Positions 1 through 64,000 of a stretch of 64,000 bases of DNA are shown piece after piece. The DNA lies in assembly GCA_964465945.1 (NCBI GenBank), contig CAYXMM010000002.1, forward strand, positions 66,691-130,690. The letters run 5' to 3'. The translations under genes were made by a program, and so were the position numbers. The notes beneath the pieces were generated by a model. That model was not told where the DNA came from. It made no database searches and saw nothing but the letters and a program-made list of their open reading frames with translations. The DNA is from an uncultured Hyphomicrobiales bacterium (GTDB taxonomy: Bacteria; Bacteroidota; Ignavibacteria; Kapaibacteriales; UBA2268). Position 1 is the first letter of the stretch. Each line of letters begins with the position of its first letter.

Positions 1-1275
1 TAAGTAATTGAGCCGAAGCATTATTTCCAAGAGCAAATGAAACATCTAAAGTTGAAGGTATCCATCGTTGAATAAGTTCCCCTTTATAATTAATATTATC
101 ATAAGTTGTATTTGATGTAACATATCCATCAAGAATTGGTCTTTGACCGAATACTTTAAAAACTATCGCTAAAGTACTTTTAGCATTTGGACTAACGTTT
201 ATTACTACATTACCAGAATAAGTTTGTTTTGAAGAACTTAATTTTAGAATCCTTTCTTTAAAATCTTCTCTTAAATTTGAATCAAGTAGCATTGAAATAC
301 TATCAATATTCATTTCGTCTAAAATATTGTTAATTTCAGTAGGAGTAATGTTATCTTGCCTTCCTATTAATCTATTGTATGTATTATCACATTTTAAATA
401 ATTATCATAGTCTTTTTTAATTGAAACTGATAACATTACCGCTTGTAATAACATTACATCTAAGTCTTCTACTTCATGATTTTCAACAGTGTTTTCTCCA
501 TTAGCAATAACCATTTCCGCTCTTCCTAACCAAGTCATAGCTTTAAAGAAGTTTCCTGCTCCAGCTTCTTTATAAAACCCTCTAACTTTAAATTGACTAA
601 AATCAAAAGGAACTTCAGATGATTCTGAAAATAACATTATTCGTTTATATTCTTCATCTTCAATAAACTTTAATATTTGCCCTATTTTACCATTATTTGT
701 AGTAGTGTTATTAATTAAGTGTTCTGTTATTGATAAATAATCTTCAAAATTCTTATATGCTTTAGAAAAGATTTTATAGTTATAACTGTTTACAGGAATA
801 CTATTTGTTATAATTCTGAACTCAGATTTTGAAAGTTTCATTTTAGATACAATTCCTTTCCACAAATTCTGAATTGATTTTAGCTCTATAATTTCTAAAA
901 TTTTCTGGAAATTAAAATGAGTTGAATAGAGCATTAAATCAGCTGAAATATAATTTGGAAAATCGTTTTTAAATACACTTCTATAAGCATCAAAATAAGT
1001 CTTAAACTGGTTTCGCTGTGAAACAACAAAACCATTCTTTTTTAAGAGCGAAATTTCATCCTCTGTTAAATTATATTTATTAATAACATTATCTAAATAT
1101 TTAATACTATCTATAGATGAGTTTATGTTCTGTAAATATTCTCCAGCAGGATACATATTTAGTAGTTGTTCAGAACTCATATCTTGATTTTTATTTAGAA
1201 ACTCTATATATTTTTCAACATCTAATGCCTGTGAAAATAATATAGTATTTAATATAAAAAGTATAGTTATCATTT
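1..1275 (-). CDS. secreted hypothetical protein, partial (C-terminus runs off window start); possibly DUF3160-like
   Basis: Minus-strand open frame from ATG at 1275..1273 (MITILFILNTILFSQA, signal-peptide-like) continuing without a stop to position 1. Absent from the ORF track because it is truncated by the window edge. Confidence 0.55.
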
Positions 1276-1512
1276 TGACTCCATATAATGTATTTTTTTA
1301 AATTTGTAAATTATATATATATAATAACACATAAGTTGCAAAAATATACCGCAAAAAAAAATAAATATTTTTAACAATATTTTAAAAAATTTTCTAAGTT
1401 AATAAATATAAGTAAATTATAATGATAAAAATTTTTAAATTATTTTTTAAAATTTTAGAAAGATGAATATTCTTTCATTTATAATTAGAAATATTTATCT
1501 ATAAATGATTAA

Positions 1513-1542
1513 AAAACTACGTAGTAGTTTCATGTCAATAGC
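1513..1542. repeat. 30-bp REP-like element AAAAACTACGTAGTAGTTTcATgTCAATAG; second copy abuts the RAYT gene at 40096..40125
   Basis: Near-identical 30-mer (core palindrome ACTACGTAGT) seen at both loci by direct reading. Confidence 0.6.
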
Positions 1543-1559
1543 AAAAAAACTTTAATCCA

Positions 1560-1640
1560 AACCTCTCTTCCATTGAGGGAAGTGCCAGTAAGGTGATGGG
1601 TGATTTTTTGCCGTCATATTGAGCGAAGCGAAATAGATAG
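1560..1640. repeat. GC-rich REP-like hairpin element (cttccattgagggaag hairpin; GTCATATTGAGCGAAGCGAAATAG motif)
   Basis: GC-rich island inside an AT-rich intergenic region. Shares the motif GTCATwcTGAGCGnAGCGAAgAAT with the element at 3555..3640. Confidence 0.45.
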
Positions 1641-1754
1641 AATATATATAGAATTATATCAAAGTACACTGCTTATTAAAATATTTATAGTTAAATTCGT
1701 TTTATAACTATGAAAATTATTTCTTACTTTTGTGAATAAAACAAATGAATAAAC

Positions 1755-1967
1755 ATGAATACAAGCGAAATAATAAATGAAATAAATAGAATGCCAATTT
1801 CAAAAAGAATGTATGTTATAGAAATGGCTATTCATTCTATAAGGAAAATCGAGAATGAAGATAAATTAATTGAAGCATCTAATCTTTTACTTTCGGATTA
1901 TTCTAATGACAAAAACTTAACTACATTTACAGATTTAGATTTTGAAGATTTTTATGAAACAAAATGA
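1755..1967 (+). CDS. small acidic-C-terminus protein, putative antitoxin partner of the downstream Kid/PemK-like toxin gene
   Basis: 70-aa ORF ending 14 bp inside the toxin reading frame (typical toxin-antitoxin overlap). No recognisable MazE/AbrB signature, so the role is inferred from position only. Confidence 0.4.
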   Translation: MNTSEIINEINRMPISKRMYVIEMAIHSIRKIENEDKLIEASNLLLSDYSNDKNLTTFTDLDFEDFYETK

Positions 1968-2292
1968 GATTTAGCTAATTAATTTAGATACAACTGTTGG
2001 AGCAGAAATAAAAAAAACTCGTCCTGCTGTTATTGTCAGCGATAATGCTTTAGGAGTATTACCATTAAAAATAATAGTACCAATTACAGATTGGAAAGAG
2101 AAATATGAGATTGCTCCTTGGATGATAAAAATTGAACCAAACCAATTGAATAATTTAAGTAAAGTATCCGCTGCTGATTGTATCCAAGTACGTTCTTTAT
2201 CCCAAGAACGCTTTATTAAGAAATTAGGTGTTCTGAAAGAAGCAGAAATGGATAGTATCCGTATAGGATTATCAAAAGTATTATCAATATAA
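1954..2292 (+). pseudogene. Kid/PemK (MazF)-family mRNA interferase toxin, interrupted by an in-frame TAG at 1972..1974 replacing the conserved Trp
   Basis: Translation MKQNEI*LINLDTTVGAEIKKTRPAVIVSDNALGVLPLKIIVPITDW... parallels the Kid/PemK N-terminus (MERGEIWLVSLDPTAGHEQQGTRPVLIVT) as recalled from memory. The stop falls at the position that is Trp in the recalled Kid/PemK N-terminus (needs alignment to confirm), and TGG->TAG is a single transition. The ATG at 1954 overlaps the upstream ORF. Confidence 0.6.
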
Positions 2293-2322
2293 AGTTAAAA
2301 AGTTAAAAAGTTAAAAAGTTAA
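2291..2322. repeat. perfect tandem repeat (AAAGTTAA)x4
   Basis: Direct reading. Lies between the toxin stop and the start of the 2349 gene. Confidence 0.9.
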
Positions 2323-2348
2323 ACTTTAAAATTATTAGGAAAACAAAA

Positions 2349-3554
2349 ATGAGAATATTTACTTTAGTTCTATCAATAGTTTTATTTCATAACATTTCTT
2401 TTGCAAAGTGGACGATTTATGATTCTACAGATGTTGATCCTTCTGGTAGATTAAAATATATGAATCGTTTTTTATATATAGATAACACAGATAATATTTG
2501 GATTTTAGCAAATAATGCAGATGAATTAATTAAATTTAATGAACAATCAACTGTATTTTTTGACACGAGTAACACCAATTTACCATTTATGCAAATAAGC
2601 TGTGCAACCCAGGGACCAAACGGAGATATGTATTTTGGAACTTACGAAGATTACACATCGCCAAATATGGCATCACTAATAAGATATGATGGCGAAAACT
2701 GGGAATCATTCAATCAATTTAACTCACCAATGCTTCCATATGGTATTCATGACATTTTAGTAACGGGCGAAGATGAATTTTGGTCTGCAAACGTAATTGG
2801 GTTATACCACTACAAAAAAGGCAAATGGAACTCCTACTTTGAAGATGAAAATTTATATAGGAGAGATATAAATAAATTAGCGATAGACAAAAACAATAAT
2901 TTATATATAGCTAATAATTATCGGGAATTATATTCAGCAGATTTGAATAAAGCAAATATAAAGTTTAATAAAGTAGCAGTTCCTCCGTTTCAGGGAGTTG
3001 GTTTATTAACCTGTGATGTTGATTCATCAAATAATATATGGCTTTATTATACAGGTACAGGGTCATTATATAAAAAAGAAGGAAACAACTGGAAGAATTA
3101 CGACACACTTGGACGTGCTTTAGTAACGAGAGACAAAAAATTATACTCACAAAGTCTTCGTAATATATATGAATATAAAGAAAATTCATATTGGGAAAAA
3201 ATATTAGTAACGCCCGATAGCGTTTTAGGTGGATTAATAAGTTTAAAAGCCAAAGACTCCAAAGGCAATTTTTGGTTTACATCTGGCAATAAATTAATAA
3301 AATACACCCCAGAAGCAAACAGCGTAAAAAAAGAATTAAACGTCAAAATATATCCAAACCCAAGCCAAAATACAATAAAAATAAGCGTAGAAGAGCCAAT
3401 AACAAAATTGACATTATACTCAATGAATTTATCCAAAATAAGCGAATACCCAGCAAACCATACCACCACCCAAGAAGTCGATATAAGCATCATACCTTCT
3501 GGCATTTACTTCATAAAAGTAAATGATGAATTAATTAAATTTGTGCGGGAGTAA
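2349..3554 (+). CDS. secreted beta-propeller-like protein with T9SS C-terminal sorting domain
   Basis: Signal peptide; repeated W/Y-containing blades; C-terminal KIYPNPSQNTIKISV...IPSGIYFIKV, typical of a Por/T9SS sorting domain. Confidence 0.6.
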   Translation: MRIFTLVLSIVLFHNISFAKWTIYDSTDVDPSGRLKYMNRFLYIDNTDNIWILANNADELIKFNEQSTVFFDTSNTNLPFMQISCATQGPNGDMYFGTYEDYTSPNMASLIRYDGENWESFNQFNSPMLPYGIHDILVTGEDEFWSANVIGLYHYKKGKWNSYFEDENLYRRDINKLAIDKNNNLYIANNYRELYSADLNKANIKFNKVAVPPFQGVGLLTCDVDSSNNIWLYYTGTGSLYKKEGNNWKNYDTLGRALVTRDKKLYSQSLRNIYEYKENSYWEKILVTPDSVLGGLISLKAKDSKGNFWFTSGNKLIKYTPEANSVKKELNVKIYPNPSQNTIKISVEEPITKLTLYSMNLSKISEYPANHTTTQEVDISIIPSGIYFIKVNDELIKFVRE

Positions 3555-3640
3555 CCCGTCATTCTGAGCGTAGCGAAGAATCTAATCAAAAAAATTCCCC
3601 TCTATCAGAGGGGTGTCGGCTTGCCGACGGGGTGTTGTAT
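3555..3640. repeat. GC-rich REP-like element / probable terminator hairpins (CCCCTCTatcAGAGGGG; GTCGGCttGCCGAC)
   Basis: Two perfect GC hairpins directly after the stop. Contains GTCATTCTGAGCGTAGCGAAGAATC, related to the element at 1616..1640. Confidence 0.5.
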
Positions 3641-3683
3641 TAAAAAATACTTCTTGAAAGTATAATGTAAATAAAAAAATACT

Positions 3684-4376
3684 TTATTTAATTAACCTTA
3701 AAGCTTCTCTTCGTGCTAAGCCGATTATGGCTTCTTCTTCAACTAATTTGATTACCCATTGAGGATTTGTTTTTGAGTATTGACGGAGAACCCAACCGAT
3801 TGCTTTTTGTATAAAAAATTCTTTTTTATGTTTTAATCTGTGAATGAAATTTTGTAGTAATTCTTCGTTAGTGATTTTTTTATAGTTAAGTTGAAAAAGT
3901 AAGGCGCTTCTGTTTAACCAGATATTTTCAGAATCGACCCAATTATTTAAAAGTTCTAAGTTATAATCATTTTTGAAATATTCACCTGTTAGATTGCTAA
4001 ACTCATCAACGCTATCCCACCAAGATTTTGTAATGATTAGTTCTTCAATAATTTTTATTTCAATTTCTCGTTTTATTAAAATTTTTCTAAGTATATCTAA
4101 TGCAAGGTATTGCATTTCTCTTTCATTTTCTTGCCAAAGTTCTTGAACTAGCAAATATAATTCTTCCGTTGGGTATGATTTTAATTCTTTTAATATAGGA
4201 CGTGAAATTTCTCTTAATTTGGGTTTCTTAATGCCGTAAAATGGGAAATTATTTTTCATATACTTTGACATTAAAAAGGCATTATTATCGTCAGAGTGTT
4301 GTAATAATTGCTTTCTAACGAATTCAATATTAATTTTTTGCATTTTATATATTAGATTGTATTTTAAACTAAACAA
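3684..4376 (-). CDS. DNA alkylation repair protein (AlkD/AlkC-like HEAT-repeat glycosylase family)
   Basis: Helical-repeat protein with a ...WWDSVD...IGWVLRQY... pattern recalled for the DNA_alkylation family. The start may instead be the internal Met at 4343. Confidence 0.5.
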   Translation of the reverse strand: MFSLKYNLIYKMQKINIEFVRKQLLQHSDDNNAFLMSKYMKNNFPFYGIKKPKLREISRPILKELKSYPTEELYLLVQELWQENEREMQYLALDILRKILIKREIEIKIIEELIITKSWWDSVDEFSNLTGEYFKNDYNLELLNNWVDSENIWLNRSALLFQLNYKKITNEELLQNFIHRLKHKKEFFIQKAIGWVLRQYSKTNPQWVIKLVEEEAIIGLARREALRLIK

Positions 4377-4390
4377 AAATAAAAATAATT

Positions 4391-4861
4391 ATGAAAATCA
4401 AGTATAATAATAATGTAGTATCAGTTGAAAATAATGAAAGTGGAGTAGTTGTTGATGGAGTAAATTATGATATTAGGATTCAGAGAATTGATGATAAAAG
4501 ATTTAAAGTAATTAGAAATGATGAGGAGTTTATTGCAACTGGTGTAAAAGATAAAGATAAGTTTTACGTTAGTATTGGAGGTAAGCAGTATGTTTTTACT
4601 GAATTGGAAGATGAGTTTATAAGTTCAAGCCAAAGTGATGATAGGGCAGAAATATTTCCACCAATGCCTGGTGCGGTTGTTAAGATACTTGTTAATGTTG
4701 GTGATAAGGTTGAGCCAGGTGATAATTTAATTATTGTCGAAGCAATGAAAATGGAAACAACGTTGCATTCACCAATTTCTGGTAAAATTAAAGAAATTAG
4801 AGTTTCTGAAAAAGAGCAAGTAAATCCGGAAAATTATATGATTTTAATAGAAAAAGTTTAA
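4391..4861 (+). CDS. biotin/lipoyl-attachment domain protein (BCCP-like)
   Basis: C-terminal hammerhead with the EAMKMET biotinyl-lysine motif. Confidence 0.7.
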   Translation: MKIKYNNNVVSVENNESGVVVDGVNYDIRIQRIDDKRFKVIRNDEEFIATGVKDKDKFYVSIGGKQYVFTELEDEFISSSQSDDRAEIFPPMPGAVVKILVNVGDKVEPGDNLIIVEAMKMETTLHSPISGKIKEIRVSEKEQVNPENYMILIEKV

Positions 4862-5838
4862 CTTTTTTGAAATTTCTGGTAAATTTTAGTTTTAACATTT
4901 CCTCCTTTAATATCTTTCACGCTATTTGTGATAACAAAAGCTTTTGGATCGAGTGAACTTATAATACCCATTATGTTACTTACTTCTAAACGAGTAATTA
5001 CTGAATATAAAATATCTCTATCTTTGAGTTCGCTTTGATTCAAGCTATAGCCGCCTTTGCCTTTGAAAATTGTAACGCCTTTGCCGAGTTCTTCTGAAAT
5101 TGCTCTTCTTATGTCTTCACTGAAATCTGATATGATTGTAACTTCTGTATACTCTTCAATTCCATCTAAGATAAAGTCGATAGTTTTTGTAGCAATAACA
5201 TAGGTTAATATAGCATACATTGCAATTTCTAATGAGAGGAGGTAAGCAGCTGCTGAGAAAACAAATAAGTTGAAAATTAAAATAAAGTCACCAATGCTTA
5301 TATTAATTTTCTTTGTTACTACAAGTGCTAATAATTCAGTTGCATCGATTATTGCGCCTCCTCTAATAGCGAGACCACTGCCAAGTCCTAAAAACAAACC
5401 ACCAAAGGTTGCAATTAGAAGTTTGTCTTCTGTGAGAGTAGGAATATGAATGATTTGAACTAATATAGCAAGTAATGAAACAGAAAATATACTTCTAAAA
5501 ATTGACTTTAGTTTCAACTTAAATAATCCCATTAAAATAAATGGTGCACTAGTTAGAACCAATAAAATACCAAATGGAAGTGAAGTTAAATTTAATAATA
5601 TTAGAGAGATGCCTGCGACACCACCATCAATATAGCCATTCGGAACTAAAAAGCCATTAAAGCCAATAGTTGCAGCAAGTGTTCCGAGAATTATTAATAT
5701 AATGTTTTGAACTGAATTTCGGATTTTTGATTTGATAAAAATTAATTTACGGTGTGGACTTTCGATGTCTTCTTTGTCGATTGGGTTGTTCTTTTTCAGA
5801 ATTTTATTTAAGCTGATTATTTCTTTAATATAATTCAT
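4858..5838 (-). CDS. YitT-family membrane protein (DUF161/DUF2179)
   Basis: Multi-TM N-terminal region plus C-terminal soluble domain; overall pattern of the YitT family. Confidence 0.6.
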   Translation of the reverse strand: MNYIKEIISLNKILKKNNPIDKEDIESPHRKLIFIKSKIRNSVQNIILIILGTLAATIGFNGFLVPNGYIDGGVAGISLILLNLTSLPFGILLVLTSAPFILMGLFKLKLKSIFRSIFSVSLLAILVQIIHIPTLTEDKLLIATFGGLFLGLGSGLAIRGGAIIDATELLALVVTKKINISIGDFILIFNLFVFSAAAYLLSLEIAMYAILTYVIATKTIDFILDGIEEYTEVTIISDFSEDIRRAISEELGKGVTIFKGKGGYSLNQSELKDRDILYSVITRLEVSNIMGIISSLDPKAFVITNSVKDIKGGNVKTKIYQKFQKS

Positions 5839-5869
5839 AGCTCTTTTAGATTAAATTCTACAAACTTAA

Positions 5870-6934
<1,065 letters not shown>

Positions 6935-6950
6935 TTGATATTAAAATATA

Positions 6951-6980
6951 AGGATAGACAACAAAAGTCTATCCTTTTTT
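6951..6980 (+). terminator. Rho-independent terminator after gap
   Basis: AGGATAGAC-aacaaaa-GTCTATCCT hairpin followed by TTTTTT. Confidence 0.8.
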
Positions 6981-6989
6981 GAGAAAAAT

Positions 6990-7499
6990 ATGGAAAGAAT
7001 GTGGTCTCCTTGGCGAAGTCAATATATGGATAGTTTCAAAGAATCGAAACAATCTGATAAAAGTTTTATCCAAGAAGCAATAGAAAGCGATAATGATAGA
7101 GAAAATTTAGTTGTTTATAAATTTGACAAAACTATTGTTATGCTTAACAAATATCCTTATAATAATGGACATATTCTTATTTTACCTAAAAGAGAAGTAA
7201 ACGATATTTTACTTCTTGATGATGACGAATATTTAGAAATAAATAAAGTAATAAAAGTTTGTATAAAAGCTGTACTAAATGTTTATAACCCACACGGTTA
7301 TAATTTAGGGGTAAATTCAGGAACAGCAGCCGGTGCAGGAGTTCCATCACATTTGCATTACCATATTGTTCCTCGTTGGAATGGAGATTCTAATTTTATG
7401 CCTGTAATTGCTGATATCAAAGTAGTTTCTGAATCTTTATATGATTCACGTGAAAAATTAAATAACGAAATTCAAAAAATCTTATCGAAAAATGACTAA
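6990..7499 (+). CDS. HIT-family (histidine triad) nucleotide hydrolase/transferase
   Basis: HLHYHIVPR histidine-triad motif. Confidence 0.85.
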   Translation: MERMWSPWRSQYMDSFKESKQSDKSFIQEAIESDNDRENLVVYKFDKTIVMLNKYPYNNGHILILPKREVNDILLLDDDEYLEINKVIKVCIKAVLNVYNPHGYNLGVNSGTAAGAGVPSHLHYHIVPRWNGDSNFMPVIADIKVVSESLYDSREKLNNEIQKILSKND

Positions 7500-8313
7500 T
7501 CTCTACGCTGATTTACACTCACATACAATCGCTTCGGACGGAAAATTAGAAACAAACGAATTACTGAAAATAGCAGAGGATAAAAAATTAAAAGTTTTCA
7601 GTATTACCGACCACGATACAATATCTGCTTATACAAATATTTCAACTAATTTGAATCTAGTTTCAGGTGTTGAATTAACTACTTATTTTAATAATAGGGA
7701 AACACACCTTCTTGCATATAATTTTGATTTAAAAAATATTGATTTGATTAATTATTTAGATTCAATTCAAGAGCAAAGAGTAAATAGAGCTAAGAATATT
7801 ATCATACAATTAAATAATTTAGGAATAAATATAAAGTTTGACGAAATTTATTCTAAATTAAAAGGTAAAATTATCACACGTTCTCATATTGCAGAAGAAT
7901 TAGTTGAAAAAGAATATGCACGGAATATCTATGACGTATTTCAAAATATAATGACGACTGAAAAAGTTATTGTTCCAAAAGTAGAATTTATTAATTTTGA
8001 TAATGCAATAAAATTAATAAAAAATGCTCGGGGATTTGTATCAATAGCACATCCAAATAAGAATTTCACAACTTTGCAGTTATATAATATGGTAAAACAA
8101 GGAATGAGGTGTATTGAAGTGTATCACCCATCTCATAATATGTTTACGACACGTCATCTTCAATCCTATACTAAGCAATTTCAATTAAGGCAGACTGGTG
8201 GCTCAGATTATCACGGAAAACATAAAGCAGAAGAAAATAATTTTGGGCACTATGGATTAACAGAGGAACAATTTGCTTCATTAAATAAAGAATTTCAATT
8301 AAAATTTTTATAA
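7492..8313 (+). CDS. PHP-domain metal-dependent phosphoesterase
   Basis: N-terminal ADLHSHTIASDG and ITDHD motifs of the PHP family. Overlaps the HIT gene by 8 bp. Confidence 0.8.
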   Translation: MTNLYADLHSHTIASDGKLETNELLKIAEDKKLKVFSITDHDTISAYTNISTNLNLVSGVELTTYFNNRETHLLAYNFDLKNIDLINYLDSIQEQRVNRAKNIIIQLNNLGINIKFDEIYSKLKGKIITRSHIAEELVEKEYARNIYDVFQNIMTTEKVIVPKVEFINFDNAIKLIKNARGFVSIAHPNKNFTTLQLYNMVKQGMRCIEVYHPSHNMFTTRHLQSYTKQFQLRQTGGSDYHGKHKAEENNFGHYGLTEEQFASLNKEFQLKFL

Positions 8314-8387
8314 TAACAACTAATTAAACAAAATACTTTTACTTTCGTTATTAATCAATATGACAAACATAAAAAATTGGAAATAAT

Positions 8388-9461
8388 ATGATAAAGTTTT
8401 ATTTTTTACTTTTAGTTTTCACTTTTACATCATTTTCTAACGAACCTCTCGTAGCGTTTTATCAAAATAATGAATGGCATTTTTGGGATATAAATGGAAA
8501 AGAAATGTTTAAGAATAATAAAGTTCTTGATGTGCTTGGGTATAGTGAAGGGATGTATTCTGTTGTAGCAAAAATAAAAGGTAAAAATAAAAATTGTTAT
8601 ATGAATGACAAAGGAGAAATCACTATCATAACTAATTATGATGATATAAAAGATTTCTCCAATGGCAAAGCTATGGTTGTAAATAATTTTCCTCTTGAAG
8701 AAATAGATAAACGATATGGGTTTATCAACAAAGATGGTAGTATATTTATAAAACCAAATTTAATTGATGCTACTTTCTTTACAGATGGCTTAGCTTATGT
8801 TTATGATGATACAAGACGGGGTTACATTGATACAAATGGTTTAATGAAAATTCCTTTAGAAAAAGATATAGTTGGGTATCCTTTTTCAGAAGGCATTGCA
8901 TCTATATCTAATAAAGATTATAAAATAGCATTTATTAATAAGCAAGGTGAATTAATCCTGCCTTATAATTATCAAGAACCTGCATACTTTAAATCTGGTC
9001 TTGCAAAAGCGAATATTGGTGGTGTTGTAGGTCTAATGGATAAAGAGGGTGAAATGATTATTAACCCGCAATACTCTGAAATATTGTCATTTTCGGAAGG
9101 ATATTCTTTTGTGGGAATGCTCGACAAAGGTATGAAATATAAATGGGGATTGATTGATAGTACAGGTCAAAAACTTACTGAATTAATTTTTGATGAAGTT
9201 CATGATTTTACAAATGGATTGTGCTCCGTAAAAATCGGTGATTTTTGGGAGTTTATTGATACTCGAGGCAATACTGCAATAAATCAAAAATTTACTTTTG
9301 CAAGTCAATTTTCAGGAAAAAATCCAATAGCATGGGTGTCTTTTAAATTTAATAACGTCAAAAAATCTCAATTTATTAACAAAAATTCATCTGTTTATCT
9401 TGAACTGCCAGATAATGTAGTTAAAGCAATAGATTTAAGAACTAACAAGGTTTTATATTAA
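8388..9461 (+). CDS. WG-repeat-containing secreted protein
   Basis: Signal peptide and multiple (K)YGFIxKxG / KWGLID repeats characteristic of WG beta-repeat proteins. Confidence 0.7.
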   Translation: MIKFYFLLLVFTFTSFSNEPLVAFYQNNEWHFWDINGKEMFKNNKVLDVLGYSEGMYSVVAKIKGKNKNCYMNDKGEITIITNYDDIKDFSNGKAMVVNNFPLEEIDKRYGFINKDGSIFIKPNLIDATFFTDGLAYVYDDTRRGYIDTNGLMKIPLEKDIVGYPFSEGIASISNKDYKIAFINKQGELILPYNYQEPAYFKSGLAKANIGGVVGLMDKEGEMIINPQYSEILSFSEGYSFVGMLDKGMKYKWGLIDSTGQKLTELIFDEVHDFTNGLCSVKIGDFWEFIDTRGNTAINQKFTFASQFSGKNPIAWVSFKFNNVKKSQFINKNSSVYLELPDNVVKAIDLRTNKVLY

Positions 9462-9538
9462 TATTTATTTGTAGTTTTGTAACAATTTTATTATTTTTGT
9501 GTTTATATAGTATTAAAAATAATAAAATAAAAAATAAA

Positions 9539-12500
9539 ATGAAAAAATACACAATTCTACTGTTACTTATTTTATTTTCACAAAGTAATTTATTCTCCGC
9601 ATTTACCGTTACTCAAATTGTTACAGATGAGTTTCCTTATGTGAAAGTCAATTTTGTTGCAACTCAGCCAAATGGTCAGAAATATGATAACCTTGTAGTA
9701 GGTGATTTCGCTATTAAAGAGAATGGCGTTAATATGGCACCAACTCTTGAACTTTCTTGTAAAGAAAGTGATGCCCCTGCTGAATTAAGTATTTTGCTTG
9801 TGTTAGACAGAAGTGGCTCAATGGAAACTAATCCTGATGACGGAATAAGACGCTGGGATTGGGTTGTCGAAGGAGTTAAAAAGTTCCTTGAGACGCTCAA
9901 ATTTGAAGGAAAAACTAAAGTAGCAATAACTGCGTTTTCATTGGATGCTAAATTAATAAGTGATTTTACAAATGACAAACAAATGCTAATTGATACTGTT
10001 GAAAAAATAATTCCTTTTGGTCCAACATTTTATAATCCTCCATTTATTGAATCAGAAGTTAATGCCGTGAAAATGCTATCTTCTCAACCGGCAGATATGA
10101 ATAGAATATGTATTTTTTTGACAGATGGTTTGCCAGAACCTGGTGAAAAAAATAGAACAGAAGAAATTTTTAAAGCAATGCAAAATGCCAATATACAAGT
10201 TTATACTATTACTTTAATGATGCCAATGACTGTTAACTTATCAAGAATTGCTCACGAAACTGGTGGTAAGTCATTTGAAGTTAGAAAAAAATCCGAGTTA
10301 GAAGATATCTATGAGCTAATTGCAGTTGAAGCTCAATCAAGACAGATTTGTGAATTGAAATGGCTTTCTCATTATGGTTGTGATGAAGCATCAAGAGACA
10401 GAAATGTTACAATAGATTTTTTAAGAGATTTGGAACCTACTCCAAAAGACAGATTTTACAGAGCCCCTGAAAATAGTATTGCTAAATTAGAACCAAAAGG
10501 TGGAGGACTTGTAAGCTTTGGAAACCCTGATATTGGCGTTCCGATTACAAGTACTGCAACATTTACGGTTGTAAATGGACCTTTTACTTATAAAGGTCAT
10601 ACAATTACACCTCCAACATTTTTTACATTGGAACAAGTTAGAATCAATGGAAATATAGCTCAAGTTAATGACGTAGCTCAACCCAACGATACTATTGAGG
10701 TCGATTTAAAATTTACTCAACAAACTGCAAAAGAATATAGGCAAGCATTGTTTTCGTTAGATGGTGTGTTTTGTCCTGGTTATGTGAATTTAACAGGTGG
10801 ATTTTCACGAGTAGTACTTGTTTCTCCGCATACAAGTGTTTATTCTCCTTGCGATGGTGTTGATATTCAATGGGCAGGAGTTGAAGCAGAAACACCTGTG
10901 AATTTATATTACTCTACCGATAATGGAGCAACATGGGAAGATATTGTTAAAAATGTATCAGGAGGACATTATAAATGGAATCCAACATTTGTTTCAAATA
11001 ATATTAAAGTAAAAGTGGAAAGAGAAGCACGCCAATTTTATAGATGGGTCCAACAAGGTAAAAATCAATTTAATGGAATTGCATCAGGTTTAGATATGGA
11101 TCCAGCAGAAACTTATATTTATACAACTGGTTACTTCCAAGAAACATTAGATTTCTTAGGTAATACAAAGATTTCAAAAGGTGGAACTGATATTTATGTG
11201 GCAAAATTAGATAGAGATGGTTTTCCTCAGTGGGTTGTAAACGGTGGCTCGGACATGAATGATTCTACTGCTGGGATTATTGTATCACCAACAAATGATA
11301 TTTTCATTGCAGGAACTTCATTTAATGGATTGAAATTTGGAATATCAACTCCATTCTTTAAACATTCAAATGTATCTTATGGGTTTATTTCAAAATTAGC
11401 AACTGATGGTTCAGTCCAAAAGACAGTTACTTTTGGAGCAGATCAAAATGCAAACTCACAATTATGGGTTCGTGGGATTAGATATGAAAAATCAGCTAAT
11501 AGAATTGCTGTCTGTGGTAATTATAGTGGTAGAGTTGATTTTCCGAGTGGTATTTCATTTCAAAATACAGGTAGTTTTGTTGCATACTATGATAATAATT
11601 TGAATTTTATGGATGCTTACAGAATTGGTTATAATATTAACGACTATAAAAAGTATTCACATACAGATGCAGATGGAAATATTTATAGTACTCAAACTTT
11701 TGAGAATACTATAACTTTTGAAAATCAGACGTTTACTTCACAAGATGCTAAAGATTTTGTTGTTTCTTGCTATGGCAAAGTAGCAGCATCTATCGATCAA
11801 TCATCCGGTAATTTTGCCCTTCAAATGCCAAAAATCTCATTTTCAATAACTAAAGCAGATGTTGGCAATACATTACTTGGGTCAATAGGTACAAGGGTGT
11901 TTAGTGGGTTGTTAAAAAATACTGGTAATTTACCAATTGTACCTCAATCTTCAAATATGATTTCAGAGATTACTAATGAGTTTTCACTTAGAAGTCAACT
12001 ACCGACATACATGGCACCTGGTGAAGAAGTTCCTCTTGAGTTTTCATTTGCACCTCAAAAATTAGGTGTTAGAACTGCTACATTTACTATTATTAGTGAA
12101 TGTGGAGACCCAATTTCTTTAGAGATTGTTGGAAATGGAACTTGTAAAGGTGAATCTGTTGATTTAGCAGATGTTGGTAAAAAAACTATTGGTATTCGTT
12201 CAAGGATAGTTTTAAATGATATTTTTACTAATCCAACTTCACAAGTAATTAGAATCACTCCGGTGATTGAAAGCGACCCAAGTTCAGAATTTGAAATATT
12301 TGCGATTGACCAAAGTGGGGTAGAGCAAGCTACATTAAATGTTCCGGCATTTTCAAGCTCAACTTTTGTAGTCTATTTTACACCGAAACAAGAAGGAATA
12401 AGAACTGCGAAAATTAATTTTGGAGTAACAACAGCATGTGAAAATACTTATTCTAATTTGCAAGGTGAAGGTATCAATTCTTCAATTGTTGGGAATACTC

Positions 12501-14161
12501 CTGAAATTATTAATAGAATTAGAACTGTAAATAATGGAAAAATTACTTTAAGCAATTTATCTGATTTAGCATCAAAAATTTCTAATTTACAAATTGTTAA
12601 TGACCCAAATAATTACTTTAAATTAGTTAATGCCAATAGTTCTTATGATATCGGAGGCAATCAATCAGTTGAAATTGACTATTCATTTACTCCTTTAACA
12701 GAAGGTGTTTATTCTCCAATTTTAGTTTTTGAATTAGCAAGTGGTAAGTTAGATTCCACAACAATTCTAAAAGGAACTGGGTTGTTCCCAGAGCTTGAAA
12801 TTACATATTTATGTGCAGATAATGCAACTCAAAGCCAAACTTCTGGTTCTACTTTAAGGATCAAAAATAAATCTACATTAACGAGCGTTGATGTAAGTTC
12901 GATAACTTCATTGGTTAGCGATTTTAAATTTGATAATGGAACTTTAGTTTCAAACAATTTGAATATCGCAGCAAATTCTACAAAAGATGTAAATGTGAAT
13001 TTTACTCCTTCGACCGGTGGAAATATTACATATAATTTTGATGTTGTTGCTGACGCAGCTATTGGTTATTTGATTGATGATAAATTTGCTACTGATACAA
13101 CATTACCTCGAGTAACTGGCGAATGTGAAGCTAATCCAAATACAAATCAAGATGGTTATGATTTTGCTAATATTTTAGTTTGTGATAAACCAGGTTCATA
13201 TTTCTATACAATTACAAACAATTCCAGTTCACCATTGATAATTAATTCTTCTGATGTTATTATTACTCCTAACGAAGGAATTTTTTCAGTAAATATGCCA
13301 GCAACATTAACTATCCCTGTTGGTGGTCAATCTCAAGTTGAAATCGTATTTACTCCATCTGAATCTAAAATTTATAATGCTTCGATTCAGTTTAAAAATA
13401 ATTTAAACTTAGACTATACTCTAAATGTAACAGGAACAGGAATTTATATTGACTTGAATGCAACAAAAAACAAACAGTCTGTTAATCCTGGTGAGATTGA
13501 TAAACTAAATTTTGGTGTAATAATACCTAAACTAACAAGTCAAGCTAATAATAGTCAATGGGATATTCAAAAAGTTACTATTAATGTAAAATATAATAAT
13601 TTAGTTGTAAATATTAAAGATTCAAGTATTGTTGATAAGACTGGTGGAAAATTAACTTGGACTTTGAATAGAGTTAGTTTTAATGAATTTAATATTGTTG
13701 GAGTTGGTGCATTGCCAACGCCATATAATCAAGATTTAGTTTCAATTGAATATTATCTGAATTTATCAAATGATTTTAAAGCAGAGATTGATTATAATAT
13801 CTTTGTTGAAAATTGTAATGCTGGTGATAGCGATCCTATTACTGTTGAACTTTCAGAATTTTGTGCTAGAAATTTAAGAGTATTTGATGCGAGTGGAATA
13901 AATAGCGACATAGAGGGAATTAATCCAAATCCAATAGCGCAAAACAAATTAGTTTCATACTCAAATGCTTTTAATGGTCCTGTTAAAATAGAAATAAGAA
14001 ACTCGATTGGGGAATTAATATCAGTTCCTGTAAATACTAATCTTGAATCTGGGTTTTATCAATTCCTACTTGAAGTTGATAAATTACCAACTGGTGTGTA
14101 TTTTATAAATTATACTAATTTACAGAATACTAAAACCATTAAATTTAACGTAAATAAATAA
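9539..14161 (+). CDS. very large secreted VWA-domain protein with T9SS C-terminal sorting domain
   Basis: Signal peptide at the Met 14 codons into the track ORF. LLVLDRSGSMET MIDAS motif of von Willebrand A domains, followed by long beta-rich repeat regions. C-terminus ...IEIRNSIGELIS...LPTGVYFINY is T9SS-like. Confidence 0.75.
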   Translation: MKKYTILLLLILFSQSNLFSAFTVTQIVTDEFPYVKVNFVATQPNGQKYDNLVVGDFAIKENGVNMAPTLELSCKESDAPAELSILLVLDRSGSMETNPDDGIRRWDWVVEGVKKFLETLKFEGKTKVAITAFSLDAKLISDFTNDKQMLIDTVEKIIPFGPTFYNPPFIESEVNAVKMLSSQPADMNRICIFLTDGLPEPGEKNRTEEIFKAMQNANIQVYTITLMMPMTVNLSRIAHETGGKSFEVRKKSELEDIYELIAVEAQSRQICELKWLSHYGCDEASRDRNVTIDFLRDLEPTPKDRFYRAPENSIAKLEPKGGGLVSFGNPDIGVPITSTATFTVVNGPFTYKGHTITPPTFFTLEQVRINGNIAQVNDVAQPNDTIEVDLKFTQQTAKEYRQALFSLDGVFCPGYVNLTGGFSRVVLVSPHTSVYSPCDGVDIQWAGVEAETPVNLYYSTDNGATWEDIVKNVSGGHYKWNPTFVSNNIKVKVEREARQFYRWVQQGKNQFNGIASGLDMDPAETYIYTTGYFQETLDFLGNTKISKGGTDIYVAKLDRDGFPQWVVNGGSDMNDSTAGIIVSPTNDIFIAGTSFNGLKFGISTPFFKHSNVSYGFISKLATDGSVQKTVTFGADQNANSQLWVRGIRYEKSANRIAVCGNYSGRVDFPSGISFQNTGSFVAYYDNNLNFMDAYRIGYNINDYKKYSHTDADGNIYSTQTFENTITFENQTFTSQDAKDFVVSCYGKVAASIDQSSGNFALQMPKISFSITKADVGNTLLGSIGTRVFSGLLKNTGNLPIVPQSSNMISEITNEFSLRSQLPTYMAPGEEVPLEFSFAPQKLGVRTATFTIISECGDPISLEIVGNGTCKGESVDLADVGKKTIGIRSRIVLNDIFTNPTSQVIRITPVIESDPSSEFEIFAIDQSGVEQATLNVPAFSSSTFVVYFTPKQEGIRTAKINFGVTTACENTYSNLQGEGINSSIVGNTPEIINRIRTVNNGKITLSNLSDLASKISNLQIVNDPNNYFKLVNANSSYDIGGNQSVEIDYSFTPLTEGVYSPILVFELASGKLDSTTILKGTGLFPELEITYLCADNATQSQTSGSTLRIKNKSTLTSVDVSSITSLVSDFKFDNGTLVSNNLNIAANSTKDVNVNFTPSTGGNITYNFDVVADAAIGYLIDDKFATDTTLPRVTGECEANPNTNQDGYDFANILVCDKPGSYFYTITNNSSSPLIINSSDVIITPNEGIFSVNMPATLTIPVGGQSQVEIVFTPSESKIYNASIQFKNNLNLDYTLNVTGTGIYIDLNATKNKQSVNPGEIDKLNFGVIIPKLTSQANNSQWDIQKVTINVKYNNLVVNIKDSSIVDKTGGKLTWTLNRVSFNEFNIVGVGALPTPYNQDLVSIEYYLNLSNDFKAEIDYNIFVENCNAGDSDPITVELSEFCARNLRVFDASGINSDIEGINPNPIAQNKLVSYSNAFNGPVKIEIRNSIGELISVPVNTNLESGFYQFLLEVDKLPTGVYFINYTNLQNTKTIKFNVNK

Positions 14162-14168
14162 AACAAAC

Positions 14169-14202
14169 AGAGGTTATCAATGAAAGATAACCTCTTTTTT
14201 TA
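14169..14202 (+). terminator. Rho-independent terminator
   Basis: AGAGGTTATC-aatgaaa-GATAACCTCT hairpin followed by TTTTTTT. Confidence 0.85.
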
Positions 14203-14223
14203 TTATGTTAATATTCCTTAATT

Positions 14224-15525
14224 TTGTCCTTTTTTATTGTAAAACTATTAATGAATCTCTGGGCAATAATTTATAACTTATTTATAATTCCAATTTTATT
14301 TTTAACTTATAAAATTGTATCAATTTTTAATCTTAAAGTTCGAAAAAGAGAACGAGATTATTTTCATTATATTAATCAAATTCCAAAAAAAGAAAAAGGT
14401 ACTCTTAGAATTTTGATTCATTCATCTTCTTTAGGTGAGTTTGAACAGGCAAAACCTGTAATAGAAAGATTGAAACGAAACAGAGATAATATTGAAATTA
14501 TTGCTTCATTTTACTCTCCATCCGGTCTTGAAAACTCATTAAATTATGATTTTGTTGATTTTAATGTTTATATGCCTTTTGATTCACTTTCAAGAGCAAA
14601 ACAATTTACTAATATCACAAATCCTGATGTCATTGTTATGATTAGATATGACATTTGGAGAAATCACATAGCACTTTTTAAGTATAAAAGAAAGCCAATA
14701 ATATTAATAAATGCTTCTCAACCAAGTAATTACCTAAAATATTGTCCTTTTATTAAATCGTTCTACAAAGATTTATATTCATTATTCGATGAAATTTACA
14801 CATTAAATGAAGAACATTATAGTTATTTTAATAAATTAAAAATTCCTTCTGAGATTATCAATTCGGCAGACACAAGGTATGACCGAATTATAGAAAAAGT
14901 TGCTGAAAACTTAGATTCTGATTTGTTAGATAAAAAGCATTTTAAAGGTAAAAAAGTTATTGTATTTGGCTCATCTTGGGGAGAAGATGAAAATTTATTT
15001 GCAGATGTACTAAATAAATATAGAAATAGTATTTTTCCAATTATTGTTCCTCACGAACCAAGCAAAGAACATATTATATCATCAAGACTTTTATTTCCAA
15101 AATCAGTGCTTTTAAGTGAGTATTCAAAAAATTTAGACTTTGAATTTGAAGCAATTATAGTAGATAGTATTGGTAAATTACTTCAACTATATTCATTCGC
15201 AGATGCAGCATATATTGGTGGCGGAATTTCAAAAAGTGTGCATTCAGTTTCAGAGCCATCTGGTTACTCAATTCCTCTTGCTTGTGGACCTAAAATCGAG
15301 CGTTCACCAGAAGCCAAAGAGCTTAATAAATTAGGTTCGCTTAAAGTTATAAAAAATAAAATTGATGCTGAAAGCTTTATTAGTCTAGTGCTTGATGAAA
15401 AATCGTCAAAGGAATTAGGAATAATTTCAGGAAATTATATTAAGAACAAAGTTGGTGCAAGCAATTTAATTACTAATAAAATACTTTCCTTAGCCGATAA
15501 AAAAATAAATCTCATTAGAGAGTAA
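14224..15525 (+). CDS. kdtA: 3-deoxy-D-manno-octulosonic acid (Kdo) transferase, GT30
   Basis: N-terminal IHSSSLGEFEQAKPVIERLK resembles the KdtA/WaaA signature WIHAxSVGE. Size and layout fit. Confidence 0.8.
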   Translation: MSFFIVKLLMNLWAIIYNLFIIPILFLTYKIVSIFNLKVRKRERDYFHYINQIPKKEKGTLRILIHSSSLGEFEQAKPVIERLKRNRDNIEIIASFYSPSGLENSLNYDFVDFNVYMPFDSLSRAKQFTNITNPDVIVMIRYDIWRNHIALFKYKRKPIILINASQPSNYLKYCPFIKSFYKDLYSLFDEIYTLNEEHYSYFNKLKIPSEIINSADTRYDRIIEKVAENLDSDLLDKKHFKGKKVIVFGSSWGEDENLFADVLNKYRNSIFPIIVPHEPSKEHIISSRLLFPKSVLLSEYSKNLDFEFEAIIVDSIGKLLQLYSFADAAYIGGGISKSVHSVSEPSGYSIPLACGPKIERSPEAKELNKLGSLKVIKNKIDAESFISLVLDEKSSKELGIISGNYIKNKVGASNLITNKILSLADKKINLIRE

Positions 15526-15560
15526 ATTAAGACAACATTCAGATTTAATATAATAAAAAA

Positions 15561-15582
15561 AGGAGCAATTTGCTCCTTTTTT
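15561..15582. terminator. bidirectional terminator between convergent kdtA and the M28 peptidase gene
   Basis: AGGAGCAA-tt-TGCTCCT hairpin flanked by A-run and T-run. Confidence 0.7.
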
Positions 15583-15588
15583 GATTTT

Positions 15589-17376
15589 TTATTTTGCTGC
15601 TAATTTGACATTGAAAGTAAGTGGTTCTTTTTTGCCACCTCGTAATACGCTGACTTTTACTATATCACCAGGATTTTTCTCCCAGTAGCTATACATAAAG
15701 TCATAAATATCTTTTACATCAACTTCATCAACTTTTATTACTATGTCACCAGCTTTTAAACCACCAATTTCAGCGGGACTTCCTGGACGAACGCCATCAA
15801 GAACGAAGCCGTGTTCAGTATCACTATATGAAGGTATAACACCCATAACAACTTTGGAACTTGTTCGACTTATATGCTCTTTTTTGTCACTTTCTTTTAC
15901 TTCTGAATAAGGTAATTCGTTTTCGTTTGAGAGCTTTCTAATTACTGCTTCTGAATAATCTAAAATTTTCACAATTCCTGCATAATCAATTCTTTCTGGT
16001 GTATCGTCAGGAGTGTGATACTCTGAGTGAATTCCAGAAAAGAAAAACAGAACAGGAATTCTAATCAGGTTGAATGATTGGTGGTCTGAAGGACCATTTC
16101 CTGTTGCGACTTTTTTAATTTTAATTGCTTGTTGCCTTGCAATATCATCAACTACGCTTTCAATTTTCGGACTTGTTCCTACTCCGAAAACTTGCATATC
16201 TTTGCTATCTAATCTTCCAACCATATCGTAATTTACGTAGAATTTGATTTTAGATTTTTCAACAGGAAGGTTTAAAGCGAATTCTTTTGAACCAAGCAGT
16301 CCCATTTCTTCTGATGAAAAAGCAACAAAAATTATGTTGTCTTTAATTTTATTCTCAGAAAATCTCTTTGCTAATTGAAGTATAGCAGAAGTTCCTGATG
16401 CATTATCATCGGCTCCGTAGTGAATTTTAATTTCCTTACCTTTGTATCTTGATGAACTAGAATGACCTTCGCCGAGGTGGTCGTAATGAGCGCCAATAAT
16501 GATATATTTATCAGTTTCGCCTTTCAAAAGACCCATTATATTTTTAGTGCTTGTAAGTTTATCTTTTATTGATACGTTTATTTTGCAAGTTGAGTTTTTT
16601 AATTGAAATGATTTAGGTTTTCGAGTTTTATTGATTGCTTCTTCACAAGGATAAAGCTTGTCGCTATTTGGAAAAAACTTATCCATTTGAACTCTATTTG
16701 CTTGAATGCAAATGATTCCAGCATCTGTTGAAACTCTATCTACATCTTCTAATCTCTCGAATACGTTTGCGGAATCACCTTGTATATTAACAAAAATAAT
16801 TGCTGCTGCTTTGTGATTTTTAGCATTTGTTGTTTTATATCTTAAATTTGAATATTTTGCAAATTCACCTGTTTTTGAAACACCATCTGGGCTGTCCGAT
16901 AGTAAAACCACAATTTTACCTTCAACATTAACTCCTTCGTAATCATCATAATTAAGTTCTTTGGCGCTTATTCCATAACCACAGAATATTAGTTCGGCTT
17001 CAATTTCACCATTTGATGAGAATGAGTAAGGTAAATAGTCAGAATTAACTGCCCAAGATTTTGTTGTTGTTATTGGTTTGCCTGGTCGTGGAATTGTTAC
17101 AGTGAATTGCAAATCGTTATTACCTGCTGCATCTAACTCTCTACCTGTTTTTACTTCAAAAGATTGAGTATAACTTCCGTTGACTTTTTCTAAGCCAATA
17201 CTTTCAAATTTTGACTGAATAAATTGTGCTGCTTTTTCGATTCCTTCGGTTCCTGGTTTTCTACCTTTTAATTCAGGTGAAGCGAGATATTCAAGATTAG
17301 ATTTAATCTCGGATATTTCGTCAGCGATTAAGTTTATAGATACAAAAAGAATTAATATTAAAACTAACTTTTTCAT
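15589..17376 (-). CDS. M28-family zinc peptidase with PA and C-terminal PDZ domains
   Basis: HYGADDNASGTSAILQLA metal-binding motif; C-terminal GLKAGDIVIKVDEVDV PDZ-like segment; signal peptide. Confidence 0.75.
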   Translation of the reverse strand: MKKLVLILILFVSINLIADEISEIKSNLEYLASPELKGRKPGTEGIEKAAQFIQSKFESIGLEKVNGSYTQSFEVKTGRELDAAGNNDLQFTVTIPRPGKPITTTKSWAVNSDYLPYSFSSNGEIEAELIFCGYGISAKELNYDDYEGVNVEGKIVVLLSDSPDGVSKTGEFAKYSNLRYKTTNAKNHKAAAIIFVNIQGDSANVFERLEDVDRVSTDAGIICIQANRVQMDKFFPNSDKLYPCEEAINKTRKPKSFQLKNSTCKINVSIKDKLTSTKNIMGLLKGETDKYIIIGAHYDHLGEGHSSSSRYKGKEIKIHYGADDNASGTSAILQLAKRFSENKIKDNIIFVAFSSEEMGLLGSKEFALNLPVEKSKIKFYVNYDMVGRLDSKDMQVFGVGTSPKIESVVDDIARQQAIKIKKVATGNGPSDHQSFNLIRIPVLFFFSGIHSEYHTPDDTPERIDYAGIVKILDYSEAVIRKLSNENELPYSEVKESDKKEHISRTSSKVVMGVIPSYSDTEHGFVLDGVRPGSPAEIGGLKAGDIVIKVDEVDVKDIYDFMYSYWEKNPGDIVKVSVLRGGKKEPLTFNVKLAAK

Positions 17377-17393
17377 TAATTTTATCCTTTCAA

Positions 17394-18779
17394 TTAGTTT
17401 ATTTTACTTAGAATTTCAGTAACGACTTCTTCCATTTTCATACCTCTTGAACCTTTTACTAATATTATATCATTATCGGCTAGTGAGTTCAAAAGTTTTG
17501 AAGTTATTTCTGACTTATTTTCAAAATTAAGATTTCTATCCACACTATTATAAATTGGTCCATAAGTGTAAATTTGTGTTGTTACACTTTTAGCATTATC
17601 TAAGATTAGTTGATGTTCTTTAGCTGTTTCTTCGCCTAATTCAAGCATATCTCCGAGTACAATATGGATATTTTTCTTGTCTTTAAAACTCGATACTAAA
17701 TTAATCATTTCAGCTACGCTTCCTGGATTTGCATTGTAAGTGTCGTTTATTATTTTGATATTATTTTTATTAATAACAGAAAGTCGTCCATATTCAGTTG
17801 AAGTATCAGGAGTAAAAGATTCTAAGCCCTTTTTCACTTCTTCTTCACTTAAATCTAAGTTCAATCCAATTGCTGAAGCGGCAAGTGCATTTATTGCACC
17901 TGGGTATCCTGGTACATTAATTTTTGCAGTAAGCTCTTTTTGATTAAACTTAGCAGTTATTGTCGGCATTAAATCATCGTCATATTCAACGTCTCCAACC
18001 AGCATTGCCTCATTTGTGAATCCATAACTTACTCTCTTTTCGAGTACCATTGTATATTTTTTTAGTCGAGTATCATCAAGGTTAATATATGAGAAAATAT
18101 CGTGTTTCTTTGCGTAATTAAATAGATTTGTCTCTTCAATTTCTACTCCGTCTATGTCAATTAAAACTTCGAGGTGTTCTTTGTTAATATTAGTTATAAG
18201 AGCATGATTTGGGTTGACGATTTTGCTTAATTCTGCAATTTCACCGAAGGAATTTGTTCCCATTTCAATAACTGCAGCAGTATGACTTTCATCTAATTGT
18301 AAAAGCATAAGGGGAACGCCTAACTGATTATTATAATTTTTATAAGTTTTTAAAACATTAAACTTAGTAGATAAAACTGAAGCGATTAATTCTTTCGTTG
18401 TAGTTTTTCCGTTAGAGCCAGCAACAGCAATAATAGGAATGCTAAACCTACTTCTGTGGTAATTAGCGGTTTCACCGAGAGCTTTATAAGAGTTTTTTAC
18501 AACAATAATTGGTAAATCTTTTAATTCTTCTTTGTTTTGTATATACCAATTTTGTTCAACAAACGCAAGAGATGCGCCGAGTTCAAAAGCATCATTCACA
18601 CGACTATGTCCGTCTGAATTTGCCCCTTTTAAAGCAAAGAAAGCATTTCCTTGATTTATTGTTCTTGTGTCAATCGAAATGCCTTCTACTAAAATATCAT
18701 TATTTATATTATGAAGATCATTCTGTCCAAAAAGGATGAATAAGTCTTCAAAATTAAACTTAGCTCTATTCTTTATCAT
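17394..18779 (-). CDS. murF: UDP-N-acetylmuramoyl-tripeptide--D-alanyl-D-alanine ligase
   Basis: GSNGKTTTKE Mur-ligase P-loop; N-terminal ...FFALKGANSDGH... MurF-type motif; 461 aa. Confidence 0.85.
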   Translation of the reverse strand: MIKNRAKFNFEDLFILFGQNDLHNINNDILVEGISIDTRTINQGNAFFALKGANSDGHSRVNDAFELGASLAFVEQNWYIQNKEELKDLPIIVVKNSYKALGETANYHRSRFSIPIIAVAGSNGKTTTKELIASVLSTKFNVLKTYKNYNNQLGVPLMLLQLDESHTAAVIEMGTNSFGEIAELSKIVNPNHALITNINKEHLEVLIDIDGVEIEETNLFNYAKKHDIFSYINLDDTRLKKYTMVLEKRVSYGFTNEAMLVGDVEYDDDLMPTITAKFNQKELTAKINVPGYPGAINALAASAIGLNLDLSEEEVKKGLESFTPDTSTEYGRLSVINKNNIKIINDTYNANPGSVAEMINLVSSFKDKKNIHIVLGDMLELGEETAKEHQLILDNAKSVTTQIYTYGPIYNSVDRNLNFENKSEITSKLLNSLADNDIILVKGSRGMKMEEVVTEILSKIN

Positions 18780-19524
18780 TTTTTTCTTTCATTATTTGTT
18801 GTGTAAGCAATTCGATTTCTTTTTTGAACTTACCATTAGCAAATTTTGATTCATAAATTTTAATTAATCCGAGGGCTTCTTCATGTCTATCCATGTAATC
18901 AAGTGTTTTGATTTTCCCGAAATAAGCATCTTCAAAGTATTGAGTATCATCATATTTATTAATTACTTCATCATAATAAATTAAAGCCGCTCTTGGAGCA
19001 TCTAAAATCATATAAATTTCAGCAATATGATATTGTTTATGAGCTAATTTACCCCGAAGTACTTCAATTAATTTGTCTGCTTCTTTAGTTAAGCTATCAT
19101 TAGGGTAAACATATTGAAATTCTTGTAGTGATTCTATTGCTTTGTTGGTATATTCTTGGTCTCGTTCAAATGAAGGAGATAGCATAAAGTAGCATTTAGC
19201 AGATTTGAACATTGCCTCTTTTGCGTATTCTGTTGAAGGGTAAATTCTACGTAGGTTGTTGTAATTGAAAGCAGCTAATATATAATTGCCATCATTAAAA
19301 TCACACTCTGAGAGATAATACTGAGCTTTCTCAGCATAATTTGATGCTGGAAATTGTAATTTAATTATATCAAACTTTTGTTTTGCTTTAAAATAATCTT
19401 CATCATTAAAATATTCCATTGCTTGGTTAAAAACGGCTTCAGGAGTTTTTGATGATTCAGATTTATCCGAAGAACAAGAGACAATGCTAATTAAACTTAA
19501 AAATATTAGGAATTTTAATTTCAT
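18766..19524 (-). CDS. bamD: outer membrane protein assembly factor BamD (TPR lipoprotein)
   Basis: Lipoprotein signal (LISIVSCSS) from the internal Met; TPR-like repeats; overlaps the murF start. Confidence 0.7.
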   Translation of the reverse strand: MKLKFLIFLSLISIVSCSSDKSESSKTPEAVFNQAMEYFNDEDYFKAKQKFDIIKLQFPASNYAEKAQYYLSECDFNDGNYILAAFNYNNLRRIYPSTEYAKEAMFKSAKCYFMLSPSFERDQEYTNKAIESLQEFQYVYPNDSLTKEADKLIEVLRGKLAHKQYHIAEIYMILDAPRAALIYYDEVINKYDDTQYFEDAYFGKIKTLDYMDRHEEALGLIKIYESKFANGKFKKEIELLTQQIMKEKNDKE

Positions 19525-19846
19525 AAACAATTGGGATAAAAAATACAAAATTAATCAATTTATTTGATTTCTTGAAACTAAATCAAGAATGAATACGAAA
19601 TACGATTACGAGTTGATTAATGTTTGCAATTTATTAATTTAATAGTTTTAATTTTAAAACTAAAATATTGCTTTTGGCATAATATTTATGGAAAATAGCA
19701 ATAAATAGGTTATTTTTGGAACTTATTAAATTTGTAATTCGTAGAAATTATTCAATTTTATTAACTAATGTTAAATTATTCAGAGGTAAGCTTATATTTT
19801 CTTACTACTTATTCGTCTTTGTGAAATCCAATTAAAGTAAAATAAA

Positions 19847-22800
19847 TTGCGTATAAGCAGAAAGATATATATAACAATAACAATAATTTTTCTCTTGAGT
19901 TTAAGCAGCAATTCAGTGAGGGGAAGTTTGCTGTATAACGCAGGTCCGTTATATAGCATAGCACCTTTATACGCTTTCTCAAACTTAACTTCTACACAAA
20001 TAAACTACTTTCCTTACTTTTGGTTTCCTTTCATTGCTATGCCTCAATCTTACAGAACAGAAAGAGAACTTTTTAAACCCGATACAAGTTATAAATCAGC
20101 ATTATTTGAGCGATATGGTCGAAGATTTCATCCTGGCAAATATGATTATGGGGAGCCGAACTTGCCGGGTTATGAATTTAAAAGTGAGTATGATGATGAA
20201 ACTGGTGGTATGAAAGTTTATGAGACTTTTAATGGTCAAAAAGTTTTTTATGAGCGAGAACTTACATTAAATGAGTATTTGAATGAGGTTAAACAAAGGT
20301 ATCAGGAAAAAAAATGGGATTCTATTTCTTCTGATTATGATTTAAAGAAAGCATTTTCAGGTGGTGATTTAGCTCGACTAATGTCTACTGCGACTGGATT
20401 TTCAATTCCATTACCCCCTAATCCAATTTTTAGTATTTTCGGCTCGCCCAAGATAAGTATAAATGTCAATGGAGAGGTGAATGTGAGGGTGGGTTGGCGT
20501 TGGAATACCCAAAACTTAGGAACGGTATCTCAATTTGGTCAAACTCAATCAACACCTATTTTTTCGCAAGATATTCGAGTGAATGTAAGTGGTAGTATAG
20601 GTGATAAATTGAAATTGTCGACGGATTGGAATACTCGTCGAAGTTTCGATATGGATAATAGGTTTAAAATTGGCTTTGAAGGTGAAGATGATGATATAAT
20701 AAAGCTTGTTGAGGTTGGAAATGTATCAATGCCTTCTTATAATTCGCTTATAGGTGGAGGTCAAACTTTATTCGGGGTTAGAGCTGATTTTCAATTTGGA
20801 CCTTTATTCTTGAAAACTATTCTTTCACAAAGACGAGGTGAAAGAAGATATGTTGATGTTCAAGGTGGAAAGAACTTAAATCCTTTCACTTTACGTGCTT
20901 ATGACTATGTTCGTAATTATTTCTTTTTGAATGATGAATATAAACAAGTTTATAATGAATACTTTAAATATGCTACTCCTGTTTTACCAGTTCAATTTGA
21001 TAGTATAAGTGTAAAGGAAATTGAAGTATGGGAATCAACTACTCAACTTACAAATACTAAAGTTAGAGAGGCAGTAGCACATAATGTCTTGCCTAAATTA
21101 AGACGTGGGGAGAATTATCCGCAATCGTTAATTGATGCACCTATTACAGCGGGGAAAGTTGAAAGAGGTAGATTTCAACTACTTGATTCAACAAAATGGG
21201 AACTTGATTATAACTTAGGAACTCTAAGAATTGAGAATTTGTCACCAGATAGGACTTATGCAGTTTCGTATCGATTACAAGGTCCATCTCAATCATTAGA
21301 CGACGACCAAAGAATTGGGTATTTATCATCAGAAAGAGAGTTCAAAGAAGTGATGGTGCTTCAACTTGTTTATGTTCGTAATTTACAGCCAGGGTTCAAA
21401 GAACTTTGGGGAAGACAAATGAAGAATATTTACAATATTGGAGCTACTAATGTAGATGCGTCTTCAGCAAAAATTAATATTTGGTATTTACGTCCAAGTA
21501 ATGACTCTGTTGATGTGCTGGAAGGTTCAAATCAGAAAATCGTTACAATTTTTGGCGTTGATAGAACAGATAATAGCGGGCAGGTGCAACCTGATGGTAA
21601 ATATGATATGCGAGAGCCGTTTTTTAATGCGCAAAGAGGGGAAATTACTTTCCCAAGTGTTGAACCATTCAGAGCAGGACTTTATGCCTATTTTGATAGT
21701 TTAGGGAAAAGACAAGTTGCTGATAAATATGTTTATGGCGATGTTTATGATACAACTTGGGATGTTGCCAAAATAAATACAGCAAGAGATAGATTTATTA
21801 TTTCGGGTGAAGTTTCTGGTTCTTCTTCTAATAGAATCAGGTTAGGAGCATTTAACTTAGCCCCTGGTTCAGTTAAAATTTCTCTTGATGGTTCGCCTTT
21901 ACGAGAGTATCAAGATTTCGTTGTTGACTATTTTTCAGGGACGGTTCAACTTAGAAACCCAAGAGCAACCTTACCAAATGCAAATCTTAAAATTGAATAT
22001 GAGCAGGCAGATATATTCCAAGTTTCAACAAAAACTTTAGCAGGATTAAGGGCAGATTATAATTTAATTGATTCAAGGCGAGTCAGGTCTGATTTGGGAT
22101 TCACCTTTATGCACTATAATCAAAGCGCTGTAATCGACCAAGTGCAATTAGGGCAGGAACCAGTTGCAAATACTATGATGGGATTTGATGCAAAATTAAA
22201 TTGGGATACTCCTTGGCTTACTAAATTATTAGACTACTTACCTTTTTATGATACTAAAGCAAAATCAAATTTCGATTTTCTCGCTGAATGGGCTATGATG
22301 TTTCCTGAGCCAAATAAAAGAAAATCGGTTATACCAAGTGATGACGGTGAGTCAGTTGTTTATATTGATAATTTTGAAGCAGCTCAAAGAAGAATAACTT
22401 TGGGGTTAAATCCTTCGCTATGGTCACATAGTTCAGCTCCAGTTGATGAAACTATTGCCCCAACAGCAGAAGAACGAAACCTTTATCGTGGTTCAACTTT
22501 TTGGTATCAAAAATTTATCCCATGGATTAGACAGCGAGATGTTTACCCTGATAAACAAGTATTAATTGGACAAAATAACTTAAGCCCGTTGCAATTTTAT
22601 TTAGAGCCATACATAAGAGGTATTTATAATAATAACCCTGAGTTTCTTGACACTTTGAATCCTATGTATGATGAAAGCCAGCCACATTATATTTTAAGAA
22701 ATGGAGCAGATGGGAGATTAAATAAAGATAGAGTTTGGGGTGGTATGATGAGATTATTATCTTCATTCAATACTAACTTTGATAATGAAAATATTCAGTT

Positions 22801-25800
22801 CATTGAAATAATGATGAATGTATATAATCATGAACAGAATACAAAATTATATTTAGATTTAGGACAGATAAGCGAAGATGTTATTCCAAATGGGAAATTA
22901 AATACAGAAGATGGTATAACAGCAAAAAGCCCACTACCAAATGGCTTAATTGATATTGGAGAAGATGTCGGCATTGATGGATTAAGTAATGAAGAGGAAA
23001 AAACAAATACGGATCCAAATAAGTTAATTTTTCCATATCCATTGAGCTTGGAAGATGACCCAGCAAGAGATGATTATTTCTTTGACTTCAAACAAAATGT
23101 AAGCGACCAAGTTGAAAAAGACTTTGTCAAATATAATAATTTTGAAAATAATTCCAAAATGTCTGAAATGGGTGCTTTTCCAGATACTGAAATTTTAAAT
23201 GACAATAATGGGCAACAAATAGCCCTTGACAATAGCTATTTTAGATATGAAATTGATATTTCAAATTTGAACGAAAGCACTAATCCCCAAATAGTCGGAG
23301 GTAACCCATCTAAGGGTTGGTATTTATTTAGAATTCCAATTAGAAAACCAACTTCAAAAGTTGGTAATCCACAATTTACAAATATCCAATATGTAAGGTT
23401 AGCAGCACAGGGTGGAGTAGCACAAGTATGGATTGCAGATTGGGCTTTAGTTGGTTCTCAATGGCAGAGAATTAACACATTTCAATCAGTTCCTCCATCT
23501 GATAGTGCTATGCAAGTTTCTTTTGTTAATTCATTTGAAAATGGTTCATCTCCTGACTATTACACAATGCCTCCAGGTGTTCGCTCTCCAAGACAAATTA
23601 ATAGCCCTAATCCTCAACAGAATATTAGATTAAACGAGCAATCTCTAAGAGTTTGTGTGAGTAATTTGAAATTTGGTGAAGAAAGAATGGCAACAAGAAT
23701 TTTCCAAAATATGGATATATTCTATTATAAAAAATTGAAATTCTTTGTCCATGGCGATGGCTCTATGCCAAATGTAATTCAGCAAGGAACAATTCCTGAT
23801 GCTTATGTTTATATGCGGTTCGGTATTGATTCAAATAACTACTACGAATATAAACAACCATTAACATCGAATTGGGACGATATTGAAATTGATTTAAGGA
23901 AGCTTACTTCTATTAAACAAATCCGTGATAATAGTAAATTGAATGAAAGACAAGAGTTTCCAGCAGGAAATGGTAATCCGAATGCCACTTTTGCAATAAA
24001 AGGAACGCCAATCTTAACGCGTATAAGTTTCTTTGGATTTGGTGTTGCTAATCCAAGCGAACGTTTTCCTAATGACTTAACTACTTGTATCTGGGTTGAT
24101 GAGTTAAGATTAACTGATGCAGAAAATAGCAATGATTGGGCTGCAAATGTTTCATCTAACTTACAATTAGCTGATTTGGGAACTGTAACAGCATCAATGA
24201 ATACCAAGCAAGCGAATTTCCATAAACTCGAAGAAAGATTTGGGGATAGAAAAAATGATGGCAATTTCACCATTTCTATGCAAGGAAATTTAGAAAAACT
24301 TGCTCCAAAAGAGTTTAAACAAATGAAAATTCCAATTGCTTATACTCATGCTGAGTTATTATCTACTCCAAAATTTATAGCGAACACTGACCTTGCACTT
24401 GAAGAAGCAATGGCTATAACAAGGGATAATATTTTAGACAATGGAGGAAGTAAAGCAGAAGCAGATAGAGAAGCTAATAAACTTAAAGATAAATCAGAAT
24501 TACTTAAAGTTCAAGACCAATGGTCGCTTACTGGAATAAAATTAGGTATCCCAGTTAATCACTGGTCAATAAATGAAACTCTAAATAAGTTGAACTTTAA
24601 TTACACATATTCACAAGAATATACAAGAACCCCTGTCTATGAAAATAGGTTTAATTGGAATTGGACATTAGATGCTAATTATACAAATTCACTCCCTGAT
24701 ATTCTTGCTTTTAGCCCAACAAAATTCTTAAAAGATGTGCCTGTAATTGGGGTTTATGGAGATTGGAAATTGAACTTATTACCTTCGAATATTGGCTTTG
24801 GATTAAATATGACTAGGGGGAGACAGACAGAACAATCAAGATTCTTAACCTTTGCTTCACCTGTTGTAAGAAGTTTCTTTGCAGATAGGAAAGCTAATTT
24901 TACTTGGAAACTTAGCCAAGGTGGATTATTATCGCCAAGTATTGATTATTCGTTCAATACAAGAAGTTCATTAATTGATTTAGAGCATGATGAGTTTGGA
25001 AATCAAAGAACTGGGAGTCAAATTTCAAATGCGATGTTTTCAAATGGCTTCGATTTTGGTAGAAATACTACTCATAATCAAATGTTCACAATAAACTTTA
25101 AACCAATTTTACCAGTTGGATTTTTAAATAAATACTTGGATATGAATGGTTCTTATAATGTGAATTACTCATGGAATGACCCATTAATGCCAGACCCTGC
25201 TGTGCGTGATAGAGCAAAAAATGCTACTTATAATGGCCAGTTTCGTTATAATATAAATGTAAGTTTAAGAAGCTTTGGTGACGAAATTTTTGGAATTACT
25301 CCAAGTAAGATGTTTGGTAAAAGAAAAGATGATAAGACAGGCGAAGAAGTAACTGATTGGGGAAGTCAAATATTATTAGCTTTCAAATCCATTCTTTTAG
25401 ATTATGAGAAAATTAATATTACTTTAAGCCAAACAAATAATTCTACTAATCCAGGTGTTTTTGGTGGAACTGGTATGAGTAATTTCTGGGGTAGAGGGAT
25501 TACTGGAAGAGAGAGTTTGAATAATTTCGGACCAAGTTTCGCTTATCAAATGGGATTAACGTCTAATCCTCATGGTGGGTTTAATATATCTCCTTCAAGT
25601 AGTTTTCCATTTTTCTCTTTTGATTCTTACCCTGGTTTGAGACCACCAAATGGGCGATATCAAGATAATTACAGACAAAGCACAGATTTGAATATTGCTA
25701 CCAATAGACCTCTTTGGGAAGGAGCAACACTTGATTTAACATGGAAAACTTCACAAGCGTTTAATAGAAACCAAACTGTAATAACGGATGTTAATGGTGT

Positions 25801-26734
25801 TCCGACTTTTACAAATGTAATTGCTATGCAAACTATTGACAAATCATACATTTCTTTACCAACTATTTTCGGTTTAAATTTATTTGGTAACACAGTTGAA
25901 GATGTTGTGAAAGGTTTTGAGTTACGAAGAGATGCGATAGTCCAGAGGACAGATATTGATACACTTGAGAAAAATAAATTGTTAAACAGAGCATTAGCTC
26001 AATCGTTCTATGAAGAATTAGAAGCTTTCTCATTCTCTGGTGTTGGTCAATTAGGTCATTTCTTACCTTCAATCAACTGGGGAATAAGGTGGACTGGAAT
26101 TGAAAAATGGACAATTTGGGGAGGATATTTGAAGAAGGTTCAAGTAGATCATAACTATACGTCAAACTATTCCGAAGCGGTTCAAATCACTGATAATGGT
26201 CGAGTAATCCAAAATCAACAAGTTACAACGGGCTTCTCGCCATTAATAGGGGTGAATGTCTCATTTGATGAAGCAAAAACCAAAGGAACTTTGACTGGTT
26301 CTATTAGGTGGAATAGAACGCAAGGATATAACTTAAATGCTGCAGCAAAATCAGTAGTAACCTCACAAACAACAAATGAAATTGCGGTGCAAGCAAACTA
26401 TACAATGAATAGCTTTTCAATTCCATTTTTGGGCTTTCAACTCAAAAATGAGCTTGAGTTCAGCTTCTTGGGTTCATATAAATTCAATGGACGAGGAACA
26501 TTCGACGTATTCGACCCAACAAGTTTTTCTGGCGGACAAGAACAAGGTCGAGTATTAGATGGAAGCACTGTTGTATCAGTCGAGCCAAGAGTAAGGTATT
26601 CTCTATCAGAAAGATTAACCGCATCATTTTTCGTAAGATATGACGGTACATTCAACGTAGGAGCTTCAAACCCAGGTTTCCATACTACCCAAGTAGGTCT
26701 TGATTTCCGACTTTCAATCGCTGGTGGTAGATAG
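19847..26734 (+). CDS. sprA: giant outer-membrane protein, SprA/Sov-like T9SS translocon
   Basis: 2295-aa single ORF with a signal peptide and beta-rich composition, ending in a beta-barrel-like ...GLDFRLSIAGGR. Size and genome context (many T9SS cargo proteins) fit SprA. No sequence search was possible. Confidence 0.6.
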   Translation: MRISRKIYITITIIFLLSLSSNSVRGSLLYNAGPLYSIAPLYAFSNLTSTQINYFPYFWFPFIAMPQSYRTERELFKPDTSYKSALFERYGRRFHPGKYDYGEPNLPGYEFKSEYDDETGGMKVYETFNGQKVFYERELTLNEYLNEVKQRYQEKKWDSISSDYDLKKAFSGGDLARLMSTATGFSIPLPPNPIFSIFGSPKISINVNGEVNVRVGWRWNTQNLGTVSQFGQTQSTPIFSQDIRVNVSGSIGDKLKLSTDWNTRRSFDMDNRFKIGFEGEDDDIIKLVEVGNVSMPSYNSLIGGGQTLFGVRADFQFGPLFLKTILSQRRGERRYVDVQGGKNLNPFTLRAYDYVRNYFFLNDEYKQVYNEYFKYATPVLPVQFDSISVKEIEVWESTTQLTNTKVREAVAHNVLPKLRRGENYPQSLIDAPITAGKVERGRFQLLDSTKWELDYNLGTLRIENLSPDRTYAVSYRLQGPSQSLDDDQRIGYLSSEREFKEVMVLQLVYVRNLQPGFKELWGRQMKNIYNIGATNVDASSAKINIWYLRPSNDSVDVLEGSNQKIVTIFGVDRTDNSGQVQPDGKYDMREPFFNAQRGEITFPSVEPFRAGLYAYFDSLGKRQVADKYVYGDVYDTTWDVAKINTARDRFIISGEVSGSSSNRIRLGAFNLAPGSVKISLDGSPLREYQDFVVDYFSGTVQLRNPRATLPNANLKIEYEQADIFQVSTKTLAGLRADYNLIDSRRVRSDLGFTFMHYNQSAVIDQVQLGQEPVANTMMGFDAKLNWDTPWLTKLLDYLPFYDTKAKSNFDFLAEWAMMFPEPNKRKSVIPSDDGESVVYIDNFEAAQRRITLGLNPSLWSHSSAPVDETIAPTAEERNLYRGSTFWYQKFIPWIRQRDVYPDKQVLIGQNNLSPLQFYLEPYIRGIYNNNPEFLDTLNPMYDESQPHYILRNGADGRLNKDRVWGGMMRLLSSFNTNFDNENIQFIEIMMNVYNHEQNTKLYLDLGQISEDVIPNGKLNTEDGITAKSPLPNGLIDIGEDVGIDGLSNEEEKTNTDPNKLIFPYPLSLEDDPARDDYFFDFKQNVSDQVEKDFVKYNNFENNSKMSEMGAFPDTEILNDNNGQQIALDNSYFRYEIDISNLNESTNPQIVGGNPSKGWYLFRIPIRKPTSKVGNPQFTNIQYVRLAAQGGVAQVWIADWALVGSQWQRINTFQSVPPSDSAMQVSFVNSFENGSSPDYYTMPPGVRSPRQINSPNPQQNIRLNEQSLRVCVSNLKFGEERMATRIFQNMDIFYYKKLKFFVHGDGSMPNVIQQGTIPDAYVYMRFGIDSNNYYEYKQPLTSNWDDIEIDLRKLTSIKQIRDNSKLNERQEFPAGNGNPNATFAIKGTPILTRISFFGFGVANPSERFPNDLTTCIWVDELRLTDAENSNDWAANVSSNLQLADLGTVTASMNTKQANFHKLEERFGDRKNDGNFTISMQGNLEKLAPKEFKQMKIPIAYTHAELLSTPKFIANTDLALEEAMAITRDNILDNGGSKAEADREANKLKDKSELLKVQDQWSLTGIKLGIPVNHWSINETLNKLNFNYTYSQEYTRTPVYENRFNWNWTLDANYTNSLPDILAFSPTKFLKDVPVIGVYGDWKLNLLPSNIGFGLNMTRGRQTEQSRFLTFASPVVRSFFADRKANFTWKLSQGGLLSPSIDYSFNTRSSLIDLEHDEFGNQRTGSQISNAMFSNGFDFGRNTTHNQMFTINFKPILPVGFLNKYLDMNGSYNVNYSWNDPLMPDPAVRDRAKNATYNGQFRYNINVSLRSFGDEIFGITPSKMFGKRKDDKTGEEVTDWGSQILLAFKSILLDYEKINITLSQTNNSTNPGVFGGTGMSNFWGRGITGRESLNNFGPSFAYQMGLTSNPHGGFNISPSSSFPFFSFDSYPGLRPPNGRYQDNYRQSTDLNIATNRPLWEGATLDLTWKTSQAFNRNQTVITDVNGVPTFTNVIAMQTIDKSYISLPTIFGLNLFGNTVEDVVKGFELRRDAIVQRTDIDTLEKNKLLNRALAQSFYEELEAFSFSGVGQLGHFLPSINWGIRWTGIEKWTIWGGYLKKVQVDHNYTSNYSEAVQITDNGRVIQNQQVTTGFSPLIGVNVSFDEAKTKGTLTGSIRWNRTQGYNLNAAAKSVVTSQTTNEIAVQANYTMNSFSIPFLGFQLKNELEFSFLGSYKFNGRGTFDVFDPTSFSGGQEQGRVLDGSTVVSVEPRVRYSLSERLTASFFVRYDGTFNVGASNPGFHTTQVGLDFRLSIAGGR

Positions 26735-27052
26735 GATTAATTTTTATAAATTGAATATTGCACTAATTAATTTATTTTTTTAATCATCAATTAGTCTTCT
26801 AAGAATAGTATCAAAGTAATATTGAGTGATGTTAAACAACTTTTAAAACACATTTCTTTTTCTTTCATTAGATTCGATTTTACAATATATATTAATTAAG
26901 ATTTTATAATAAAATGATAGTTTCTTCGGTTACAAACTACTACATAATGATTGTCGACTTTATGTAAAGTAAGGTATTCGCCTCAAAAAATGGCTATAAT
27001 ACAATATTAAAACCATTAAGAAAATAGAAAATTTAGAAATATTTTGAATTTA

Positions 27053-27090
27053 ACCGATAAAAAAAATAAACCTCACTCGAGAGTGAGGTT
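27053..27090 (-). terminator. Rho-independent terminator downstream of the BI-1 gene
   Basis: AACCTCACTC-GAGAGTGAGGTT hairpin with a T-run on the minus strand. Confidence 0.75.
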
Positions 27091-27120
27091 ATAATAAATT
27101 ATTTACAATTAATTTTCCAA

Positions 27121-27825
27121 TTAATCTCTGTTTCCGCCAAGTAATCTTAGTAAGAATAAGAATAAGTTGATGAAGTCAAGATATAAAGTTAATGCTCCTA
27201 AGATTGCAGCTTTTGAAGCAATTTCATTTCCTTGTGATTGAACTTCATACATTTCTTTTAGTTTTTGAGTGTCGTAAGCTGTTAAGCCAGCAAATACAAT
27301 TACACCAATGATTGAAATCATCATACTAAGCATTGAGCTCGCGAAAAAGAAATTTGCTATTGTTGCAAGAATAATTCCGACTAAACCCATAAACATAAAT
27401 CTTCCTACCCCTGATAAGTCTTTTTTTGCAGTATAACCATAAAAGCTAAGTGCGGCAAATGAACCGGCAGTTATAAAAAACACATTTGCTATCGACTCTC
27501 CTGAATATACTAATGCCAGAGTTGAAAAGGTAATTCCAGTTAATCCAGAATAAAGAACAAACAGGGCAGAGGCAACCATTGAACTCATTTTATTTACTGC
27601 AGCCGAGAGAGCAAACACAAGCCCTAATGTTGCAAAGAAAAATAACCACATATAGTCTATAACACTATATACAAGACCACTATCATAGAAGTAGTAAGAA
27701 ACTCCAGCGGTAATACCAAGACCAGCTACCATCCAAGAATATACTTTATTTAAAAAAGCTCTTTGGAGTTGAGCGATTTCACTATCAGTTTTGTAAACCG
27801 AATTGTATGTATAACCTGTCTCCAT
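27121..27825 (-). CDS. Bax inhibitor-1/YccA (TMBIM) family membrane protein
   Basis: Seven-TM profile and a short charged C-terminal tail. Confidence 0.75.
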   Translation of the reverse strand: METGYTYNSVYKTDSEIAQLQRAFLNKVYSWMVAGLGITAGVSYYFYDSGLVYSVIDYMWLFFFATLGLVFALSAAVNKMSSMVASALFVLYSGLTGITFSTLALVYSGESIANVFFITAGSFAALSFYGYTAKKDLSGVGRFMFMGLVGIILATIANFFFASSMLSMMISIIGVIVFAGLTAYDTQKLKEMYEVQSQGNEIASKAAILGALTLYLDFINLFLFLLRLLGGNRD

Positions 27826-27843
27826 TTTGTCCTCTAAATTAAT

Positions 27844-28536
27844 TTAAAAATAAATCCCAACTGAAACTGATAAATAATTTTTTTTATCATTGTTAGTAAA
27901 AGTGTCTACCAAGTTTAAGACGTGAAAGCGTGCGTCTAAGTTTAATTTTAAAAGTGCTAAATTTAAATCAAAGCCAGCACCATAAGACATTCCTAATGAA
28001 TTGTATGCTCCTGTTTCTTCAATTGGAATTGTAATTGTTTTATCATCAGTAATTGGTACATCAGTTGTAAATGTAAATTTATTGTAAGAAAATTCACTTG
28101 AAGCATAGAAATTAAGAACATCTAAAGAAAGAAAGTAAAAATCAATACCAGCAGTGATTGGAATAATATTCTGAAAGGTGAAAATTGTTGCTAAAATTTC
28201 GTTCGTTTCAGGATGTTTAACTTCTAATCGGCTTTGTTGGAAGCGATGATAACCAACACTACCTTGGAGTTTGAAATAGTCATTTAAAGGAATTTTTACT
28301 CTTATACCTAAATGATAACCAAACCCAGCACCTTCTCGGATCATATTTCCAATAATTGTATCGTTCTCAACCGAGCTTATACTTTTAAATACTGGTTGAA
28401 AATCTCTATTATAAATATTATTAATTTGGTTATTTGGAGTTGATAAACCAATTTCAACACCAAAATCTACATCATCATTAGCTTTTGCTATGATATTAGT
28501 GAGAAGTAATACACCTAATAATATATATAATTTCAT
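27844..28536 (-). CDS. small outer-membrane beta-barrel protein
   Basis: Signal peptide, alternating beta-strand pattern, C-terminal ...SVGIYF aromatic beta-signal. Confidence 0.6.
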   Translation of the reverse strand: MKLYILLGVLLLTNIIAKANDDVDFGVEIGLSTPNNQINNIYNRDFQPVFKSISSVENDTIIGNMIREGAGFGYHLGIRVKIPLNDYFKLQGSVGYHRFQQSRLEVKHPETNEILATIFTFQNIIPITAGIDFYFLSLDVLNFYASSEFSYNKFTFTTDVPITDDKTITIPIEETGAYNSLGMSYGAGFDLNLALLKLNLDARFHVLNLVDTFTNNDKKNYLSVSVGIYF

Positions 28537-28566
28537 TTTTCATAATAATAATTTTCTCAAATTTAA

Positions 28567-29952
28567 CTAAAATCTATATGAAAATCCAACAAGAACATTT
28601 GTTATGTCTCTAACATTTTTATAAGATTGTCCAGAATAAACCAAAGTTGTTTCGTCATAATCACGATTTGAAAGAGATACATCAACCATTATGTTTTTTC
28701 CAATCATAACTCCGGCACCCACTGCTTTTGTTATCATAGTTCCAAGGTCAATAAATCCTTGTCTGTAAGGAGTATTATGTGATGAATATGAAGCACGTAA
28801 AAATACTGGATAGAATGGTAACTGATATTCGGCACCAACCCCCCAATCTATTTTAGCAGAAGCTAATCTTTCAGGGACAATCTCGTTCAAATCATCTGTA
28901 AAATTATCACTTGATGTAAATTTCAAATTTGACATATCCATATAACTCATAGCACCAGATAAAGTTAGTCCAACAAAATTATAAGACACTCCTAAATTAA
29001 ATTTAGTTGGAGTGATTACAGTATATTTTGATTCTCCATTACTTTTAACATCAACGTAATCTTGATTGTCGAAATCAGAAGTTGCATTAAGATTCCATTT
29101 TTCTTTAATTGTGTAAATATTTGGCAGGTCAACCGATAGAAATACTCTTGAGCTTTCTGTTGGAGTTGCCATTATTCCAATAGTTCCAGTAAACCCACTA
29201 ATATCTTGACTTAATTTTTCTGTATAATATAAAGATTTAAAGTCAACATCTGTCCAACTTGTTGCGTCGTTGATTTGATACTTATTAATTGCGTCTAACT
29301 CATCTAATTTTTTTGTGTATGAATAATCTGTGCTAAACCCGCTTATACTAAAGCCAAGTGAGAAGGTTTTATTCAATGAAAATGAGAATCCACCAGTAAA
29401 TCTTGAATTACTTCCGTCTTGAAGTAATGAGTAATTTTGTTGTAACGAGTCTTGTAGAGGCGTAATTCCGTCTTTATTAGATAGTGCTAAATCTTGCATA
29501 AATTGTTGTTTAGAATTTGCTGCAATAAAAGAGTTTTTCCCATTAAAAGTTGAAAAATTATTATAGTCATAAAAACTTTTGTCGTTAAAATAACCGAAAC
29601 CGATTACATATTTTTTACCTTCACTTTCAAACGGAGCAACAAAAGTAAAATTAGAAAGATACTGGTCTGAACGATCATTTGTAAAATTTTTACTTAAATA
29701 ATTAATATCTGAGTTAAGATACTTAACAGCAAGTCCTGCTTGAATTTCAGTTGTCGGAACAAGCTGCATACCAGCAGGGTTATAATATAGAGCTGCTCCG
29801 TCGTCATTAATGCCATAGTATGATATACCTAAGGCATTTGAACGAGGGCTAATTCCATTCTCGCTTTGTGTTAATCGTAATCCATCATCAATAAATTGAG
29901 CATTTGCTATATAGCATAGAAAAAAACTTGCTATTATAAAAATATTTTTCAT
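28567..29952 (-). CDS. outer-membrane channel, FadL/TodX/PorV-like
   Basis: Signal peptide, N-terminal ...AALYYNPAGM... (NPAG motif of FadL-like barrels), C-terminal ...VGFSYRF. The start overlaps the stop of the upstream lipoprotein gene (TAATG). Confidence 0.5.
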   Translation of the reverse strand: MKNIFIIASFFLCYIANAQFIDDGLRLTQSENGISPRSNALGISYYGINDDGAALYYNPAGMQLVPTTEIQAGLAVKYLNSDINYLSKNFTNDRSDQYLSNFTFVAPFESEGKKYVIGFGYFNDKSFYDYNNFSTFNGKNSFIAANSKQQFMQDLALSNKDGITPLQDSLQQNYSLLQDGSNSRFTGGFSFSLNKTFSLGFSISGFSTDYSYTKKLDELDAINKYQINDATSWTDVDFKSLYYTEKLSQDISGFTGTIGIMATPTESSRVFLSVDLPNIYTIKEKWNLNATSDFDNQDYVDVKSNGESKYTVITPTKFNLGVSYNFVGLTLSGAMSYMDMSNLKFTSSDNFTDDLNEIVPERLASAKIDWGVGAEYQLPFYPVFLRASYSSHNTPYRQGFIDLGTMITKAVGAGVMIGKNIMVDVSLSNRDYDETTLVYSGQSYKNVRDITNVLVGFSYRF

Positions 29953-30797
29953 TATTTACCTCTTGAATTACCACCACGTGAATTACCACCTCTTGAGTTA
30001 CCACCACGATTGTTACCTGAGTTAGTATTTCTATTTGTGTTTGAATTAGAATTTCTTGGCTCTGATACGTTGGAGTTTCCTCTATTATTTGAATTTGTAT
30101 TATAGTTTGGTTGAGAATATGATGGCTCAGAACTTTCTCTTCGGCTACTATTATTATTATTGTTTCTATTGCCGTATCTTACTTCATAGTTTTCACCTCT
30201 TTTGAATACATTTTCGCCGTTTGAAGTGTATCTTGTGGTTCTCGGATTATATTCTCTTGGGTTTGTAATTGTGTTATCGGTTCTTCTTGGATTATAGACT
30301 GAATAATTATCCCTTGAATTTCCGAAGTTTCTTTGGCTATTTTTAATAGGTCTATCTGTGTAAGAATTGCCTGAATTTGGTAACCAATATCTATTATGAT
30401 AATGATTATCATACCAATGTTGTTGCCAAGTAACTCCATAATAAGGGTGATAGGAATACCAAGGCGAGTACCATTCAGGTCCCCAATAGTTAGAGTAATA
30501 TCCATAAAATCCATATCTGCTTCTTGGAGTATTTCCCCAGCCGTAATAACCATTCCACCAAGGAACAATAACAGGAACATAGTTTGTTCCTAAATTTTGG
30601 TTGTTACTCAAGTTTTGTTTTGAATTTTGTTGATTATTTTGGTCAGACATTGGGTTTACCCAGCCATTATCATCATAATCCTCTTCGTCCTCAACAACAT
30701 CTTGACTATTACTGTAACCATAATATGGGTTATCGTAGTTATAACTTGTGCAAGCACCTAAAATTAATGTGAATGATATTAGATATAAGTATTTCAT
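29952..30797 (-). CDS. low-complexity Y/W/N/R/G-rich lipoprotein with C-terminal GGNSR tandem repeats
   Basis: Lipobox LILGAC; extreme aromatic/Asn composition; 15-bp DNA tandem repeats at ~29958..30020 encoding (GGNSR)n. Confidence 0.6.
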   Translation of the reverse strand: MKYLYLISFTLILGACTSYNYDNPYYGYSNSQDVVEDEEDYDDNGWVNPMSDQNNQQNSKQNLSNNQNLGTNYVPVIVPWWNGYYGWGNTPRSRYGFYGYYSNYWGPEWYSPWYSYHPYYGVTWQQHWYDNHYHNRYWLPNSGNSYTDRPIKNSQRNFGNSRDNYSVYNPRRTDNTITNPREYNPRTTRYTSNGENVFKRGENYEVRYGNRNNNNNSSRRESSEPSYSQPNYNTNSNNRGNSNVSEPRNSNSNTNRNTNSGNNRGGNSRGGNSRGGNSRGK

Positions 30798-30936
30798 TTT
30801 ATCACCTCTTATTGTTTATTTTATAAACGCAAAAGCGTTTAGTTTAGTTTCAATTAATTCATTAGAAATTAATTAATTTTTAAGAAATATTTTAGAAATT
30901 TAAGTTTTTAAGAATTTTATTAAATTTTGTTTAATT

Positions 30937-31806
30937 TTGACTTTTAAATTTAATGAAAAATTAATGAAATATTGTGTTTTAGTTTTCTTTTTACTTTTAG
31001 CTTGTAATCAAACACAAGGGCAAAGGGAAAGTGAAATAAGTAGCGAGGTACATAAAGGTAGTGAACTAAAGCAAGAAAGTGATGTTCAACAAAAAAAAGA
31101 ACTTAAACAAGATTCGCTTAAATTTGAGTTTGAAGTTATTGATGAAATTTATCATAATCCTGTTTTTTATACTCAAGGGTATATTTTCTTAAATGGATAT
31201 TTATATGAATCTATAGGACAATACGGGCATTCTGCTTTACATAAAATTGACCCAAATACAGGTAAATCGTTGAAAGAGACAAAAGTTGGATTTCGATATT
31301 TTGCTGAAGGTTTAGAAGTTTTAGATGACAAATTGTTTCTTTTAACATGGAAAAATGAAGTTTGCAAGGTTTATGATATTGAAACATTCTCAGAAGTAAG
31401 TGAATTTCCTTATGTAGGGGAGGGATGGGGACTTTGTGAAATTAATAATCTTTTTTATATGTCTGATGGTTCTGATAAAATTCAAATTAAAGAACCAAAT
31501 TCATTTTCAACGATTGAGAAATTTAGCATAACCGGTGAAGATAATTTACCTTTAAATGATATAAATGAGCTTGAATATGCGAAGGGATATATTTTTGCTA
31601 ATATTTGGATGACTGATAAAATAGCAATAATTGACCCAAATAAAAAAGAGTTAGTTAAGATTTTGGATTTTTCTGTTTTAAGAAAAAGATTGAAAAACAA
31701 CCCTAACGCAGAATCTTTTAACGGAATTGCTTATAACCCGAAAGAAGATATTTTTTATTTAACTGGTAAATATTGGAATAAAGTTTTTAAAGTTAAAATT
31801 AAATAA
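30937..31806 (+). CDS. glutaminyl-peptide cyclotransferase (plant/bacterial-type glutamine cyclotransferase)
   Basis: ...FYTQGYIF...LYESIGQYGHSALHKIDPNTGK... matches the QC beta-propeller family pattern (FTQGL...ESTGLYG.S). Confidence 0.8.
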   Translation: MTFKFNEKLMKYCVLVFFLLLACNQTQGQRESEISSEVHKGSELKQESDVQQKKELKQDSLKFEFEVIDEIYHNPVFYTQGYIFLNGYLYESIGQYGHSALHKIDPNTGKSLKETKVGFRYFAEGLEVLDDKLFLLTWKNEVCKVYDIETFSEVSEFPYVGEGWGLCEINNLFYMSDGSDKIQIKEPNSFSTIEKFSITGEDNLPLNDINELEYAKGYIFANIWMTDKIAIIDPNKKELVKILDFSVLRKRLKNNPNAESFNGIAYNPKEDIFYLTGKYWNKVFKVKIK

Positions 31807-32906
31807 TGTCAAAGAAGACAGATAAATACTATATAAATAAATGTTTGAAATTAGCTAAAAAGGGGAGAGGTTATGTATCTCCTAATCCCCTTGTTGGTGC
31901 TGTCATTGTAGAAAATGATAAGATAATCTCAACGGGTTTTCATCACAAAATAGGTGAAAATCACGCGGAGAGGGATGCTATTAGTAAACTTCCAGAGGAT
32001 TTTGACTTCTCAAATTCTACAATTTATATTAATCTTGAACCATGCACTCATTTTGGAAAAACTCCTCCATGTTGCGATTTATTAATAGGAAAGAAATTTA
32101 AAAAAGTAGTTTTTGCAATGCAAGACCCAAACCCTAAAGTTGCTGGAAATAGTATTGATAAATTTAAAGAAAATAACATAGAAGTTGCGTTTGGAATTTT
32201 AGAAAAAAAAGCAAAGTTTTCGAATAGGTTTTTTATTAAGCATATTCAATCTAAAAAGCCATATATAATAGTTAAAGTTGCACAGACAATAAATGGAAAA
32301 ATTGCTTCTTTCAGTAATGAATCTAAATGGATAAGTTGTAAAAAATCAAGAAAAGATGTGCACAAGTTGCGAAGTAAAGTTGATGCGGTTTTAGTTGGGA
32401 CAGGAACAATTAGAAATGATGCTCCTAAACTTGATGTGAGGTTAGTTAAAGGTCGAAATCCTTTAAGAATTTTGTTGCTAAGTGATTTGAATATTGATAG
32501 GGCGCTTTTGTTTAATGAAGAAAATAAAGGTAAAACAATTATAGTTTTTGCTAAAAATAAATATAGTTCAGAGCAAAAAAGTAATATTTCAAGTGAAGTT
32601 AGGGTAATTGAAGTGTCTGAAGAGAATGGGAAATTAAATTTAGAAGAACTATTTGAAATTCTTGGAAATGAAGGAATAAATTCAATTTTAGTTGAATCTG
32701 GCGCAGGATTGAGTTCATATTTATTAGATAAAAACTTAATTGATGAGTTAATCATATACCAATCGGCTAAGATTTTAGGAAAAGGCAAAGCTCTTTTTGA
32801 TAGTTTAGAAATCGAAAATCCAAACCAAATTAAACCATTTACTTTGCATAAATCAAAAAAAATAGGTGATGATTTAAAGTTAGTTTATTTAAGAAATCAT
32901 TTATAG
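31806..32906 (+). CDS. ribD: bifunctional riboflavin biosynthesis deaminase/reductase
   Basis: HAERDAI and EPCTHFGKTPPC cytidine-deaminase zinc motifs, plus a C-terminal reductase domain. Confidence 0.9.
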   Translation: MSKKTDKYYINKCLKLAKKGRGYVSPNPLVGAVIVENDKIISTGFHHKIGENHAERDAISKLPEDFDFSNSTIYINLEPCTHFGKTPPCCDLLIGKKFKKVVFAMQDPNPKVAGNSIDKFKENNIEVAFGILEKKAKFSNRFFIKHIQSKKPYIIVKVAQTINGKIASFSNESKWISCKKSRKDVHKLRSKVDAVLVGTGTIRNDAPKLDVRLVKGRNPLRILLLSDLNIDRALLFNEENKGKTIIVFAKNKYSSEQKSNISSEVRVIEVSEENGKLNLEELFEILGNEGINSILVESGAGLSSYLLDKNLIDELIIYQSAKILGKGKALFDSLEIENPNQIKPFTLHKSKKIGDDLKLVYLRNHL

Positions 32907-34846
32907 AATATTAATTTTTCTGTAAAAATTGAATTATTCAACTTATAATTTATAAAATAAACTCCTTCTATTAAATTTAGATTTTTTAAATCAATTCTAT
33001 TCAGTGAATTTATATTTTCAAAAACAACTTCACCAAGTAAGTTTGTGATTTGAATGTAATTAACATTTCTTCCGAAATTAATTTCGCCATTTGTTGGATT
33101 AGGATAAATGTGAATGCTCAAAATATCATCGATAGAGTTAAATTTATCGCCTCTCACGCCAATTGATTCTTCAAAGTAGTATCCTTGATTGTTTTCGATT
33201 TTCTCAATAGACTTTAAAATAAATTCTGGCTCGCCAGCGAAGTCCTGCTGTATTTCAAAATTATTATTTCTTATCCATTCAGTATTTAAAAGCGTGTAGA
33301 ATTGATGAGTATTATCCTTGTAATAAATATTATATGCAAAACTTTTCGAATTGTTTTTCCAACTGAATTGATAGGTGTTTTCAGTTTTTGCAACTTCAAA
33401 ATTTTCAGCCATTTCAGGATAATACATTTTTAATGTAGGGTCACCTATTAATGTTTGATGAACTGTTCGGTTCATCGATGGTGAAGCGTTTGATTCTAAT
33501 GCTCCATTTGTAGAAAAAGTATGGCAATAACCTATTGTTTTACCAACTCCTAAAAAGAGAGTATAGAAGTAAGGGCGGCAACCCCAACGGCTTGTAAGTG
33601 CCATTGGCTCACTAGCAATTATAGACCGCATTATATTGTTTTGACTCGCCCATTCGCAAGCACGCGAACCAAAAGGAACTGTAAAGACACTATTGAAATT
33701 TTGCTTTGCAATGTCTTCTGCATAGACTATATCGTAGATATTATCAACTGCACCTGGTGCAGCACCCCAAAAAAACAAGTATTCTTCGCTATCCATTATT
33801 TGTCTTGATTTTTTCCAAACATAGTTGTTTTCTCCAAATATTGCACTATAATTTATCATCGCTTCTGTAGGGAACCTTTCGATATATCCGTCGTCGAAGC
33901 CATAATCCATAATTGCGTTGTTACTCGGTCTAACTTGTCCTTTTCTAAAATTAATATCTTTTTGAAAATATCTTTTTAATAATTCAACTTCACTTTCTTT
34001 AAAAAAAGTTAAGTTATACATATCTATGCGACCAACATTGAAGACTACGCTTTGAGGTAAATATCCATTATCGAACTTCCCATCTCCAGCAATGTTTTTA
34101 TGATAAGAAAATAAAAAGGGATTGTTTGTATCGCTTTCAAAATCAGTCCAATTTCCGCCAATAGTACCATAATATAAATCTGTGGGCCACGCTCCAAAGC
34201 TTTCATCTGTGTGACCGTCAGGTGTATAATGCCCTGACATTGCGAAGGCAACTCTTCCGATAATGATAATATTTTCTAAGTCGTTATGTGTATTATAATA
34301 GGATACAATTATATCTTTCGTTTCAATTACTTTTTTCGGGTTAAAATCTTCACTTCTTGGAGCAAGTCGAAAATCGCAATTAATTCCGCTAAGTTTTAAT
34401 ATATCAATGTATTTTTCAAGTTCTGGTCTTATCTCTGGATAAATCATTTCATCTACGAGGATCAATGTTTTACCTACATATTGTATTTTATTTTGTCTAC
34501 TAATTAGCTTGTATCCATAAGCGTTAATTTTTTGGTTCGTGTCTGTGCTTGACCTTTCTAATTTGAGAAGACCGAGTTCGATGTTTTTTGGATAATCGCA
34601 ATTCCAAACTTTATTTTCCGATAATTGCAAATCAGCAAGAACTATTGTGTTTCCGTTGTACAAATTATAAATTGTAGTTGAAATATAATTCAAAAGAGTA
34701 TCTTTTTTCAATGTTAAATTGAGTTGATAGTTTTCTAAATTGTTATTTGTATCTATAGTAAATTCAGGATAAGTGTAGAATTTCTTAAGAAATTGAGCGT
34801 TAAGAGTTAGTCCTGAAATTATTCCAATAAGTATAAGTAGTTTCAT
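32897..34846 (-). CDS. secreted protein of unknown function with T9SS C-terminal sorting domain
   Basis: Signal peptide; C-terminal IYPNPTNGEINF...GVYFINYK. Confidence 0.6.
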   Translation of the reverse strand: MKLLILIGIISGLTLNAQFLKKFYTYPEFTIDTNNNLENYQLNLTLKKDTLLNYISTTIYNLYNGNTIVLADLQLSENKVWNCDYPKNIELGLLKLERSSTDTNQKINAYGYKLISRQNKIQYVGKTLILVDEMIYPEIRPELEKYIDILKLSGINCDFRLAPRSEDFNPKKVIETKDIIVSYYNTHNDLENIIIIGRVAFAMSGHYTPDGHTDESFGAWPTDLYYGTIGGNWTDFESDTNNPFLFSYHKNIAGDGKFDNGYLPQSVVFNVGRIDMYNLTFFKESEVELLKRYFQKDINFRKGQVRPSNNAIMDYGFDDGYIERFPTEAMINYSAIFGENNYVWKKSRQIMDSEEYLFFWGAAPGAVDNIYDIVYAEDIAKQNFNSVFTVPFGSRACEWASQNNIMRSIIASEPMALTSRWGCRPYFYTLFLGVGKTIGYCHTFSTNGALESNASPSMNRTVHQTLIGDPTLKMYYPEMAENFEVAKTENTYQFSWKNNSKSFAYNIYYKDNTHQFYTLLNTEWIRNNNFEIQQDFAGEPEFILKSIEKIENNQGYYFEESIGVRGDKFNSIDDILSIHIYPNPTNGEINFGRNVNYIQITNLLGEVVFENINSLNRIDLKNLNLIEGVYFINYKLNNSIFTEKLIFYK

Positions 34847-34900
34847 AGTTTCTTTTAATTTTGGTAAATTTGATATTTATATAACAAGCTAACTTAAAAA

Positions 34901-36163
34901 ATGTTGCAAAAAAAGGACGAAATAGTTATTCAAAAGTTTGGTGGAACTTCAATTGGAACTCCTAAGAATGTTAAAAATATAATTAAAATATTAAATAGTC
35001 AAAATAAAAAACAAATAGTTGTGTTATCAGCTTTTGCAAAAGTTACAGATTTATTATTTGAAATTACGTTTTTAATTAAAAGTAGGCAATACGAAGACTC
35101 TTTAAAATTATTAAGTAGGTTGTATAATATTCATTCTGATTGGGCGAAAGAATTAGCTGAATCACAATATGTTTTAGATAAATTGAATGCTCAAATCGAC
35201 CAGATTTTAGAGCAAATAAGAACAATAATTCAGGGAATTCAAATAATAGATGAGATGAGTGAAAATGTGGAGAAGAGAATTATCGCTTTTGGGGAGATTT
35301 TGTCAAGTTCGTTATTTTTTATTTTAGTTGCTGATAGTAATAAAGATACTGTGTTTTTAAATGCAGTAGAAGTGGTTGTAAAAGATGATGACGTAATTAA
35401 CATAAATTCAGAAACAATATTTGAATGTTTAGAAGAGAATGAGGTTGTGATTACTCAAGGATTTATTTGTCTCGAAAAAGGTAAAATTTCAAATTTAGGT
35501 AGAGGGGGTAGTGATTATACTGCTGCACTAATTGGTGCTGAACTTAATGCTTATTCAATAAATATTTGGACAGATGTCGATGGAATTTTAACAGCATCTC
35601 CAAAGATTATTGAAGATGCTAAATGTTTAGATTTTATTTCATTTAATCAAGTTCGAGCATTGGCTAAGTATGGTGCGAAAGTAGTTCATCCTGATACTAT
35701 CTTACCTGCTATGAAAAAGAATATTGAAGTGAGAGTGTTGAATACGTCAAATCCAGACTTTGCAGGAACTAAAATTTCAAATTTACAGCAAACTAAGAAG
35801 TTTTCAATCTCAATGATTCAGAATGTTTCATTTATAGAAGTAAAAAGGAATGAAGATAGTGAGTATTTTTCGAATATTGTTAAAGTATTGAAAAATATTT
35901 CAATTAATAAATTTACTATTTTAGAGGTAATAAGTAACATTGATAATACTTTAATTTATTATTCAAAGGATAATGAAAAATCTTCTAAATCAATAATTTG
36001 TATAATTAATCCTGATATAAATTTGATAGCAAATATTTTAAAGCAACAAGATTATATTTATATTGCTACTGATAAAACTTTAAAAATATTTATTGATACC
36101 GATATTTCAGAAAAATTATTAAATTTGATTTATCAAAAATTAAAAACTACTTTAAAATTATGA
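34901..36163 (+). CDS. aspartate kinase
   Basis: QKFGGTSIGT amino-acid-kinase N-terminal motif; ACT-like C-terminal region. Confidence 0.75.
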   Translation: MLQKKDEIVIQKFGGTSIGTPKNVKNIIKILNSQNKKQIVVLSAFAKVTDLLFEITFLIKSRQYEDSLKLLSRLYNIHSDWAKELAESQYVLDKLNAQIDQILEQIRTIIQGIQIIDEMSENVEKRIIAFGEILSSSLFFILVADSNKDTVFLNAVEVVVKDDDVININSETIFECLEENEVVITQGFICLEKGKISNLGRGGSDYTAALIGAELNAYSINIWTDVDGILTASPKIIEDAKCLDFISFNQVRALAKYGAKVVHPDTILPAMKKNIEVRVLNTSNPDFAGTKISNLQQTKKFSISMIQNVSFIEVKRNEDSEYFSNIVKVLKNISINKFTILEVISNIDNTLIYYSKDNEKSSKSIICIINPDINLIANILKQQDYIYIATDKTLKIFIDTDISEKLLNLIYQKLKTTLKL

Positions 36164-37137
36164 CAAATAGAGATTCAAATGATTATTACGAGTTAGCGGA
36201 ACATGATTTAGTTCAAAAAATTGTGTTTTTTACTTTATATATAGTTTCTGCATATTTAGTTTTTAGCTTGTTTCTTCCTGTTTTAGAAAACTTTTTCAAT
36301 CATTATTTAGCAGGTATAGTAATGAACGATGGTGAAAAAGTTAATTATTTGTTAGAGAAAAAAGAAGATTTAAGAAGTACAAGTTATTATTTTAATTGGG
36401 CAATTGATATTTATCAAGGGACTCCACAAGAGGGGAGATATTGGCTTAATCCAATATTATCTTTAATAATTCCTTGTTCGTTTTTTGGTCTATTTGTATC
36501 TTTTATAATATCTGCTTTACTTCCTAAGTCATTTGGTTTTATAAATCAAAAAATTACAAGAGAAATAGCCGCTGAAATTGACAAGCTCACTTTAAAAGCA
36601 TCTGGACTACATAGCACAAGTGAGAAAGAGAAAATTGAAAAGATGTTAGTTGATGCGGATATTAGAGATATTCACGATTATGAACGGACTTGGGGTATGC
36701 CTGTTGATGATATTATTTCATTACGTGATGCATTGCAATGGCGAAATGGTGGTGTTAGTAGTTTGAAATGGTTTATCAAAGCGATAAAATTTTATATGAA
36801 GTTTTATGTAACTAAAAAGTATTCAAATTTTATTTTAGGGCTTGTTTATTTTGGAGCGGCGATATTAATTATTATTATTGGATTAAGAGGATTAAAATTT
36901 ATTCCAGCCCAAGAGCCATCACTTGTGTTTTTTTCGCTTGGACTCGAATTTTGCTTGCTTGTAACTTATGCAATTACATTGATGTTCGGTAAAGATGACA
37001 ATGAGGTTGCTAATATAGACTTAGAAAAAGGAAGTTCTGATAGGTTATTGCTGGGACGTGAGTTCTCTTCTGGAAAAGAAACGGAAGAATTACTTAAAAT
37101 GTTTATTGTTGAAAATGAGAAGGAAAGTTCTAAATGA
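36160..37137 (+). CDS. hypothetical membrane protein
   Basis: Several TM segments. ATGA overlaps with both neighbours (aspartate kinase upstream, coaD downstream). Confidence 0.55.
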   Translation: MTNRDSNDYYELAEHDLVQKIVFFTLYIVSAYLVFSLFLPVLENFFNHYLAGIVMNDGEKVNYLLEKKEDLRSTSYYFNWAIDIYQGTPQEGRYWLNPILSLIIPCSFFGLFVSFIISALLPKSFGFINQKITREIAAEIDKLTLKASGLHSTSEKEKIEKMLVDADIRDIHDYERTWGMPVDDIISLRDALQWRNGGVSSLKWFIKAIKFYMKFYVTKKYSNFILGLVYFGAAILIIIIGLRGLKFIPAQEPSLVFFSLGLEFCLLVTYAITLMFGKDDNEVANIDLEKGSSDRLLLGREFSSGKETEELLKMFIVENEKESSK

Positions 37138-37607
37138 GTGTAAAAAAAGCAATTTATGCTGGGACATTTGACCCCATTCACAACGGGCATATTGATGTGA
37201 TTGAGCGTGCATCAAAAATGTTTGATGAAGTGATTGTAGTTTTGGCGGTTAACTCAAAAAAAACTCATTTATTTAGTGAAGATGAAAGAATAATGATGAC
37301 AAGAGATGCTTTATCTCAAATTAAAAATGTAAATGTGATGTTTTATTCAGGGCTTATCGCAAATCTTGCAAATGAAACTGAATCAGTTGCGTTAATTCGA
37401 GGTTTAAGAACTGTAACGGATTTTGAATATGAGCTACAAATTGCTTTAATGAATAGGAAACTTAGCGATATTCCAACAATATTTATGATGCCACACGAAA
37501 AATATTCTTATTTAACTTCAAGCATAATTCGAGAATTATCAAGATATAATCAAGATGTTTCCGAATTTGTTACACCTTTAGTTAGTCGAATGTTAAAAGA
37601 GAAGTGA
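37134..37607 (+). CDS. coaD: phosphopantetheine adenylyltransferase
   Basis: AIYAGTFDPIHNGHID nucleotidyltransferase motif; 157 aa. Confidence 0.95.
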   Translation: MSVKKAIYAGTFDPIHNGHIDVIERASKMFDEVIVVLAVNSKKTHLFSEDERIMMTRDALSQIKNVNVMFYSGLIANLANETESVALIRGLRTVTDFEYELQIALMNRKLSDIPTIFMMPHEKYSYLTSSIIRELSRYNQDVSEFVTPLVSRMLKEK

Positions 37608-37633
37608 TGATTGTTTTGATTTCAATTAACAAA

Positions 37634-37667
37634 CAAAGCCCAACAATTTCTTGCTGGGCTTTTGTTT
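37634..37667. terminator. bidirectional terminator between coaD and the convergent E2 gene
   Basis: AGCCCAaca...tgcTGGGCT hairpin with flanking T/A runs. Confidence 0.7.
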
Positions 37668-37682
37668 ATAATTTATGAATAA

Positions 37683-39458
37683 TTATAGCTGAATTGTACT
37701 GTCGTTTAATGATTCTAAGAAATCAACAGCGTTTTTAAGGGCTTTGCCTGCTAATATTCCGTCGATTACTCTGTGGTCATAAGTTATTGACATATACATT
37801 ATATGTCTTATTACGATTGCGTCTTCTCCATTTAATTCTCTTACAACTGCTTGTTTTTTGATTGCTCCAACTCCAAAGATTACGCATTGTGGTTGGTTTA
37901 TAACAGGTGTACCGAATAATGTTCCGAATGTTCCAACATTTGTTAGTGTGATTGTTCCACCCATAATGTTATCTGGGTCAAGTTTTTTGTTTCTTGCTCT
38001 TGTTGCTAAGTCAGTGATTGAACGTTGTAAGCCAGTTAAGCTTAGTCCATCTGCTGATTTAACAACTGGAACAATTAAGTTTCCGTCTGGTAGCGCTGTT
38101 GCAATTCCAATGTTTGTGTTTCTGTGTTTGAGGATATTTGTTCCGTCAACGCTAACGTTAATCATTGGGTTTTGTCTTACTGCTTCTGCAACTGCTTGTG
38201 CGAAGAAAGAAGTGTAAGTTAGTTTGATGCCTTCTTTTGCTTCAAATGAATTTTTATATTTTTCTCTAAATTTCACTAAGTTTGTAACATCAACTTCTGC
38301 AACAGATGTAACGTGAGCTGAAGTTCTTTTTGACATAACCATGTGCTCAGAGATTAATTTTCTCATTCTATCCATTGGAATGACGTCGTAATTACCACCA
38401 ACATAAGAAGGTGCTGCCGCTTGTTGAACTGGTGCAGGAGCAGGAGCTGGGGCAGATACAACAGGAGTAGGAGCTTGAACTGGCGTTGGAGCAGGAGTAA
38501 CTACTTGAGGAGCAGGAGCTTGTGCTGGCTGACTTCCTCTTGAATTGATGTAATTCATTAAATCGTCTTTTGTTACTCTACCTTCAATGCCTGTACCATT
38601 AATTGACATTAATTCTTCTAAGGATATTTTTTTGTCGGATGCAATTTCTCTTACTAAAGGTGAGAAGAATTTGCCATCTTTTGTTCTTGGAATTTCATAA
38701 GTTGTTCCAGAAACTTGCGCTGTTGGTGCTGAGTAAGTTTGTGCTACTGGTGCTTGTGCGACTACAGGAGTAGGTGCAGGTGCAGAAACAACAGGCGCAG
38801 GTGTTGCAATAGAGCCACCAGTAGAAATTCTTGCTATTGGAGTTCCAACTTCTACTGTTTGTTCTTCTTGAACTAAGATTTCTGAAATTGTTCCTGAAAC
38901 TGGAGAAGGCACTTCAGTATCCACTTTATCAGTTGAAATTTCGAGAATCATTTCATCTCTTTCTACTACATCGCCAACTTGTTTTAACCATTTAATAATT
39001 GTTCCTTCTTGTAAAGATTCACCCATTTTAGGCATAACAACATCAATTGTGTTGCCACCACTAACTGGAACAGGCGCTGAAGCAGGTGTCGGAGCTACTA
39101 CTGGTGCAGGCGCAGGTGTTGGAGCTACTACTGGTGCAGGCGCAGGTGTTGGTTCAACTACTGGTGCAGGAGTAGCAACTGGTGTAGCAACTGGTGTTGG
39201 AGCAGCTGGCGAAGCACTTGCATCAGTTTCAATAATTGCAATTGGAGTTCCAACTTCAACAGTTGTATCCGCAGGCACTAAAATTTTATATAAGATACCG
39301 GATTGAGGTGAAGGCACTTCAGTATCAACTTTATCTGTCGAGATTTCAAGGATCATTTCGTCTCTTTCAATTTTATCGCCCTCTTTCTTCATCCAATTTA
39401 TTATCGTCCCTTCTTGGAGTGATTCTCCCATTTTGGGCATTACGACTTCAACTTGCAT
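37683..39458 (-). CDS. 2-oxo-acid dehydrogenase E2 (dihydrolipoamide acyltransferase) with two lipoyl domains
   Basis: Two near-identical lipoyl domains (VVMPKMGESLQEGTI...EISTDKVDTEVPSP), Ala/Pro linkers, a subunit-binding domain and a C-terminal catalytic domain (DHRVIDG). AGGAG Shine-Dalgarno site upstream. Confidence 0.9.
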   Translation of the reverse strand: MQVEVVMPKMGESLQEGTIINWMKKEGDKIERDEMILEISTDKVDTEVPSPQSGILYKILVPADTTVEVGTPIAIIETDASASPAAPTPVATPVATPAPVVEPTPAPAPVVAPTPAPAPVVAPTPASAPVPVSGGNTIDVVMPKMGESLQEGTIIKWLKQVGDVVERDEMILEISTDKVDTEVPSPVSGTISEILVQEEQTVEVGTPIARISTGGSIATPAPVVSAPAPTPVVAQAPVAQTYSAPTAQVSGTTYEIPRTKDGKFFSPLVREIASDKKISLEELMSINGTGIEGRVTKDDLMNYINSRGSQPAQAPAPQVVTPAPTPVQAPTPVVSAPAPAPAPVQQAAAPSYVGGNYDVIPMDRMRKLISEHMVMSKRTSAHVTSVAEVDVTNLVKFREKYKNSFEAKEGIKLTYTSFFAQAVAEAVRQNPMINVSVDGTNILKHRNTNIGIATALPDGNLIVPVVKSADGLSLTGLQRSITDLATRARNKKLDPDNIMGGTITLTNVGTFGTLFGTPVINQPQCVIFGVGAIKKQAVVRELNGEDAIVIRHIMYMSITYDHRVIDGILAGKALKNAVDFLESLNDSTIQL

Positions 39459-39939
39459 AGATATCTCCTAATAAATTCTAATAATTTTAATTTTCACAAA
39501 ATAATTTTCTAAATTAACCAAAAATTGCAACATTTACAATAGGTTTGTTATGAACTTTGCTGAGTGTTTATTTTTTTGTATTATTTGCACAACTTTTATA
39601 GATATTGATTTTCAAAATTATTATTTGTTTATACTTTGATATATTCAATTGTTTTTATTTTATTTTTAAAATATGAGTTTTTGAGTATTTTTTTTATATT
39701 TTTTGCAGATTCTGGGCGTTTTTGGTTTTTTTTAAAATCGTGTAAATAATTAAAATAAAAATAGTTATAAGATATGTGTAAAAAAAATGTCGTTTTCGTC
39801 TGCAAGAAAATGTACTCGATAAAATTAAAAATATATTGTATAAAATGGAAAATATATTCAACAAAATAGAAAAAATTTGGGCAAAAAAAATGGTTTTTAA
39901 TTTTGTGATTTGAAACCTTTTGAAGGGTAATACATTAAT

Positions 39940-40142
39940 GGCATGTCGCTACTACGGAGTTTTTTTATTTCACTAAAGCCGATGTGATTTGGGTTTTGAT
40001 GAATGGGCTGAAGCCCTATCCTATTGATTTATCCAAATTTTATTGTTGCTTTCCACCTACCCCTACTCAACGATTTTGATTTATTTAAATTAGAAAAACT
40101 ACGTAGTAGTTTAATATCAATAGTATTAGAAATATAAATGAG
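39940..40142. repeat. REP-like imperfect repeats flanking the 3' side of the RAYT gene
   Basis: Contains CTACTACGGAG, GGGCTGAAGCCCTATCCTATTGATTT, TTCCACCTACCCCT...ATTTTGATTT and AAAAACTACGTAGTAGTTTAATATCAATAG. Each has a partner on the other flank or elsewhere in the window. Confidence 0.55.
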
Positions 40143-40619
40143 TTACTGCTCCGTAGGAGTAGCACTTTCTTCTAAAATATATTTATCATCATATTCTATT
40201 TTATATGCCTCTAGTAGACTTTTATACTCTTTTTTAAAACTTACTTTTTTATGATGTTCTTTTTGATTTTCAATATAGTTAATTGTTTTCTTTAACTGAC
40301 TTTGGCTTACTGAAAATGCTGAATATCCTGTCTGCCAATAAAATCTTCCTTTAACAAATTTATTGTCTGATATCCATTTTGATGTTGATGATTTAATATC
40401 TCTTATTAAATCTGATATTAAACAATCAGGATATATACTTAATAAAATATGTATATGGTCAGTATATCCATTAATTACAAATAATTTTTGATTTTTCTGT
40501 TTTATAACTCCCGTTATATATTTGTATAACTGGTCTTCCCAATGTTCTAATATTAAGTTCTCTCGTCCTTTAACTGCAAAAACAATATGCAGATATATTT
40601 GTGTGTATGTATTTGGCAT
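40143..40619 (-). mobile_element. IS200-like / REP-associated tyrosine transposase (Y1 HuH transposase)
   Basis: 158-aa ORF with the HuH motif (DHIHILLS) and the catalytic-Tyr motif INYIENQ. Its ends are embedded in 17-bp inverted repeats: TGCTCCGTAGGAGTAGC at 40136..40152 and its reverse complement at 40651..40667. Confidence 0.8.
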
Positions 40620-40950
40620 AATATTATTGTATCTGATTTTTATATTCTACTCCTACGGAGCAGGTTGTATTGTTGTATCGTTTGCTATTGATATTAAACT
40701 GCTACGCAGCTTTAAAATATTTTTGCCTTTGTGTTCCACCTGCCCATTAATCCCGTCGGGATAATATGTTTATAGTATTATTTTAGTTAGTATGGATACG
40801 ACTCCGACGGAGTCTCACCTTGTTTTTAGTTTTTTTTTGCTATAAACGTTTGAATCCGAGGGATTCGGGTTTGGCTAAAGCCATTATTTATTTGGTGTTA
40901 TGTGATAGGGCTGAAGCCCATTCCTATTGATTTTATTGATATTTTAAATT
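40620..40950. repeat. REP-like imperfect repeats flanking the 5' side of the RAYT gene
   Basis: CTCCTACGGAGCAG, CTGCTACGCAGC, TTCCACCTGCCCAT, CGACTCCGACGGAGTC, GGGCTGAAGCCCATTCCTATTGATTT. Several partner with motifs in 39940..40142. Confidence 0.55.
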
Positions 40951-40952
40951 AT

Positions 40953-41711
40953 TTAATTATTATCATAACTAGCTGTGTCTATACCAGAATGCTTGTAAAT
41001 AACTTGATTTGAATTTTGATTTTGATTTGTTTTATTTATTTCTGTTTCAAATTTCTGTAAATCTTCTTGTTCTATATCATCTTTTAAAATATAATTCTTG
41101 AATATATTCCATAATACTCTTAATATAAAACTAAAGATATAATAAGTAAAGTATAATAAAACCATTAGCAATAAAAAATCATCATATTCTAACTTTACAA
41201 ATAAAAATATTACTACAATAAGACCAAGTAATAAAATTGTAAATTTAATTGGGACTTCTAGTTTGTCTTCATAAATCTTTTCAATTCTTTTTATTTGATT
41301 TTTAATTGTTATTCTGAAATCATTGTTATTACTTTCAACCTTCCTAATGATATCTTCGTTTTTATTAGTTTTTGAATAAGATATTTCATAATTAAAAATT
41401 CTAAATAATTTTCCTGAAGAATTTAATTTTAATTTGTTTCTAAAAATAACATCTAAAAATAAAATGACTGCCCAAATCACATCTACTATATTCCAAAGTT
41501 CCCTTCCAAATGATATTTTAAAAAAAGGGTTAATTAGTATAGCTGATCCAATCCAAAGTATTAATAAGGGTTTCTGTTCTTTATCTAAGTAAGCAAAATA
41601 GATAAACCCAATCATTCCTGCTAATCTAACAAACATATAATATCCATAAGGCATATTTATTAAACAAATCAGGAATATAACAGCTAATATTATTTTTACT
41701 ATTCTCATCAT
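40953..41711 (-). CDS. hypothetical polytopic membrane protein (third gene of the cassette downstream of the MmeI-like gene)
   Basis: Three N-terminal TM helices, a charged middle segment, two more TM helices and an N/Q-rich tail. No recognisable motif. Confidence 0.5.
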   Translation of the reverse strand: MMRIVKIILAVIFLICLINMPYGYYMFVRLAGMIGFIYFAYLDKEQKPLLILWIGSAILINPFFKISFGRELWNIVDVIWAVILFLDVIFRNKLKLNSSGKLFRIFNYEISYSKTNKNEDIIRKVESNNNDFRITIKNQIKRIEKIYEDKLEVPIKFTILLLGLIVVIFLFVKLEYDDFLLLMVLLYFTYYIFSFILRVLWNIFKNYILKDDIEQEDLQKFETEINKTNQNQNSNQVIYKHSGIDTASYDNN

Positions 41712-41725
41712 AATTAAAAATTATT

Positions 41726-42493
41726 TTATTTATTTTTCACTTTTTGATGTTCTGAAATAAAGTCATGAATATATGTGTTGTTAAGATGAAGATCATTTCT
41801 CATCATGTCAATAAGACTGTCAAAATTTTCAGATATCGTAACAAGTTTTTTTTCTATTTCGGCAGGCATATCTTGAACTTCTTTTGAAAATTCCATTTTC
41901 TGAATTTCGTGGATTTCAAATAGAGATTTCATGAGTTTCTGAAATTCATCCCTAATTGAATTAGGAAATAAGCTGCTGTTGTCCAAGGAATTTTTCTTTA
42001 TTCTATTTAACAGTGAGGATCCAAAGTTCAAGTAGACAGAACGATAGTATTCATATGAGTCTTCGATAATAGCATTTCCTTCATGGTAAATTTGTTCAAC
42101 ATTAAACAGATCTGACTTAGACTTTATTAAGTCTTTGAGTGAGCTTGTTTTGTCCTTAAAGATTTCATTTTGTACTGATTGAAGAGAAGAAATTACTATC
42201 GGTTGAAATGAAGACTTGATTTGATTAATCTCAACTTGGTTTTTGTCAGTTTCAGTCTCAACTCTTTTTAATTCCGCTCTTTCTTTTTTTCTAGTTAGAA
42301 GACGTGTAATCCAAAATGTAAGAAGTGTAACAAGTAGCGGAAATACTAACGATATTAATATGGGATTTGTTAGAAAACTATAGTCATCTTTTTTAGATTG
42401 AATAGCCTCTATTGTTATCTTTCCTTCTTTATTGTTATAGGAAATAACTTCGTCTAAATTGACTTTATATATTGTCGTATCTTTTTGGTTCAT
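41726..42493 (-). CDS. hypothetical single-pass membrane protein with long helical/coiled-coil C-terminal region
   Basis: One TM segment (PILISLVFPLLVTLLTFWITRLL), then a K/E-rich helical region. Sits 14 bp upstream of the next gene. Confidence 0.5.
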   Translation of the reverse strand: MNQKDTTIYKVNLDEVISYNNKEGKITIEAIQSKKDDYSFLTNPILISLVFPLLVTLLTFWITRLLTRKKERAELKRVETETDKNQVEINQIKSSFQPIVISSLQSVQNEIFKDKTSSLKDLIKSKSDLFNVEQIYHEGNAIIEDSYEYYRSVYLNFGSSLLNRIKKNSLDNSSLFPNSIRDEFQKLMKSLFEIHEIQKMEFSKEVQDMPAEIEKKLVTISENFDSLIDMMRNDLHLNNTYIHDFISEHQKVKNK

Positions 42494-42561
42494 TTTTAAT
42501 TAGGCCTCAATTTGTTGTTAAAATAATATTTTTTACTTACAAAATAAATACAATTCCCCAC

Positions 42562-43215
42562 CTACTCCTCCTCACAAATTTTGATTTCTGCTCTTTGTAA
42601 ATAACTATCTAAATTGTTTTGTCTATCAAATATTAAAGCAATTGTGTATTGCAATTTTGTTATAGTTAAAACATTGAATTTAGGTAATGGTATTAGGCAA
42701 CGAAAACCATCAACATATACTAAAATAAATGATTCTATTGTATTATTATTATATGATAAATGATAATGAAAACTGCTTGCTTTTGGATCAGGAAATTTAT
42801 TAGCCCACGTCTCTACAAAATTATCATTTAATTCATCATTAATGTTATGCGAATATAACTTTAATTTTGGATCATTTTTATAAATAGATTTGTCGAATTC
42901 ATTATCTTCACTTGTTTCCCAATCAAAAATAGAATTAGTCATAGCTACAAATTCAAGAATTTCATTTTTACTCATATCACTTAATTTCTTCGGTGGTGGA
43001 TCAAAGTGATTTGCTATTGCTTTAGAGCTAAATAAGGCACCAGATAGAAAATATAATAATACGCTAATTGGTTCAAAAATTCCTAAGTCGTTAAATATTA
43101 TCCATAAAATTGTAATTATAATTGCTACAACTGCCTTTATAAAAGCAGTTACAAATATTTTTGAAATATTATTTCTTAAAAACTTAGCAAATTTAATAAC
43201 TTTCGTTTCCATCAC
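42562..43215 (-). CDS. hypothetical membrane-anchored protein, translationally coupled to the MmeI-like gene
   Basis: Two N-terminal TM helices plus a ~150-aa soluble domain. The start ATG overlaps the stop of the R-M gene (ATGA at 43212..43215). Confidence 0.5.
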   Translation of the reverse strand: MMETKVIKFAKFLRNNISKIFVTAFIKAVVAIIITILWIIFNDLGIFEPISVLLYFLSGALFSSKAIANHFDPPPKKLSDMSKNEILEFVAMTNSIFDWETSEDNEFDKSIYKNDPKLKLYSHNINDELNDNFVETWANKFPDPKASSFHYHLSYNNNTIESFILVYVDGFRCLIPLPKFNVLTITKLQYTIALIFDRQNNLDSYLQRAEIKICEEE

Positions 43216-45947
43216 CCCCTCCTCTTCTTTTTACCGGTTGTGAATAAATCGGCGGTGTATTTTTCGTATAGTTGGAATAGGTATTCTAATCGCTCGGCTT
43301 CGGTGGTGAAAGGGGCGGAGCGATAGGATTTGTCAACTGCTTTGTCTAATTCGTTGTGGGCTTTTACTAAGTCTGGGGGCATTGTTAATGGGTCGTATAA
43401 TACTGCCAATGAGGACTCTGGGTATTTTGCTCTGATGTCTAATACTTGTTGGGCTTTTTCTTCGATTGCTTGTATTTGTTTTTCTGTAGGGTTTTCTGGC
43501 CAAGGATAGTTATTATAAACTATATCTTTTGAATATCTATAATCACTTTTCAATCTTCCACAGACTGTTTTTACCCAATTCATGTGCATAATTGAAGATA
43601 ATACACCAAAATGGAAATGAGTCGCATTTGGAAGTGAGAACATAGTATCACTAACAATCACGTCTTTTTTAAAAAATCCAATAGGAATATATTTCCTATT
43701 TTCAGAAGTTGTTCTTGGGATTATTAGATAATCATTCTCTGGTTGAGTTATTTGTCTAAATAATGTATGAGAAGTATAATCCCTGGTAGACTTAGCTTTA
43801 CTTTCACTTCTGAATTTTCTAACTAATTCAATTCTTTTTAAAATAAAGGGCATTTTTTTTAATTCATCAGGTTTAATGTCTTTCAACCATATGCACCATC
43901 TTTTTTTGTTATTTAAAAATTCTCTTGCACTTATAAATGGTTTTATTACATTTGAAGATAATGGATCATTTATAACAAAATCTTTTTTTTCTTCATCATC
44001 TAACAAGTAATGGCCACCATCAGTTGGTTTATTTCCATATTTCATTGATGGAACATTACATACTGGAAATGTTCTATTTTGGATTAATATATTAGGAGCA
44101 TCAATCAAATAAGGGTTTATATTTTTAACTTTAATTACGTATCCATCACCTTTAATGTCTGGGTAATCATAGATTTTTTTATTTTTAATATCATAATTTG
44201 CAAAACCAATTATTACACAATAGACAGCGGCTTTATCTTTAGCTTCATTAGACCATTTGAAAGTACGATGAGCGAAGTGAATATATATATTATATTTTTC
44301 TAATAAAGTATACCATAAAATTCCTACTTGTTCACCTTGGACTAATGAATTTGTTGATACTAAAGCTACTTTTATATTAGTGCCTTGAATGTATTTTAAT
44401 GATAAATAAAACCAAGCAGAAACAAAATCAAGTACCCCATTTGCTTTTATATCATTTAGAACATTTGTCATATCTAATTTTTGTTCTTTTGTTTGTAAAT
44501 GATGTCCAATAAATGGTGGATTACCAATAATATAAGATAGTTCGTTTTTGTTGATTACATCGTTCCAATCAAGTTTTAAGGCGTTTGCATTATGGATATT
44601 AGCGGATTTGACAAGTGGGATACGAGTTAAGTATTGTCCGAACTCATTACTGACTTTTATATTCATTTGGTGGTCGATAAGCCACATAGCAACTTCGGCG
44701 ATACGAGCAGGGAATTCTTCGAGTTCGATACCATACATCATATCTACATTGAGTTTAATCATTTCGCTAATTTCGAGAATTTGCTGACCATCGTCGTATA
44801 GTTTTTTTAGGATTTCGATTTCAAGTAGGCGTAGTTCTCTATAAGTGATAATTAGGAAATTGCCACAACCACAAGCTGGGTCAAGGAATTTGAGTTTGCT
44901 TAGTTTATCGTGGAATTGAGTAAGTTTATTTTTGTTATGTTTTACATTATTAAATTCTTCCCATAATTCATCAAGGAAAAGTGGCTTAATAAGTTTTAAG
45001 ATGTTTTTTTCTGAAGTGTAATGAGCACCGAGATTTCTTCTTTCTGTTGGGTCCATAACAGATTGGAACATAGAGCCGAAAATCGCAGGTGAGATTTTAC
45101 TCCAATCGAGATAGCAACATTCGAGAAGGGTTTGTCGCATCTTTGAATCAAAACTTGCAATAGGAAGAACTTCTTCGAATAACTTTCCATTTATATAAGG
45201 AAAAGCGTTGAGTTGTTCGTCGATGTTTTTAAATCTTTTTTCTCTTGGGGTATTAAGAACTTGGAAGAGTTCTTGTAAGCGAGAGGCAAGGTCAGAGCCA
45301 TCTGGTTGGGTTCTTTCTTCTATGAAAAATTGGAAAGATTGCCTATCGAAAATACCAGTATCTTCTGCGAATAAACAGAATAAAATTCTAACAAGATAAA
45401 CTTCGAGTTCGTGGCCAGAATAGCCAATTTCTTCTAATCTATCATGAAATTTACCGAGTAATTCAGCTGCTTTGATATTAACAGGGTCTTGTTCTTTGAA
45501 TACTTTTTGTTCGTAGCCAGCGATGAAATCAAAGTAATGTAGATTATCGAGGAGTTCAGAAATTAAAAATATGTGTTTGGTGTTTTCTTCCAAATGATAA
45601 AGATGGAATTGATTAAAGTCTGAAACTAAAATATATCTTGGGAGTTCATATTGCGGAATATTATATAAATAATCTTTTGCTTGTTGGAATGCTTTTTCAA
45701 GGTCTTTGCCTCTGCTTTTCATTTCAACAATAATAGTTGCCTTCCAGAAAAGGTCGATATATCCGTCGTTTTCGTTAAGTTTTTTTACTTTATGTTCGAA
45801 GGTGGCGATTCTTTTTCTTTCAACACCAAAGATTTTGAAGAAGTCTTCAAGAAATGGTTTTGCTTCGGCATCTTCGCTTGTTTCGTCTTTCCATTTGTCA
45901 ATAAAAGCGACTGCTCTTTGTTTTATTTCGTTTTTGCTAAGGGGCAT
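43212..45947 (-). CDS. MmeI-family Type IIL restriction-modification enzyme (fused PD-ExK endonuclease + gamma-class N6-adenine methyltransferase + TRD)
   Basis: N-terminus MPLSKNEIKQRAVAFIDKW...AKPFLEDFFKIFGV...DLFWKATIIVEMKSRGKDL parallels the MmeI N-terminal nuclease domain (D...E-x-K), as recalled from memory. SAM motif I FLDPACGCGNFL, motif IV IIGNPPFIG and the conserved YRELRLLEIE / HYTSEKNILKLIKPLFLDEL blocks are present. 911 aa. Confidence 0.8.
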   Translation of the reverse strand: MPLSKNEIKQRAVAFIDKWKDETSEDAEAKPFLEDFFKIFGVERKRIATFEHKVKKLNENDGYIDLFWKATIIVEMKSRGKDLEKAFQQAKDYLYNIPQYELPRYILVSDFNQFHLYHLEENTKHIFLISELLDNLHYFDFIAGYEQKVFKEQDPVNIKAAELLGKFHDRLEEIGYSGHELEVYLVRILFCLFAEDTGIFDRQSFQFFIEERTQPDGSDLASRLQELFQVLNTPREKRFKNIDEQLNAFPYINGKLFEEVLPIASFDSKMRQTLLECCYLDWSKISPAIFGSMFQSVMDPTERRNLGAHYTSEKNILKLIKPLFLDELWEEFNNVKHNKNKLTQFHDKLSKLKFLDPACGCGNFLIITYRELRLLEIEILKKLYDDGQQILEISEMIKLNVDMMYGIELEEFPARIAEVAMWLIDHQMNIKVSNEFGQYLTRIPLVKSANIHNANALKLDWNDVINKNELSYIIGNPPFIGHHLQTKEQKLDMTNVLNDIKANGVLDFVSAWFYLSLKYIQGTNIKVALVSTNSLVQGEQVGILWYTLLEKYNIYIHFAHRTFKWSNEAKDKAAVYCVIIGFANYDIKNKKIYDYPDIKGDGYVIKVKNINPYLIDAPNILIQNRTFPVCNVPSMKYGNKPTDGGHYLLDDEEKKDFVINDPLSSNVIKPFISAREFLNNKKRWCIWLKDIKPDELKKMPFILKRIELVRKFRSESKAKSTRDYTSHTLFRQITQPENDYLIIPRTTSENRKYIPIGFFKKDVIVSDTMFSLPNATHFHFGVLSSIMHMNWVKTVCGRLKSDYRYSKDIVYNNYPWPENPTEKQIQAIEEKAQQVLDIRAKYPESSLAVLYDPLTMPPDLVKAHNELDKAVDKSYRSAPFTTEAERLEYLFQLYEKYTADLFTTGKKKRRG

Positions 45948-45969
45948 AATTTTAAGTAATTTTATTTAT

Positions 45970-46989
45970 TTAAAACATTGAGTTTTCGTCGTTTTTGGTT
46001 CGTTTTAGTCCTAACTGAATATATGCTTTATCGGTAGTCTGTCGACCTCTTGCTGTTCGTTGTATAAACCCTTGTCTTATTAAAAATGGTTCGTAAACTT
46101 CTTCGATTGTGTCGGATTCTTCGCCAACTGCGACTGCAATGGTGTTGATTCCGACGGGTCCTCCGTTGAATTTTTCGATTATTGTTTGTAGTATTCGTTT
46201 GTCCATTTCATCTAAGCCAAACTCGTCGACGTCTAAGGCGTTGAGTGTTTCTTTGGCTATGTTTTTGTCTAATAGTCCGTTGTTTTTTACTTCGGCGAAG
46301 TCTCTTGCTCGGCGTAGGAGCATATTGGCTATTCTTGGTGTTCCTCGCGAGCGTCTGGCTATTTCTGATGCTCCTTCAAGTTCTATGTTTATGTTGAGTA
46401 GTCCTGCGGAGCGAATTATTACTTTTATTAGTTCTTCGTCGTTGTAATAGTCTAATCGGTTTATTACTCCGAAACGTGAGCGTAGGGGAGCGGTTAGTAG
46501 TCCGGCTCTTGTTGTTGCTCCGATTAGTGTGAATTTTGGTATTGAGATTTGGACTGTACGTGCTGATGGTCCTGAGTCTATCATTATGTCGAGTTTATAG
46601 TCTTCCATTGCTGAGTATAAGTATTCTTCGACGACTGCTGAAAGTCGGTGTATTTCGTCTATAAATAGTATATCGCCTTCTTCTAAGTCAGTTAAGAGTC
46701 CAGCTAAGTCTCCAGGTTTTTCAAGTACTGGACCTGAAGTTGTTTTTATGTTTGTTCCCATTTCTCTTGAAATGATATAGCTTAGAGTTGTTTTTCCAAG
46801 TCCAGGGGGACCTGTTAGAAGGACGTGGTCTAATGCTTCTGACCTGTTTTTAGCAGCTTCAATGAAGATTTTTAGGTTATCAATTATTTTTTGTTGACCT
46901 ACAAATTCGTCAAAAACTGAGGGTCTTAATTTTTGGTCGAAATCTTCTTTTTGATTGCTTTGGTTGACTATTTCTCTAAATTCACTCAT
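45970..46989 (-). CDS. ruvB: Holliday junction branch-migration ATPase RuvB
   Basis: [12 protein letters not shown] Walker A motif, the RuvB-specific N-terminal LRP...EFVGQ, and a winged-helix C-terminus. Confidence 0.95.
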
Positions 46990-47986
46990 CTTTTTTATTT
47001 TCGTTTCTGTGTAAATGGACTGGGCATTTTCTTACTCCGTGTAGGATACAATCTCTTGGGCATGGTGTTGCATAAACTCTTGAAATTGCAGTAGGATAAA
47101 CGCTTTTTATTTGTCCTTGAATTTTTTTTTCCATAACTAACTTTTCTTCCATTGAGTAATCATAAGGAAGCATTATGTCAAGTTCAACGAAATAGTCTTT
47201 GCCTGATTGTCTTGTATGAACGGATTTGAATTCGCACATTTCGTGGACGTTTTCGGCGACTACTGCTATTATATCAAATTGAATATCATCGGGTAGAGTT
47301 TTGTCGAGTAATTGGTTAAGAGCGTCTTTTGAACCTTTAAGCGGGATTCTAAGGGCAAGAGCTGTTAGCATAAACGCAGTTAATGAATCTATTTGCTTTG
47401 CTATGTAATCTAAACCGAAGAAAATTAAAATAGTACCGAGTAATAAGTTGCATAGCACACCTAATTCGATGTAACTATCTGTTTTCCAAATCTCTGCGTC
47501 AAATTTAAGGATTGGTATTCTGAATCTTTTTGCGCTTGATTTTTGGTATTTATACATTCCATACATTAAGAAAAATGAAAAGAGCGAATAGAAAGATAGG
47601 AATGAATAGTTACCACTTTCGTAATCACCTTTAATATATACAATTATAACTTCCCAAAGTGCATATCCAAGTACTGCTAAGAGTAGAATTGCACTGATTA
47701 ATAATGTTAAACTTTCATACTTTCCGTAGCCGTAGTTGAAGACGTAGTCAGGAGTTCTAACTGAATGATTAACTGCAATCATCAGTAGAACTGAATTAAC
47801 AACGTCAATTAGTGCTATAAATCCGTTAATTTGAACTGCTAATGACGATTCTTGCGAACCGAGAATTATACCTGAAATTGCTAAAATTAATCCAACAAGT
47901 AATGAAAGTCTTGTTGAGAGTAAGGGAGAGCTTGGGTCTAATATGTTTTTAATTTTTGTTGATATGTTAGATTTATAATTGTGCAT
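46982..47986 (-). CDS. cation diffusion facilitator (CDF) family transporter
   Basis: Six-TM N-terminal domain plus a cytoplasmic C-terminal domain. Overlaps the ruvB start by 8 bp. Confidence 0.65.
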
Positions 47987-48061
47987 TTTGTTTTCAATCT
48001 ATATTTTACAAAATTACAAATATTTAGTTATTGATTTTATGTTATTAATTAACAATATGAT

Positions 48062-48781
48062 TTATCTGCAATCATGATAGCCACCATCTATGTTTAAGTA
48101 TTGTGCTGTGATATATATAGAGCAGGTTGCAAAGAAATAAGCTACGTCGAAAATGTCATTAATATTAGCATAACGTTGCATAGGGATTGAGTTTATGTTA
48201 TTTTTTGTTTGGTCATCTGGTTTTTCTTCTAAATTAACATAACCTGGATTTATTGCATTAACACTGATGTTAGGTGCGAGTTCTCGAGCGAGTGATTTTG
48301 TCAGGGTCAGTGCTGCTGATTTGCTAAGGTTATATTCTATTCTATTTTTCCAAATTTCAAGAGAACCTACTGAATGAATATTAATGATTTTAGAACCTTT
48401 CTTAGCTAACTTGGCGAACTCTTTAGAAATGAATAGGATAGATTTAGTATTGATGTTTAACGCTTTGTCAATGTCATCGTTTGTAATTTCATAAATAGTT
48501 TTTGTTGGTGGAAAAATTCCTGAATTATTTATTAACACGTCTGGAACTCCAAACTCTGAAAATGCTCTTGGGAATTTGCTTTCAATTTCTGAAATATTAG
48601 AAATATCTGCTTGAAAGATATGGCATTTACCTCCCACATTTAAAATATCATTTTGCGTTTTTAAAGCACCTTGTTGAGATTTATTATAATGAATGATAAC
48701 TTCCCAATTATGTTGAGCGAATAGGAGGGCTAATTCTCTTCCTATCCGTCTACCGGCGCCTGTTATTAATATTTTTTTCAT
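48062..48781 (-). CDS. SDR-family oxidoreductase (pteridine-reductase/FolM-like)
   Basis: TGAGRRIG cofactor-binding motif and the YNLSK catalytic YxxxK motif. Confidence 0.75.
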   Translation of the reverse strand: MKKILITGAGRRIGRELALLFAQHNWEVIIHYNKSQQGALKTQNDILNVGGKCHIFQADISNISEIESKFPRAFSEFGVPDVLINNSGIFPPTKTIYEITNDDIDKALNINTKSILFISKEFAKLAKKGSKIINIHSVGSLEIWKNRIEYNLSKSAALTLTKSLARELAPNISVNAINPGYVNLEEKPDDQTKNNINSIPMQRYANINDIFDVAYFFATCSIYITAQYLNIDGGYHDCR

Positions 48782-48814
48782 TAAATTACTTTTTTTTTAT
48801 GAGGAAAATTTAAA

Positions 48815-50761
48815 ATGTTAATTTTTCTATTAATTTTATTTACAAATATAAGTAATTCACAAGAATATTATAGGGTGTTTTATAAAGATAAGGATACGAT
48901 ATCATTTCAAAATAATAATTTTTCATATAAAGAAACTTTAAAGTTGTATGATGTAAATGCTTTGAAAAGACGAGGGAATTTATATATAGAAGATGCTATA
49001 ATTACTCCAAGTTATATTGAGAAGCTTAAAGAATTTGATATTGAGTATATTAACTCGTCACGTTGGTTTAATTATTCTTTAATTAAGGCGGATACAAGTG
49101 TTATAAAGGAAATTGAGAAGTTAAGTTTTGTTAAGAAAGTCAATAGGACAAACACTAAATTTAGTACTCTTGATGTTAAGTCAAGTGAGCTAACTAATTA
49201 TACTGAAATGATTTTGGACAAGAATAGTTATGGGGAATCGGAGGATCAGGTTTCTCAGTTGGGCGTAGATAAATTGCATAAATTAGGTTTTAATGGTGAT
49301 TCTGTCATTGTTGGTTATTTGGATTCGGGGTTTAGGTTGTTTGGTGATGTGGTAGATTCAACTCATTTGTTAGGACAATATGATTTTGTAAATAATGATA
49401 CTGAGACATCAAATCAAGAAGGTGATGCAGTGAATCAGGATTTGCATGGAACTTGTGTGTTATCAACTGTTTCTGCATACAATCAAGATAGTTTAATTGG
49501 TATGGCGAGCGAATCATTCTTTTATTTAGCAAAAACAGAGAATGTGTCGGGTGAGAAAAATGTAGAGGAAGATAATTTTGTTTTTGGGTTGGAATGGCTT
49601 GAAACGAGGGGAGTTCAACTTATAAATTCTTCATTGGGATACAGAATTTTTGATGATGGCGAGCTATCGCATTCTTTTTCTGAATTAGATGGAAGCACAA
49701 CGTTGGTAAGTCAAGCAGTTAATAAGGCAGTGAAGAAATATATTATGTTTTTTAATGCAATTGGAAACGATGGACCAGGTGAGAAAACATTAATTTCGCC
49801 ATCAGATGCAAATTCTGTGATTGCTATTGGTGGGTTAAGAAAGGGAAGTGATGAAATTGCGAATTTTAGTTCGATTGGACCAAATGCAAGTAGTGATATT
49901 CGACCTCATTTTGTAGCACAAGCGGCTGATGTTTCGATTGCTTCAAATAATCCAAACAAAAAGTTTATAAAAGGTAATGGGACAAGTTTTGCATCTCCAT
50001 TAATGATGGGTGCAACAACTCTTATAAAATCTGCCTATCCGGAAGCAACAAATTATAATATATTTAATTCTATGAAAGTAGCTGCTAATGTCCCTAATGG
50101 CGATGAACCATCAAATACTTTTGGATATGGAATAGTTAATTTTAAGAATTTAATGGATACTCTATCATATAATTATGGGCCAGCAATTGCTCCATATAAT
50201 ACTTTTGAAATAGGTGGAAAATTGAGAATTGTTATATATGTTCTTTCAGTATATGATTGTGATGTGAATATTAAATATATTGAAAATGGCGAAGAAGTAA
50301 TAAAAACTATGGAAAAAGGTGGTGAAGAATATCAATATTATTTTGATTTAGAAAAGAATTTATTTATCGATAATAATGCGTTAGTTAATTTTTCTGTTAC
50401 TGATTCAAAAAAGAGAGTTAAGAAATACTCGAACAATTATTTTGAAATTAAGTGGGGAAAGGAGATAATTCGTAAGGGTGTGGATAAGTTTGGAATGCCT
50501 ACCTTAGTATCTGATAATAAAGAAGATATAATACCTATTTTGTATTCTGACAGATTAGAGATTATAAATAATTCGGAAAAAAATGAACTTTTTGAAATAA
50601 ATATTTTGGATATTAATGGAAAGTTCTTATTTTTGAATTCTATTCTAATTCAACAACAGAAAAATGTTCTTTATTTAGAAAATCAACTTAATTTAGGTTT
50701 ATATTTTGTAGTTTTGAAAAATTCTACTGGAATAAAAACGTATAAATTAATTTTAAATTAA
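48815..50761 (+). CDS. S8 (subtilisin-like) serine peptidase with T9SS C-terminal sorting domain
   Basis: D/H/S catalytic triad blocks (GYLDSG, HGTCV, GTSFASPLMMG); C-terminal ...LYFVVLKNSTGIKTYKLILN. Confidence 0.8.
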   Translation: MLIFLLILFTNISNSQEYYRVFYKDKDTISFQNNNFSYKETLKLYDVNALKRRGNLYIEDAIITPSYIEKLKEFDIEYINSSRWFNYSLIKADTSVIKEIEKLSFVKKVNRTNTKFSTLDVKSSELTNYTEMILDKNSYGESEDQVSQLGVDKLHKLGFNGDSVIVGYLDSGFRLFGDVVDSTHLLGQYDFVNNDTETSNQEGDAVNQDLHGTCVLSTVSAYNQDSLIGMASESFFYLAKTENVSGEKNVEEDNFVFGLEWLETRGVQLINSSLGYRIFDDGELSHSFSELDGSTTLVSQAVNKAVKKYIMFFNAIGNDGPGEKTLISPSDANSVIAIGGLRKGSDEIANFSSIGPNASSDIRPHFVAQAADVSIASNNPNKKFIKGNGTSFASPLMMGATTLIKSAYPEATNYNIFNSMKVAANVPNGDEPSNTFGYGIVNFKNLMDTLSYNYGPAIAPYNTFEIGGKLRIVIYVLSVYDCDVNIKYIENGEEVIKTMEKGGEEYQYYFDLEKNLFIDNNALVNFSVTDSKKRVKKYSNNYFEIKWGKEIIRKGVDKFGMPTLVSDNKEDIIPILYSDRLEIINNSEKNELFEINILDINGKFLFLNSILIQQQKNVLYLENQLNLGLYFVVLKNSTGIKTYKLILN

Positions 50762-50767
50762 AAGTTA

Positions 50768-50842
50768 GGGATCGTAGCTCAGTTTGGTTAGAGCGCCAGT
50801 CTGTCACACTGGAGGTCGCGAGTTCGAGCCTCGTCGGTCCCG
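50768..50842 (+). tRNA. tRNA-Asp (GTC)
   Basis: Cloverleaf GGGATCG/CGGTCCC acceptor stem, anticodon loop CTGTCAC (anticodon GTC), T-arm GCGAGTTCGAGCCTCGT; CCA not encoded. Confidence 0.9.
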
Positions 50843-50854
50843 CTTCTTTTTCTT

Positions 50855-52696
50855 ATGAATAACATTAAAAATAAACTCCAAGACTATAAATTATTTAGAG
50901 ATAAATCACTTCCCGCTTTTAAAATATTACTATATTTTTTATTTTTTTATCTTACTTTAATGTTCCTTAATTTAAGTATTACTTATACTTGGGTAATAGT
51001 CTTTATTTGTCTTTTCTCGGTGTTTATTTTTTATAAGTTCAAACACAAATATTTATCGTTTGTCTTCCTAACAATTATTCTTGGAAGCGTAACTTTTATA
51101 AGGTTTAAACAAGGTAATTTTATTGAAGAATTACCTTATGTGAATAAGCAAGAAGTTTTTTTAAATGGAAGAGTTTCTAAGATTTTATATGAAAACGAGA
51201 GATTTTCGAGGTTGCTTGTTGAGTGTAATATAATTTCAAAAGATTTTATAGTTGAAAAGTCAAAACTTATTCTAAACTTAGTAAAGCATAGTAAGGGAGA
51301 GCGGTTTTATATACAGCCAAAAGTTGGTAATACTTTTATATCACAAGCATATTTATCAACGAATAAGGATAAAGTGTTTATTGAAGAATTTCCTTCAAAA
51401 TTATATGCTAACTCATTTAATGCAAATTTTAGTGCTTTGTGCTTTACAGAGCAATTTACAATTACAAATCAGCAACCAACATATTATTTGTATTTAGATA
51501 AAATTAGAAATGAAATTGAAAATAAGATAATTTATTTGTTTCCGAAAGATGTTGCAAAACTTGTTTTAGCACTTACAATAGGACAGAAGAATTTGATGAC
51601 GGCTGAGGATAATGAGAGATTTGCTTTAACTGGCACATCTCATGTTATTGCTGTTTCGGGTTTGCATGTTGCCGTTATAGCTTCTTTTCTATATTTTATA
51701 ACTATTGGAATTAGGAATTTAAAATTAAAGACAATTATTAATGTTGGTTTAATAATTTCATACCTTATATTAACTGGATTGCAAGATTCAGCAATAAGGT
51801 CTGGAATTATGGCAATATTAATTTTAATTTCGTTGGATTTAAAACGATATTATGATATTAGAAATATTTTATGTGTTACAATTTTACTTTTTATTTTATA
51901 TGAGCCGAATGTGATATTTTCAATTTCGTTTCAATTATCAATTCTTGCATTAGTAGGCATTGTGTTTTATTATTCAAGGGTTGAAGAGAGGATAAACAAG
52001 TATTTTCCTTATACAAGAAACATAATTTTTATTTCCTTTATTACAACAATTTCGGCGACGTTTTTGTTAAATCCAGTTGTGGCTTATTATTTTCAAAACT
52101 TTTCTATTTCATCTATAGTTGCAAATTTATATGCAATTCCTTTAACTTCGCTTGTTTTAGTTGCGTCAATTCCAATAATTGGTTTATCGTTTATTTTGCC
52201 GAAGTTAATGCTAATCATTGCTAAAAGTATTACGTTGCTTGTAAGATTGCTTTATAGTTTGAATGATTTTGTATTAAGTTATGATTCTTTTTATTTTAAA
52301 GGAAATGAGACAATAGTTTTGGCAGTTGCTTTTATGTTTGTTGTTTTATTGTTTATTTACATTAAAAATTATAAACAAATGATTCTATATAGTTTGCTTG
52401 TAGTTTGTATTTTATATTGTTTGAATATTTCAATTAACTATAATGTGTTTAGACGAGAAAATTTTGAATATGAGTTTGAGTTAATTCAAAAGAAACACAA
52501 AAACTATTTAATTGTTTTTGATTATAACCCTAAATCAAAACCTGAGTTAGACTATGATTTATATAAGTTTTTATTAAAGGATAAAAACAGGTTAAACCTA
52601 TATTTTAATGGAAACAACGGACAATATTTATTTGATAAATTGAAGAATGATATAAATATTGACACATTTAAAATTAAAGAAAGAATATTATTTTAA
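50855..52696 (+). CDS. ComEC/Rec2-family competence membrane protein (no C-terminal metallo-beta-lactamase domain)
   Basis: Polytopic membrane protein with the GTSHVIAVSGLHVAVIASFLY competence-domain motif; 613 aa. Confidence 0.7.
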   Translation: MNNIKNKLQDYKLFRDKSLPAFKILLYFLFFYLTLMFLNLSITYTWVIVFICLFSVFIFYKFKHKYLSFVFLTIILGSVTFIRFKQGNFIEELPYVNKQEVFLNGRVSKILYENERFSRLLVECNIISKDFIVEKSKLILNLVKHSKGERFYIQPKVGNTFISQAYLSTNKDKVFIEEFPSKLYANSFNANFSALCFTEQFTITNQQPTYYLYLDKIRNEIENKIIYLFPKDVAKLVLALTIGQKNLMTAEDNERFALTGTSHVIAVSGLHVAVIASFLYFITIGIRNLKLKTIINVGLIISYLILTGLQDSAIRSGIMAILILISLDLKRYYDIRNILCVTILLFILYEPNVIFSISFQLSILALVGIVFYYSRVEERINKYFPYTRNIIFISFITTISATFLLNPVVAYYFQNFSISSIVANLYAIPLTSLVLVASIPIIGLSFILPKLMLIIAKSITLLVRLLYSLNDFVLSYDSFYFKGNETIVLAVAFMFVVLLFIYIKNYKQMILYSLLVVCILYCLNISINYNVFRRENFEYEFELIQKKHKNYLIVFDYNPKSKPELDYDLYKFLLKDKNRLNLYFNGNNGQYLFDKLKNDINIDTFKIKERILF

Positions 52697-53838
52697 TGAA
52701 TTTTTAGCTTTTCACAAATAAAGCATACGTTTTTATTATTATAATCTTTAGTAAAGAATAAATATTGCTTGTTATTTTCACTTATTCCTAACTTAGTTTT
52801 AATTTTTGGAAGAGTGTCGTCGAAATTCCTAATTTTAATAATGCCAGAATCTATTCTATATGTTTTAAAATCTGAAGTGTTGTAGTTTAATTTTTGTGAT
52901 ATTTTATAATAATCACCTGGTAAGTTTGGAATTATGTCATTTGAAAAAAGGTATTGAGTGTTATGATTAATTTTGAATAATTTATTGTCTATTGCGATTG
53001 TATCTTGTAAATGTGCTTTAATAATTGCTGGGTCTGGCTCGAAAAGGTAATTAAATTCTTCATTAGAAATAGGAGATTTTGCCTGAATGTTATCATAGTT
53101 GTATTCTGCAACGTTATTGTTATTTATTGATATAATTTTTATTTTGTTTTCAGTTATTTCATCTGAAAGGTGAAGTAAAAGTTCTTTAACTTCTCCATTA
53201 ATACTTATAATCCAGACATTGTATTTTCTAAAGAAATGTGGGAATTCATTAATTTCAAACATAGGGGAGAGCTTTATTAAAAGATTTTTGTATTTTAATT
53301 TTGGTAGAATTTCCAATATATTTGGCTTTAACTCTTCTAATTTGAATAGTTTTTTGTTGCTATTATCTCTTCTATCTGGGTCTATGTAGATTAAATCAAA
53401 GTAAGTGTTTAATTTAGATAGTAATACTTCTGCTTTTTCATTATAAAATGAATTGTTATGGTGGTGATAATTTTGTTTTGCTAATTCAAAAAGTTCTTCA
53501 TCTAAGTCATTATAAATAGAATTTGTAAAATTCTTAGAAATGTAATTAAAATCTATCCCTAATCCACCAGATAAGTCTATAAAATTTTCACCTTTAAAGT
53601 ATTTACTTTTAGTTATCGCACTTATTTCGCTTGAACATTGCTCAATTGATTTTGAATTAATAGGAAAAATAAAATCAAAATTCTTATAAAAACTTGATAA
53701 TTTATTCTTAATTTTTTGACGTTTTGCTATTTGATTTATTAAAAAACGTTTATTTGAATCTTGATGATATTTAAAAAGAAGAGGACTAATATCTTTGTCC
53801 AGATTTTCTAATATAAATTCTTTATCTTCTTTATTCAT
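52693..53838 (-). CDS. class I SAM-dependent methyltransferase-like protein (cap-guanine-N2 MTase-like fold with C-terminal extension)
   Basis: IDLSGGLGIDF (motif I-like), acidic motif II, IYIDPDRR (degenerate DPPW/R motif IV). Confidence 0.4.
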   Translation of the reverse strand: MNKEDKEFILENLDKDISPLLFKYHQDSNKRFLINQIAKRQKIKNKLSSFYKNFDFIFPINSKSIEQCSSEISAITKSKYFKGENFIDLSGGLGIDFNYISKNFTNSIYNDLDEELFELAKQNYHHHNNSFYNEKAEVLLSKLNTYFDLIYIDPDRRDNSNKKLFKLEELKPNILEILPKLKYKNLLIKLSPMFEINEFPHFFRKYNVWIISINGEVKELLLHLSDEITENKIKIISINNNNVAEYNYDNIQAKSPISNEEFNYLFEPDPAIIKAHLQDTIAIDNKLFKINHNTQYLFSNDIIPNLPGDYYKISQKLNYNTSDFKTYRIDSGIIKIRNFDDTLPKIKTKLGISENNKQYLFFTKDYNNKNVCFICEKLKIH

Positions 53839-55126
53839 ATTTTATGAATTTATAAATATTGTAAGAGTTATCTTTTTGAATTATCACGAAATATAATTGA
53901 TTATTAAGTAATTCTGAGAAGTTATAATTGTATTCTCGCCCTTGCACATCAACAATTTTAATAATTTTACTTTTAAAACTTTTAAACTCTAATACACTGA
54001 GGTATGGGCTATTATCTTTTATTTCAATTTCGGAAATCAAGAATGTAGAATCTTGGCAGAAATTTTTAACTTTACAATAATATTTTCCGGCATCAATTTT
54101 AGTAATTTGTTTCTTTAGATAATTTGGGTCTTTACTTGACAAAATTAAAGAATCTTCTTTATACCAGTCATAAGATTGAATATTGCCAGTTGCTTGAATA
54201 TTTAGGTTTAAATCTTCACCAGTTTTCAGCTCAATATAATCATCGGATTTAGAAACTAATCTTGTTTTTTCATATATACTTAGGTCAAGAATTTTAAATG
54301 AATAATATTCATTGCCAAAACTTATATCGCAAAAATAAGCACCAGTTTTATATTTTTTCATTATTTCTAATGTTTCAAATTTAATTTCCGATTTATCTTG
54401 TGATATATGATGATATAATATTTCTCCATTTGAGTTATAAATTTTAGAACTTGTAACGGGTGGGAAAGTTCCTTGATTTGCGTCTATGATTAAAAATTTA
54501 AGATTAATTATTGAGTCTTCACAAATTGTTTTTGCAATACTTTTTGGGAAAATTGGTTTATAATAATTTATTTTAAATTCAGCAGTATCTGAATTGCAAT
54601 CACCATCTACTATACAATAATATTTTTTTAATTTAGTGGAGTCTAATTTAATTGAAAGAAGATTACTTGTTGCCCCATCAATAATTTCATTGTCTTGTAA
54701 AATGTTCCATTTTGCATCGTACCAACTTATTTTATGGTTTAGTTCTTTGCTATTGTCAGTTAATCTACAATGTAAATTCGCAATTTCATTGTTAAAAAAA
54801 GTTAGGTTATTTACTTTATTTATAATTTCGGTTTTTGGTATGATGTTTATGATAAACTCGTCAGAAGTTAATGTTTGAGATGAATTTGAAACAGTGCAAT
54901 AGTATTTTCCGGAATTTTCGAATTTAATATTGTTAAAATTTATGGTACTATTAGTTTCTAAATTTATTAAAATATCGTCTTTAAACCATTGATAATTAAG
55001 ATTATCTTCATTTACAAGTACAAAAATCTGAACCTGCTCATTTTCACAAAATTGTTGATTTTGAGATTGTTGAACAATTTCAAATGCAGATAAAAAGTTT
55101 AATATGAGAATGAAAAAAATCATCAT
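53831..55126 (-). CDS. secreted Ig-like (I-set-type) repeat protein
   Basis: Signal peptide; repeated ...YQWFKD...G.YYC.V.N... immunoglobulin-domain signatures. Confidence 0.6.
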   Translation of the reverse strand: MMIFFILILNFLSAFEIVQQSQNQQFCENEQVQIFVLVNEDNLNYQWFKDDILINLETNSTINFNNIKFENSGKYYCTVSNSSQTLTSDEFIINIIPKTEIINKVNNLTFFNNEIANLHCRLTDNSKELNHKISWYDAKWNILQDNEIIDGATSNLLSIKLDSTKLKKYYCIVDGDCNSDTAEFKINYYKPIFPKSIAKTICEDSIINLKFLIIDANQGTFPPVTSSKIYNSNGEILYHHISQDKSEIKFETLEIMKKYKTGAYFCDISFGNEYYSFKILDLSIYEKTRLVSKSDDYIELKTGEDLNLNIQATGNIQSYDWYKEDSLILSSKDPNYLKKQITKIDAGKYYCKVKNFCQDSTFLISEIEIKDNSPYLSVLEFKSFKSKIIKIVDVQGREYNYNFSELLNNQLYFVIIQKDNSYNIYKFIKYE

Positions 55127-57897
55127 TTCTTATTGTTTATTTTCTCCTTTAAATACTCGACTGCTTTTTCAAGAATTAAATCTTTATCTTCTTTATTGAA
55201 AGTATTCTTAACTTCTATATCGGGTGATATTGGTTTAAACATAATATTTTTTTCTGCGGGATTGAAAACATCAAAAGCACTAAAGCTAAAACTATAATCC
55301 AATGGTAAAGATATAGAGACAACATCGCTTGGCATTCCAACACTTTTGCGACCAATTAGAGTTCCAATTTCATAATAATCAACTAAGTTCATTATAAACT
55401 CTGAGTAGCCGATGGTATTTTCGTCAATTAAGAACACAACGTTTTTGGTTAATGCAGTATCTAATTTTTTCAAAAATGGTTGAAGAGTTTCAAATTGAAC
55501 GTTTTCTTTGTTTGATTCAACAAAGTATGGGACTTTAGTCATATTTGTTTTAACATTATTAATAAGAAAATATCCTAAGAAATGCTCTGAAATTAAGCTA
55601 TTACCTCTTGCATCAAAAATTAGTCCATCTACATTGTTAATTTCGTTAGCTAAGTATTTAAAGAATTTATCGTCGAACATTGACATATTTATATACATAA
55701 TATTGCTATCGGGCTTCATTAAGTCAACAACGTTGGACTTTAAATATTCGCTATTCCAAACGTCTTTTGTGAAGTTAATTTTTTTATCTTCGAAATCGAA
55801 TAATAACTCATTTTTATCATCACCCATCACAATTCTTGCTATTGCTCTATTAATTAGATAGGGACTTAAATCTTTTAAGTTTTTTTGTTTATTATCGGTA
55901 TTATTATAGCCATTAATAAATTGAAGTTCGTTTGTAACATACTTTTCAATATCTATATCTTCGATTTTTACTATTTTATCTCCTACTTTAAGTCCTTCAA
56001 CTTGTTTGTAAATTTGGCTAACGTGAAATCCATCTTCATAATATTCAAAAGTGAAGGGTAATGATTTGGAATTTTCATCACCTAATTTCCATAATCTAAT
56101 TTGTGGGTCATTTAAAATAGCTAGGAATTTTCTAATTATTGCTTCAAAATCTTTAACTTTTGCTGTGCTAATTTTAGAAATGCTTTCTTTGAAAGCTAAA
56201 TCTAATTTGTTCAAGTCAAAATTCGGCTCAATAATATAATAGTTTCTAATATATGAATATAACTCAACTATGACTGAAATTCTTGAATATAAATCGTTTA
56301 TATTTAAGTCGTTGTTGTTTACTTCGTGCAAAATTTTATTAAATTTTAGCGAATCAGGGTAGGGTAGAGAACCATTTTCTCCAATTTCTAATCCATTAGG
56401 CATATTCAAATATACATTATCAGAAATTTTGTAGTTATTATATTTATAAATAACAGGGTAGTTAATTATAAAAGTATTTAAAGTAGAAATTTTAAGAGAA
56501 TTAGGTTTTGAGTTTGCCTCCGTTTCATCAATATAATATTCATATCCAGCTAATTTAATTGAGTTAGGTATTTTCCAATCTTTTGGTTCAGCCAATGGGC
56601 TTTCATCATCAAAGTTTTGATTTAGTTCTGGGATTTCAATTTTATGTCCGTCTCCAGATACTTCAACTTTCAAATCATCAAACCAAGCTTCGCCATCGCC
56701 AATTAGTACGCAACCAATTGTAATTTTAGATGTGTTTTCAGGTAATTTAATTTTATTTTCAAATTTTTGCCAATCAGGGCTTATAATTGGATTATCCATC
56801 ATATAGACATTAATATCTTCACCTTGCTGTCTTTGAACTCTAATCCAAAGTTGTGCATTTGAATATAAGTTTTTTAATTTAGTTTTAACATTGCTTGAAA
56901 AAATTAGTTCTTTTCCACCTAATCCACTGCCTGAAATATATCTAAGCATATAACCTTGTTTATCTTTATCGGGAGTGTAAATGTTTTTAATGTCAGTGCT
57001 TGAAATGTTTGAGCTCCCACCATTATATGCGATGCGTGTTTTATTTAGCATTCCATACCCGTGTAGTGCTGTTTTCTGGTGATTATATTGTGGAACAATT
57101 TTATTGTTTGAAATATTAGCTATTGGGAAGATGGGATTAAAAACATCGTTAAGAGAAGTTACAATATCTTTTGAATTAATTGTTTTGTCAATTCCGTATC
57201 TAATAAAATTATATGGTTCTAACTTTAACATTTCAGAAGTTGGTAATTGAAATCTTAGATAACTATAGACTTTAGTGAAATTCAATATGTTGTCAATACT
57301 CTCTTGATTTAACTCAATGTTGTCAATAAAGTTATAATGGCTTTGTCGAATAATGTCAAATTTAATGTTGTCAATAAATACTGCTCCTCTTCCAGCCATG
57401 ACAGCACCTATAGAGATATAATAGGCATCGTTAGATATATCTATTTCAACTTTAAACTCTTCCCAATTTGCTTTCAAAATTGGGTTATCAATCATTTGTT
57501 CAATTTTTATAGTCTTTCCATTTTGGTCATATTCGTGAATAAATAGTCTTAAGTTAGATGAATCACCTTCGAATTTTGTAAGAACGTTTGCGCTAAGGAA
57601 TACTTTTTTATTTTTATAACGAAAGGCGTCAAATTTTTGGTATAAAGTGCCATACGACCCAGGTTTAAAAGGGGTAAAATTAAACATTGCGATTGCTCTT
57701 TTACCGCTAAAAAAATTTTCATCATCAGCTCTTGCAACATACTCGTTCTCAATACTTTTTTTTGTTAATTCCCAAATAAAAGGCATAGCAGGTGGAGTTC
57801 CAATTTCAAAATCTAAATTGTATGGTTGGAAAATTATGTTTTGTGATTTTAAATTTAATGAAAAAACTAATATAAAAATTAAAAGTAAAGTCCTCAT
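55123..57897 (-). CDS. large secreted S41-family peptidase with internal PDZ-like segment
   Basis: Signal peptide; GLKVGDKIVKIED PDZ-like segment; IFDARGN and ...IDENTIGYSEF...GRKSVG blocks matching the S41 Ser/Lys dyad region. Confidence 0.55.
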   Translation of the reverse strand: MRTLLLIFILVFSLNLKSQNIIFQPYNLDFEIGTPPAMPFIWELTKKSIENEYVARADDENFFSGKRAIAMFNFTPFKPGSYGTLYQKFDAFRYKNKKVFLSANVLTKFEGDSSNLRLFIHEYDQNGKTIKIEQMIDNPILKANWEEFKVEIDISNDAYYISIGAVMAGRGAVFIDNIKFDIIRQSHYNFIDNIELNQESIDNILNFTKVYSYLRFQLPTSEMLKLEPYNFIRYGIDKTINSKDIVTSLNDVFNPIFPIANISNNKIVPQYNHQKTALHGYGMLNKTRIAYNGGSSNISSTDIKNIYTPDKDKQGYMLRYISGSGLGGKELIFSSNVKTKLKNLYSNAQLWIRVQRQQGEDINVYMMDNPIISPDWQKFENKIKLPENTSKITIGCVLIGDGEAWFDDLKVEVSGDGHKIEIPELNQNFDDESPLAEPKDWKIPNSIKLAGYEYYIDETEANSKPNSLKISTLNTFIINYPVIYKYNNYKISDNVYLNMPNGLEIGENGSLPYPDSLKFNKILHEVNNNDLNINDLYSRISVIVELYSYIRNYYIIEPNFDLNKLDLAFKESISKISTAKVKDFEAIIRKFLAILNDPQIRLWKLGDENSKSLPFTFEYYEDGFHVSQIYKQVEGLKVGDKIVKIEDIDIEKYVTNELQFINGYNNTDNKQKNLKDLSPYLINRAIARIVMGDDKNELLFDFEDKKINFTKDVWNSEYLKSNVVDLMKPDSNIMYINMSMFDDKFFKYLANEINNVDGLIFDARGNSLISEHFLGYFLINNVKTNMTKVPYFVESNKENVQFETLQPFLKKLDTALTKNVVFLIDENTIGYSEFIMNLVDYYEIGTLIGRKSVGMPSDVVSISLPLDYSFSFSAFDVFNPAEKNIMFKPISPDIEVKNTFNKEDKDLILEKAVEYLKEKINNKK

Positions 57898-57988
57898 TTC
57901 GTTCCTTTATTTAAAATATATTCAAAATTAGCAACTTAAATTGTATTTACGAAAAACTTAGCTAAATGATATAGAATTTAATATAATT

Positions 57989-58780
57989 TTGAAAATTGGC
58001 AAAGTATTTGGATATGCTTTAATTATGAAAAAAATTTATATAATAATTACAATATTAGCCATTTCTTGTACGCCGGTTCGTAAATCTTTTTATGAAGATG
58101 ATGGTAATGAAACTTCATATAATAAACAAATTAAGAATAAAAAAGGAATTACTGAGCGTGAAAAAAGGCAAGACATAAATGATGATTCAAATGCTGAATA
58201 TAAGCCAGACTCTGATGTTAAAGATGAGACTTATTCTGCTAAGCCAGAGATATATTATCAAGATGAAACTTCTGATACTATTAGTTTGAATGAAAATTCA
58301 AATTTGAACAAACTTGTTTCAAAACAACAAGAGAAATCATATAAAAGCAATGACCCCAATACAGAGGTTTACACTGAAAATATAAGAGTTGGTTCAAATT
58401 CAAGTGATGATGAAGCAGATATTGTATTGAGCTATGAAAATGCTTTAAAATTATTTAATTCAGGGAATTATACAAATTCTTTAGAAAAATTTAAGGCATT
58501 AAGTGAAACTTTAAAAGAGAATGATACATTGATTTATGAAACGCAATATTATATCGCAGAGTGCCATATTTCACGGAATGAATTTTCGCAAGCAATGGAT
58601 ATTTTAAAGAAATTAGAGATAACTGCCGACAATAATAGTGAGATAATGCAAAAAACATTGGTGCGATTAGGACAAATGTATTGTATATTAAATATGAAAA
58701 AAGATGCAAATGGATATTTTAAGAAATTAAAATCTCGATTTCCAAACTCAAATTATAACAAAGTGGCAAATTGCAACTGA
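57989..58780 (+). CDS. TPR-repeat lipoprotein
   Basis: Lipoprotein signal at the internal Met (ILAISC); C-terminal TPR-like helices. True start is likely ~58025. Confidence 0.55.
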   Translation: MKIGKVFGYALIMKKIYIIITILAISCTPVRKSFYEDDGNETSYNKQIKNKKGITEREKRQDINDDSNAEYKPDSDVKDETYSAKPEIYYQDETSDTISLNENSNLNKLVSKQQEKSYKSNDPNTEVYTENIRVGSNSSDDEADIVLSYENALKLFNSGNYTNSLEKFKALSETLKENDTLIYETQYYIAECHISRNEFSQAMDILKKLEITADNNSEIMQKTLVRLGQMYCILNMKKDANGYFKKLKSRFPNSNYNKVANCN

Positions 58781-58849
58781 TGTTATTTCAGAAATGTGAT
58801 TTGATTTTCACATTTTGATTTTATTATGAAATAAATAAAAGGTTTTTTA

Positions 58850-61800
58850 TGAATGTTTTAATCTTATTGATTGTGCTTGCAACAGGTATTTCTTTTGCTA
58901 ATTGGACAGCTCAAACTTCTTTTACAACTGAAAATATTAATGATTTTCATATTGAAAATAATACTAGTGCTTATTATGCTGTTTGTAATAATGCAAAGAT
59001 TTTTAAAAGCACAAATTCCGGTTCAACTTGGGCTGATATTTCTTCAAATTTAATTTCAAGTAATATTAATTCAGTGAAGTTTTATAGTTCACAAGAAGGA
59101 ATTGTAACAAATCAAATAGGGAGAGTTTATAGAACTGCAGATGGTGGAAATAGCTTTGAGCTTCTTTCTACTTCTAGTGATAATCATTCAGTTAATGATA
59201 TATATTTCGTTCATACCCTAAATACCATAATAGTGGGTGATGATGGAGTGTATAGAAAATCAACAAATACAGGGAGTAGTTGGGATACAATTCCATATAA
59301 ATTTAATAATTCTAATTTGAATTCAATTGGTTTTAATGGTATTAACAATGGTGTGATAGTTGGAGATGGAGGGGCAATTTTTCAGACTACAAATGGAGGA
59401 AATGATTGGGCTTCTAAAACTTTCTCTGGTGTTAATGAGAATCTAAACGCTGTAACTTATATTGGAGCAAATAATACATTTTTTGGAGTTGGTGATAATG
59501 GAAGAATTATAAGGTCAATAAACAACGGACTAACTTGGCACACGATTACTTCAGGAGTAAATGCTAATTTGAATGCTGTTTGTTTTACTTCAAACACTAA
59601 TGTTGGGTATATTGTTGGAGACGGAGGTGTGATTTTAAAAACCACTGATGCTGGTGTAACTTGGTCTCAACAGATAAATAATAATAATTCAAATTTATAT
59701 GCTGTTAAATTTGTAAATGAAAATGTTGGTTATGCTTTTGGTAACGGTGGAACGTTTCTGAAAACAATTAGCGGTGGGTTAAACCAATCAATTACTTTAA
59801 ACGCTCCGCAAGCGGGAACAACATGGATTGTGAATAATCAAGTCAATATTAATTGGAGTTATTCTATGATAACAAATATTAATATTGAAATATCGAGGGA
59901 TAATCAAAATTCATGGGGAGCGATAGCAAGTAATGTACTTGCAAGTAATTTAACTTATTCTTGGACTGTTTCAAACCCAAGTTCAGAAGATGTGTTTATT
60001 AGAATTTCAGATGCAAATAATCCTAATTTATATTCAATTAGTGGTAAGTTCAGAATTACAGATTTTAATCTAGAAATAACTTCTCCTGTTGCAAATGAAG
60101 AAGTTGATATTAATTCAACTAAGAAAATTCAATGGAATAGCCAAAATATAAATAATGTTAATATTTTTTATTCATCAAATAATGGAAATTCTTGGAGTAC
60201 AATAGCAAGCAATATCCAAGCAAATTTGGGCGAGTATAATTGGACTGTACCAAACACTGCAACTAATCAAGCAAAAATTAAAATTGAAGATGCAATTAAT
60301 TCTTCTAAGTTTGTTATTTCAAACGCTTTTACTATTATTGGGGATAACCTTACTTTAACTAGCCCAAATGGTGGAAATTTTGATGCTGGTGACCAAGTTA
60401 CAATTCAGTGGAATAGTCATAATGTGAATAAAATTAAAATTGACTATACAACAAATGGAGGGTCGACTTGGGCTAATATTGTAAATAATTATCCTGCGTC
60501 AAACAATCAATATACATGGATAGTGCCTTACAAACCAGGTCAAGCACAAATTAGAATTACTAATGTAGATAATTCCTCATTATTTGATATTTCTGAACCA
60601 AGTTTTAATATAAATGGTTACGATTTGACTATAACAAATCCATTAGGTGGGACTTATAATAAAAATTCAAATTTAACTATTAATTGGAGTGCTGACCCAA
60701 GAATTGTTGCTTTAAAAATTGAGTTTTCTTCAAATAATGGCACAAATTGGAGTCAAATTGCAGATAATGTATTAGCATCTTTAGGTGCATATTCTTGGAC
60801 TTTGCCTAATGTTGCAGGTAGCCAATATAAAATAAGATTGACTGATAACACTGGAAATATAGTTAAAGTATCAAATACTTTTGCTGTTTCTTCTTTATTG
60901 ATTACATCACCTTTGAATAATTCAACGCTTGTTGCAGATAGAGAATATACTATTACTTGGGAAGCTATAGGATTTAGTAATATTAATTTGAAATATTCTT
61001 CTGATAATGGCTCAAATTGGCAAAATATTGCAACAAATGTTCTGGCAAGTCAAGGGCAGATTAATTGGACTACTCCAAATTTTAATCAAGCTTTAATTTT
61101 AAAAATCGAAAATTCAAGTGACCCAAATCAATCTAATTCAATTAATTTGAGTATTCAAATACCTACTATTGAAATAACTAATCCTGTTGCTAATTATTTT
61201 TATCGTTCAGGACAACCGATAGTTATTCAATGGACTTCTAATTTAGTTGAAAATGTAGATGTTTTATACTCTGTAAGTGGTGGTGCTTTTGTGAGTATAG
61301 CTAATGATGTCGTTGCTAATAATGGCTCTTATACTTGGACTGCTCCTGCTATTGAGTCTGGGAATGTGGTTGTTAAAGTAGTTGATAGTGGAAACAATTC
61401 AGTCTTTGATTTATCAAACGCATTCGGTGTTTCTGATGATACAATCACACTTTTATCTCCAAATGGCAATGAACTCTGGAATCAAGGAGAAAACAGAGAA
61501 ATAAGTTGGGTTGCTTCGGATGCAATAAATGTTGATATAGAAGTTTCCACTGATAACGGACAAACTTGGCAATTAATTGTTTCAGGTGTCAGTGCGTTGC
61601 AACCTTATAATTGGATAATAGGTAAAGTCTCTACAACAACTGCATTAATTAGAGTGTCTGATCATCATAAACAAGGTATTGTCGATGTGTCTGATAATTC
61701 TTTCAAAATAAATGGATTAGATTTACAAAGTCCTAATGGTGGTGAAACTTTCTTGTTAAGCACTCCAACCACAATTAATTGGAAATCGGTTGGTGTTTCA

Positions 61801-64000
61801 AAAGTAAATATTTATTATTCAAAAAACTCAGGCGCTTCTTGGACTGAAATTGTTAAAAACTATCCTGCTGGTTCTGGATTTTATAATTGGAATATTCCAG
61901 CAATTACGGGAGAAGAGTTTAAAATAAGAATAATTGATCCTACAAAAACAAATTTTGAAGATGTCAGCGATAATAATTTTAAAATTCAAGGGATTAAAAT
62001 TACTTCTCCTGTTGCTGGTGATGAAATTTTATTTGGAACTCAACATTATATAACTTTCGATAAATATGGTATTCAAAATGTGAAAATCGAACATTCAACG
62101 GATAATGGTTTAACTTGGTATACAGTGATTTCTCACTATAATGGTTCATCAGGTCAATATTTATGGAATGTGCCGGAATTACCTGGTAATATGAATAAAA
62201 TTAAAGTTACGAGTGTTGAAGTGCCATCGCTATATGATATTACAAGCGAACAATTCACTATCTTGGAACAAGGGGTTGTTGTTACATATCCAGATGGAGG
62301 AGAAACACTTACAGCAAGTTCCTCTCAAACAATCACTTGGGCTTCTGCGAATATTGATAATGTTAAGATTGAGTATTCTGCCGATAATGGTAATACTTGG
62401 AATGTGATTACTAACTCAACTGATGCGAATAATAAATATTATGTTTGGAATACTCCAAATACAAATGGTAGCAAGTATTTAGTTAGAGTTACTGATACAA
62501 AAATTTCAAATTTGTCTGATGTTTCTAATTCTAATTTCAATATATCAGGTGGTGTTTATATTTTACCTGATGATTGGAGTTTCACTATGGGAACTGGAAA
62601 AACAAGTAATATTATTGTTCCAAATTCTATTCACCCAATTATTGGAAGTAGTGTAATACAGAATGGAGATGCTATTGGTGTGTTTTATATGGTTAATGGT
62701 GTTAGTAAATGTGCAGGTTATTCAATTTGGGATAGTAATGATATGGCTATTGCTGTTTTTGGTGATAACGCCTTGACTACAGCAAAAGATGGGTTTGATG
62801 ATAATGAAAATTATAGTATTAAAGTTTGGTCGAAAACAACTGGAAATGTAAATGATGCTACTGTTACTTATTCTTCTGGTAATCCATATTTTACAATAAA
62901 CGGAATTTCTATTATTTCTAAATTAGAAACTCAAAGACCATTAAATATTGAGTTAGAAGCTGGAAATTGGCAGTTGGTTTCTTCTAATATATTGCCAGTT
63001 AATACTTTAGTGAAAAATATTTTTATTAATAATTTGAATGATTTTGAATATGTTAAAAATCAAAATGGTCAGATTTACTATCCGCTTCAAAATATTGACC
63101 AAATTGTTAATTGGAATATTAAAGAGGGTTATTTAATTTATGCTAAAAATGATGCTACTTTGCAAATAATGGGTAATACTATAATACCTTCAAATTATTC
63201 CTATACTTTTAATGCAAATATGTGGTATATGATTTCTTACTTGCCAAGTGATAGCCGAAATGTTTCGTCAGTATTTGCTAATACGAATAGTTTAATTTTG
63301 GTTAAGAATGATGAAGGAAAGGTTTATTATCCAGCTTTCGGGATTAATCAAATTGGAAATATGAAAGTTGGTGAGGGTTACCAGCTTGCTGTTAGTCAAA
63401 ATAGCCAAACGTTTAGTTATTCAAATGTTGCATCTCCTCCAGTTGGACCTGTTGTGCCAGGGATTTATTCAGAAGATGAGGAAAATTATTATCAAACAGA
63501 AATTTCAAAAACAGGAAATTCAGCTGTTATTATTATCAATAATGATTTAGAATTATATGGCGAAATTGGAGTTTTTGATGGTAATGATAGATTAATTGGT
63601 CATGGAATGATTGATAATGTATATTCTTCAATTACGATTTGGGGTGATAATCCTGCTACATTTGAGAAAGATGGTGCGAGAGAAAAAGAGACATTGCGAA
63701 TTGAGTTTTATGACTATAATAGCAAATCAGTTCAAAAGCTTGATATTACTCAAATTTTTGAGATGATGACAAGTAAAAATTTAGGGAAAGAATTACAATA
63801 TGCAAAAGATGCAATTTATAGTATTGAGTTTTCTAAAGTAACGACAAGTGTATCCGATAATAATAGTAGTTTCAAAATTTACCCAAATCCTGTAAAAGAT
63901 ATTTTGTATATTAGCATATCTGGAAATGATTTATTTAATATAGAAGTGTTTGATTTATCAGGCATAAAAGTTCTAACTAAACAATTTGCTTCAAAAGGAC
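58850..64000 (+). CDS. giant T9SS cargo protein, partial: N-terminal BNR/Ycf48-like beta-propeller, ten tandem ~92-aa beta-sandwich repeats, a distinct ~440-aa region, then a T9SS sorting domain running off the window
   Basis: Frame open from the ATG at 58850 to the window end; not in the ORF track because no stop is reached. Signal peptide. Repeated T(N/D)xG(S/T)(T/S)W blades. Ten repeats of the type ITSPxxGxxWxxGxxxxIxWxxxNIxxVxIxYSxDNGxTWxxIAxNxxAxxGxYxWTVPN. C-terminal FKIYPNPVKDILYISISG at ~63880. Confidence 0.75.
59790..62560 (+). repeat. tandem array of ten diverged ~275-bp coding repeats inside the giant cargo gene
   Basis: Periodicity visible in the translation. Confidence 0.7.

What the first reader, a model, noticed from the sequence alone, without database searches (positions are those of the whole stretch)
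1954..2292. Kid/PemK(MazF)-type toxin gene knocked out by a single TGG->TAG change at the conserved Trp, while the upstream partner ORF is intact
Reading from the ATG at 1954 gives MKQNEI-stop-LINLDTTVGAEIKKTRPAVIVS.... As recalled from memory, this parallels the Kid/PemK N-terminus EIWLVSLDPTAGHEQQGTRPVLIVT, and the TAG (1972..1974) sits at what would be the Trp. The remaining ~100 codons are open and toxin-like. This is either a freshly inactivated toxin (antitoxin retained, the usual decay route for a toxin-antitoxin pair) or, less likely, a regulated read-through or suppression site.
Basis: partly seen in the sequence, partly recalled or inferred. Interest (0 to 1): 0.6.

Follow-up and report, generated by a model that had tools for sequence, protein, structure and literature searches.

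The report
Dead MazF toxin gene, antitoxin kept
A MazF/PemK-type toxin gene is really knocked out by a stop codon at a conserved tryptophan while its small partner gene stays intact, which is the ordinary way toxin-antitoxin pairs decay; sister strains killed the same toxin with a different mutation.

Summary
ATG 1954 opens a 112-codon frame with TAG at 1972-1974 and no other interruption before TAA 2290-2292. With Trp restored, it is a full-length PemK/MazF toxin (Pfam PF02452, 82 bits). The TAG codon is TGG/Trp in all 80 homologous loci examined.

The upstream 70-aa ORF (1755-1967) is this toxin subfamily's conserved partner, with the same 14-nt overlap. It is intact here and belongs to no annotated family.

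The stop is not an assembly error. An independent assembly is identical, and a distinct strain (14 differences) has the same TAG. That strain has also lost the antitoxin to a nonsense codon, so the TAG allele is harmless.

The window is not recoded: TAG ends 6 of 41 long ORFs, and it holds no suppressor tRNA.

Orthologous alleles on 12 other contigs keep TGG but carry a 1-nt deletion in the A8 run (2010-2017). The toxin therefore died at least twice in this population. No intact copy above 80% identity exists in the protein database. Across the family, 8 of 79 scorable toxins are disrupted against 0 of 75 antitoxins.

Verdict: an ordinary toxin-first decay of a type II toxin-antitoxin pair. 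Interest is low, apart from the two independent lesions, a 73-nt recombination tract and the unannotated antitoxin family.

The parts
1755..1967 (+). Intact 70-aa partner ORF, the presumed antitoxin. It ends in the family motif ...LTTFTDLDFEDFYETK, and its stop codon TGA (1965-1967) lies inside the toxin's first codons.
   Evidence: The same ORF sits at the same relative position in at least 77 of 80 homologous loci (tblastn; ORF walk). It carries the consensus residue at all 29 invariant or near-invariant columns. It has no Pfam, NCBIfam, PADLOC or PDB match. AlphaFold2 predicts an all-helical fold, mean pLDDT 74.
1954..2292 (+). PemK/MazF-family toxin pseudogene: 112 codons, interrupted only at codon 7.
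1972..1974 (+). In-frame TAG replacing the conserved Trp codon TGG (G->A at 1973). The next base is C (CTA).
   Evidence: The codon is TGG in 80/80 homologous loci and in 18 of 20 retrieved loci of the same species. TAG is present in L081 and L098.
1990..1992 (+). ACA (Thr) where at least 95% of homologues and all sister alleles have Pro (CCA). This second, missense departure is linked to the TAG.
2010..2017 (+). A8 homopolymer in codons 19-22 (ATA AAA AAA ACT). It is in frame here, but it is A7 (a frameshift) in every sister allele that keeps TGG.
   Evidence: Alignment A2 and the allele table. A-runs of 7 or more occur at this spot in 21 of 79 homologues.
1968..2040 (+). Mosaic (recombination or gene-conversion) tract. 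It holds 10 of the 28 differences from the orthologous locus L083, including TAG/TGG, ACA/CCA and A8/A7. Seven of the others are synonymous.
   Evidence: Binomial P = 3e-10 for this clustering.
2122..2292 (+). Residual 56-aa ORF, from the first ATG/GTG/TTG after the TAG. Gene callers report this instead of the toxin. It covers only the C-terminal half of the fold.
   Evidence: Public assemblies call it as a 56-aa gene with a weak PemK_toxin hit.
1696..3649 (+). Cassette that contains the pair: upstream region, 70-aa ORF, broken toxin, and a 401-aa Reg_prop/Por_Secre_tail gene (2349-3554). It is single-copy here and tandemly repeated in sister populations.

Best explanation
This is a type II toxin-antitoxin module of the MazF/PemK (Kid-like) endoribonuclease family. 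Its toxin gene is a genuine pseudogene. A G->A change at 1973 turned the conserved Trp7 codon into TAG, so translation ends after six residues. The next canonical start (2122) could give only the C-terminal 56 residues. No active toxin is made.

The 70-aa upstream gene remains intact. It is the conserved cognate partner of this toxin subfamily and is presumed to act as a helical antitoxin with an acidic, aromatic C-terminal tail. By inference it is still expressed as an orphan antitoxin.

Shown here: the lesion, the homology, the partner's conservation, the reality of the base call, a second and independent lesion in sister strains, and frequent toxin-only disruption across the family. Inferred: the intact family members are RNases neutralised by the 70-aa protein, selection against toxicity or relaxed selection drove the loss, and the 73-nt tract carrying the lesion moved by gene conversion between copies.
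For: 1. Full-length PemK_toxin match and Trp at the stop column in every relative.
2. TAG is an ordinary stop in the window: 6 of 41 long ORFs end in it. The only tRNA in the window is Asp.
3. The same A at 1973 appears in a Logan assembly that is 100% identical over 3615 nt but has a different contig end. It also appears in L098, a distinct strain with 14 differences.
4. L098 additionally has antitoxin E33 GAG->TAG. That would be lethal if the TAG toxin allele were active and nothing else neutralised it.
5. All 18 other retrieved loci of the species (12 contigs) keep TGG but have A7 instead of A8, which is a frameshift at about codon 20. No TGG+A8 combination was seen.
6. No intact protein above 80% identity exists among 5.8 billion clusters.
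7. In 80 genomes of other species, 8 toxins carry nonsense or frameshift lesions at eight different sites, and all 7 of their antitoxins that could be scored are open. Overall 8/79 toxins against 0/75 antitoxins are disrupted (Fisher p = 0.0066).
8. Toxin-first erosion is the documented pattern. In Photorhabdus, toxin-only pseudogenes number 185, both genes 186, and antitoxin-only 8 (PMC13617665).
9. Other genes checked in the window are intact, so this is not a generally broken assembly.
Against: There is no read-level, transcript or protein data. Apart from the stop and P13T (F77I is shared by most of the species' alleles), the frame shows no further decay. Its 2 departures at columns conserved at 95% or more are matched or exceeded by 10% of intact homologues.

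Differences among the broken alleles are strongly synonymous-biased (pN/pS 0.04-0.20). Gene conversion from functional relatives explains this most simply, but continued selection on a leaky product would also fit. The stop context UAG-C is, from my memory of E. coli work, a weak terminator. Only the 64-kb window, not the whole genome, could be screened for suppressor tRNAs.
Confidence: 0.88

Rival explanations
1. The toxin is silenced but switchable or leaky rather than dead. Low-level read-through of UAG (followed by C) in this lineage, and transcriptional or ribosomal slippage on the A7 run in sister alleles, would yield small amounts of full-length toxin. The frame would then remain under selection, as in a phase-variable or dosage-limited toxin.
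For: Both lesions are of the kind that can be bypassed: a stop codon, and a homopolymer one base short. Downstream of either lesion, no allele has acquired a further stop or frameshift. Differences among alleles are mostly synonymous (pN/pS 0.04-0.20). The codon after the stop is CTA in TAG alleles and TTA in TGG alleles. The antitoxin is retained in 20 of 21 loci.
Against: The synonymous bias sits in discrete tracts, as expected if segments were imported from functional relatives. L098 lost its antitoxin while carrying TAG. Neither lesion is conserved outside this species: codon 7 is TGG in 80/80 loci, and the other family members are disrupted at unrelated sites. TAG is a normal terminator in the window. 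Near-cognate read-through would rarely insert Trp.
Confidence: 0.05
2. The TAG is a sequencing or assembly artefact, and the real genome has TGG.
For: A single-base difference in what appears to be a metagenome-derived contig. No reads were available to me.
Against: The Logan contig from SRR32005135 has the same base. It ends at window position 3615, so it is a different assembly, and it is reported in 4 samples. L098, from run SRR28646830, differs at 14 other positions and has the same TAG. The TAG is in perfect linkage with 9 other nearby variants.
Confidence: 0.02
3. A shortened product is made by re-initiation downstream and has a function of its own, such as dominant-negative binding of related toxins or antitoxins. 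It could be the 56-aa ORF from ATG 2122, or a near-full-length protein from a non-canonical start such as ATT 1978.
For: The 56-aa ORF is open and identical or nearly so in many assemblies. The frame after the stop is undamaged.
Against: No ATG, GTG or TTG occurs in frame between 1975 and 2121. The 56-aa piece lacks the N-terminal half of the PemK fold, including the conserved KKTRP and PITDW segments. In sister alleles the frameshift lies downstream of any such near-N-terminal start, so the two lesions would not give equivalent products.
Confidence: 0.03

Closest known systems
Kid/PemK (plasmids R1/R100) and MazF endoribonuclease toxins; nearest solved structures are M. tuberculosis MazF7 (5wyg), MazF9 (5hjz, 6kyt) and Kid (1m1f)
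   Same: Full-length PF02452 domain of the same length (about 110 aa). It has the N-terminal 'EIWLxxLDP' strand and the conserved 'RPxxVxS' arginine segment. The toxin gene lies downstream of, and overlaps, a small partner gene.
   Different: Only distant sequence similarity to the characterised proteins (E 6e-8 to 7e-4). No NCBIfam equivalog threshold is reached (23 bits against a cut-off of 129 or more). The partner is not a recognisable MazE, PemI/Kis or AbrB-type antitoxin. The toxin ORF here is interrupted at codon 7.
Erosion of chromosomal toxin-antitoxin systems: toxin-first pseudogenisation, as described for Photorhabdus (PMC13617665). From my own knowledge, the same was described for ccdO157 in E. 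coli by Mine et al. 2009, a paper I found only cited in reviews.
   Same: The toxin is inactivated by a point lesion while the antitoxin stays intact. One strain shows the later stage with both genes dead (L098). Independent lesions occur in different lineages.
   Different: This is a different toxin family and phylum (an uncultured relative of Ignavibacteria/Kapabacteria). Within one population there are two alternative lesions, they sit in one 73-nt recombination tract, and no intact allele has been sampled.
Putative addiction module component family PF09720 (Unstab_antitox)
   Same: A small helical protein encoded directly upstream of a toxin. Two of 19 family members give a faint hit (E 0.06).
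   Different: The hit is not significant, and the window's own protein has no hit at all. Membership is not established.

Membership tests
PemK/MazF toxin family (Pfam PF02452) | Domain match above the curated threshold over the full profile | tested here: met
   82.3 bits against a 23.1 cut-off; residues 2-110 on profile 1-109/109, using the conceptual translation with W at codon 7.
PemK/MazF toxin family (Pfam PF02452) | Sequence similarity to experimentally solved MazF/Kid toxins | tested here: met
   MazF7 5wyg 6e-8; MazF9 4e-7; Kid 1m1f 1.6e-6 over residues 1-108.
PemK/MazF toxin family (Pfam PF02452) | Conserved core residues retained, such as the Arg of 'KKTRP' and the Thr of 'PITDW'. 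From my knowledge, these correspond to the catalytic Arg and Thr of MazF. | tested here: met
   T22 and T45 are in invariant columns and R23 in a near-invariant one of alignment A1, and the window has them all. The Arg aligns with the 'HRPAVVVS' segment of MazF7. Their catalytic role is assumed, not tested.
PemK/MazF toxin family (Pfam PF02452) | Endoribonuclease activity or toxicity | not testable with these tools
   Needs expression of the repaired and the native alleles.
Functional type II toxin-antitoxin module | Uninterrupted toxin ORF | tested here: not met
   TAG at codon 7. It is therefore filed as a decayed module, not a functional one.
Functional type II toxin-antitoxin module | Small partner gene immediately upstream, co-oriented, overlapping, and conserved together with the toxin | tested here: met
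   The 70-aa ORF is present at the same offset in at least 77 of 80 loci.
MazE / PemI-Kis (AbrB/SpoVT-type) or other annotated antitoxin families | Profile match to a known antitoxin family | tested here: not met
   No Pfam, NCBIfam or PADLOC hit. No PDB sequence hit with a 19-sequence profile. No Foldseek PDB hit. Only a faint PF09720 hit in 2 of 19 members.
Programmed stop-codon recoding (suppression, read-through, pyrrolysine) | The stop codon is conserved at that site among relatives | tested here: not met
   TGG in 80/80 homologous loci and in 18 of 20 same-species loci.
Programmed stop-codon recoding (suppression, read-through, pyrrolysine) | TAG is not used as an ordinary terminator, or a UAG-reading tRNA is present | tested here: not met
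   6 of 41 long ORFs end in TAG. The only tRNA in the window is tRNA-Asp. The rest of the genome could not be screened.

The most novel reading that the evidence does not exclude
In this population the toxin may be kept in a reversibly 'off' or very low-output state rather than being dead. Two alternative lesions could both be bypassed: UAG in a weak UAG-C context, and an A7/A8 homopolymer one slip away from the correct frame. They sit in a 73-nt segment that is exchanged by gene conversion between cassette copies, the antitoxin is retained, and the rest of the frame stays clean. This would be a phase-variable MazF toxin linked to tandem cassettes of variable T9SS-secreted proteins.
Probability: 0.05. 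Interest if true: 0.55.

Novelty: new member of a known kind. Interest (0 to 1): 0.22.

Why it matters
In itself it matters little. It is a clean, well-supported case of the known rule that chromosomal toxin-antitoxin pairs decay toxin-first. It also explains why annotation pipelines report only a 56-aa 'PemK (weak)' fragment at this locus.

Three by-products are modestly useful:
- A widespread MazF subfamily (thousands of members in Bacteroidota, Ignavibacteriota and relatives) is always paired with a 70-aa helical protein that no family database recognises. This protein is a candidate new antitoxin family.
- About 10% of this subfamily's toxins in representative genomes are disrupted while their antitoxins are intact. 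That is an annotation-independent estimate of toxin erosion.
- One natural population shows three stages side by side, with no intact allele sampled: toxin dead by nonsense, toxin dead by homopolymer frameshift, and both genes dead.

Tried and rejected
- Exact DNA pattern around the stop (R at 1973) against genome contigs and metagenome contigs gave 0 matches. The source species is absent from those collections. It was reached instead through exact-protein look-ups.
- Window-wide TAG recoding is rejected by stop usage and by the absence of other TAG-split genes. The two adjacent same-frame ORFs at 27121-28536 are different genes, Bax1-I and an OMP beta-barrel.
- No suppressor tRNA is present in the window.
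- The test for relaxed constraint on the rest of the toxin was inconclusive. The window has 2 departures at columns conserved at 95% or more, against a mean of 0.48, and 10% of intact homologues have 2 or more.
- The sigma-70 promoter and terminator scan of 1300-2400 did not exceed the shuffled expectation. The repeat scan showed only AT-rich noise plus the 8-nt repeat.
- Rfam found nothing in 1250-2400 even at E of 1 or less. The GC-richer island at 1535-1640 does not fold better than shuffles and is single-copy.
- The antitoxin could not be assigned to a family. Pfam, NCBIfam, PADLOC, a PDB profile search and Foldseek all gave nothing. The AlphaFold2 model has only moderate confidence (pLDDT 74, pTM 0.38).
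- There is no second copy of the toxin or antitoxin in the window.

Full report
**1. The observation**

Reading the window directly confirms the description. ATG at 1954 is followed by MKQNEI, then TAG at 1972-1974, then 105 uninterrupted codons to TAA at 2290-2292. The upstream ORF 1755-1967 encodes 70 aa and is open. Its TGA lies inside the toxin's first codons, giving a 14-nt overlap, ATGAAACAAAATGA. The first ATG, GTG or TTG in frame after the stop is at 2122, which leaves a 56-aa ORF.

**2. The homology is real and the stop sits on the conserved Trp**

- With W at codon 7, the conceptual protein matches Pfam PemK_toxin from end to end (E 3.5e-23, 82.3 bits against a 23.1 cut-off).
- It has 3643 database homologues, the best 79-80% identical over the whole length.
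- In an alignment with 19 of them, the N-terminus MKQNEI-W-LINLD is almost invariant and the stop column is Trp in all 19.
- At the DNA level, codon 7 is TGG in 80 of 80 homologous loci fetched from representative genomes.
- The nearest solved structures are M. tuberculosis MazF7 and MazF9 and the Kid toxin (1m1f, residues 1-108, E 1.6e-6). The printed MazF7 alignment puts its 'DLWLVSL' on 'EIWLINL'.

**3. The partner gene**

A 70-aa ORF homologous to 1755-1967 lies at the same offset upstream of the toxin in at least 77 of the 80 loci. It carries a strongly conserved C-terminal motif, ELTAFTxLDFEDFYE(A/T)K. It is therefore the cognate partner of this MazF subfamily.

The window's copy has the consensus residue at every invariant or near-invariant column. 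The family matches nothing in Pfam, NCBIfam, PADLOC or the PDB. Only 2 of 19 members give a faint PF09720 'addiction module component' hit (E 0.06). AlphaFold2 predicts three helices and a short C-terminal helix at moderate confidence (pLDDT 74). That it is an antitoxin is inferred from its position and co-conservation; it has not been shown.

**4. Not recoding**

Of the 41 ORFs in the window with at least 150 codons, 26 end in TAA, 9 in TGA and 6 in TAG. No other gene is split by an in-frame TAG. The only tRNA in the window is tRNA-Asp. The other genes examined are intact and ordinary: GAPDH, a Mur ligase, KdtA, an amino-acid kinase family protein, SprA, an E2 acyltransferase, an MmeI-type restriction-modification enzyme and others. 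The best named relatives of the GAPDH are Kapabacteria and Ignavibacteria at 73-77% identity. The window also carries T9SS genes. The source is therefore probably an uncultured member of that group, at about 30% G+C.

**5. Not an assembly error**

Exact-protein look-ups show that the window's proteins are held on an NCBI contig of 395,101 bp. A Logan assembly of SRR32005135 (L081) is 100% identical over 3615 nt, including the TAG. That contig ends at window position 3615, so it is a separate assembly, and it is recorded in 4 samples. L098, from run SRR28646830, differs from the window at 14 positions over 1.7 kb and carries the same TAG.

**6. What the sister strains show**

The antitoxin look-up does not depend on the state of the toxin. 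Together with the look-up of the 56-aa fragment, it returned 21 loci on 14 contigs. They fall into two perfectly linked haplotypes:

| Haplotype | Codon 7 | Next codon | Codon 13 | A-run | Antitoxin residue 57 | Found in |
|---|---|---|---|---|---|---|
| Nonsense | TAG | CTA | ACA (Thr) | A8 | T | window, L081, L098 |
| Frameshift | TGG | TTA | CCA (Pro) | A7 | A | the other 18 loci, on 12 contigs |

The A7 allele is a 1-nt deletion in the homopolymer at window 2010-2017 and shifts the frame at about codon 20. No TGG+A8 (intact) allele was seen. The best intact protein in the 5.8-billion-cluster database is only 80% identical. The same orthologous toxin has therefore been inactivated in two independent ways, and no working copy of it has been sampled.

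L098 also has the antitoxin codon E33 changed from GAG to TAG (window 1850-1851). Both of its genes are dead. This is the expected next stage, and it argues that the TAG toxin allele is harmless.

**7. Mosaic structure**

L083 is the orthologous locus with the same flanking genes. Across window 255-3468 it differs from the window at only 28 positions:
- 10 lie in 1968-2040 (P = 3e-10 for this clustering).
- 15 lie in 3260-3434 (P = 2e-12).
- 3 lie elsewhere.

In the first tract, 7 differences are synonymous, one is the nonsense change, one is P13T and one is the indel. The stop therefore sits in a short segment exchanged by recombination or gene conversion with a diverged copy. It is not a lone point mutation on an identical background.

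Such exchange is plausible. In sister populations the cassette (window about 1696-3649) is tandemly repeated. It comprises the upstream region, the 70-aa ORF, the broken toxin and a roughly 400-aa Reg_prop/Por_Secre_tail gene. Its toxin-antitoxin part is 94-98% identical between copies, while the secreted-protein gene is only 77-84% identical.

**8. Family-wide context**

Among the 80 loci from other species, 8 toxins are disrupted at eight different sites:

| Locus | Lesion |
|---|---|
| L014 | K59 TAA |
| L018 | E52 TAA |
| L044 | codon 69 TAA |
| L054 | codon 104 TAA |
| L062 | W47 TAG |
| L065 | K21 TAA |
| L067 | E18 TAA plus an insertion |
| L080 | frameshift |

The antitoxin is open in all 7 of these that can be scored. 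Overall, 8/79 toxins against 0/75 antitoxins are disrupted (Fisher p = 0.0066). A-runs of 7 or more at the IKKT codons occur in 21 of 79 homologues, so this site is a built-in slippage hot spot.

The literature describes the same asymmetry. In Photorhabdus, toxin-only pseudogenes number 185, both genes 186, and antitoxin-only 8 (PMC13617665).

**9. Mechanism and rivals**

The best-supported account (confidence about 0.88) is a decayed MazF/PemK-type module. The toxin is truncated after six residues, and the orphan antitoxin is retained.

The weak point is that the frame is otherwise clean. It has only 2 departures at highly conserved columns, which is not significant. Differences among the broken alleles are mostly synonymous (pN/pS 0.04-0.20). 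I attribute this to tracts imported from functional relatives.

It leaves a small probability (about 0.05) that the lesions are leaky or switchable, through UAG-C read-through or A7/A8 slippage. The rule that UAG followed by C terminates weakly comes from my memory of E. coli work; I did not test it here. An assembly artefact (0.02) and a functional truncated product (0.03) are unlikely, for the reasons given under each rival.

**10. Verdict**

The phenomenon is ordinary: a new member of a known kind. The secondary points of interest are the two independent lesions within one population, the 73-nt conversion tract, the unannotated 70-aa partner family and the tandem cassette array.

Noticed in passing
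window 1696-3649; L082, L085, L086, L088 (ERZ27321040 NODE_2372, ERZ27245862 NODE_3947): The unit is tandemly repeated (period about 2.06 kb) in sister populations but single-copy here. It comprises the upstream region, the 70-aa ORF, the broken toxin and a roughly 400-aa Reg_prop/Por_Secre_tail (T9SS cargo) gene. The toxin-antitoxin part is 94-98% identical between copies, while the cargo gene is only 77-84% identical.
   Followed up: partly
window 2292-2325: An 8-nt tandem repeat (AAAGTTAA, about 4 copies) lies between the toxin stop and the start of the 401-aa gene. L089 lacks one unit (8-nt deletion at 2316-2323), so the copy number varies between strains.
   Followed up: partly
window 3260-3434: A second recombination-like tract lies in the C-terminal region of the 401-aa gene, which includes its Por_Secre_tail domain. 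It holds 15 of the 28 differences from the orthologous L083 locus (P = 2e-12).
   Followed up: no
window 1755-1967 and L001-L080: The 70-aa partner family has the conserved C-terminus ELTAFTxLDFEDFYE(A/T)K and a predicted all-helical fold. It has no match in Pfam, NCBIfam, PADLOC or the PDB and is named only 'hypothetical protein' by its sources. It is a candidate unannotated antitoxin family for a widespread MazF subfamily.
   Followed up: partly
L098 1079-1339 (= window 1850-1851): In the strain from SRR28646830, the antitoxin is also knocked out (E33 GAG->TAG) alongside the TAG toxin allele, so both genes are dead.
   Followed up: yes
L014, L018, L044, L054, L062, L065, L067, L080: Eight of 80 homologous toxins in other species carry their own nonsense or frameshift lesions while the antitoxin stays open. 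L067 also has an insertion of about 41 codons near the toxin's C-terminus.
   Followed up: partly
window 1725-1732: TACTTTTG lies 22 nt upstream of the 70-aa ORF's ATG. It fits the Bacteroidetes-type -7 promoter motif TAnnTTTG, which I recall from memory. It lies in a stretch that is invariant in the five alleles aligned. Whether this organism uses such promoters is unknown.
   Followed up: no
window 1535-1640: A GC-richer island sits in the 24% G+C divergent intergenic region between the DUF3160/Por_Secre_tail gene (- strand, running off the window start) and the toxin-antitoxin pair. It is single-copy, has no Rfam hit, and folds no better than shuffles.
   Followed up: yes
window 43212-45947 (-) and 19847-26734 (+): A complete MmeI-type restriction-modification enzyme (all five MmeI domains) and a 2295-aa SprA (T9SS) gene. 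Several Por_Secre_tail cargo genes are also present.
   Followed up: no
protein cluster of window 2122-2289: The 90%-identity cluster that holds the 56-aa fragment also contains unrelated NuoH-like proteins (P0124, P0126). This is a clustering artefact of the database, not biology.
   Followed up: yes

Follow-up and report, generated by a model that had tools for sequence, protein, structure and literature searches.

Organization of the locus

The window (the whole 64-kb stretch of DNA analysed) contains four minus-strand genes, each with the boundaries that an earlier note on this DNA had given, encoding a lipoprotein, a large outer-membrane (OM) β-barrel, a small OM barrel and a BI-1/YccA-family protein (Table 1). 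The stop codon of the lipoprotein gene and the start codon of the barrel gene overlap in the sequence TAATG (context ...GGTAAATAATGAAA...), as had been noticed previously, and the assignments proposed for the third and fourth genes are supported by matches of the small barrel to PF13505 (E 1.7e-8, 35.3 bits against a cut-off of 28.7) and of the BI-1/YccA protein to PF01027 (E 3.2e-59). The hairpin beyond the fourth gene has a 9-bp stem with 4 GC pairs and the tail TATTTTTTTT. At the other end, the divergent intergenic region includes a perfect palindrome at 30824–30841, and no Rfam family was found in this region. SprA is encoded within the window and, together with CTD-bearing proteins also encoded there, indicates a T9SS in the source organism.

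Table 1. Positions of genes, protein regions and non-coding elements at the locus, in window coordinates.
Feature	Position	Strand	Basis
Divergent intergenic region, likely operon promoter and SD (AAGAGGTGA)	30798..30936	.	Read from sequence
Lipoprotein gene, 281 aa, predicted disordered	29952..30797	-	ORF including stop; homologues and alignment
Signal peptide and lipobox (MKYLYLISFTLILGA-C16)	30750..30797	-	Read from sequence; Cys16 alignment
Acidic N-region, aa 17–72, net charge -9	30582..30749	-	Motifs [YF][YF]GY.N.P and W.NP[LM] conserved
Aromatic core, aa 73–145: YVPVIVPWW..YYGW ... YWG..WYSPWYSYHPYYG..W ... W	30363..30581	-	Alignment columns
Basic low-complexity tail, aa 146–281, net charge +13, 20 Arg, ends ...GGNSRGGNSRGGNSRGK	29955..30362	-	
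15-bp tandem DNA repeat, 3 copies, encodes GGNSR repeats	29964..30008	-	Tandem Repeats Finder
Barrel gene, 461 aa, FadL-superfamily (BamG/PorV-like) OM β-barrel	28567..29952	-	ORF, AF2, Foldseek, profile
Barrel mature N-terminus and hatch, aa 19–68: QFIDDGLRL...NPAG	29749..29898	-	Alignments A2, A3; AF2 helices
OMP_b-brl small OM β-barrel, 230 aa	27844..28536	-	PF13505; lineage-specific passenger
BI-1/YccA-family inner-membrane protein	27121..27825	-	PF01027; lineage-specific passenger
Terminator-like hairpin and T-run, 30 nt past BI-1 stop	27069..27090	-	

Sequence and predicted structure of the lipoprotein and the barrel

The lipobox L-G-A-C, already recognized in the earlier note, places a Cys at residue 16, which is invariant in the alignment of 43 lipoprotein sequences (A5). 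The mature protein is rich in polar and aromatic residues (N 20.8%, Y 11.7%, S 11.7%, G 9.1%, R 8.7%, W 3.8%). Its description as almost devoid of aliphatic residues holds for overall composition (A 0%, V 4.2%, I 1.1%, L 1.1%, M 0.4%) but not for the invariant VPVIVP segment of the core. The GGNSR repeats near the C-terminus are encoded, as reported before, by 15-bp DNA tandem repeats (3.0 copies, 83% matches). Searches of Pfam, NCBIfam and the PDB, the last including BAM complex entries that contain BamH, returned no match, so that this compositionally extreme protein falls into no curated family.

Across homologues, a common architecture is kept, comprising the lipobox, an acidic N-region (pI ~4.1–5.4 in 32 of the 34 homologues scored), an aromatic core of ~70 aa and a Ser/Arg/Gly/Asn tail of 138–398 aa with a pI of 10.3–12.0 (34 homologues scored). 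The invariant or nearly invariant columns of A5 fall mostly within the core, whose consensus is YVPVIVPWW…WYSPWYxYHPYYG and whose pooled composition is Y 24%, W 12%, P 10%, G 10% and H 6%, against S 30%, R 12%, G 11% and N 9% in the pooled tails. An RxR-type basic motif is kept at the C-terminal end of the tail, while the spacer preceding it drifts freely; the last residue is K or R in 39/44 homologues. Of 40 homologues, 34 have no acidic residue within six positions of the lipobox Cys on its C-terminal side and 6 have a single one, so that the family, judged by sequence, lacks the acidic lipoprotein export signal. The core has a Wimley–White interfacial free energy of -18.7 kcal/mol versus +13.1±8.0 for other 73-aa windows of the same 64-kb sequence, equalling the most membrane-seeking segments found there.

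Structure and disorder prediction had been suggested in the earlier note, and the two proteins were modelled with AF2 as single chains. The lipoprotein was predicted to be disordered throughout (mean pLDDT 36.8), including, despite its conservation, the near-invariant core; this call may partly reflect a shallow alignment, since only 10 sequences were available to AF2. As modelled, the lipoprotein is of an undescribed kind, combining predicted disorder with a Trp/Tyr/Pro core that hardly varies and an extended basic tail.

The barrel yielded a model of good quality (pLDDT 87.5, pTM 0.82) and is confidently predicted to be a member of the FadL superfamily. Its best Foldseek match was chain 9hiv_F, BtBamG (E 9e-20), followed by FadL, TodX and TbuX, and the highest target TM-score was obtained with PgBamG (0.70); structural alignments with the FadL/TodX/TbuX/CymD channels gave 12–16% identity. 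Searched against PDB sequences, the barrel family profile matched TbuX, BtBamG, CymD, FadL and PorV, with almost equal E-values for TbuX (1e-11) and BtBamG (1.7e-11), values of 1e-11 to 1e-7 for TbuX, CymD and TodX, and 1e-11 to 7e-6 for FadL-type hydrophobic-compound channels overall. The 461-aa protein itself matched no Pfam or NCBIfam model. Among 76 representatives of the family, PF03349 was detected in 58, below its cut-off, and NCBIfam matches included BamG (NF053685; 61), PorV_fam (57), PorVQ2 (41), PorQ (15), AupA (9) and E. coli-type FadL (3). All of these fell far short of the curated thresholds, with BamG scores of 27–60 bits against an equivalog cut-off of 250 and PorV_fam scores of at most 53 bits against 90; the barrel therefore forms a separate subfamily and is no BamG or PorV equivalog. 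Of the earlier designation 'FadL/PorV-like', the first half thus stands on model, Foldseek and profile evidence; PorV as the closest relative was rejected, being absent from the best 50 structural matches.

The N-terminus of the mature barrel begins with a Gln directly after an AxA signal-peptidase site. This Q19, together with R37, N58, P59, A60 and G61, is invariant in alignment A2, and each of these residues is kept by 90% or more of the 150 family members in A3. The model places helices at residues 36–47, 54–57 and 59–64 before the first strand. By hand count, 7 more residues separate the mature N-terminus from the NPA motif here than in FadL and TbuX.

Conservation of the lipoprotein–barrel pair

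The loci compared, about 45 after removal of redundancy, derive mostly from MAGs labelled Kapaibacteria. Neighbourhood clustering recovered only two conserved families, the lipoprotein (45 non-redundant loci) and the barrel (43), while all other neighbours vary: SprA adjacency is not kept, and no conserved catabolic or fatty-acid genes were found near the pair. Wherever enough downstream sequence is available, the lipoprotein gene is followed by the barrel gene, mostly with gaps of -4 to +51 nt; the exceptions are L041 and L045, where the lipoprotein has no adjoining barrel. The conserved unit in Kapaibacteria (phylum Bacteroidota) is therefore a two-gene OM module, and the pairing, which the earlier note had made its own test, is retained. 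The four-gene operon described there is present in the window but is lineage-specific, since the small barrel and the BI-1/YccA gene each occur in 3 loci only, namely the window and its two closest relatives.

Down to ~26–30% identity, homologues keep their reading frame as well as the motifs and the pairing of the two genes, which argues that neither the lipoprotein nor its linkage to the barrel is a product of chance. The pairing extends even to loci where the upstream lipoprotein is no longer detectably homologous: seven more distant barrels (~23–37% identity) are preceded by a gene whose product has a Ser/Asn/Gly/Arg low-complexity tail with a basic end, six of these being complete lipoproteins with aromatic patches and the seventh (L056) truncated to the tail. 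Two such lipoproteins occur in L055, downstream of an ECF sigma/anti-sigma pair, and two in L048, where a single opposite-strand gene separates them from a sigma-54 two-component system upstream.

Possible roles and comparison with known systems

Coupling of a lipoprotein gene to an OM channel gene, for which the earlier note knew of no description, has a precedent in bamH and bamG, described in 2025 and adjoining in Ignavibacterium, Salinibacter, Gracilimonas, Chitinophaga, Fibrobacter, Gemmatimonas and Caldithrix (PMC12611786 Suppl. Table 1); genes of the G2/H2 paralogues adjoin in F. johnsoniae and B. thetaiotaomicron (PMC12611786 Suppl. Table 1; PMC12578637). BamG/H are reported to be universal in Bacteroidota and to correlate with possession of SprA (PMC12611786). 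In the BamG–BamH structures (PDB 9hiv, 9hj3, 9hjm, 9n2d), the conserved N-terminal tail of the lipidated BamH sits in a groove of BamG, and polypeptide passes through the lateral opening of the barrel (PMC12611786; PMC12578637).

By analogy, we tentatively favour, at somewhat less than even confidence, an obligate barrel–lipoprotein complex acting as an envelope-structural or envelope-tethering device. The barrel would be 14-stranded and of the protein-docking kind, belonging to the BamG/PorV/PorQ branch and not to the importers of fatty acids or toluene, with the disordered lipoprotein as its cognate partner; since their genes appear translationally coupled, the two proteins would be made together. 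The lipoprotein would be lipid-anchored in the OM, its [YF][YF]GY.N.P and W.NP[LM] motifs and Trp/Tyr/Pro core becoming ordered only once bound to the barrel and to the membrane interface. The Ser/Arg/Gly/Asn tail of 140–400 residues would remain disordered as a flexible spacer, and its terminal RxR-type motif would be offered to a polyanion, for example LPS, peptidoglycan, anionic lipid or nucleic acid. The conserved pairing, the fold, longer N-terminus and NCBIfam matches of the barrel, the near-invariant core with its predicted disorder and favourable interfacial free energy, the basic end motif and the BamG–BamH precedent all point to such a complex. Against it stand the two loci without an adjoining barrel, the retained NPAG hatch and a family profile as near TbuX as BtBamG, the last two being compatible with a transport role.

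It is conceivable, if unlikely, that the pair is instead the Kapaibacterial bamH–bamG locus itself, with the barrel a divergent BamG on the back of BamA and the lipoprotein a lineage-specific substitute for BamH, the folded canopy subunit of the BAM complex in Bacteroidota. The adjoining of bamG and bamH in many FCB lineages, the SprA correlation (the window encodes SprA), the leading place of BamG among structural and NCBIfam matches, the highly conserved N-terminal extension of the barrel and the wide occurrence of the module in the class, single-copy per locus examined, would fit this view. However, the BamG scores of relatives fall well short of equivalog level, the window barrel has no BamG match and the profile is not closer to BtBamG than to TbuX; the lipoprotein resembles no PDB chain although BAM entries contain BamH, is predicted unfolded and has no BamH-K-type acidic signal. 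The sigma-factor contexts of L055 and L048, with two lipoproteins each, look like those of a conditionally expressed accessory rather than an essential core system. An improbable alternative has the barrel serve its own lipoprotein as a dedicated conduit: the unfolded chain would thread the FadL-type lumen, the lipid or N-terminal segment would exit through the lateral opening and the basic tail would reach the cell surface, giving a self-contained display route like Slam–substrate or RcsF–OMP pairs. The gene pairing does resemble that of translocon and substrate, a chain that is predicted to be disordered throughout and has many small, polar residues could be threaded, surface exposure without the acidic signal would need another route, and FadL-family barrels have a lateral opening, through which polypeptide passes in BamG; yet the retained hatch and NPAG motif would plug the lumen, and no FadL-family barrel is known as a protein translocator.

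Conventional FadL/TodX-type uptake of hydrophobic or aromatic compounds, with the aromatic-rich lipoprotein as an accessory for substrate capture or gating, seems to us quite improbable. The family-wide hatch motif, the profile matches to TbuX, CymD and TodX and the PF03349 and AupA matches of relatives agree with uptake, and the aromatic core could stack with aromatic ligands. However, characterized FadL channels are not known to need a lipoprotein; the neighbourhoods hold no conserved catabolic or fatty-acid genes, uptake offers no obvious role for the long basic disordered tail and the closest curated matches are protein-binding subfamilies. Very improbable is that the two are merely co-expressed envelope proteins, the lipoprotein alone serving as an adhesin, condensate former, or matrix-, eDNA- or mineral-binding protein. 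The earlier note had argued from the resemblance of its composition to adhesive and RGG-like low-complexity proteins, and L041 and L045 would agree; but overlapping or nearly abutting stop and start codons persist to ~26–30% identity of both proteins, the pairing outlasts detectable lipoprotein homology and neither partner keeps any other gene.

The proposed complex may be set beside several known systems. The T9SS barrels PorV, PorQ and PorV2, which are FadL-like and dock cargo CTDs, PorU or PorZ rather than importing lipid, belong to the same phylum and are weakly matched by relatives of this barrel. The present barrel differs in that PorV scores are sub-threshold and PorV is missing from the best 50 structural matches, that adjacency to SprA is not conserved and that the partner lipoprotein has no T9SS C-terminal domain. 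FadL, TodX, TbuX and CymD (PF03349) share the fold, the N-terminal hatch and the NPA(G) motif, whereas this barrel shows low identity to them, a longer, strongly conserved N-terminus, an adjoining obligate lipoprotein gene and no catabolic gene context. In RcsF–OmpA/C/F and Slam–surface-lipoprotein pairs, lipoprotein topology depends, as it may here, on a β-barrel, the lipoprotein has a disordered charged segment and, for Slam, translocon and substrate genes adjoin. Neither is homologous to this pair: RcsF, which has a folded sensor domain, relies on general porins, the Slam barrel belongs to another family, and both systems are proteobacterial. Trp/Pro/Arg-rich peptides (indolicidin, tritrpticin) and RGG/SR domains act at membrane interfaces and bind LPS, nucleic acids and other polyanions; the W/Y/P core and S/R/G tail resemble them by composition analogy only, those being short secreted peptides or eukaryotic domains and this a lipid-anchored bacterial protein with position-specific conservation.

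BamG–BamH offers the fullest parallel in a FadL-like barrel of 14 strands whose N-terminus is extended and conserved and whose gene lies beside that of a lipoprotein, with BtBamG the best structural match and BamG the most frequent NCBIfam match of relatives. The differences are the low BamG scores, an N-terminal extension of ~7 residues against ~11 in BamG (hand count), and a lipoprotein predicted fully disordered, aromatic and basic, with no export signal and no PDB match, whereas BamH, a surface lipoprotein with a folded crescent or two-domain structure, carries an acidic export signal, as seen in BamH-K (PMC12578637). Neither protein is thus a recognizable orthologue of BamG or BamH, and the module would work, by analogy, on the same principle.

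Gene organization and conservation of the pair

The lipoprotein stop codon and the barrel start codon overlap in a TAATG, and gaps of only 30 and 18 nt separate the barrel from the small barrel and the small barrel from the BI-1 gene. The close ORF spacing and the downstream hairpin therefore make it plausible that all four genes form one transcript in this genome. ORF calling, composition and Pfam searches agreed with what the earlier note had described here, namely the ORFs, the lipobox, the composition, the repeats, the small barrel and the BI-1 protein. The 230-aa protein scored above the gathering score of PF13505 (35.3 versus 28.7 bits, E 1.7e-8). The 234-aa protein reached 200.6 bits against PF01027 (BI-1/YccA; gathering score 34.1) and just 26 bits against the NCBIfam YccA equivalog (cut-off 353), and is therefore a family member rather than a YccA equivalog. 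The window lipoprotein and 461-aa barrel returned no Pfam or NCBIfam match.

Coordinates of the lipoprotein–barrel pair and surrounding features in the window
Feature	Position	Strand	Basis or detail
KdtA and 1550-aa VWA/ASH-domain protein genes	9497-14161 and 14224-15525	+	
BamD/YfiO-like lipoprotein gene	18766-19548	-	
SprA gene, 2295 aa (T9SS translocon)	19847-26734	+	PF14349
Hairpin, 9-bp GC-containing stem, then T-run	27090-27069	-	30 nt past last stop
BI-1 family gene, 234 aa	27121-27825	-	PF01027
OMP_b-brl small barrel gene, 230 aa	27844-28536	-	PF13505
FadL-superfamily barrel gene, 461 aa	28567-29952	-	ORF
Lipoprotein gene, 281 aa	29952-30797	-	ORF
Lipoprotein C-terminus	29955-29972	-	
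Alternative-frame ORFs in lipoprotein gene, 62-133 aa	30179-30580	-	
Alternative-frame ORFs in lipoprotein gene, 62-133 aa	30396-30593 and 30584-30772	+	
Perfect palindrome, TAAACGC-AAAA-GCGTTTA	30824-30841		
Glutamine cyclotransferase gene	30937-31806	+	PF05096, E 2e-72
IS200/Y1-type transposase gene	40143-40619	-	
MmeI-type (type IIG) restriction-modification enzyme gene, complete	43212-45947	-	

A genome search with the back-translated lipoprotein motifs YVPVIVPW and PWY[SDN]YHPY retrieved 39 species-level genomes, all MAGs, whose informative titles were mostly Candidatus Kapaibacterium, Kapaibacteriales, Kapabacteria, Ignavibacteriae or Bacteroidetes; Kapaibacterium belongs to the Bacteroidota in the NCBI taxonomy. 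Among 5.8 billion proteins, a profile of the N-region and core (43 sequences) recovered just 37 clusters (90% identity), and their source-named members were all ‘hypothetical protein’. Judged by these searches, the lipoproteins form a small, unannotated family confined to one clade. Many TPA-assembled MAGs carrying the module (e.g. those of loci L016, L018 and L022) are titled ‘uncultured Hyphomicrobiales bacterium’, almost certainly a mislabel in view of their gene content.

When the four window proteins were compared with all fetched loci by tblastn, the barrel lay directly 3' of the lipoprotein wherever sequence sufficed. ORF calling gave gaps of -4 to +51 nt at most loci, the exceptions being L028 (a miscalled overlap), L014 (84 nt) and L032 (276 nt), and at L041 and L045 the barrel was not adjacent to the lipoprotein. 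When the ORFs of ~45 non-redundant loci were clustered all against all, no families proved conserved other than those of the lipoprotein (45 loci) and the barrel (43 loci), so that the pairing proposed in the earlier note is kept. SprA, glutaminyl cyclase and all other neighbours lacked conservation among these loci, and no locus contained a second strong FadL-like gene. The conserved unit is the lipoprotein and barrel genes; the SprA neighbourhood is incidental, as is the proposed four-gene operon, which is plausible as a co-transcribed unit in this genome but includes a small barrel and BI-1 gene found at just 3 loci.

The window has a G+C content of ~30%. Its genes for SprA, for proteins with a T9SS C-terminal domain, for a BamD-like lipoprotein and for glutaminyl cyclase point to the Bacteroidota. 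SprA is convergent with the operon and the BamD/YfiO-like gene lies just upstream of SprA; neither is retained beside the module in other loci. The glutamine cyclotransferase gene is divergent from the lipoprotein gene, an adjacency not kept elsewhere, and the 139-nt region between them holds the palindrome, 27-44 nt 5' of the lipoprotein start, which may act as an operator or form a hairpin in the 5'-UTR. Rfam detected no RNA element above threshold in the region, palindrome included, and a sigma-70 promoter scan returned 25 sites against 24±5 expected from shuffled sequence. The alternative-frame ORFs appear to be by-products of low-complexity, codon-biased sequence; the only reading frame kept in homologues at this gene is that of the lipoprotein. 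The transposase and MmeI-type enzyme occupy a stretch of lower GC (0.26-0.29) that may represent a small island of mobile or defence genes. The KdtA and VWA/ASH-domain genes directly flank the module in the related locus L001 (11777-16915), where the VWA/ASH-domain protein also bears a T9SS C-terminal domain. In the window, ~11.5 kb holding M28 peptidase, Mur ligase, BamD and SprA genes lies between them and the module, and a rearrangement or insertion therefore separates the two arrangements.

Sequence and architecture of the lipoprotein

The 281-aa protein comprises a signal peptide with the lipobox LILGA-C16, followed by a mature chain rich in Y (11.7%), W (3.8%), N (20.8%), S (11.7%), G (9.1%) and R (8.7%), in which aliphatic residues make up just ~7%. 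Its end carries three GGNSR repeats coded by a 15-bp tandem repeat; no copy-number variation was found, the sole near-identical relative, P0017 (99% identity), being equal in length. The sequence is W/N/S-rich, and a RiPP or darobactin-like precursor was considered and rejected, as no conserved modifying enzyme lies nearby.

A single architecture of lipobox, acidic N-region, aromatic core and tail is common to 44 unique homologues. Of the 44 complete unique homologues, 40 have a lipobox-like [..][ASG]C, and every row of the 43-sequence lipoprotein alignment (A5) has the Cys. The N-region (~60-100 aa, pI ~4-5) contains the motifs [YF][YF]GY.N.P, located 7-10 residues past the Cys, and W.NP[LM]. 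The core spans ~70 aa (Y 24%, W 12%, P 10%, G 10%, H 6%) and follows the consensus YVPVIVPWW..YYGW…YWG..WYSPWY.YHPYYG..W…WY.QP.Y.Y…R.FG..R. Across 43 sequences, V74, P75, V76, P79, W80, P112, Y114, P118 and G121 are invariant, while Y73, V78, W81, W109, Y110, Y116, H117, W124 and W138 are at least 90% conserved. The Wimley–White interfacial free energy of the core, -18.7 kcal/mol over 73 residues, is near the minimum of -21.8 kcal/mol among other 73-aa windows of the 64-kb sequence (mean +13.1±8.0); in its preference for the interface the core therefore equals the most membrane-seeking segments of the window, yet it is not aliphatic.

The tail (138-398 aa; S 30%, R 12%, G 11%, N 9%, T 8%; pI 10.3-12.0) drifts freely in sequence and ends in (S/G)(G/S)(R/K/Q)R(G/T/S/R)(R/K) in ~40 of 44 homologues. 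This basic C-terminus, of RxR/RGK type, is kept after 140-400 drifting residues, and likewise in the non-homologous partners at loci L048, L052, L054, L055 and L056. Such conservation, read from the sequences, suggests that the terminus may serve as a tethered terminal ligand.

AF2 modelling of the lipoprotein alone, from an alignment of just 10 rows, gave an uninformative model (mean pLDDT 36.8), with all residues below 50 and no secondary structure past the signal peptide. Eleven diverse members, searched against Pfam, NCBIfam and the PDB (the last at E<=10, noise aside), returned no match, which places the lipoprotein outside curated families. The family is undescribed, and it is unusual in displaying position-specific conservation within a predicted disordered, aromatic-rich sequence.

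Fold and affinities of the barrel

The AF2 model of the window barrel, based on a 16-sequence alignment, was of high quality (pLDDT 87.5, pTM 0.82), with N-terminal helices followed by barrel strands. Foldseek matched it to FadL, TodX, TbuX and BamG in the PDB (E 1e-20 to 1e-13, target TM-scores 0.60-0.70), and model and matches together display the 14-stranded outer-membrane β-barrel with N-terminal lumen hatch that characterizes the FadL superfamily. Bacteroides thetaiotaomicron BamG (BtBamG; 9hiv_F) ranked first (E 9e-20, TM 0.60/0.67), followed by the FadL proteins of E. coli and P. aeruginosa, F. johnsoniae BamG, and TodX and TbuX; the highest target TM-score, 0.70, belonged to P. gingivalis BamG (PgBamG). 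PorV was missing from the best 50 matches.

Neither the single window barrel, nor the protein P0016, nor the 16-sequence profile showed a sequence link to solved structures. That link was gained only with a profile of the best 150 sequences, which reached TbuX (E 1e-11), BtBamG (1.7e-11), CymD (8e-10), P. aeruginosa FadL (7e-8), TodX (about 1e-7), PorV (5e-7), E. coli FadL (7e-6) and PgBamG (1e-5). The barrel family is large: the profile of the barrel alignment A2 retrieved 1029 clusters at 50% identity at E<=1e-30 and 3676 at E<=1e-10 among 1.84 billion representatives. Among 76 barrel representatives, 58 matched PF03349 (Toluene_X) at E<=0.01 (best 1.1e-19), whereas the window barrel had no match at E<=0.1. 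NCBIfam matches in the same set were to BamG (61), PorV_fam (57), PorVQ2 (41) and PorQ (15), and more rarely to PorV (9), AupA (9), FilD (7) and E. coli FadL (3). Taken together, the structure matches, the profile matches and the sub-cut-off NCBIfam scores identify the barrel as a FadL-superfamily member of a distinct subfamily. Its weak affinities lean towards the protein-docking FCB branch (BamG, PorV, PorQ), although it is the equivalog of none.

The FadL part of the earlier designation as a ‘FadL/PorV-like’ channel is thus borne out, but PorV is not the closest relative. The PorV and PorQ models (NF033709, NF033710, NF033711) stayed below cut-off, with at most 52.7 bits for PorV_fam (cut-off 90) and 33.5 for T9SS_OM_PorV (cut-off 250); with PorV also absent from the top structural matches, identity with PorV was rejected. 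A role as PorV or another T9SS component, prompted by the neighbouring SprA, was likewise dismissed, SprA adjacency being confined to the window.

Family-wide features include an NPAG motif and a C-terminal YRF, together with a mature N-terminus reading Q-[FY]-[IV]-E-D-A-L-R after an AxA cleavage site. N58-P59-A60-G61 is invariant in A2, and these four residues are present in at least 90% of the 150-sequence alignment A3. By hand count, NPA occupies mature positions 40-42 here, 33-35 in FadL/TbuX and 44-46 in BtBamG, which puts it 7 residues further into the mature chain than in FadL/TbuX and 4 residues less far in than in BtBamG. Nearly all mature chains begin with Gln after the AxA site, which fits the Bacteroidota ‘Q-rule’ of N-terminal pyroglutamate.

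The pairing extends to distant relatives, also where homology between the lipoproteins can no longer be detected. In all seven barrels examined at ~23-37% identity to the window barrel, the upstream gene encodes a low-complexity, basic-ended tail, and in six of them this partner is a complete lipoprotein. The upstream genes of L050 and L051 encode clear lipoprotein homologues. L052, from a MAG labelled Candidatus Kapaibacterium, encodes a 516-aa lipoprotein with YYGGRGYYG repeats and the tail end GRSR, and L054 a 184-aa lipoprotein with IPWW and the tail end KRKFRKRK. L048 and L055 each encode two lipoproteins that start C-Y-T-[QMV] and bear W/Y-rich patches, the shorter of each pair with PWW- or SWW-type motifs; their tails end in NRRSR, NNRR, GRNGR and GRGR. 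At L055 (453-4415) the lipoproteins lie directly 3' of an ECF sigma factor and putative anti-sigma factor, and at L048 (1-6470) the module is preceded on its own strand by a sigma-54 two-component system, from which a single gene of the opposite strand separates it; these neighbours hint that both modules may be expressed in response to stress or a signal. At L056 the upstream gene is visible only at its end, as a basic low-complexity tail. There, a ~230-aa small OM-barrel-like protein (2090-2785) follows the distant barrel, as in the window; the similarity between the two small barrels was not significant (E 0.23).

Models of the pair and comparison with BamG–BamH

Two 2025 papers described the Bacteroidota BAM complex (PMC12611786, PMC12578637). 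BamG is an essential FadL-like barrel whose highly conserved N-terminal tail, ~10-12 residues longer than that of FadL, threads the lateral opening; BamH is a surface lipoprotein whose conserved lipidated N-terminal tail sits in the BamG groove, wedged between strands; and BamG2 and BamH2 form a putative operon (PMC12611786, PMC12578637). Consecutive bamG/bamH locus tags occur in Ignavibacterium album, Salinibacter ruber, Gracilimonas, Chitinophaga pinensis, Fibrobacter succinogenes, Gemmatimonas aurantiaca and Caldithrix abyssi (PMC12611786 Supplementary Table 1). Across FCB genomes, the pairing of a lipoprotein gene with an adjacent gene for a FadL-like barrel is therefore established, and probably ancestral.

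Since BamG–BamH is the closest known system, the most economical reading is that the module barrel and lipoprotein form a physical complex. Translational coupling of the two genes would have both proteins made together, and the lipoprotein would have its anchor in the outer membrane. Contact with the barrel and the membrane interface would bring order to its N-terminal motif and aromatic core, while the basic tail would act as a long flexible tether presenting the conserved RxR terminus to a polyanion.

Other readings were weighed against such a complex. The pair might be a true BamGH equivalent, whose barrel would associate stably with the back of BamA, as the adjacent lipoprotein gene and the strongly conserved N-terminal tail QF[IV]EDALR would allow. 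The BamG equivalog model (NF053685), however, has a cut-off of 250 bits that was not reached: ten family members scanned singly gave 27-60 bits in six cases and no BamG match in four, the best E among the 76 representatives was 6.5e-25, and the window barrel had no match at all. The partner is not BamH-like either. The acidic export signal of BamH (PMC12578637) is lacking from the homologues, whose six positions after the Cys hold no acidic residue in 34 of 40 and one in 6 of 40, and the elongated, crescent or two-domain BamH fold, homologous to Bt4306 / Fjoh_0823, was not found. Homology of the lipoprotein to BamH, having neither sequence nor fold support, was rejected.

The barrel could instead be a private translocon, or a FadL-type importer that takes hydrophobic substrates through a lateral opening with the lipoprotein as an accessory, in keeping with its FadL, TodX and TbuX matches; its lean towards protein-docking relatives fits an importer less readily. 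That barrel and lipoprotein do not interact would suit the two loci with non-adjacent genes, but sits poorly with a pairing otherwise kept throughout the family and its distant relatives. Beyond the plain complex, we regard as unlikely, though worth stating, a bolder proposal in two versions: the FadL-family barrel would be a private anchor or conduit for the disordered lipoprotein, or the disordered lipoprotein would stand in place of the folded BamH canopy in a Kapaibacterial BAM machine. As an anchor or conduit, the barrel would order the Trp/Tyr/Pro core only inside or against itself and the membrane interface, and the polybasic tail would be threaded out and displayed.

Either version, if true, would give the FCB outer membrane its first lipoprotein subunit that is fully disordered and depends on a barrel, together with a self-contained means of placing lipoproteins without an acidic export signal; were the pair the Kapaibacterial BamGH, the ‘essential’ BamH canopy would be replaceable by an unfolded protein. 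If the two proteins bind, the conserved motifs would constitute a minimal barrel-binding code, and the pair would offer a simple two-gene handle on how the FadL lateral opening and extended N-terminus serve a partner protein. The lipoprotein would also be a rare bacterial case of an aromatic-rich envelope protein that is disordered and yet conserved position by position. The module is chiefly of value as a minimal system, provided by nature, in which to study how FadL-like barrels serve partner lipoproteins.

It was not until 2025, with BamG–BamH, that lipoprotein-docking barrels of the FadL type became known, and the module shares their design of a FadL-like barrel with an adjacent lipoprotein gene. 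The suggestion that a lipoprotein–channel operon of this kind was undescribed accordingly holds for the lipoprotein family but not for the general design. In contrast to BamG–BamH, the module combines a barrel far below the BamG cut-off with a lipoprotein that has neither the acidic export signal nor the fold or sequence of BamH; it represents a natural variant in which the barrel partner is kept and little is left of the lipoprotein but some invariant aromatic motifs and a disordered basic tether.

Follow-up and report, generated by a model that had tools for sequence, protein, structure and literature searches.

Is a single-copy transposase gene set among short inverted repeats a RAYT with its REP sequences, or does it stand elsewhere on the Y1 tree? 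RAYT/REP systems are the textbook example of a bacterial transposase that has been domesticated and keeps up a population of short repeats. The locus studied here lies in a window of 64,000 nucleotides (64 kb, the whole stretch of DNA that was analysed), and a preliminary description of it took the gene for a RAYT framed by REP-like repeats. For genes of this kind, automatic annotation uses 'IS200/IS605 family transposase' and 'RayT' interchangeably. We analysed the protein, the hairpins around its gene, and a comparison sample made up of homologous loci in other species (80 loci, 1.18 Mb) and 120 metagenome stretches carrying AGCTCCGTAGGAGCG. Features of the locus are collected in Table 1, where R1 is the covariance model of the GTA-loop unit.

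Table 1. Features of the locus in window coordinates, with the matches of the R1 model
Feature	Position	Strand	Sequence or content	R1 match	Remarks
Solo unit	1512..1547	+	AAAAACTACGTAGTAGTTTCATGTCAATAG	1515-1547, 30.6 bits, E 2e-7	38.6 kb from the gene; DNA fold z-score -3.8
Direct repeat, copy A	39987..40030		GGGC-TGAA-GCCC hairpin (40005-40016), then CTATTGATTT		
Copy (33 bp) of the neighbouring 214/217-aa gene's 3' end	40050..40082		encodes ..EIKIVE and the stop		
Outer downstream unit	40094..40129	+	AAAAACTAC-GTA-GTAGTTT, tail AATATCAATAG to 40123	40097-40129, 28.9 bits, E 8e-7	one cassette end; DNA fold z-score -3.4
Y1 HUH transposase-like gene	40143..40619	-	158 aa, ATG start		TnpAY1 subclass 1.2 type (by sequence)
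Inner downstream unit	40146..40179	+	CTGCTCC-GTA-GGAGTAG (40146-40162)	40147-40179, 17.4 bits	overlaps the gene's 3' end
Inner upstream unit	40630..40663	-	hairpin CTGCTCC-GTA-GGAGTAG (40647-40663)	40630-40662, 20.1 bits, E 0.001	tail toward the ATG
Outer upstream unit	40679..40713	-	hairpin AAAGCTGC-GTA-GCAGTTT, tail AATATCAATAG	40679-40711, 22.8 bits	other cassette end
Strain-variable segment	40714..42557		1.84 kb: hairpin cluster, DUF6804 gene, 255-aa gene		
Extra unit, GTC loop	40749..40781	+	ATCCC-GTC-GGGAT, tail AATATGTTTATAG	25.4 bits, E 1.3e-5	points away from the gene; within the strain-variable segment
Three small non-GTA-loop hairpins	40800..40883		GACTCC-GAC-GGAGTC (40800-40814), GAATCC-GAG-GGATTC (40852-40866), TGGC-TAAA-GCCA (40872-40883)	none significant	read from the sequence
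Direct repeat, copy B	40890..40933		hairpin 40908-40919		inside the strain-variable segment

The transposase protein

The gene product is a member of the Y1 HUH superfamily, as shown by its HUH motif, single catalytic Tyr and fold. The open reading frame with HuH and YIENQ motifs given in the preliminary description was confirmed: its product matches Y1_Tnp (PF01797, 8e-26), the sole Pfam domain, and carries DHIHIL (HuH), WQ (YWQ) and YIENQKEHH. Residues H55, H57, Y115, Q119, H122 and H123 are invariant across 27 relatives, the HUH motif (H55-I-H57) and the Tyr align to HVH/Y of ISDra2 TnpA, and a C-terminal tail (FKxEY..L...I.Y...Y) is conserved in the protein and its relatives. The AlphaFold model (pLDDT 86.5) had ISDra2 and IS608 TnpA as its best structural matches, and phmmer recovered the same two proteins.

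The protein did not behave as the proposed RAYT. It scored 70.5 bits against the NCBIfam IS200 equivalog model, above the cut-off of 55, and only the IS200 model matched. E. coli RayT (4ER8) was not recovered by phmmer at E<=1 and ranked 25 by fold, at 15% identity. Having YIENQKEHH and not Y---NP, the protein falls outside the RAYT (TnpA-REP, class 2) lineage. Its motifs place it instead in TnpAY1 subclass 1.2, which is characterized by Y---Q--HH, DH[IV]H and WQ, a length of about 148-150 aa and a conserved C-terminal tail of ~30 aa (Quentin, Siguier, Chandler, Fichant 2018, BMC Genomics 19:475). Its size, the conserved tail, the copy number per 64 kb and the divergent copies described below also agree with this subclass.

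The gene is present once in the window, as the preliminary description had it, and no homologous locus of 20 kb held a second copy. The only same-genome pair seen, in one metagenome-assembled genome (MAG; loci L030 and L039), consists of two divergent copies whose stems differ (atccc in L030, gctcc in L039). Compared with its 80% relative, the gene has a dN/dS of ~0.2 (0.12/0.60), and we infer purifying selection with maintenance of a single copy. Family members occurred in 2 of 72,556 plasmid records, both being ~600-kb replicons, one of them with housekeeping genes. PADLOC gave no defence-system match for the transposase.

Hairpin units around the gene

The 17-bp inverted repeat noted earlier, CTGCTCCGTAGGAGTAG, is perfect (17/17), its arms being the hairpins of the two inner units; it was matched in 0/100 shuffles, even when 3 mismatches were allowed. 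Both ends of the reading frame had been placed inside this repeat. This is correct for the 3' end, where the downstream arm encodes the last six codons (ATPTEQ), but not for the ATG, which lies 27 nt from the other arm. Homologues have APTEL- or TPTEQ-type tails, or the same hairpin just past the stop codon. An outer inverted repeat of 29 nt, 90% complementary (40095-40123 and 40685-40713), was absent from the preliminary description. The inner upstream unit has the position and orientation found in homologous loci. Shuffles and model E-values together rule out a chance origin of the repeats.

Beyond the outer upstream unit, the hairpins in 40800..40883 are probably decayed or variant units; comparable variant loops occur at other loci. 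In single-stranded DNA the hairpins have a low stability of -3 to -4 kcal/mol; their significance comes from conservation and not from energy. Rfam returned no family for 39400-41100 even at E<=1, and only one tRNA match in the whole window; the hairpins are thus not a catalogued RNA motif.

The direct repeat reported on both sides of the gene, ~900 bp apart, was also found: copies A and B are 80% identical over 44 nt, and GGGCTGAAGCCC occurs in the window only at 40005 and 40908, with 0.01 expected. The related elements reported near 1.5 and 3.6 kb were upheld in part. The solo unit is the best R1 match of the window, and its similarity to the cassette end spans from the A-run to TAG, with 93% identity over 30 nt. 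Neither the other hairpins nearby (1567-1636) nor the 3556-3629 cluster belongs to the same family, since they have no R1 match at E<=10 and their sequences differ, being CGTC-tagged; the 3.6-kb cluster is a different repeat family.

Conservation of the unit in homologous loci

R1 gave 268 matches in the 1.18 Mb of homologous loci, and units framed the gene in 66 of the 80. Each unit measures ~30 nt: a GTA loop sits on a 5-bp covarying stem that is closed by CC/GG and has an A.G mismatch at its foot, and a tail of 13 nt follows (ATAT..TAG; consensus G-A-N-ATAT-Y-NN-TAG). Typically there are two units on each side, with a period of ~50 nt and tails toward the gene. Within 150 bp of the gene, R1 matches were strongly strand-biased, at 69(+):3(-) upstream and 56(-):10(+) downstream. 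Perfect GTA-loop hairpins showed the same pattern (36:2 upstream, 31:4 downstream); their density, 4.6 per kb in the first 100 bp upstream and 3.9 per kb on the downstream side, fell to ~0.02 per kb beyond 2 kb. Overall, unit density beside the gene was ~230-fold above that elsewhere. Across many phyla this geometry varies by only a few nt, with the hairpin ending ~9-14 nt ahead of the ATG and the tail on the downstream side overlapping the stop codon. Judged from these sequences, framing by hairpin units is a conserved, orientation-specific trait of the family across phyla. Beside the gene of a closed Bernardetia replicon there were only weak R1 matches, and the sequence or loop of the unit evidently varies beyond the GTA-trained model.

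Covariation was tested non-circularly on 103 distinct sites anchored on CCGTAGG only. The three outer pairs, which lie outside the anchor, were Watson-Crick in 96%, 96% and 90% of sites, values reached in 0/500 shuffles. The third pair from the loop was the most variable, and all four pair types were used. The tail and the leading A were conserved although neither had been used in site selection. Outside the stem the only strong coupling was at the A.G foot, where a sixth base pair sometimes occurs; a search for covariation between 5' flank and tail, of the IS608 guide/cleavage type, found none. Stem sequence tracks gene lineage. Co-evolution of protein and stem was considered and rejected: proteins sharing a stem were only 3.5 points more identical (61.9% vs 58.4%), a difference that is significant by permutation and explained by relatedness.

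Units away from the gene

Units also occur without the gene, as inverted doublets and quadruplets, head-to-tail tandem arrays and solo copies, and some form gene-less (+,+,-,-) mini-cassettes. Only 9 of the 120 metagenome stretches with AGCTCCGTAGGAGCG contained the gene, and 57 of the 66 matches with at least 700 bp on each side had none. Random 15-mer matches in a very large metagenome collection were dismissed as a source of these stretches, since their tails, which had not been searched for, still read (A/G)-C-A-T at 70-79%. REPIN-like inverted pairs, which the preliminary description had suggested looking for, were found and predominate. Convergent pairs outnumber divergent ones by ~52:12, same-strand units keep a gap of 34-40 nt, and an alternative fold of the convergent pairs has GTAG...CTAC feet. 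With framing in most homologous loci and gene-less pairs, arrays and solos, the REPtron/REPIN-like architecture first proposed is well founded.

Most units lie less than 1 kb from the gene. More than 1-1.5 kb away, ~0.9 Mb of loci held 5 model matches and 6 exact 13-mers with the same core; off-gene copy number is thus low: the 80 loci hold ~5 per Mb, and the window has one. With so few off-gene copies, the 'REP proliferation' suggested earlier is modest. We also considered that the units might be REPs of a class 2 RAYT, and rejected this because no Y---NP gene was present among the 120 stretches.

The cassette as a block

Part of the locus is conserved as a unit in an unrelated setting. Over exactly 40095-40713, a 619-bp cassette has 81% nucleotide identity to locus L082, with unrelated flanks; homology ends at the hairpin feet. 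Such block conservation is also the behaviour of a compact insertion sequence (IS). The 1.84-kb strain-variable segment is missing in strains L086 and L087, whose flanking DNA is 98.5-98.7% identical. The left junction of this indel is the foot of the outer upstream hairpin, at 40713, where L086/L087 homology stops. In these strains a second 33-bp copy of the neighbouring gene's 3' end abuts the other cassette end, so a direct repeat of 33 bp flanks the cassette there. In three lineages (L086/L087, L065/L067 and L082) cassettes have flanking direct duplications, 33-70 bp long, which fit no known Y1 mechanism. Hairpin arrays break assemblies next to these genes.

Interpretation

The data above are probably best explained by a compact cassette of ~620 bp (40094-40713) in which a single-copy gene of subclass 1.2 lies between inverted doublets of its presumed cognate DNA, the hairpin unit, and would have REP/REPIN-like activity. 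By analogy with IS608 and ISDra2 TnpA and with E. coli TnpA-REP, the protein would bind the hairpins in single-stranded DNA, for example at replication forks, and its HUH/Tyr site would nick and rejoin DNA beside them. Units and unit pairs may occasionally be copied or moved in a REP/REPIN-like manner, and the whole cassette rarely. The 3' boundary of the unit, at TAG, would be the likely cleavage point, which is the least secure step of this scheme. The same-strand excision scheme of IS608 cannot move a gene between inverted ends, yet the cassette occurs in different contexts.

Could the cassette instead be an autonomous IS200-group insertion sequence, with the hairpins as subterminal ends and the gene-less copies as MITE-like deletion derivatives? 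It is IS200-sized and has a single tnpA above the IS200 equivalog cut-off, its block conservation in an unrelated context is bounded at the hairpin feet, the gene-less (+,+,-,-) versions resemble internal deletions, and several loci have a remnant resembling an RE'-LE junction upstream. Such an element is nevertheless hard to reconcile with the lack of a second copy in the window or in any 20-kb locus, with the high divergence of the sole same-genome pair, with the scarcity of plasmid records and the ~600-kb size of both replicons found, and with a published survey in which genomes held 1.7 copies on average, at 36% identity (Quentin 2018). Its ends are inverted, where those of IS608 and ISDra2 are on the same strand, and the long flanking duplications are unlike IS200/IS605. 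We therefore regard an autonomous element as unlikely, while noting that it overlaps with the REP/REPIN-like cassette and does not exclude it. The preliminary opposition of a RAYT to a complete IS200/IS605 element is less clear-cut than proposed.

It is very improbable that the gene, or an element bearing it, inserted into existing inverted host repeats as REP-targeting IS elements do, which would make the hairpins targets and not products or substrates. Gene-less convergent pairs and quadruplets can be read as empty sites, and the region does hold several repeat types and strain-level rearrangement. Against this stand the geometry fixed in many phyla, stems that follow the gene lineage and differ between same-genome paralogues, the ~230-fold density beside the gene, and a search of the 120 unit-bearing stretches that found no other transposase family. 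We give hardly any credence to a purely cis-regulatory or RNA role (stem-loops of a 5'-UTR or terminator, or an operator for autoregulation) with no part in DNA mobility. The proximal hairpin does lie just upstream of the start codon, and in IS200 itself 5' stem-loops serve regulation. A terminator scan flagged 40146-40162 and 40750-40762, but both lie on the plus strand whereas the gene is on the minus strand, and the terminator reading was rejected. The two sides are mirror images, with GUA loops in the mRNA upstream and UAC downstream, which argues for symmetry at the DNA level; moreover, most unit-bearing loci have no gene, and there is no Rfam match.

For the REP/REPIN-like cassette, a broader proposal is possible, though we lean somewhat against it: subclass 1.2 may be a distinct REP-type partnership on the Y1 tree's IS200 side, with its own mini-REP making up 50-nt-period doublets, REPIN-like inverted pairs and mini-cassettes without a gene in Bacteroidota, Ignavibacteriota, Verrucomicrobiota and further phyla. 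Insertions of the subclass, with upstream host duplications of 33-70 bp, often of gene 3' ends, would follow a route unlike the 'peel and paste' of IS608, and the subclass might represent the missing intermediate between IS200 and domesticated RAYTs. The origin of RAYT/REP from IS200-type elements has been raised explicitly for Group 3 (Bertels et al. 2017).

Comparison with known systems

TIRYTs, which also place a Y1 gene between inverted repeats ('TIRtron') and sometimes have small repeat families, are about 240 aa long and have a C-terminal HTH-like domain, Y---NP and GGGGWSAS-type TIRs (Di Nocera et al. 2013; Quentin subclass 2.1). The protein described here has 158 aa, a single Pfam domain and no Y---NP, and its repeat arms lack the GGGGWSAS motif. 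The IS200/IS605 elements (IS200, IS608, ISDra2) are its nearest matches in sequence and structure, and they share a size of ~0.6-0.7 kb, one tnpA, hairpins beside both ends and block conservation across contexts. However, the tailed end hairpins here are mutually inverted and not on one strand; the gene occurs once in the window and once per 20-kb locus instead of in several near-identical copies per genome; and the cassette has 33-70-bp flanking duplications where classical elements make no target duplication. In contrast to IS200/IS605, the locus has no tnpB.

The likeness to RAYT/REP/REPIN systems (E. coli RayT, PDB 4ER8; Pseudomonas REPINs) lies in the arrangement. In both, a single-copy Y1 HUH gene lies between its own inverted palindromic repeats, as in a REPtron; the repeats are also dispersed, mostly as inverted pairs, cognate repeats differ between paralogues, and GTAG is nearly invariant. 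The protein, in contrast, is of the IS200 clade, with Y---Q instead of Y---NP. The repeats are REP-like in their framing and dispersed copies, as first described, but they are probably not canonical REPs, which have a 5' GT[AG]G foot and many copies. The units have a 5-bp stem and a 3-nt loop, GTAG spans loop and stem, and they have a conserved 3' tail and same-strand doublets at a 50-nt period. Their copies number tens per genome rather than hundreds (~5 per Mb in the loci examined).

Subclass 1.2 agrees with the protein in motifs, size, C-terminal tail, low copy number and the presence of relatives in Bacteroidota and allies. It is an IS200-clade group listed without REP-like sequences or IS200-type end hairpins (Quentin 2018, BMC Genomics 19:475), whereas here, and in the homologous loci, units frame the gene. 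As the lack of repeats is a reported property and not a defining one, the association revises the description of the subclass and not its membership. [quoted passage not shown] 2017, which those authors reported to be without duplicates, absent from plasmids and bordered by 16-mers of moderate abundance. The locus and its relatives provide a sequence-defined presumed substrate for an IS200-clade enzyme reported to lack repeats or end structures, and a ~30-nt unit in fixed position relative to the gene makes binding and cleavage, the moved entity and the insertion route directly testable. The partnership resembles that of RAYT and REP, but its enzyme is from a branch reported to have no such repeats.

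Transposase gene and its class

The 158-aa ORF is the sole notable reading frame between the E2-like and DUF6804 genes, in a window of 30% G+C. The RuvB of the uncultured host is 73-76% identical to proteins labelled Ignavibacteria, Kapabacteria and Bacteroidota. It matched Pfam Y1_Tnp (8e-26) and the NCBI IS200 equivalog model (70.5 bits, cut-off 55). It carries DHIH, WQ and YIENQKEHH, motifs that mark TnpAY1 subclass 1.2 in the scheme of Quentin et al. 2018. This sister group to classical IS200 TnpA is found in Bacteroidetes and Cyanobacteria and has low copy number; its entry in that classification reads 'REP: no', without IS200-type end structures. Class 2 of this classification, the canonical RAYTs, has Y---NP in place of the subclass 1.2 motif. 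A search of PDB sequences returned ISDra2 TnpA (2.4e-7) and IS608 TnpA (1.7e-5), and no match to E. coli RayT. The same two TnpA proteins were the top fold matches of the AlphaFold model (pLDDT 86.5), with RayT (4ER8) ranked 25th at 15% identity. Catalytic residues are invariant among 27 relatives, and dN/dS against the 80%-identical relative is ~0.2. The 64-kb window holds one copy of the gene, genome-wide counts of gene and units being extrapolations from it.

Hairpin units around the gene

The 17-nt inverted repeat of the preliminary description proved exact, with none expected by chance, and is enclosed by a second one, 29 nt long and 90% complementary. The direct repeat that surrounds GGGCTGAAGCCC was confirmed too. 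All four inverted-repeat arms carry one type of hairpin, CTNC-GTA-GNAG, with stems CTCC/GGAG, CTAC/GTAG and CTGC/GCAG. These hairpins are weak as single-stranded DNA (-3 to -4 kcal/mol); the argument for them is their conservation. A covariance model (described below) found six units in the window, namely the four arms, one further unit and a solo copy; the same-strand periods are 49 and 50 nt (positions 40655/40704 and 40104/40154). Dispersed relatives had also been proposed near 1.5 and 3.6 kb: the solo copy bears this out as a model match, whereas the other hairpins there belong to unrelated families. CCGTCATATTGAGCGAAGCGAAATAG and CCCGTCATTCTGAGCGTAGCGAAGAATC resemble CGTC-tagged repeats reported in Bacteroidetes. 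Two small ORFs in the window look like a toxin-antitoxin remnant, and two others are very large.

Coordinates of features in the window and of related layouts elsewhere
Feature	Position	Remark
Transposase ORF	40143..40619 (-)	158 aa
2-oxoacid dehydrogenase E2-like gene	37683..39458	neighbour of transposase ORF
DUF6804 gene	40953..41711	neighbour, other side; in variable segment
255-aa gene	41726-42493	in variable segment
17-nt inverted repeat	40146-40162 / 40647-40663	exact
29-nt inverted repeat	40095-40123 / 40685-40713	outer
Direct repeat	39987-40030 / 40890-40933	
Further unit	40749-40781	model match
Solo unit	1515-1547	model match
Unrelated hairpin families	1567-1636; 3556-3629	
CTTCC-ATTGAG-GGAAG	1567-1582	non-GTA small hairpin
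CCGTCATATTGAGCGAAGCGAAATAG	1611-1636	
CCCGTCATTCTGAGCGTAGCGAAGAATC	3556-3583	
CCCCTCTATCAGAGGGG	3597-3613	non-GTA small hairpin
GTCGGCTTGCCGAC	3616-3629	non-GTA small hairpin
Small ORFs	1755-1967; 2122-2292	
Very large ORFs	9497-14161; 19847-26734	1,554 aa; 2,295 aa
1.84-kb variable segment	40714-42557	also holds small-hairpin cluster
Partial repeats with AGGTGG	40731-40745; 42557-42575	bound variable segment
Duplicated 3' end of 214/217-aa gene (..EIKIVE* / ..EIKICEEE*)	window 40050-40082, 42557-42590; L086 (very close strain) 6352-6384	far side of cassette
MmeI-family restriction-modification gene	43212-45947 (-)	
RE'-LE-gene-RE loci	L006, L050, L062, L013, L081, L036, L015, L047, L058, L078	upstream flanks

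The unit as a family trait

Relatives (49-63% identity) were collected at 80 loci from species-representative genomes of Bacteroidota, Ignavibacteriota, Verrucomicrobiota and others, many of them MAGs. Within 100 bp of the gene, perfect GTA-loop hairpins on the coding strand reached 4.6 per kb on the upstream side, and their TAC-loop mirror images 3.9 per kb on the downstream side; beyond 2 kb the density of perfect hairpins was at chance level (~0.02 per kb). Orientation was nearly absolute (36:2 upstream, 31:4 downstream). The consensus of 116 aligned sites is A-GCNCC-GTA-GGNGC-G-A-N-ATAT-Y-NN-TAG-AA, in which the tail and leading A played no part in site choice, so their conservation is independent evidence.

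Stem covariation was tested non-circularly on 103 distinct sites anchored solely on CCGTAGG. The three outer pairs were Watson-Crick in 96%, 96% and 90% of sites, a result reached by none of 500 shuffles. The third pair from the loop is the most variable and uses all four pair types; a sixth pair showed no conservation at these sites. The covariance model, built from the 116-site alignment, found 268 units with 66 of the 80 loci positive, its GTA-loop training causing variants to be missed; weak matches on the closed Bernardetia replicon show this. Within 150 bp of the gene, model matches favoured one strand 69:3 upstream and 56:10 downstream.

The usual layout is two units on each side with a ~50-nt period. 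The proximal upstream hairpin ends ~9-14 nt ahead of the ATG, and on the other side the tail of the nearest unit either runs across the stop codon or forms part of the coding sequence, giving a C-terminus of APTEL/TPTEQ type. One MAG (CANMBF01) has two divergent transposase paralogues (loci L030 and L039), whose framing hairpins differ in stem (ATCCC versus GCTCC). A test for protein-stem co-evolution is confounded by relatedness.

Units away from the gene

At the 80 loci, the model matched five times at distances above 1.5 kb, in 926 kb (5.4 per Mb, against ~1,200 per Mb near the gene), and six exact species-specific 13-mers recurred more than 1 kb away, with ~0.02 expected. In public metagenome contigs, an unbiased scan for AGCTCCGTAGGAGCG, the most frequent core, gave at least 120 stretches. 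Among the 120 matches listed, just nine had a family gene within 600 bp, and 57 had 700 bp or more of flanking sequence on either side and no gene; a class 2 RAYT gene was not found in any of the 120. In a collection this large, chance 15-mer matches have to be reckoned with; they were ruled out by conserved bases past the searched core, which read (A/G)-C-A-T at 70-79% in the gene-less stretches with a single match, among the matches listed. As these bases were unsearched, the gene-less stretches hold true units.

Three gene-less quadruplets (+,+,-,-; L130, L118 and L137) look like the cassette minus its gene; there are also gene-less convergent pairs (L114, L117) and tandem arrays (L128). 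Convergent pairs outnumbered divergent ones ~52:12 among the matches listed. In these and in the window, same-strand neighbours have a gap of 34-40 nt and a period of ~50 nt, gene present or absent, which suggests a doublet, not a lone hairpin, as the functional end module. Two loci (L018, L022) carry head-to-tail arrays of 25-26-nt period; these suggest a unit boundary at TAG, as does the solo copy in the window, whose similarity extends from the A-run to the TAG. An alternative fold available to convergent pairs (L117 11223-11279, L114 2768-2840) is a single long hairpin with 5' GTAG and 3' CTAC, the form described as the 'double-foot' REP of RAYT subclass 2.4.

The cassette as a block

In the relative that is 80% identical in protein sequence (L082), the cassette has a MatE gene on one side and flagellar genes on the other, with 81% nucleotide similarity to the window over exactly 40095-40713, outer hairpin to outer hairpin. 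Very close strains, 98.5-98.7% identical in the flanks, are represented by two contigs in which the variable segment is missing; the junction falls at the base of the outer upstream hairpin. In these strains a 33-bp direct repeat borders the cassette on both sides; it corresponds to the 3' end of the adjacent 214-aa gene, and its distal copy is the one kept in the window. Comparable duplications occur at L065/L067 (47-51 bp, host gene 3' end) and L082 (~70 bp). We know of no Y1 transposition mechanism that accounts for these duplications (33 to ~70 bp). At least 10 loci have an extra copy of the gene's last codons and downstream units ahead of the upstream units, a layout as expected of a tandem-copy remnant or a circle junction.

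Next to the cassette, 42562-45947 is a defence-island-like context, with the MmeI-family gene and a 217-aa ORF that weakly matches the PADLOC candidate family PDC-S50 (3e-9). Contigs often stop within 1 kb of the gene (L001, L086, about a quarter of L002-L081), those of the two closest strains 250-350 bp past it, consistent with assemblies breaking at hairpin arrays.

Comparison with known systems

A full-text literature search found nothing relevant on unit sequences or follow-up of subclass 1.2. Bertels et al. 2017 noted that an IS200 'Group 3' resembles RAYTs in its genomic behaviour and is flanked by 16-mers of moderate abundance, and they defined no repeat. The preliminary description read the gene as a REP-associated transposase. 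The architecture fits the RAYT/REP logic of that proposal: as in REPtrons and REPINs, a single-copy Y1 enzyme is flanked by inverted copies of a small palindromic repeat of its own, the repeats are also dispersed, mainly as inverted pairs, and paralogues have different cognate stems (L030 versus L039). Within the family, however, the enzyme falls on the IS200 side, and the repeat is no canonical REP. The best reading is a hybrid, in which an IS200-derived, largely immobile cassette would encode an enzyme acting on hairpin units in single-stranded DNA; by analogy with IS608, ISDra2 and RayT, it would bind and cleave them. Such a system shares the logic of RAYT/REP, and differs from it in its IS200-side enzyme, non-canonical repeat and low copy numbers, and in that the hairpin-bounded cassette is itself present in different contexts.

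Follow-up and report, generated by a model that had tools for sequence, protein, structure and literature searches.

Defence hotspots and cassette arrays, such as integron cassettes and the P2/P4 hotspots, are known. The 2-TM effectors of CBASS, Pycsar and type II Thoeris consist of a transmembrane (TM) hairpin and a nucleotide-sensing domain. PrrC is an abortive-infection anticodon nuclease that is embedded in, and guarded by, the EcoprrI restriction-modification system. Genes embedded within BREX, DISARM and Type I restriction-modification systems were the source of the PDC candidates (Payne et al., bioRxiv 10.1101/2024.01.29.577857). MmeI functions as one polypeptide chain (PMC2731913, PMC4833311).

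Here, we analysed a locus at which an MmeI homologue is followed by three small genes (g2, g3 and g4; Table 1). An earlier note had described these four genes as a candidate composite defence module, and the ORF list agrees with it on the positions of the four minus-strand ORFs and on the gaps of 68 and 14 nt downstream of g2. Our comparison with sibling strains and distant relatives indicates that the block is probably not one system, but an autonomous Type IIL enzyme that anchors a hotspot for defence cassettes, with g2 as a self-contained abortive-infection candidate.

Table 1 Features of the locus downstream of ruvB. Positions are those of the window, the whole 64-kb stretch of DNA that was analysed.
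Feature	Position	Strand	Remark
ruvB	45970..46989	-	conserved core gene, fixed upstream boundary
MmeI-family Type IIL (IIG) restriction-modification enzyme, 911 aa	43212..45947	-	constant anchor of the putative islet
Hypervariable MmeI part, ~aa 480-810	43518..44510	-	differs between sibling strains
Docking junction GAGGAGGGGGTGATG	43210..43224	-	Shine-Dalgarno, MmeI TGA stop, overlapping first-cassette start
g2, 2-TM hairpin and ~135-aa putatively cytoplasmic domain	42562..43215	-	uncharacterised family related to PDC-S50
Junction repeat copy 1	42558..42587	-	overlaps last codons and stop of g2
Separable 1.84-kb block	40714..42557	-	g3, g4 and one REP-like palindrome; missing from L001
g3, single-TM protein with conserved helical domain, 255 aa	41726..42493	-	hydropathy, relatives
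g4, polytopic membrane protein, 252 aa	40953..41711	-	DUF6804 and two further hydrophobic helices
REP-like palindrome copy 1, GGGCTGAAGCCC	40905..40923		repeat search
Upstream inverted-repeat arm flanking RAYT gene	40685..40713		29 nt, 90% complementary
IS200-like Y1 transposase (RAYT-type), 158 aa	40143..40619	-	Y1_Tnp, E 8e-26
Downstream inverted-repeat arm flanking RAYT gene	40095..40123		pair of arm 40685..40713
Junction repeat copy 2	40053..40083	-	downstream of RAYT gene
REP-like palindrome copy 2	40001..40020		repeat search

Results

The assignment of the first gene to the MmeI family was borne out by Pfam, PADLOC, the alignment with PDB 5HR4 and the motifs. All five Pfam MmeI domains were matched (E-values 1e-25 to 4e-91), the PADLOC profile REase_MTase_IIG scored 1226 bits, and the alignment with MmeI itself (PDB 5HR4) was full-length and collinear with 1133 bits. 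A nuclease motif of the form D-X9-E-X-K (DLFWKATIIVEMK), methyltransferase motif I (DPACGCGNFL) and motif IV (NPPF) can be read in the translation. The enzyme has the same five-domain set as MmeI, and a separate methyltransferase gene is absent. In contrast to MmeI, it is encoded on a chromosome, with its ATG 22 nt past the ruvB stop and its own stop codon coupled to a variable gene, and its target recognition domain (TRD) is polymorphic across sibling strains. Among the alleles of the window and of the sibling contigs L001 and L008, each 30-residue block shares 29-30 identical residues over aa 1-480, and only 8-24 from about aa 480 to 810. The Pfam MmeI_TRD match (aa 616-818) overlaps this hypervariable part, within which the blastn alignment with L001 is gapped (43706-43885). 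The TRD and the cassette assort independently, as g2 of the window and g2 of L001 are 99% identical while the TRD alleles ahead of them differ. Downstream genes also vary behind the closest plasmid-borne homologues of the enzyme (50-55% identical): one is followed, 10 nt past its stop, by a gene for an Abi_C protein, and one by a CoiA gene and then a Cap4-nuclease/LmuA-like gene.

The ruvB product (Pfam RuvB_N, AAA and WHD_RuvB) is identical as a protein in 14 contigs whose downstream layouts differ, and layouts were compared among contigs with this identical RuvB, roughly a dozen in number and all from a single species. The variable slot has fixed flanks, ruvB-MmeI on one side and a gene for an E2 acyltransferase on the other. 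The window carries g2-g3-g4-RAYT behind MmeI. As the earlier note had said, the block is bordered by ruvB and by a RAYT gene (Y1_Tnp), which is accompanied by REP-like palindromes. L001 (94% identical) carries g2-RAYT and joins position 42558 of the window straight to 40713, exactly the outer end of the upstream inverted-repeat arm. In L008, which is the same contig as L060, an unrelated 2-TM gene replaces g2 and is followed by g3-g4. The layout of L059/L061 (variant D) contains none of g2, g3 and g4; it has a 1-TM gene and an AbiJ-like gene, followed by a RAYT gene just 55% identical to its counterpart in the window. The AbiJ-like gene is a recognisable abortive-infection gene: its 282-aa product matches PADLOC AbiJ (1e-7) and the Stk2 N-terminus (2.5e-12) and contains the motif RDFRNYIHP. 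An empty site was not recovered among the contigs compared. The lowest G+C content of the neighbourhood (0.231 for 41001-42000) lies inside the g3-g4 block.

The three proteins that occupy the first slot, g2 (two TM helices), a 167-aa protein (two) and a 192-aa protein (one), show no mutual sequence relationship. The first gene behind MmeI encodes an N-terminally membrane-anchored protein in all four layouts; this could hint at a functional link to MmeI, or, if the locus is a defence islet, reflect coincidence or shared expression.

The overlap of the MmeI stop with the g2 start, on which the earlier note had based translational coupling, is present, but its sequence differs from the ATGA reported: minus-strand bases 43215..43212 read GTGA (junction, minus strand: AGGAGGGGGTGATGG). 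The TGA stop occupies 43214..43212, and g2 probably starts at the ATG 43212..43210, with one base in common with the stop. An alternative GTG start at 43215 would share four bases. This ATG, which is preceded by AGGAGG at a distance of 5 nt, is also the start used in public gene calls, giving a g2 of 216 aa (217 aa for the ORF from 43215). The docking junction is common to the window, L001, L059 and L063, where it precedes two unrelated first genes; in L060 the third is preceded by the variant GAGGAGGGGGAGGTGA, in which the start that overlaps the stop is a GTG. In all four layouts, a stop/start overlap thereby couples the first downstream gene to MmeI. Close spacing extends upstream of MmeI to ruvB and then a cation-efflux gene, and since these are equally tightly spaced, tight spacing is not evidence for shared function here.

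The cassette ends carry a repeat of ~30 nt with a GAGGAGGGG-stop-GTG core that resembles the MmeI junction. Copy 1 aligns with copies in L001, L060 and L059, and copy 2 is its sole match in the window when up to 3 mismatches are allowed, against a chance expectation of 0. The position of these repeats suggests that recombination may take place there.

A hydropathy scan and an AF2 model agree with the two TM helices that had been predicted for g2 (about aa 17-40 and 47-71), and the soluble domain is confidently folded in the model. The N-terminus is rich in K and R and the TM1-TM2 loop is acidic, which would place the C-terminal domain in the cytoplasm. No Pfam family matched g2, neither a solved structural relative of its domain nor a fold match to a known enzyme or toxin was found, and a PHROGs search returned nothing meaningful. 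Residues 86-188 match the PADLOC profile PDC-S50 (E 3e-9) over ~100 of its 387 positions, and the PDC-S50 matches of other family members are likewise restricted to the common C-terminal domain (profile positions about 174-278). Conserved residues are D98, D115, D169-G-x-R172 and a WANKFPDP motif in the domain, and W38 and E48 within the hairpin.

The g2 family comprises 485 representatives at 50% identity, the best 150 of which were sorted by a crude length-and-hydropathy classification. About 50 of these 150 have a hydrophobic N-terminal segment in front of the domain and 25 are longer fusions; proteins of the domain alone form the largest class (64), which speaks against a pure sensor role of the domain. 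In fusion proteins the g2-type domain is C-terminal, behind SIR2 (LmuA/ThsA-like), TIR, bSEFIR (E 1.8e-76), CAP12/Pycsar-type TIR or an Avs4-like N-terminus, and several members of ~320-350 aa have a TIR-like N-terminal domain. In the fusion protein P0111, the bSEFIR match reaches no further than position 326 of the 412 in the profile; the g2-type domain starts at this point and so lies outside the match. Genes adjoining g2 relatives include integrases, transposases, Abi_alpha, Mrr, ResIII, GmrSD, nSTAND3 and caspase genes, and no conserved partner gene was detected in these neighbourhoods. Some domain-only relatives adjoin the housekeeping genes recR, recO or aspS, an observation that does not favour a defence islet, and some lie on 4.6-kb ColE1-type plasmids.

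The homology to the PADLOC candidate PDC-S50 and the fusions to TIR, SEFIR, SIR2 and Avs4-like parts make a defence-type role, which the earlier note had proposed for the whole block, plausible for g2. Like the PDC candidates identified by embedding, g2 is attached to a methyltransferase-based defence gene, although the host system is Type IIL instead of BREX, DISARM or Type I, and g2 has a hairpin where several family members have a TIR-like domain. It shares the two-part logic of effector and trigger domain with single-protein abortive-infection defences (bSEFIR, proteins containing TIR or SIR2, Avs), with the membrane hairpin as putative effector, but contains no NADase or NTPase domain. 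The arrangement of hairpin and putative cytoplasmic regulatory domain also resembles the 2-TM effectors of CBASS, Pycsar and type II Thoeris, and hairpin and TIR are interchangeable among g2 relatives.

The predicted topologies of g3 (one TM helix, aa 45-63) and g4 (five hydrophobic stretches in the hydropathy scan) were also reproduced. The three small proteins had been considered uncharacterised, which holds for g2 and g3, while g4 is not wholly anonymous, as its aa 1-88 correspond to DUF6804 (E 9e-27). For g3, neither a Pfam family nor a PADLOC match was found. Its nine relatives (51-61% identical, not counting the identical self-match) align with numerous invariant H, D and R residues. Three of them are cargo of TraG/relaxase elements, one with an integrase, where they adjoin DUF5677, Ymh and Fic genes; none of MmeI, g2 and g4 was present in these three loci. 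PADLOC gave no match for g4, whose relatives are similar only in the DUF6804 part and occur in an unrelated context. Taken together, conflict-system genes (NACHT, TIR, Fic, Ymh, Abi_alpha, Mrr, GmrSD) abound around the relatives of g2 and g3. The earlier note had set its module against a generic membrane operon conserved beside housekeeping genes: the small genes are not co-conserved, but their other contexts are mobile or defence islands and not housekeeping operons.

Discussion

The alternative that fares best, albeit an unlikely one, is that g2, g3 and g4 are accessory membrane proteins without a role in phage defence, serving the envelope or a mobile element and accumulated in a recombination-prone REP/RAYT region. 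This would be in line with the lack of a Pfam family for g2 and g3, with the match of g4 to nothing but the uncharacterised DUF6804, with the missing PADLOC matches of g3 and g4 and the uninformative PHROGs search, with the housekeeping neighbours and small plasmids of certain domain-only relatives, and with repeats and low G+C content, which indicate simple horizontal acquisition. It does not fit the repeated fusion of the g2 domain to hallmark immune effectors, the AbiJ-like protein as alternative occupant of the slot, or the abundance of conflict-system genes around g2 and g3 relatives.

Polymorphic toxin modules are often C-terminal. As the g2-type domain has this place in fusion proteins, forms the whole protein in the largest class of the best 150 matches and strongly conserves acidic and basic residues together with the WANKFPDP motif, it may be speculated that it is itself the active module (toxin, enzyme or inhibitor) and not a sensor. 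We regard this as rather improbable: its TIR, SIR2 and SEFIR partners are already effectors, beside which a second one would be unusual, no fold match to an enzyme or toxin was found, and the hairpin has conserved residues of its own, which suggests that it is more than an anchor.

Least probable is joint action of MmeI and the membrane proteins, for instance a membrane effector that the enzyme licenses or guards, as EcoprrI does PrrC, and that fires when a phage blocks MmeI: the overlapping stop and start with a strong Shine-Dalgarno sequence, the coupled and membrane-anchored first gene in four of four layouts, the embedded origin of the PDC candidates and the precedent of PrrC, likewise an abortive-infection gene physically joined to a restriction-modification gene with probable co-expression, would agree with it, but the proteins here differ from PrrC-EcoprrI and show no conserved pairing, any interaction is hypothetical, the first-slot proteins are unrelated, g2 is paired with two TRD alleles, g3-g4 is dispensable in L001, L008 does without g2 and L059/L061 without all three, the closest MmeI homologues have differing, non-membrane neighbours, relatives of MmeI, g3 and g4 are missing from all 41 other loci that carry g2-family genes, and MmeI is active as a lone polypeptide (PMC2731913, PMC4833311).

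We therefore favour a strain-variable defence islet. As in integrons and the P2/P4 hotspots, fixed flanks surround interchangeable defence-type genes, with short repeats at the cassette borders. The locus differs in that it has a RAYT/REP cluster in place of an integron integrase or attC site, and in that its cassettes dock by translational coupling onto the resident restriction gene. The enzyme, fixed right behind ruvB, would act autonomously, as MmeI does, by combining nuclease, N6-adenine methyltransferase and specificity domains in a single chain; the specificity domain is swapped between strains. Any gene landing behind its Shine-Dalgarno/stop/start junction would become translationally coupled to it, and the ~30-nt repeat and the REP/RAYT cluster may serve as recombination handles for cassette swapping. 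The pair g3-g4 would be low-GC membrane-protein genes that were acquired separately; elsewhere, integrative mobilizable elements carry g3 as cargo. The slot of this strain is occupied by g2, which would be an abortive-infection-type protein acting alone, its cytoplasmic domain serving as trigger or regulatory module and its conserved hairpin damaging the membrane once triggered; in paralogous proteins, NAD-degrading TIR, SEFIR or SIR2 domains take the place of the hairpin. The small genes exchanged in this slot between siblings are probably anti-phage genes.

A Type IIL restriction enzyme behind ruvB

The genes following ruvB on the minus strand very probably form a mosaic and not a single system. 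All four co-directional reading frames described in the earlier note were recovered at just the positions it gives, and the limits it had drawn around the block, a RAYT/IS200-like element and ruvB, were likewise in place. Its placement of the 911-aa product in the MmeI family was also borne out. Members of this family are single polypeptides of about 900-930 aa with nuclease, helical spacer, methyltransferase, target recognition (TRD) and C-terminal domains; they cleave about 20/18 nt from an asymmetric site and protect the host by one-strand methylation. The 911-aa protein matched five Pfam domains (MmeI_N 5.5e-40, MmeI_hel 1.3e-25, MmeI_Mtase 4.4e-91, MmeI_TRD 4.7e-74, MmeI_C 2.8e-34) and the PADLOC Type IIG model (1226 bits), and its residues 1-901 aligned with residues 1-906 of MmeI (PDB 5HR4, 1133 bits). 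In this alignment the nuclease motif D-X9-E-X-K near the N-terminus, DLFWKATIIVEMK, pairs with DLFWPGILLIEMK of MmeI, and methyltransferase motifs I (FLDPACGCGNFL) and IV (IIGNPPFIG) are kept, DPACGCGNFL and NPPF both being present. Judged by its sequence, the protein is a plain member of the MmeI family, a Type IIL enzyme that is complete and apparently intact. No separate cognate methyltransferase adjoins it, as neither ruvB nor g2 carries a methyltransferase domain in Pfam or PADLOC; PMC2731913 and PMC4833311 describe the family as active in the form of a single polypeptide.

Features of the MmeI block and its borders in the window
Feature	Length	Position	Strand	Remark
RAYT (IS200-like Y1 transposase gene)		40143..40619	-	Y1_Tnp, E 8e-26
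g4	252 aa	40953..41711	-	ORF
g3	255 aa	41726..42493	-	ORF
g2	217 aa	42562..43215	-	ORF; 2-TM (hydropathy, AF2 model)
MmeI homologue	911 aa	43212..45947	-	ORF
ruvB		45970..46989	-	upstream of MmeI homologue

The ruvB gene ends 22 nt before the MmeI ATG and shares 8 nt with the cation-efflux gene upstream of it (45948-46989, 46982-47986), so that housekeeping and defence genes may be transcribed together. A search for minus-strand terminators inside the block found none, and a promoter scan performed no better than shuffled sequence (56 sites versus 49.4 +/- 7.4). The sole Rfam match in the 64-kb window is a tRNA gene (50768-50842, +). In the E2 acyltransferase gene on the other side of the block (37683-39458, -), the lipoyl domains are duplicated and the Ala/Pro-rich linkers long. 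Numerous public assemblies stop in or just past this gene (contig ends L067-L076), which may explain the scarcity of contigs spanning the whole islet. One sibling contig has an extra gene with Exo_endo_phos and Por_Secre_tail domains between the E2 acyltransferase gene and coaD (L059:17968-19053, -), which is absent in the window. Por_Secre_tail domains near the locus suggest that the host belongs to the Bacteroidota/FCB group.

Sibling contigs carry different genes behind an identical RuvB

Exact-protein look-ups yielded sibling contigs that encode an identical RuvB and have flanks of about 92-95% nucleotide identity. The position directly after the MmeI stop codon, here called the slot, occurs in four layouts. 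In layout A (window, L007), MmeI is followed by g2, g3, g4 and RAYT. In layout B (L001; L063 stops within g2), g2 leads directly to RAYT and the segment 40714..42557 of the window is absent. Layout C (L008, also numbered L060) has an unrelated 167-aa 2-TM protein and a 46-aa relic ORF, then g3 and g4, and layout D (L059, L061) a 192-aa 1-TM protein, a 282-aa soluble protein and a RAYT 55% identical to that of the window. The 282-aa protein (L059:14356-15204, +; also in L061) matches PADLOC AbiJ (1e-7) and the N-terminus of Stk2 (2.5e-12) and contains a HEPN-like Rx6H motif, RDFRNYIHP. The 46-aa ORF (L060:14262-14402, +), presumably a remnant of the C-terminal tail encoded by a methyltransferase or Type IIG gene, ends in ...YKLYNLTEEEINIVEEG, of which the EI(K/N)IVE(E) part is encoded by the border repeat described below. 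Look-ups via RuvB and CoaD recovered no empty site; many assemblies break at the locus.

The restriction gene itself also varies. Residues 1-480 of the sibling MmeI alleles, the half with the nuclease and methyltransferase, are essentially identical, and residues ~480-810, including the TRD, are about 40-80% identical; the swapped region corresponds to 43518-44510 of the window, in comparison with L001, L008/L060 and L059. By sequence, this swap implies that recognition specificities would differ within one species. The same g2 occurs behind two different TRD alleles; TRD and slot parts therefore assort independently.

The earlier note had taken the four genes for one composite defence module. 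This is contradicted by the four layouts behind an identical RuvB, together with a survey of 41 g2-family loci obtained by a pattern scan of genomes and metagenomes, none of which carried an MmeI-like gene. Relatives of g3, g4 and RAYT were also not found in these 41 loci by tblastn, and no neighbour family was conserved across them.

Junction, border repeats and the RAYT element

The stop/start overlap between MmeI and g2 that the earlier note had reported is real, as is a strong Shine-Dalgarno sequence, and only its reading as 'ATGA' was slightly wrong. The junction is AGGAGGGGGTGATGG, in which the MmeI TGA stop (43214..43212) shares one base with an ATG (43212..43210) or four with a GTG at 43215. 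The junction AAGAGGAGGGGGTGATG precedes the first slot gene in the window, L001, L059 and L063; in L060 it is replaced by the variant GAGGAGGGGGAGGTGA, whose GTG start overlaps the stop.

An element of ~30 nt (consensus GAAATCAAAATCGTTGAGGAGGGGTAGGTGG) recurs at cassette ends: at the end of g2, after the RAYT gene, at the end of the 46-aa relic (L060) and after the 282-aa gene (L059). Its core resembles the 3' end of the MmeI gene, and within the 64-kb window it is confined to this locus. Inverted repeats of 29 nt (40095-40123, 40685-40713) and GGGCTGAAGCCC palindromes flank the RAYT gene, which together with these palindromes constitutes a REP/RAYT element. The breakpoint of L001 coincides exactly with the outer end of one arm of the inverted repeats. 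Cassette exchange by recombination would use GAGGAGGGGGTGATG and the 30-nt repeat as breakpoints. No integrase was annotated or detected in the locus, and an integron cassette array was rejected, as the locus has no IntI tyrosine recombinase and no attC site and the border repeat is not reported as an inverted repeat.

The g3-g4 pair

The prediction that all three genes downstream of MmeI encode membrane proteins was supported, with a 2-TM g2 (hydropathy, AF2 model), a 1-TM g3 and a polytopic g4 (both by hydropathy). The g3-g4 stretch has the lowest G+C content in the neighbourhood (0.231). Nine relatives of g3 with 51-61% identity and one identical copy were found. Three relatives on long contigs (L002, L003, L006) are cargo of TraG/relaxase elements, one with an integrase; they adjoin DUF5677, Ymh and Fic genes, have NACHT, NB-ARC, AAA_21 or TIR genes near, and lack MmeI, g2 and g4 beside them. 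On these contigs the g3-like gene is always followed by a gene for a 294-aa DUF5677 protein and accompanied by an opposite-strand trio (Ymh, Fic and a 154-aa protein). Many H, D and R residues are invariant in the g3 family (IYHEG; RNDLHLxNTxIHDF), a hint that its members may be enzymes or bind metal. A PHROG tape-measure match of g3 (E 9e-4) falls in a helical region and was treated as spurious. In g4, residues 1-88 correspond to DUF6804 (PF20619; 93.5 bits versus a gathering cut-off of 27) and the C-terminal 160 aa are uncovered; its relatives share the DUF6804 part only and lie in unrelated context. We infer that g3 and g4 are a separately acquired membrane pair. The 68-nt spacer between g2 and g3 (42496-42561, -) is nearly filled by a 21-codon ORF that opens with a GTG directly following the g2 TAG and closes with a TAA 2 nt short of the g3 ATG; since its chance probability in such AT-rich DNA is about 0.14, it may mean nothing.

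The g2 protein belongs to a large domain family

An exhaustive HMMER search (E <= 1e-3) retrieved 485 representatives of g2 relatives at 50% identity; a word-indexed search with g2 returned a near-identical copy only. Full-length relatives of about 200-230 aa keep the hairpin (W38, E48) and a C-terminal domain in which W99, W137, WANKFPDPxA, VDGxRxxLPxP and Y205 are conserved. The ~135-aa domain of g2 itself carries the family motifs (W..W, WANKFPDPxA, VDGxRxxLPxP), its AF2 model reached a pLDDT of 96.1, and the charge distribution of g2 places it in the cytoplasm. Among the best 150 of the 485, a crude sorting by length and hydropathy gave about 50 proteins in which a hydrophobic N-terminal segment precedes the domain, 64 consisting of the domain only and 25 longer fusions. 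In the fusions examined the domain lies at or near the C-terminus, behind SIR2 (LmuA, ThsA profiles), TIR, bSEFIR (E 1.8e-76 and 4.5e-68), CAP12/Pycsar-type TIR or an Avs4-like N-terminus. L051 (NZ_CP114776.1) and 44 further plasmids encode domain-only relatives of about 131-134 aa, annotated as hypothetical; these are 4.6-kb ColE1-type plasmids from Klebsiella, Enterobacter and Raoultella, plus a conjugative plasmid from Shewanella.

Searches of Pfam, NCBIfam and PHROGs returned no significant match for g2, nor for g3 apart from the tape-measure one; PDB sequence searches with both profiles were empty or above E 0.2, and Foldseek against viral structures gave no match at E <= 0.001. An origin from phage lysis or superinfection-exclusion genes was dropped because viral contigs contain virtually no g3 or g2-family sequences.

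The genes around g2 relatives are integrases, transposition genes (IS91, IstB), Abi_alpha, RadC, Mrr, ResIII, D12 methyltransferase, GmrSD, nSTAND3, caspase and PCTIR genes, and a few housekeeping genes. A defence role for g2 is an even to slightly better than even proposition. Passive, non-defence cargo would agree with the domain-only relatives near housekeeping genes and seems rather improbable. That the g2 domain is itself the active module would suit the abundance of domain-only proteins; we rate this as a little less probable still.

Relation to known systems

The sole PADLOC profile to match g2 is PDC-S50, a candidate of 387 positions, of which only 174-274 are matched by g2 residues 86-188 (E 3e-9). 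Because only a quarter of the profile matches, g2 is, on sequence grounds, not a PDC-S50 member, yet it has that family's domain; its closest full-length relative, P0016, has no PADLOC match at E <= 0.001. The PDC set comprises candidates derived from genes located within BREX, DISARM and Type I restriction-modification systems (Payne et al., bioRxiv 10.1101/2024.01.29.577857); the name 'PDC-S50' was found neither in the literature nor in the supplements of that preprint. A CBASS, Pycsar or Thoeris 2-TM effector was rejected, as the block has no CD-NTase, cyclase or ThsB gene (Pfam, PADLOC); g2 also lacks a SAVED, STING, cNMP-binding, Macro or SLOG sensor domain. A Rousset-type 2TM/1TM/TIR system, considered because of the order 2-TM then 1-TM, was rejected: no TIR gene is present, and g2 and g3 have no PADLOC match beyond the partial PDC-S50 one.

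The nearest plasmid-borne MmeI homologues (50-55% identical) have differing downstream genes: an Abi_C protein 10 nt past the stop in Pseudomonas mendocina pPME5, a CoiA gene and then a Cap4-nuclease/LmuA-like gene in Spirosoma, and hypothetical genes in the remaining two. On these sequences, MmeI genes commonly occupy defence islands in which their neighbours change. No relation was detectable between the 282-aa protein of layout D and the P. mendocina Abi_C protein.

That MmeI acts together with a slot membrane protein, as a composite or under guard, would accord with the first slot gene being membrane-anchored in all four layouts, but no MmeI-g2 pairing is conserved and slot content differs among sibling strains, which makes it unlikely. 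The same absence of MmeI from the surveyed g2 loci and the same variable slot led us to reject a PrrC-like guarded system. The stronger proposal, a purpose-built docking site for unrelated membrane-anchored abortive-infection effectors, each licensed in PrrC-like fashion by the Type IIL enzyme, is equally doubtful; if true, the g2 domain would be a new trigger module common to TIR, SIR2, SEFIR and Avs-type immune proteins.

We favour a mosaic in which the slot, with its conserved coupling junction and border repeats, would gather independent defence-type genes that ride on MmeI expression. In this mosaic g2 would be a self-contained abortive-infection candidate, with the cytoplasmic domain as putative trigger or regulator and the conserved hairpin as a membrane-damaging effector, interchangeable with the NADase domains of its paralogues. 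This overall account is somewhat favoured, since the mosaic is well supported and the defence role of g2 is close to evenly balanced. Among existing concepts, the embedded or attached defence genes described by Payne et al. come closest, alongside defence hotspots. What is new is that a Type IIL gene serves for translational docking, that a repeat marks the borders, and that an unclassified domain family has a 2-TM architecture.

In the locus, a compact example from nature, cassettes attached to a resident restriction gene turn over: at least three unrelated genes take first place behind one and the same translational junction, and the specificity domain is swapped independently. It thus offers a concrete, testable picture of defence-islet diversification within one species. 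The g2 family, with its 485 clusters, has no Pfam family and no solved structure, and the combination of its domain with a membrane hairpin, TIR, SEFIR, SIR2 or Avs4-type modules is a pattern typical of a shared abortive-infection trigger or regulatory module. Identifying the binding partner of this domain would annotate hundreds of hypothetical proteins, including those on small Klebsiella and Enterobacter plasmids.
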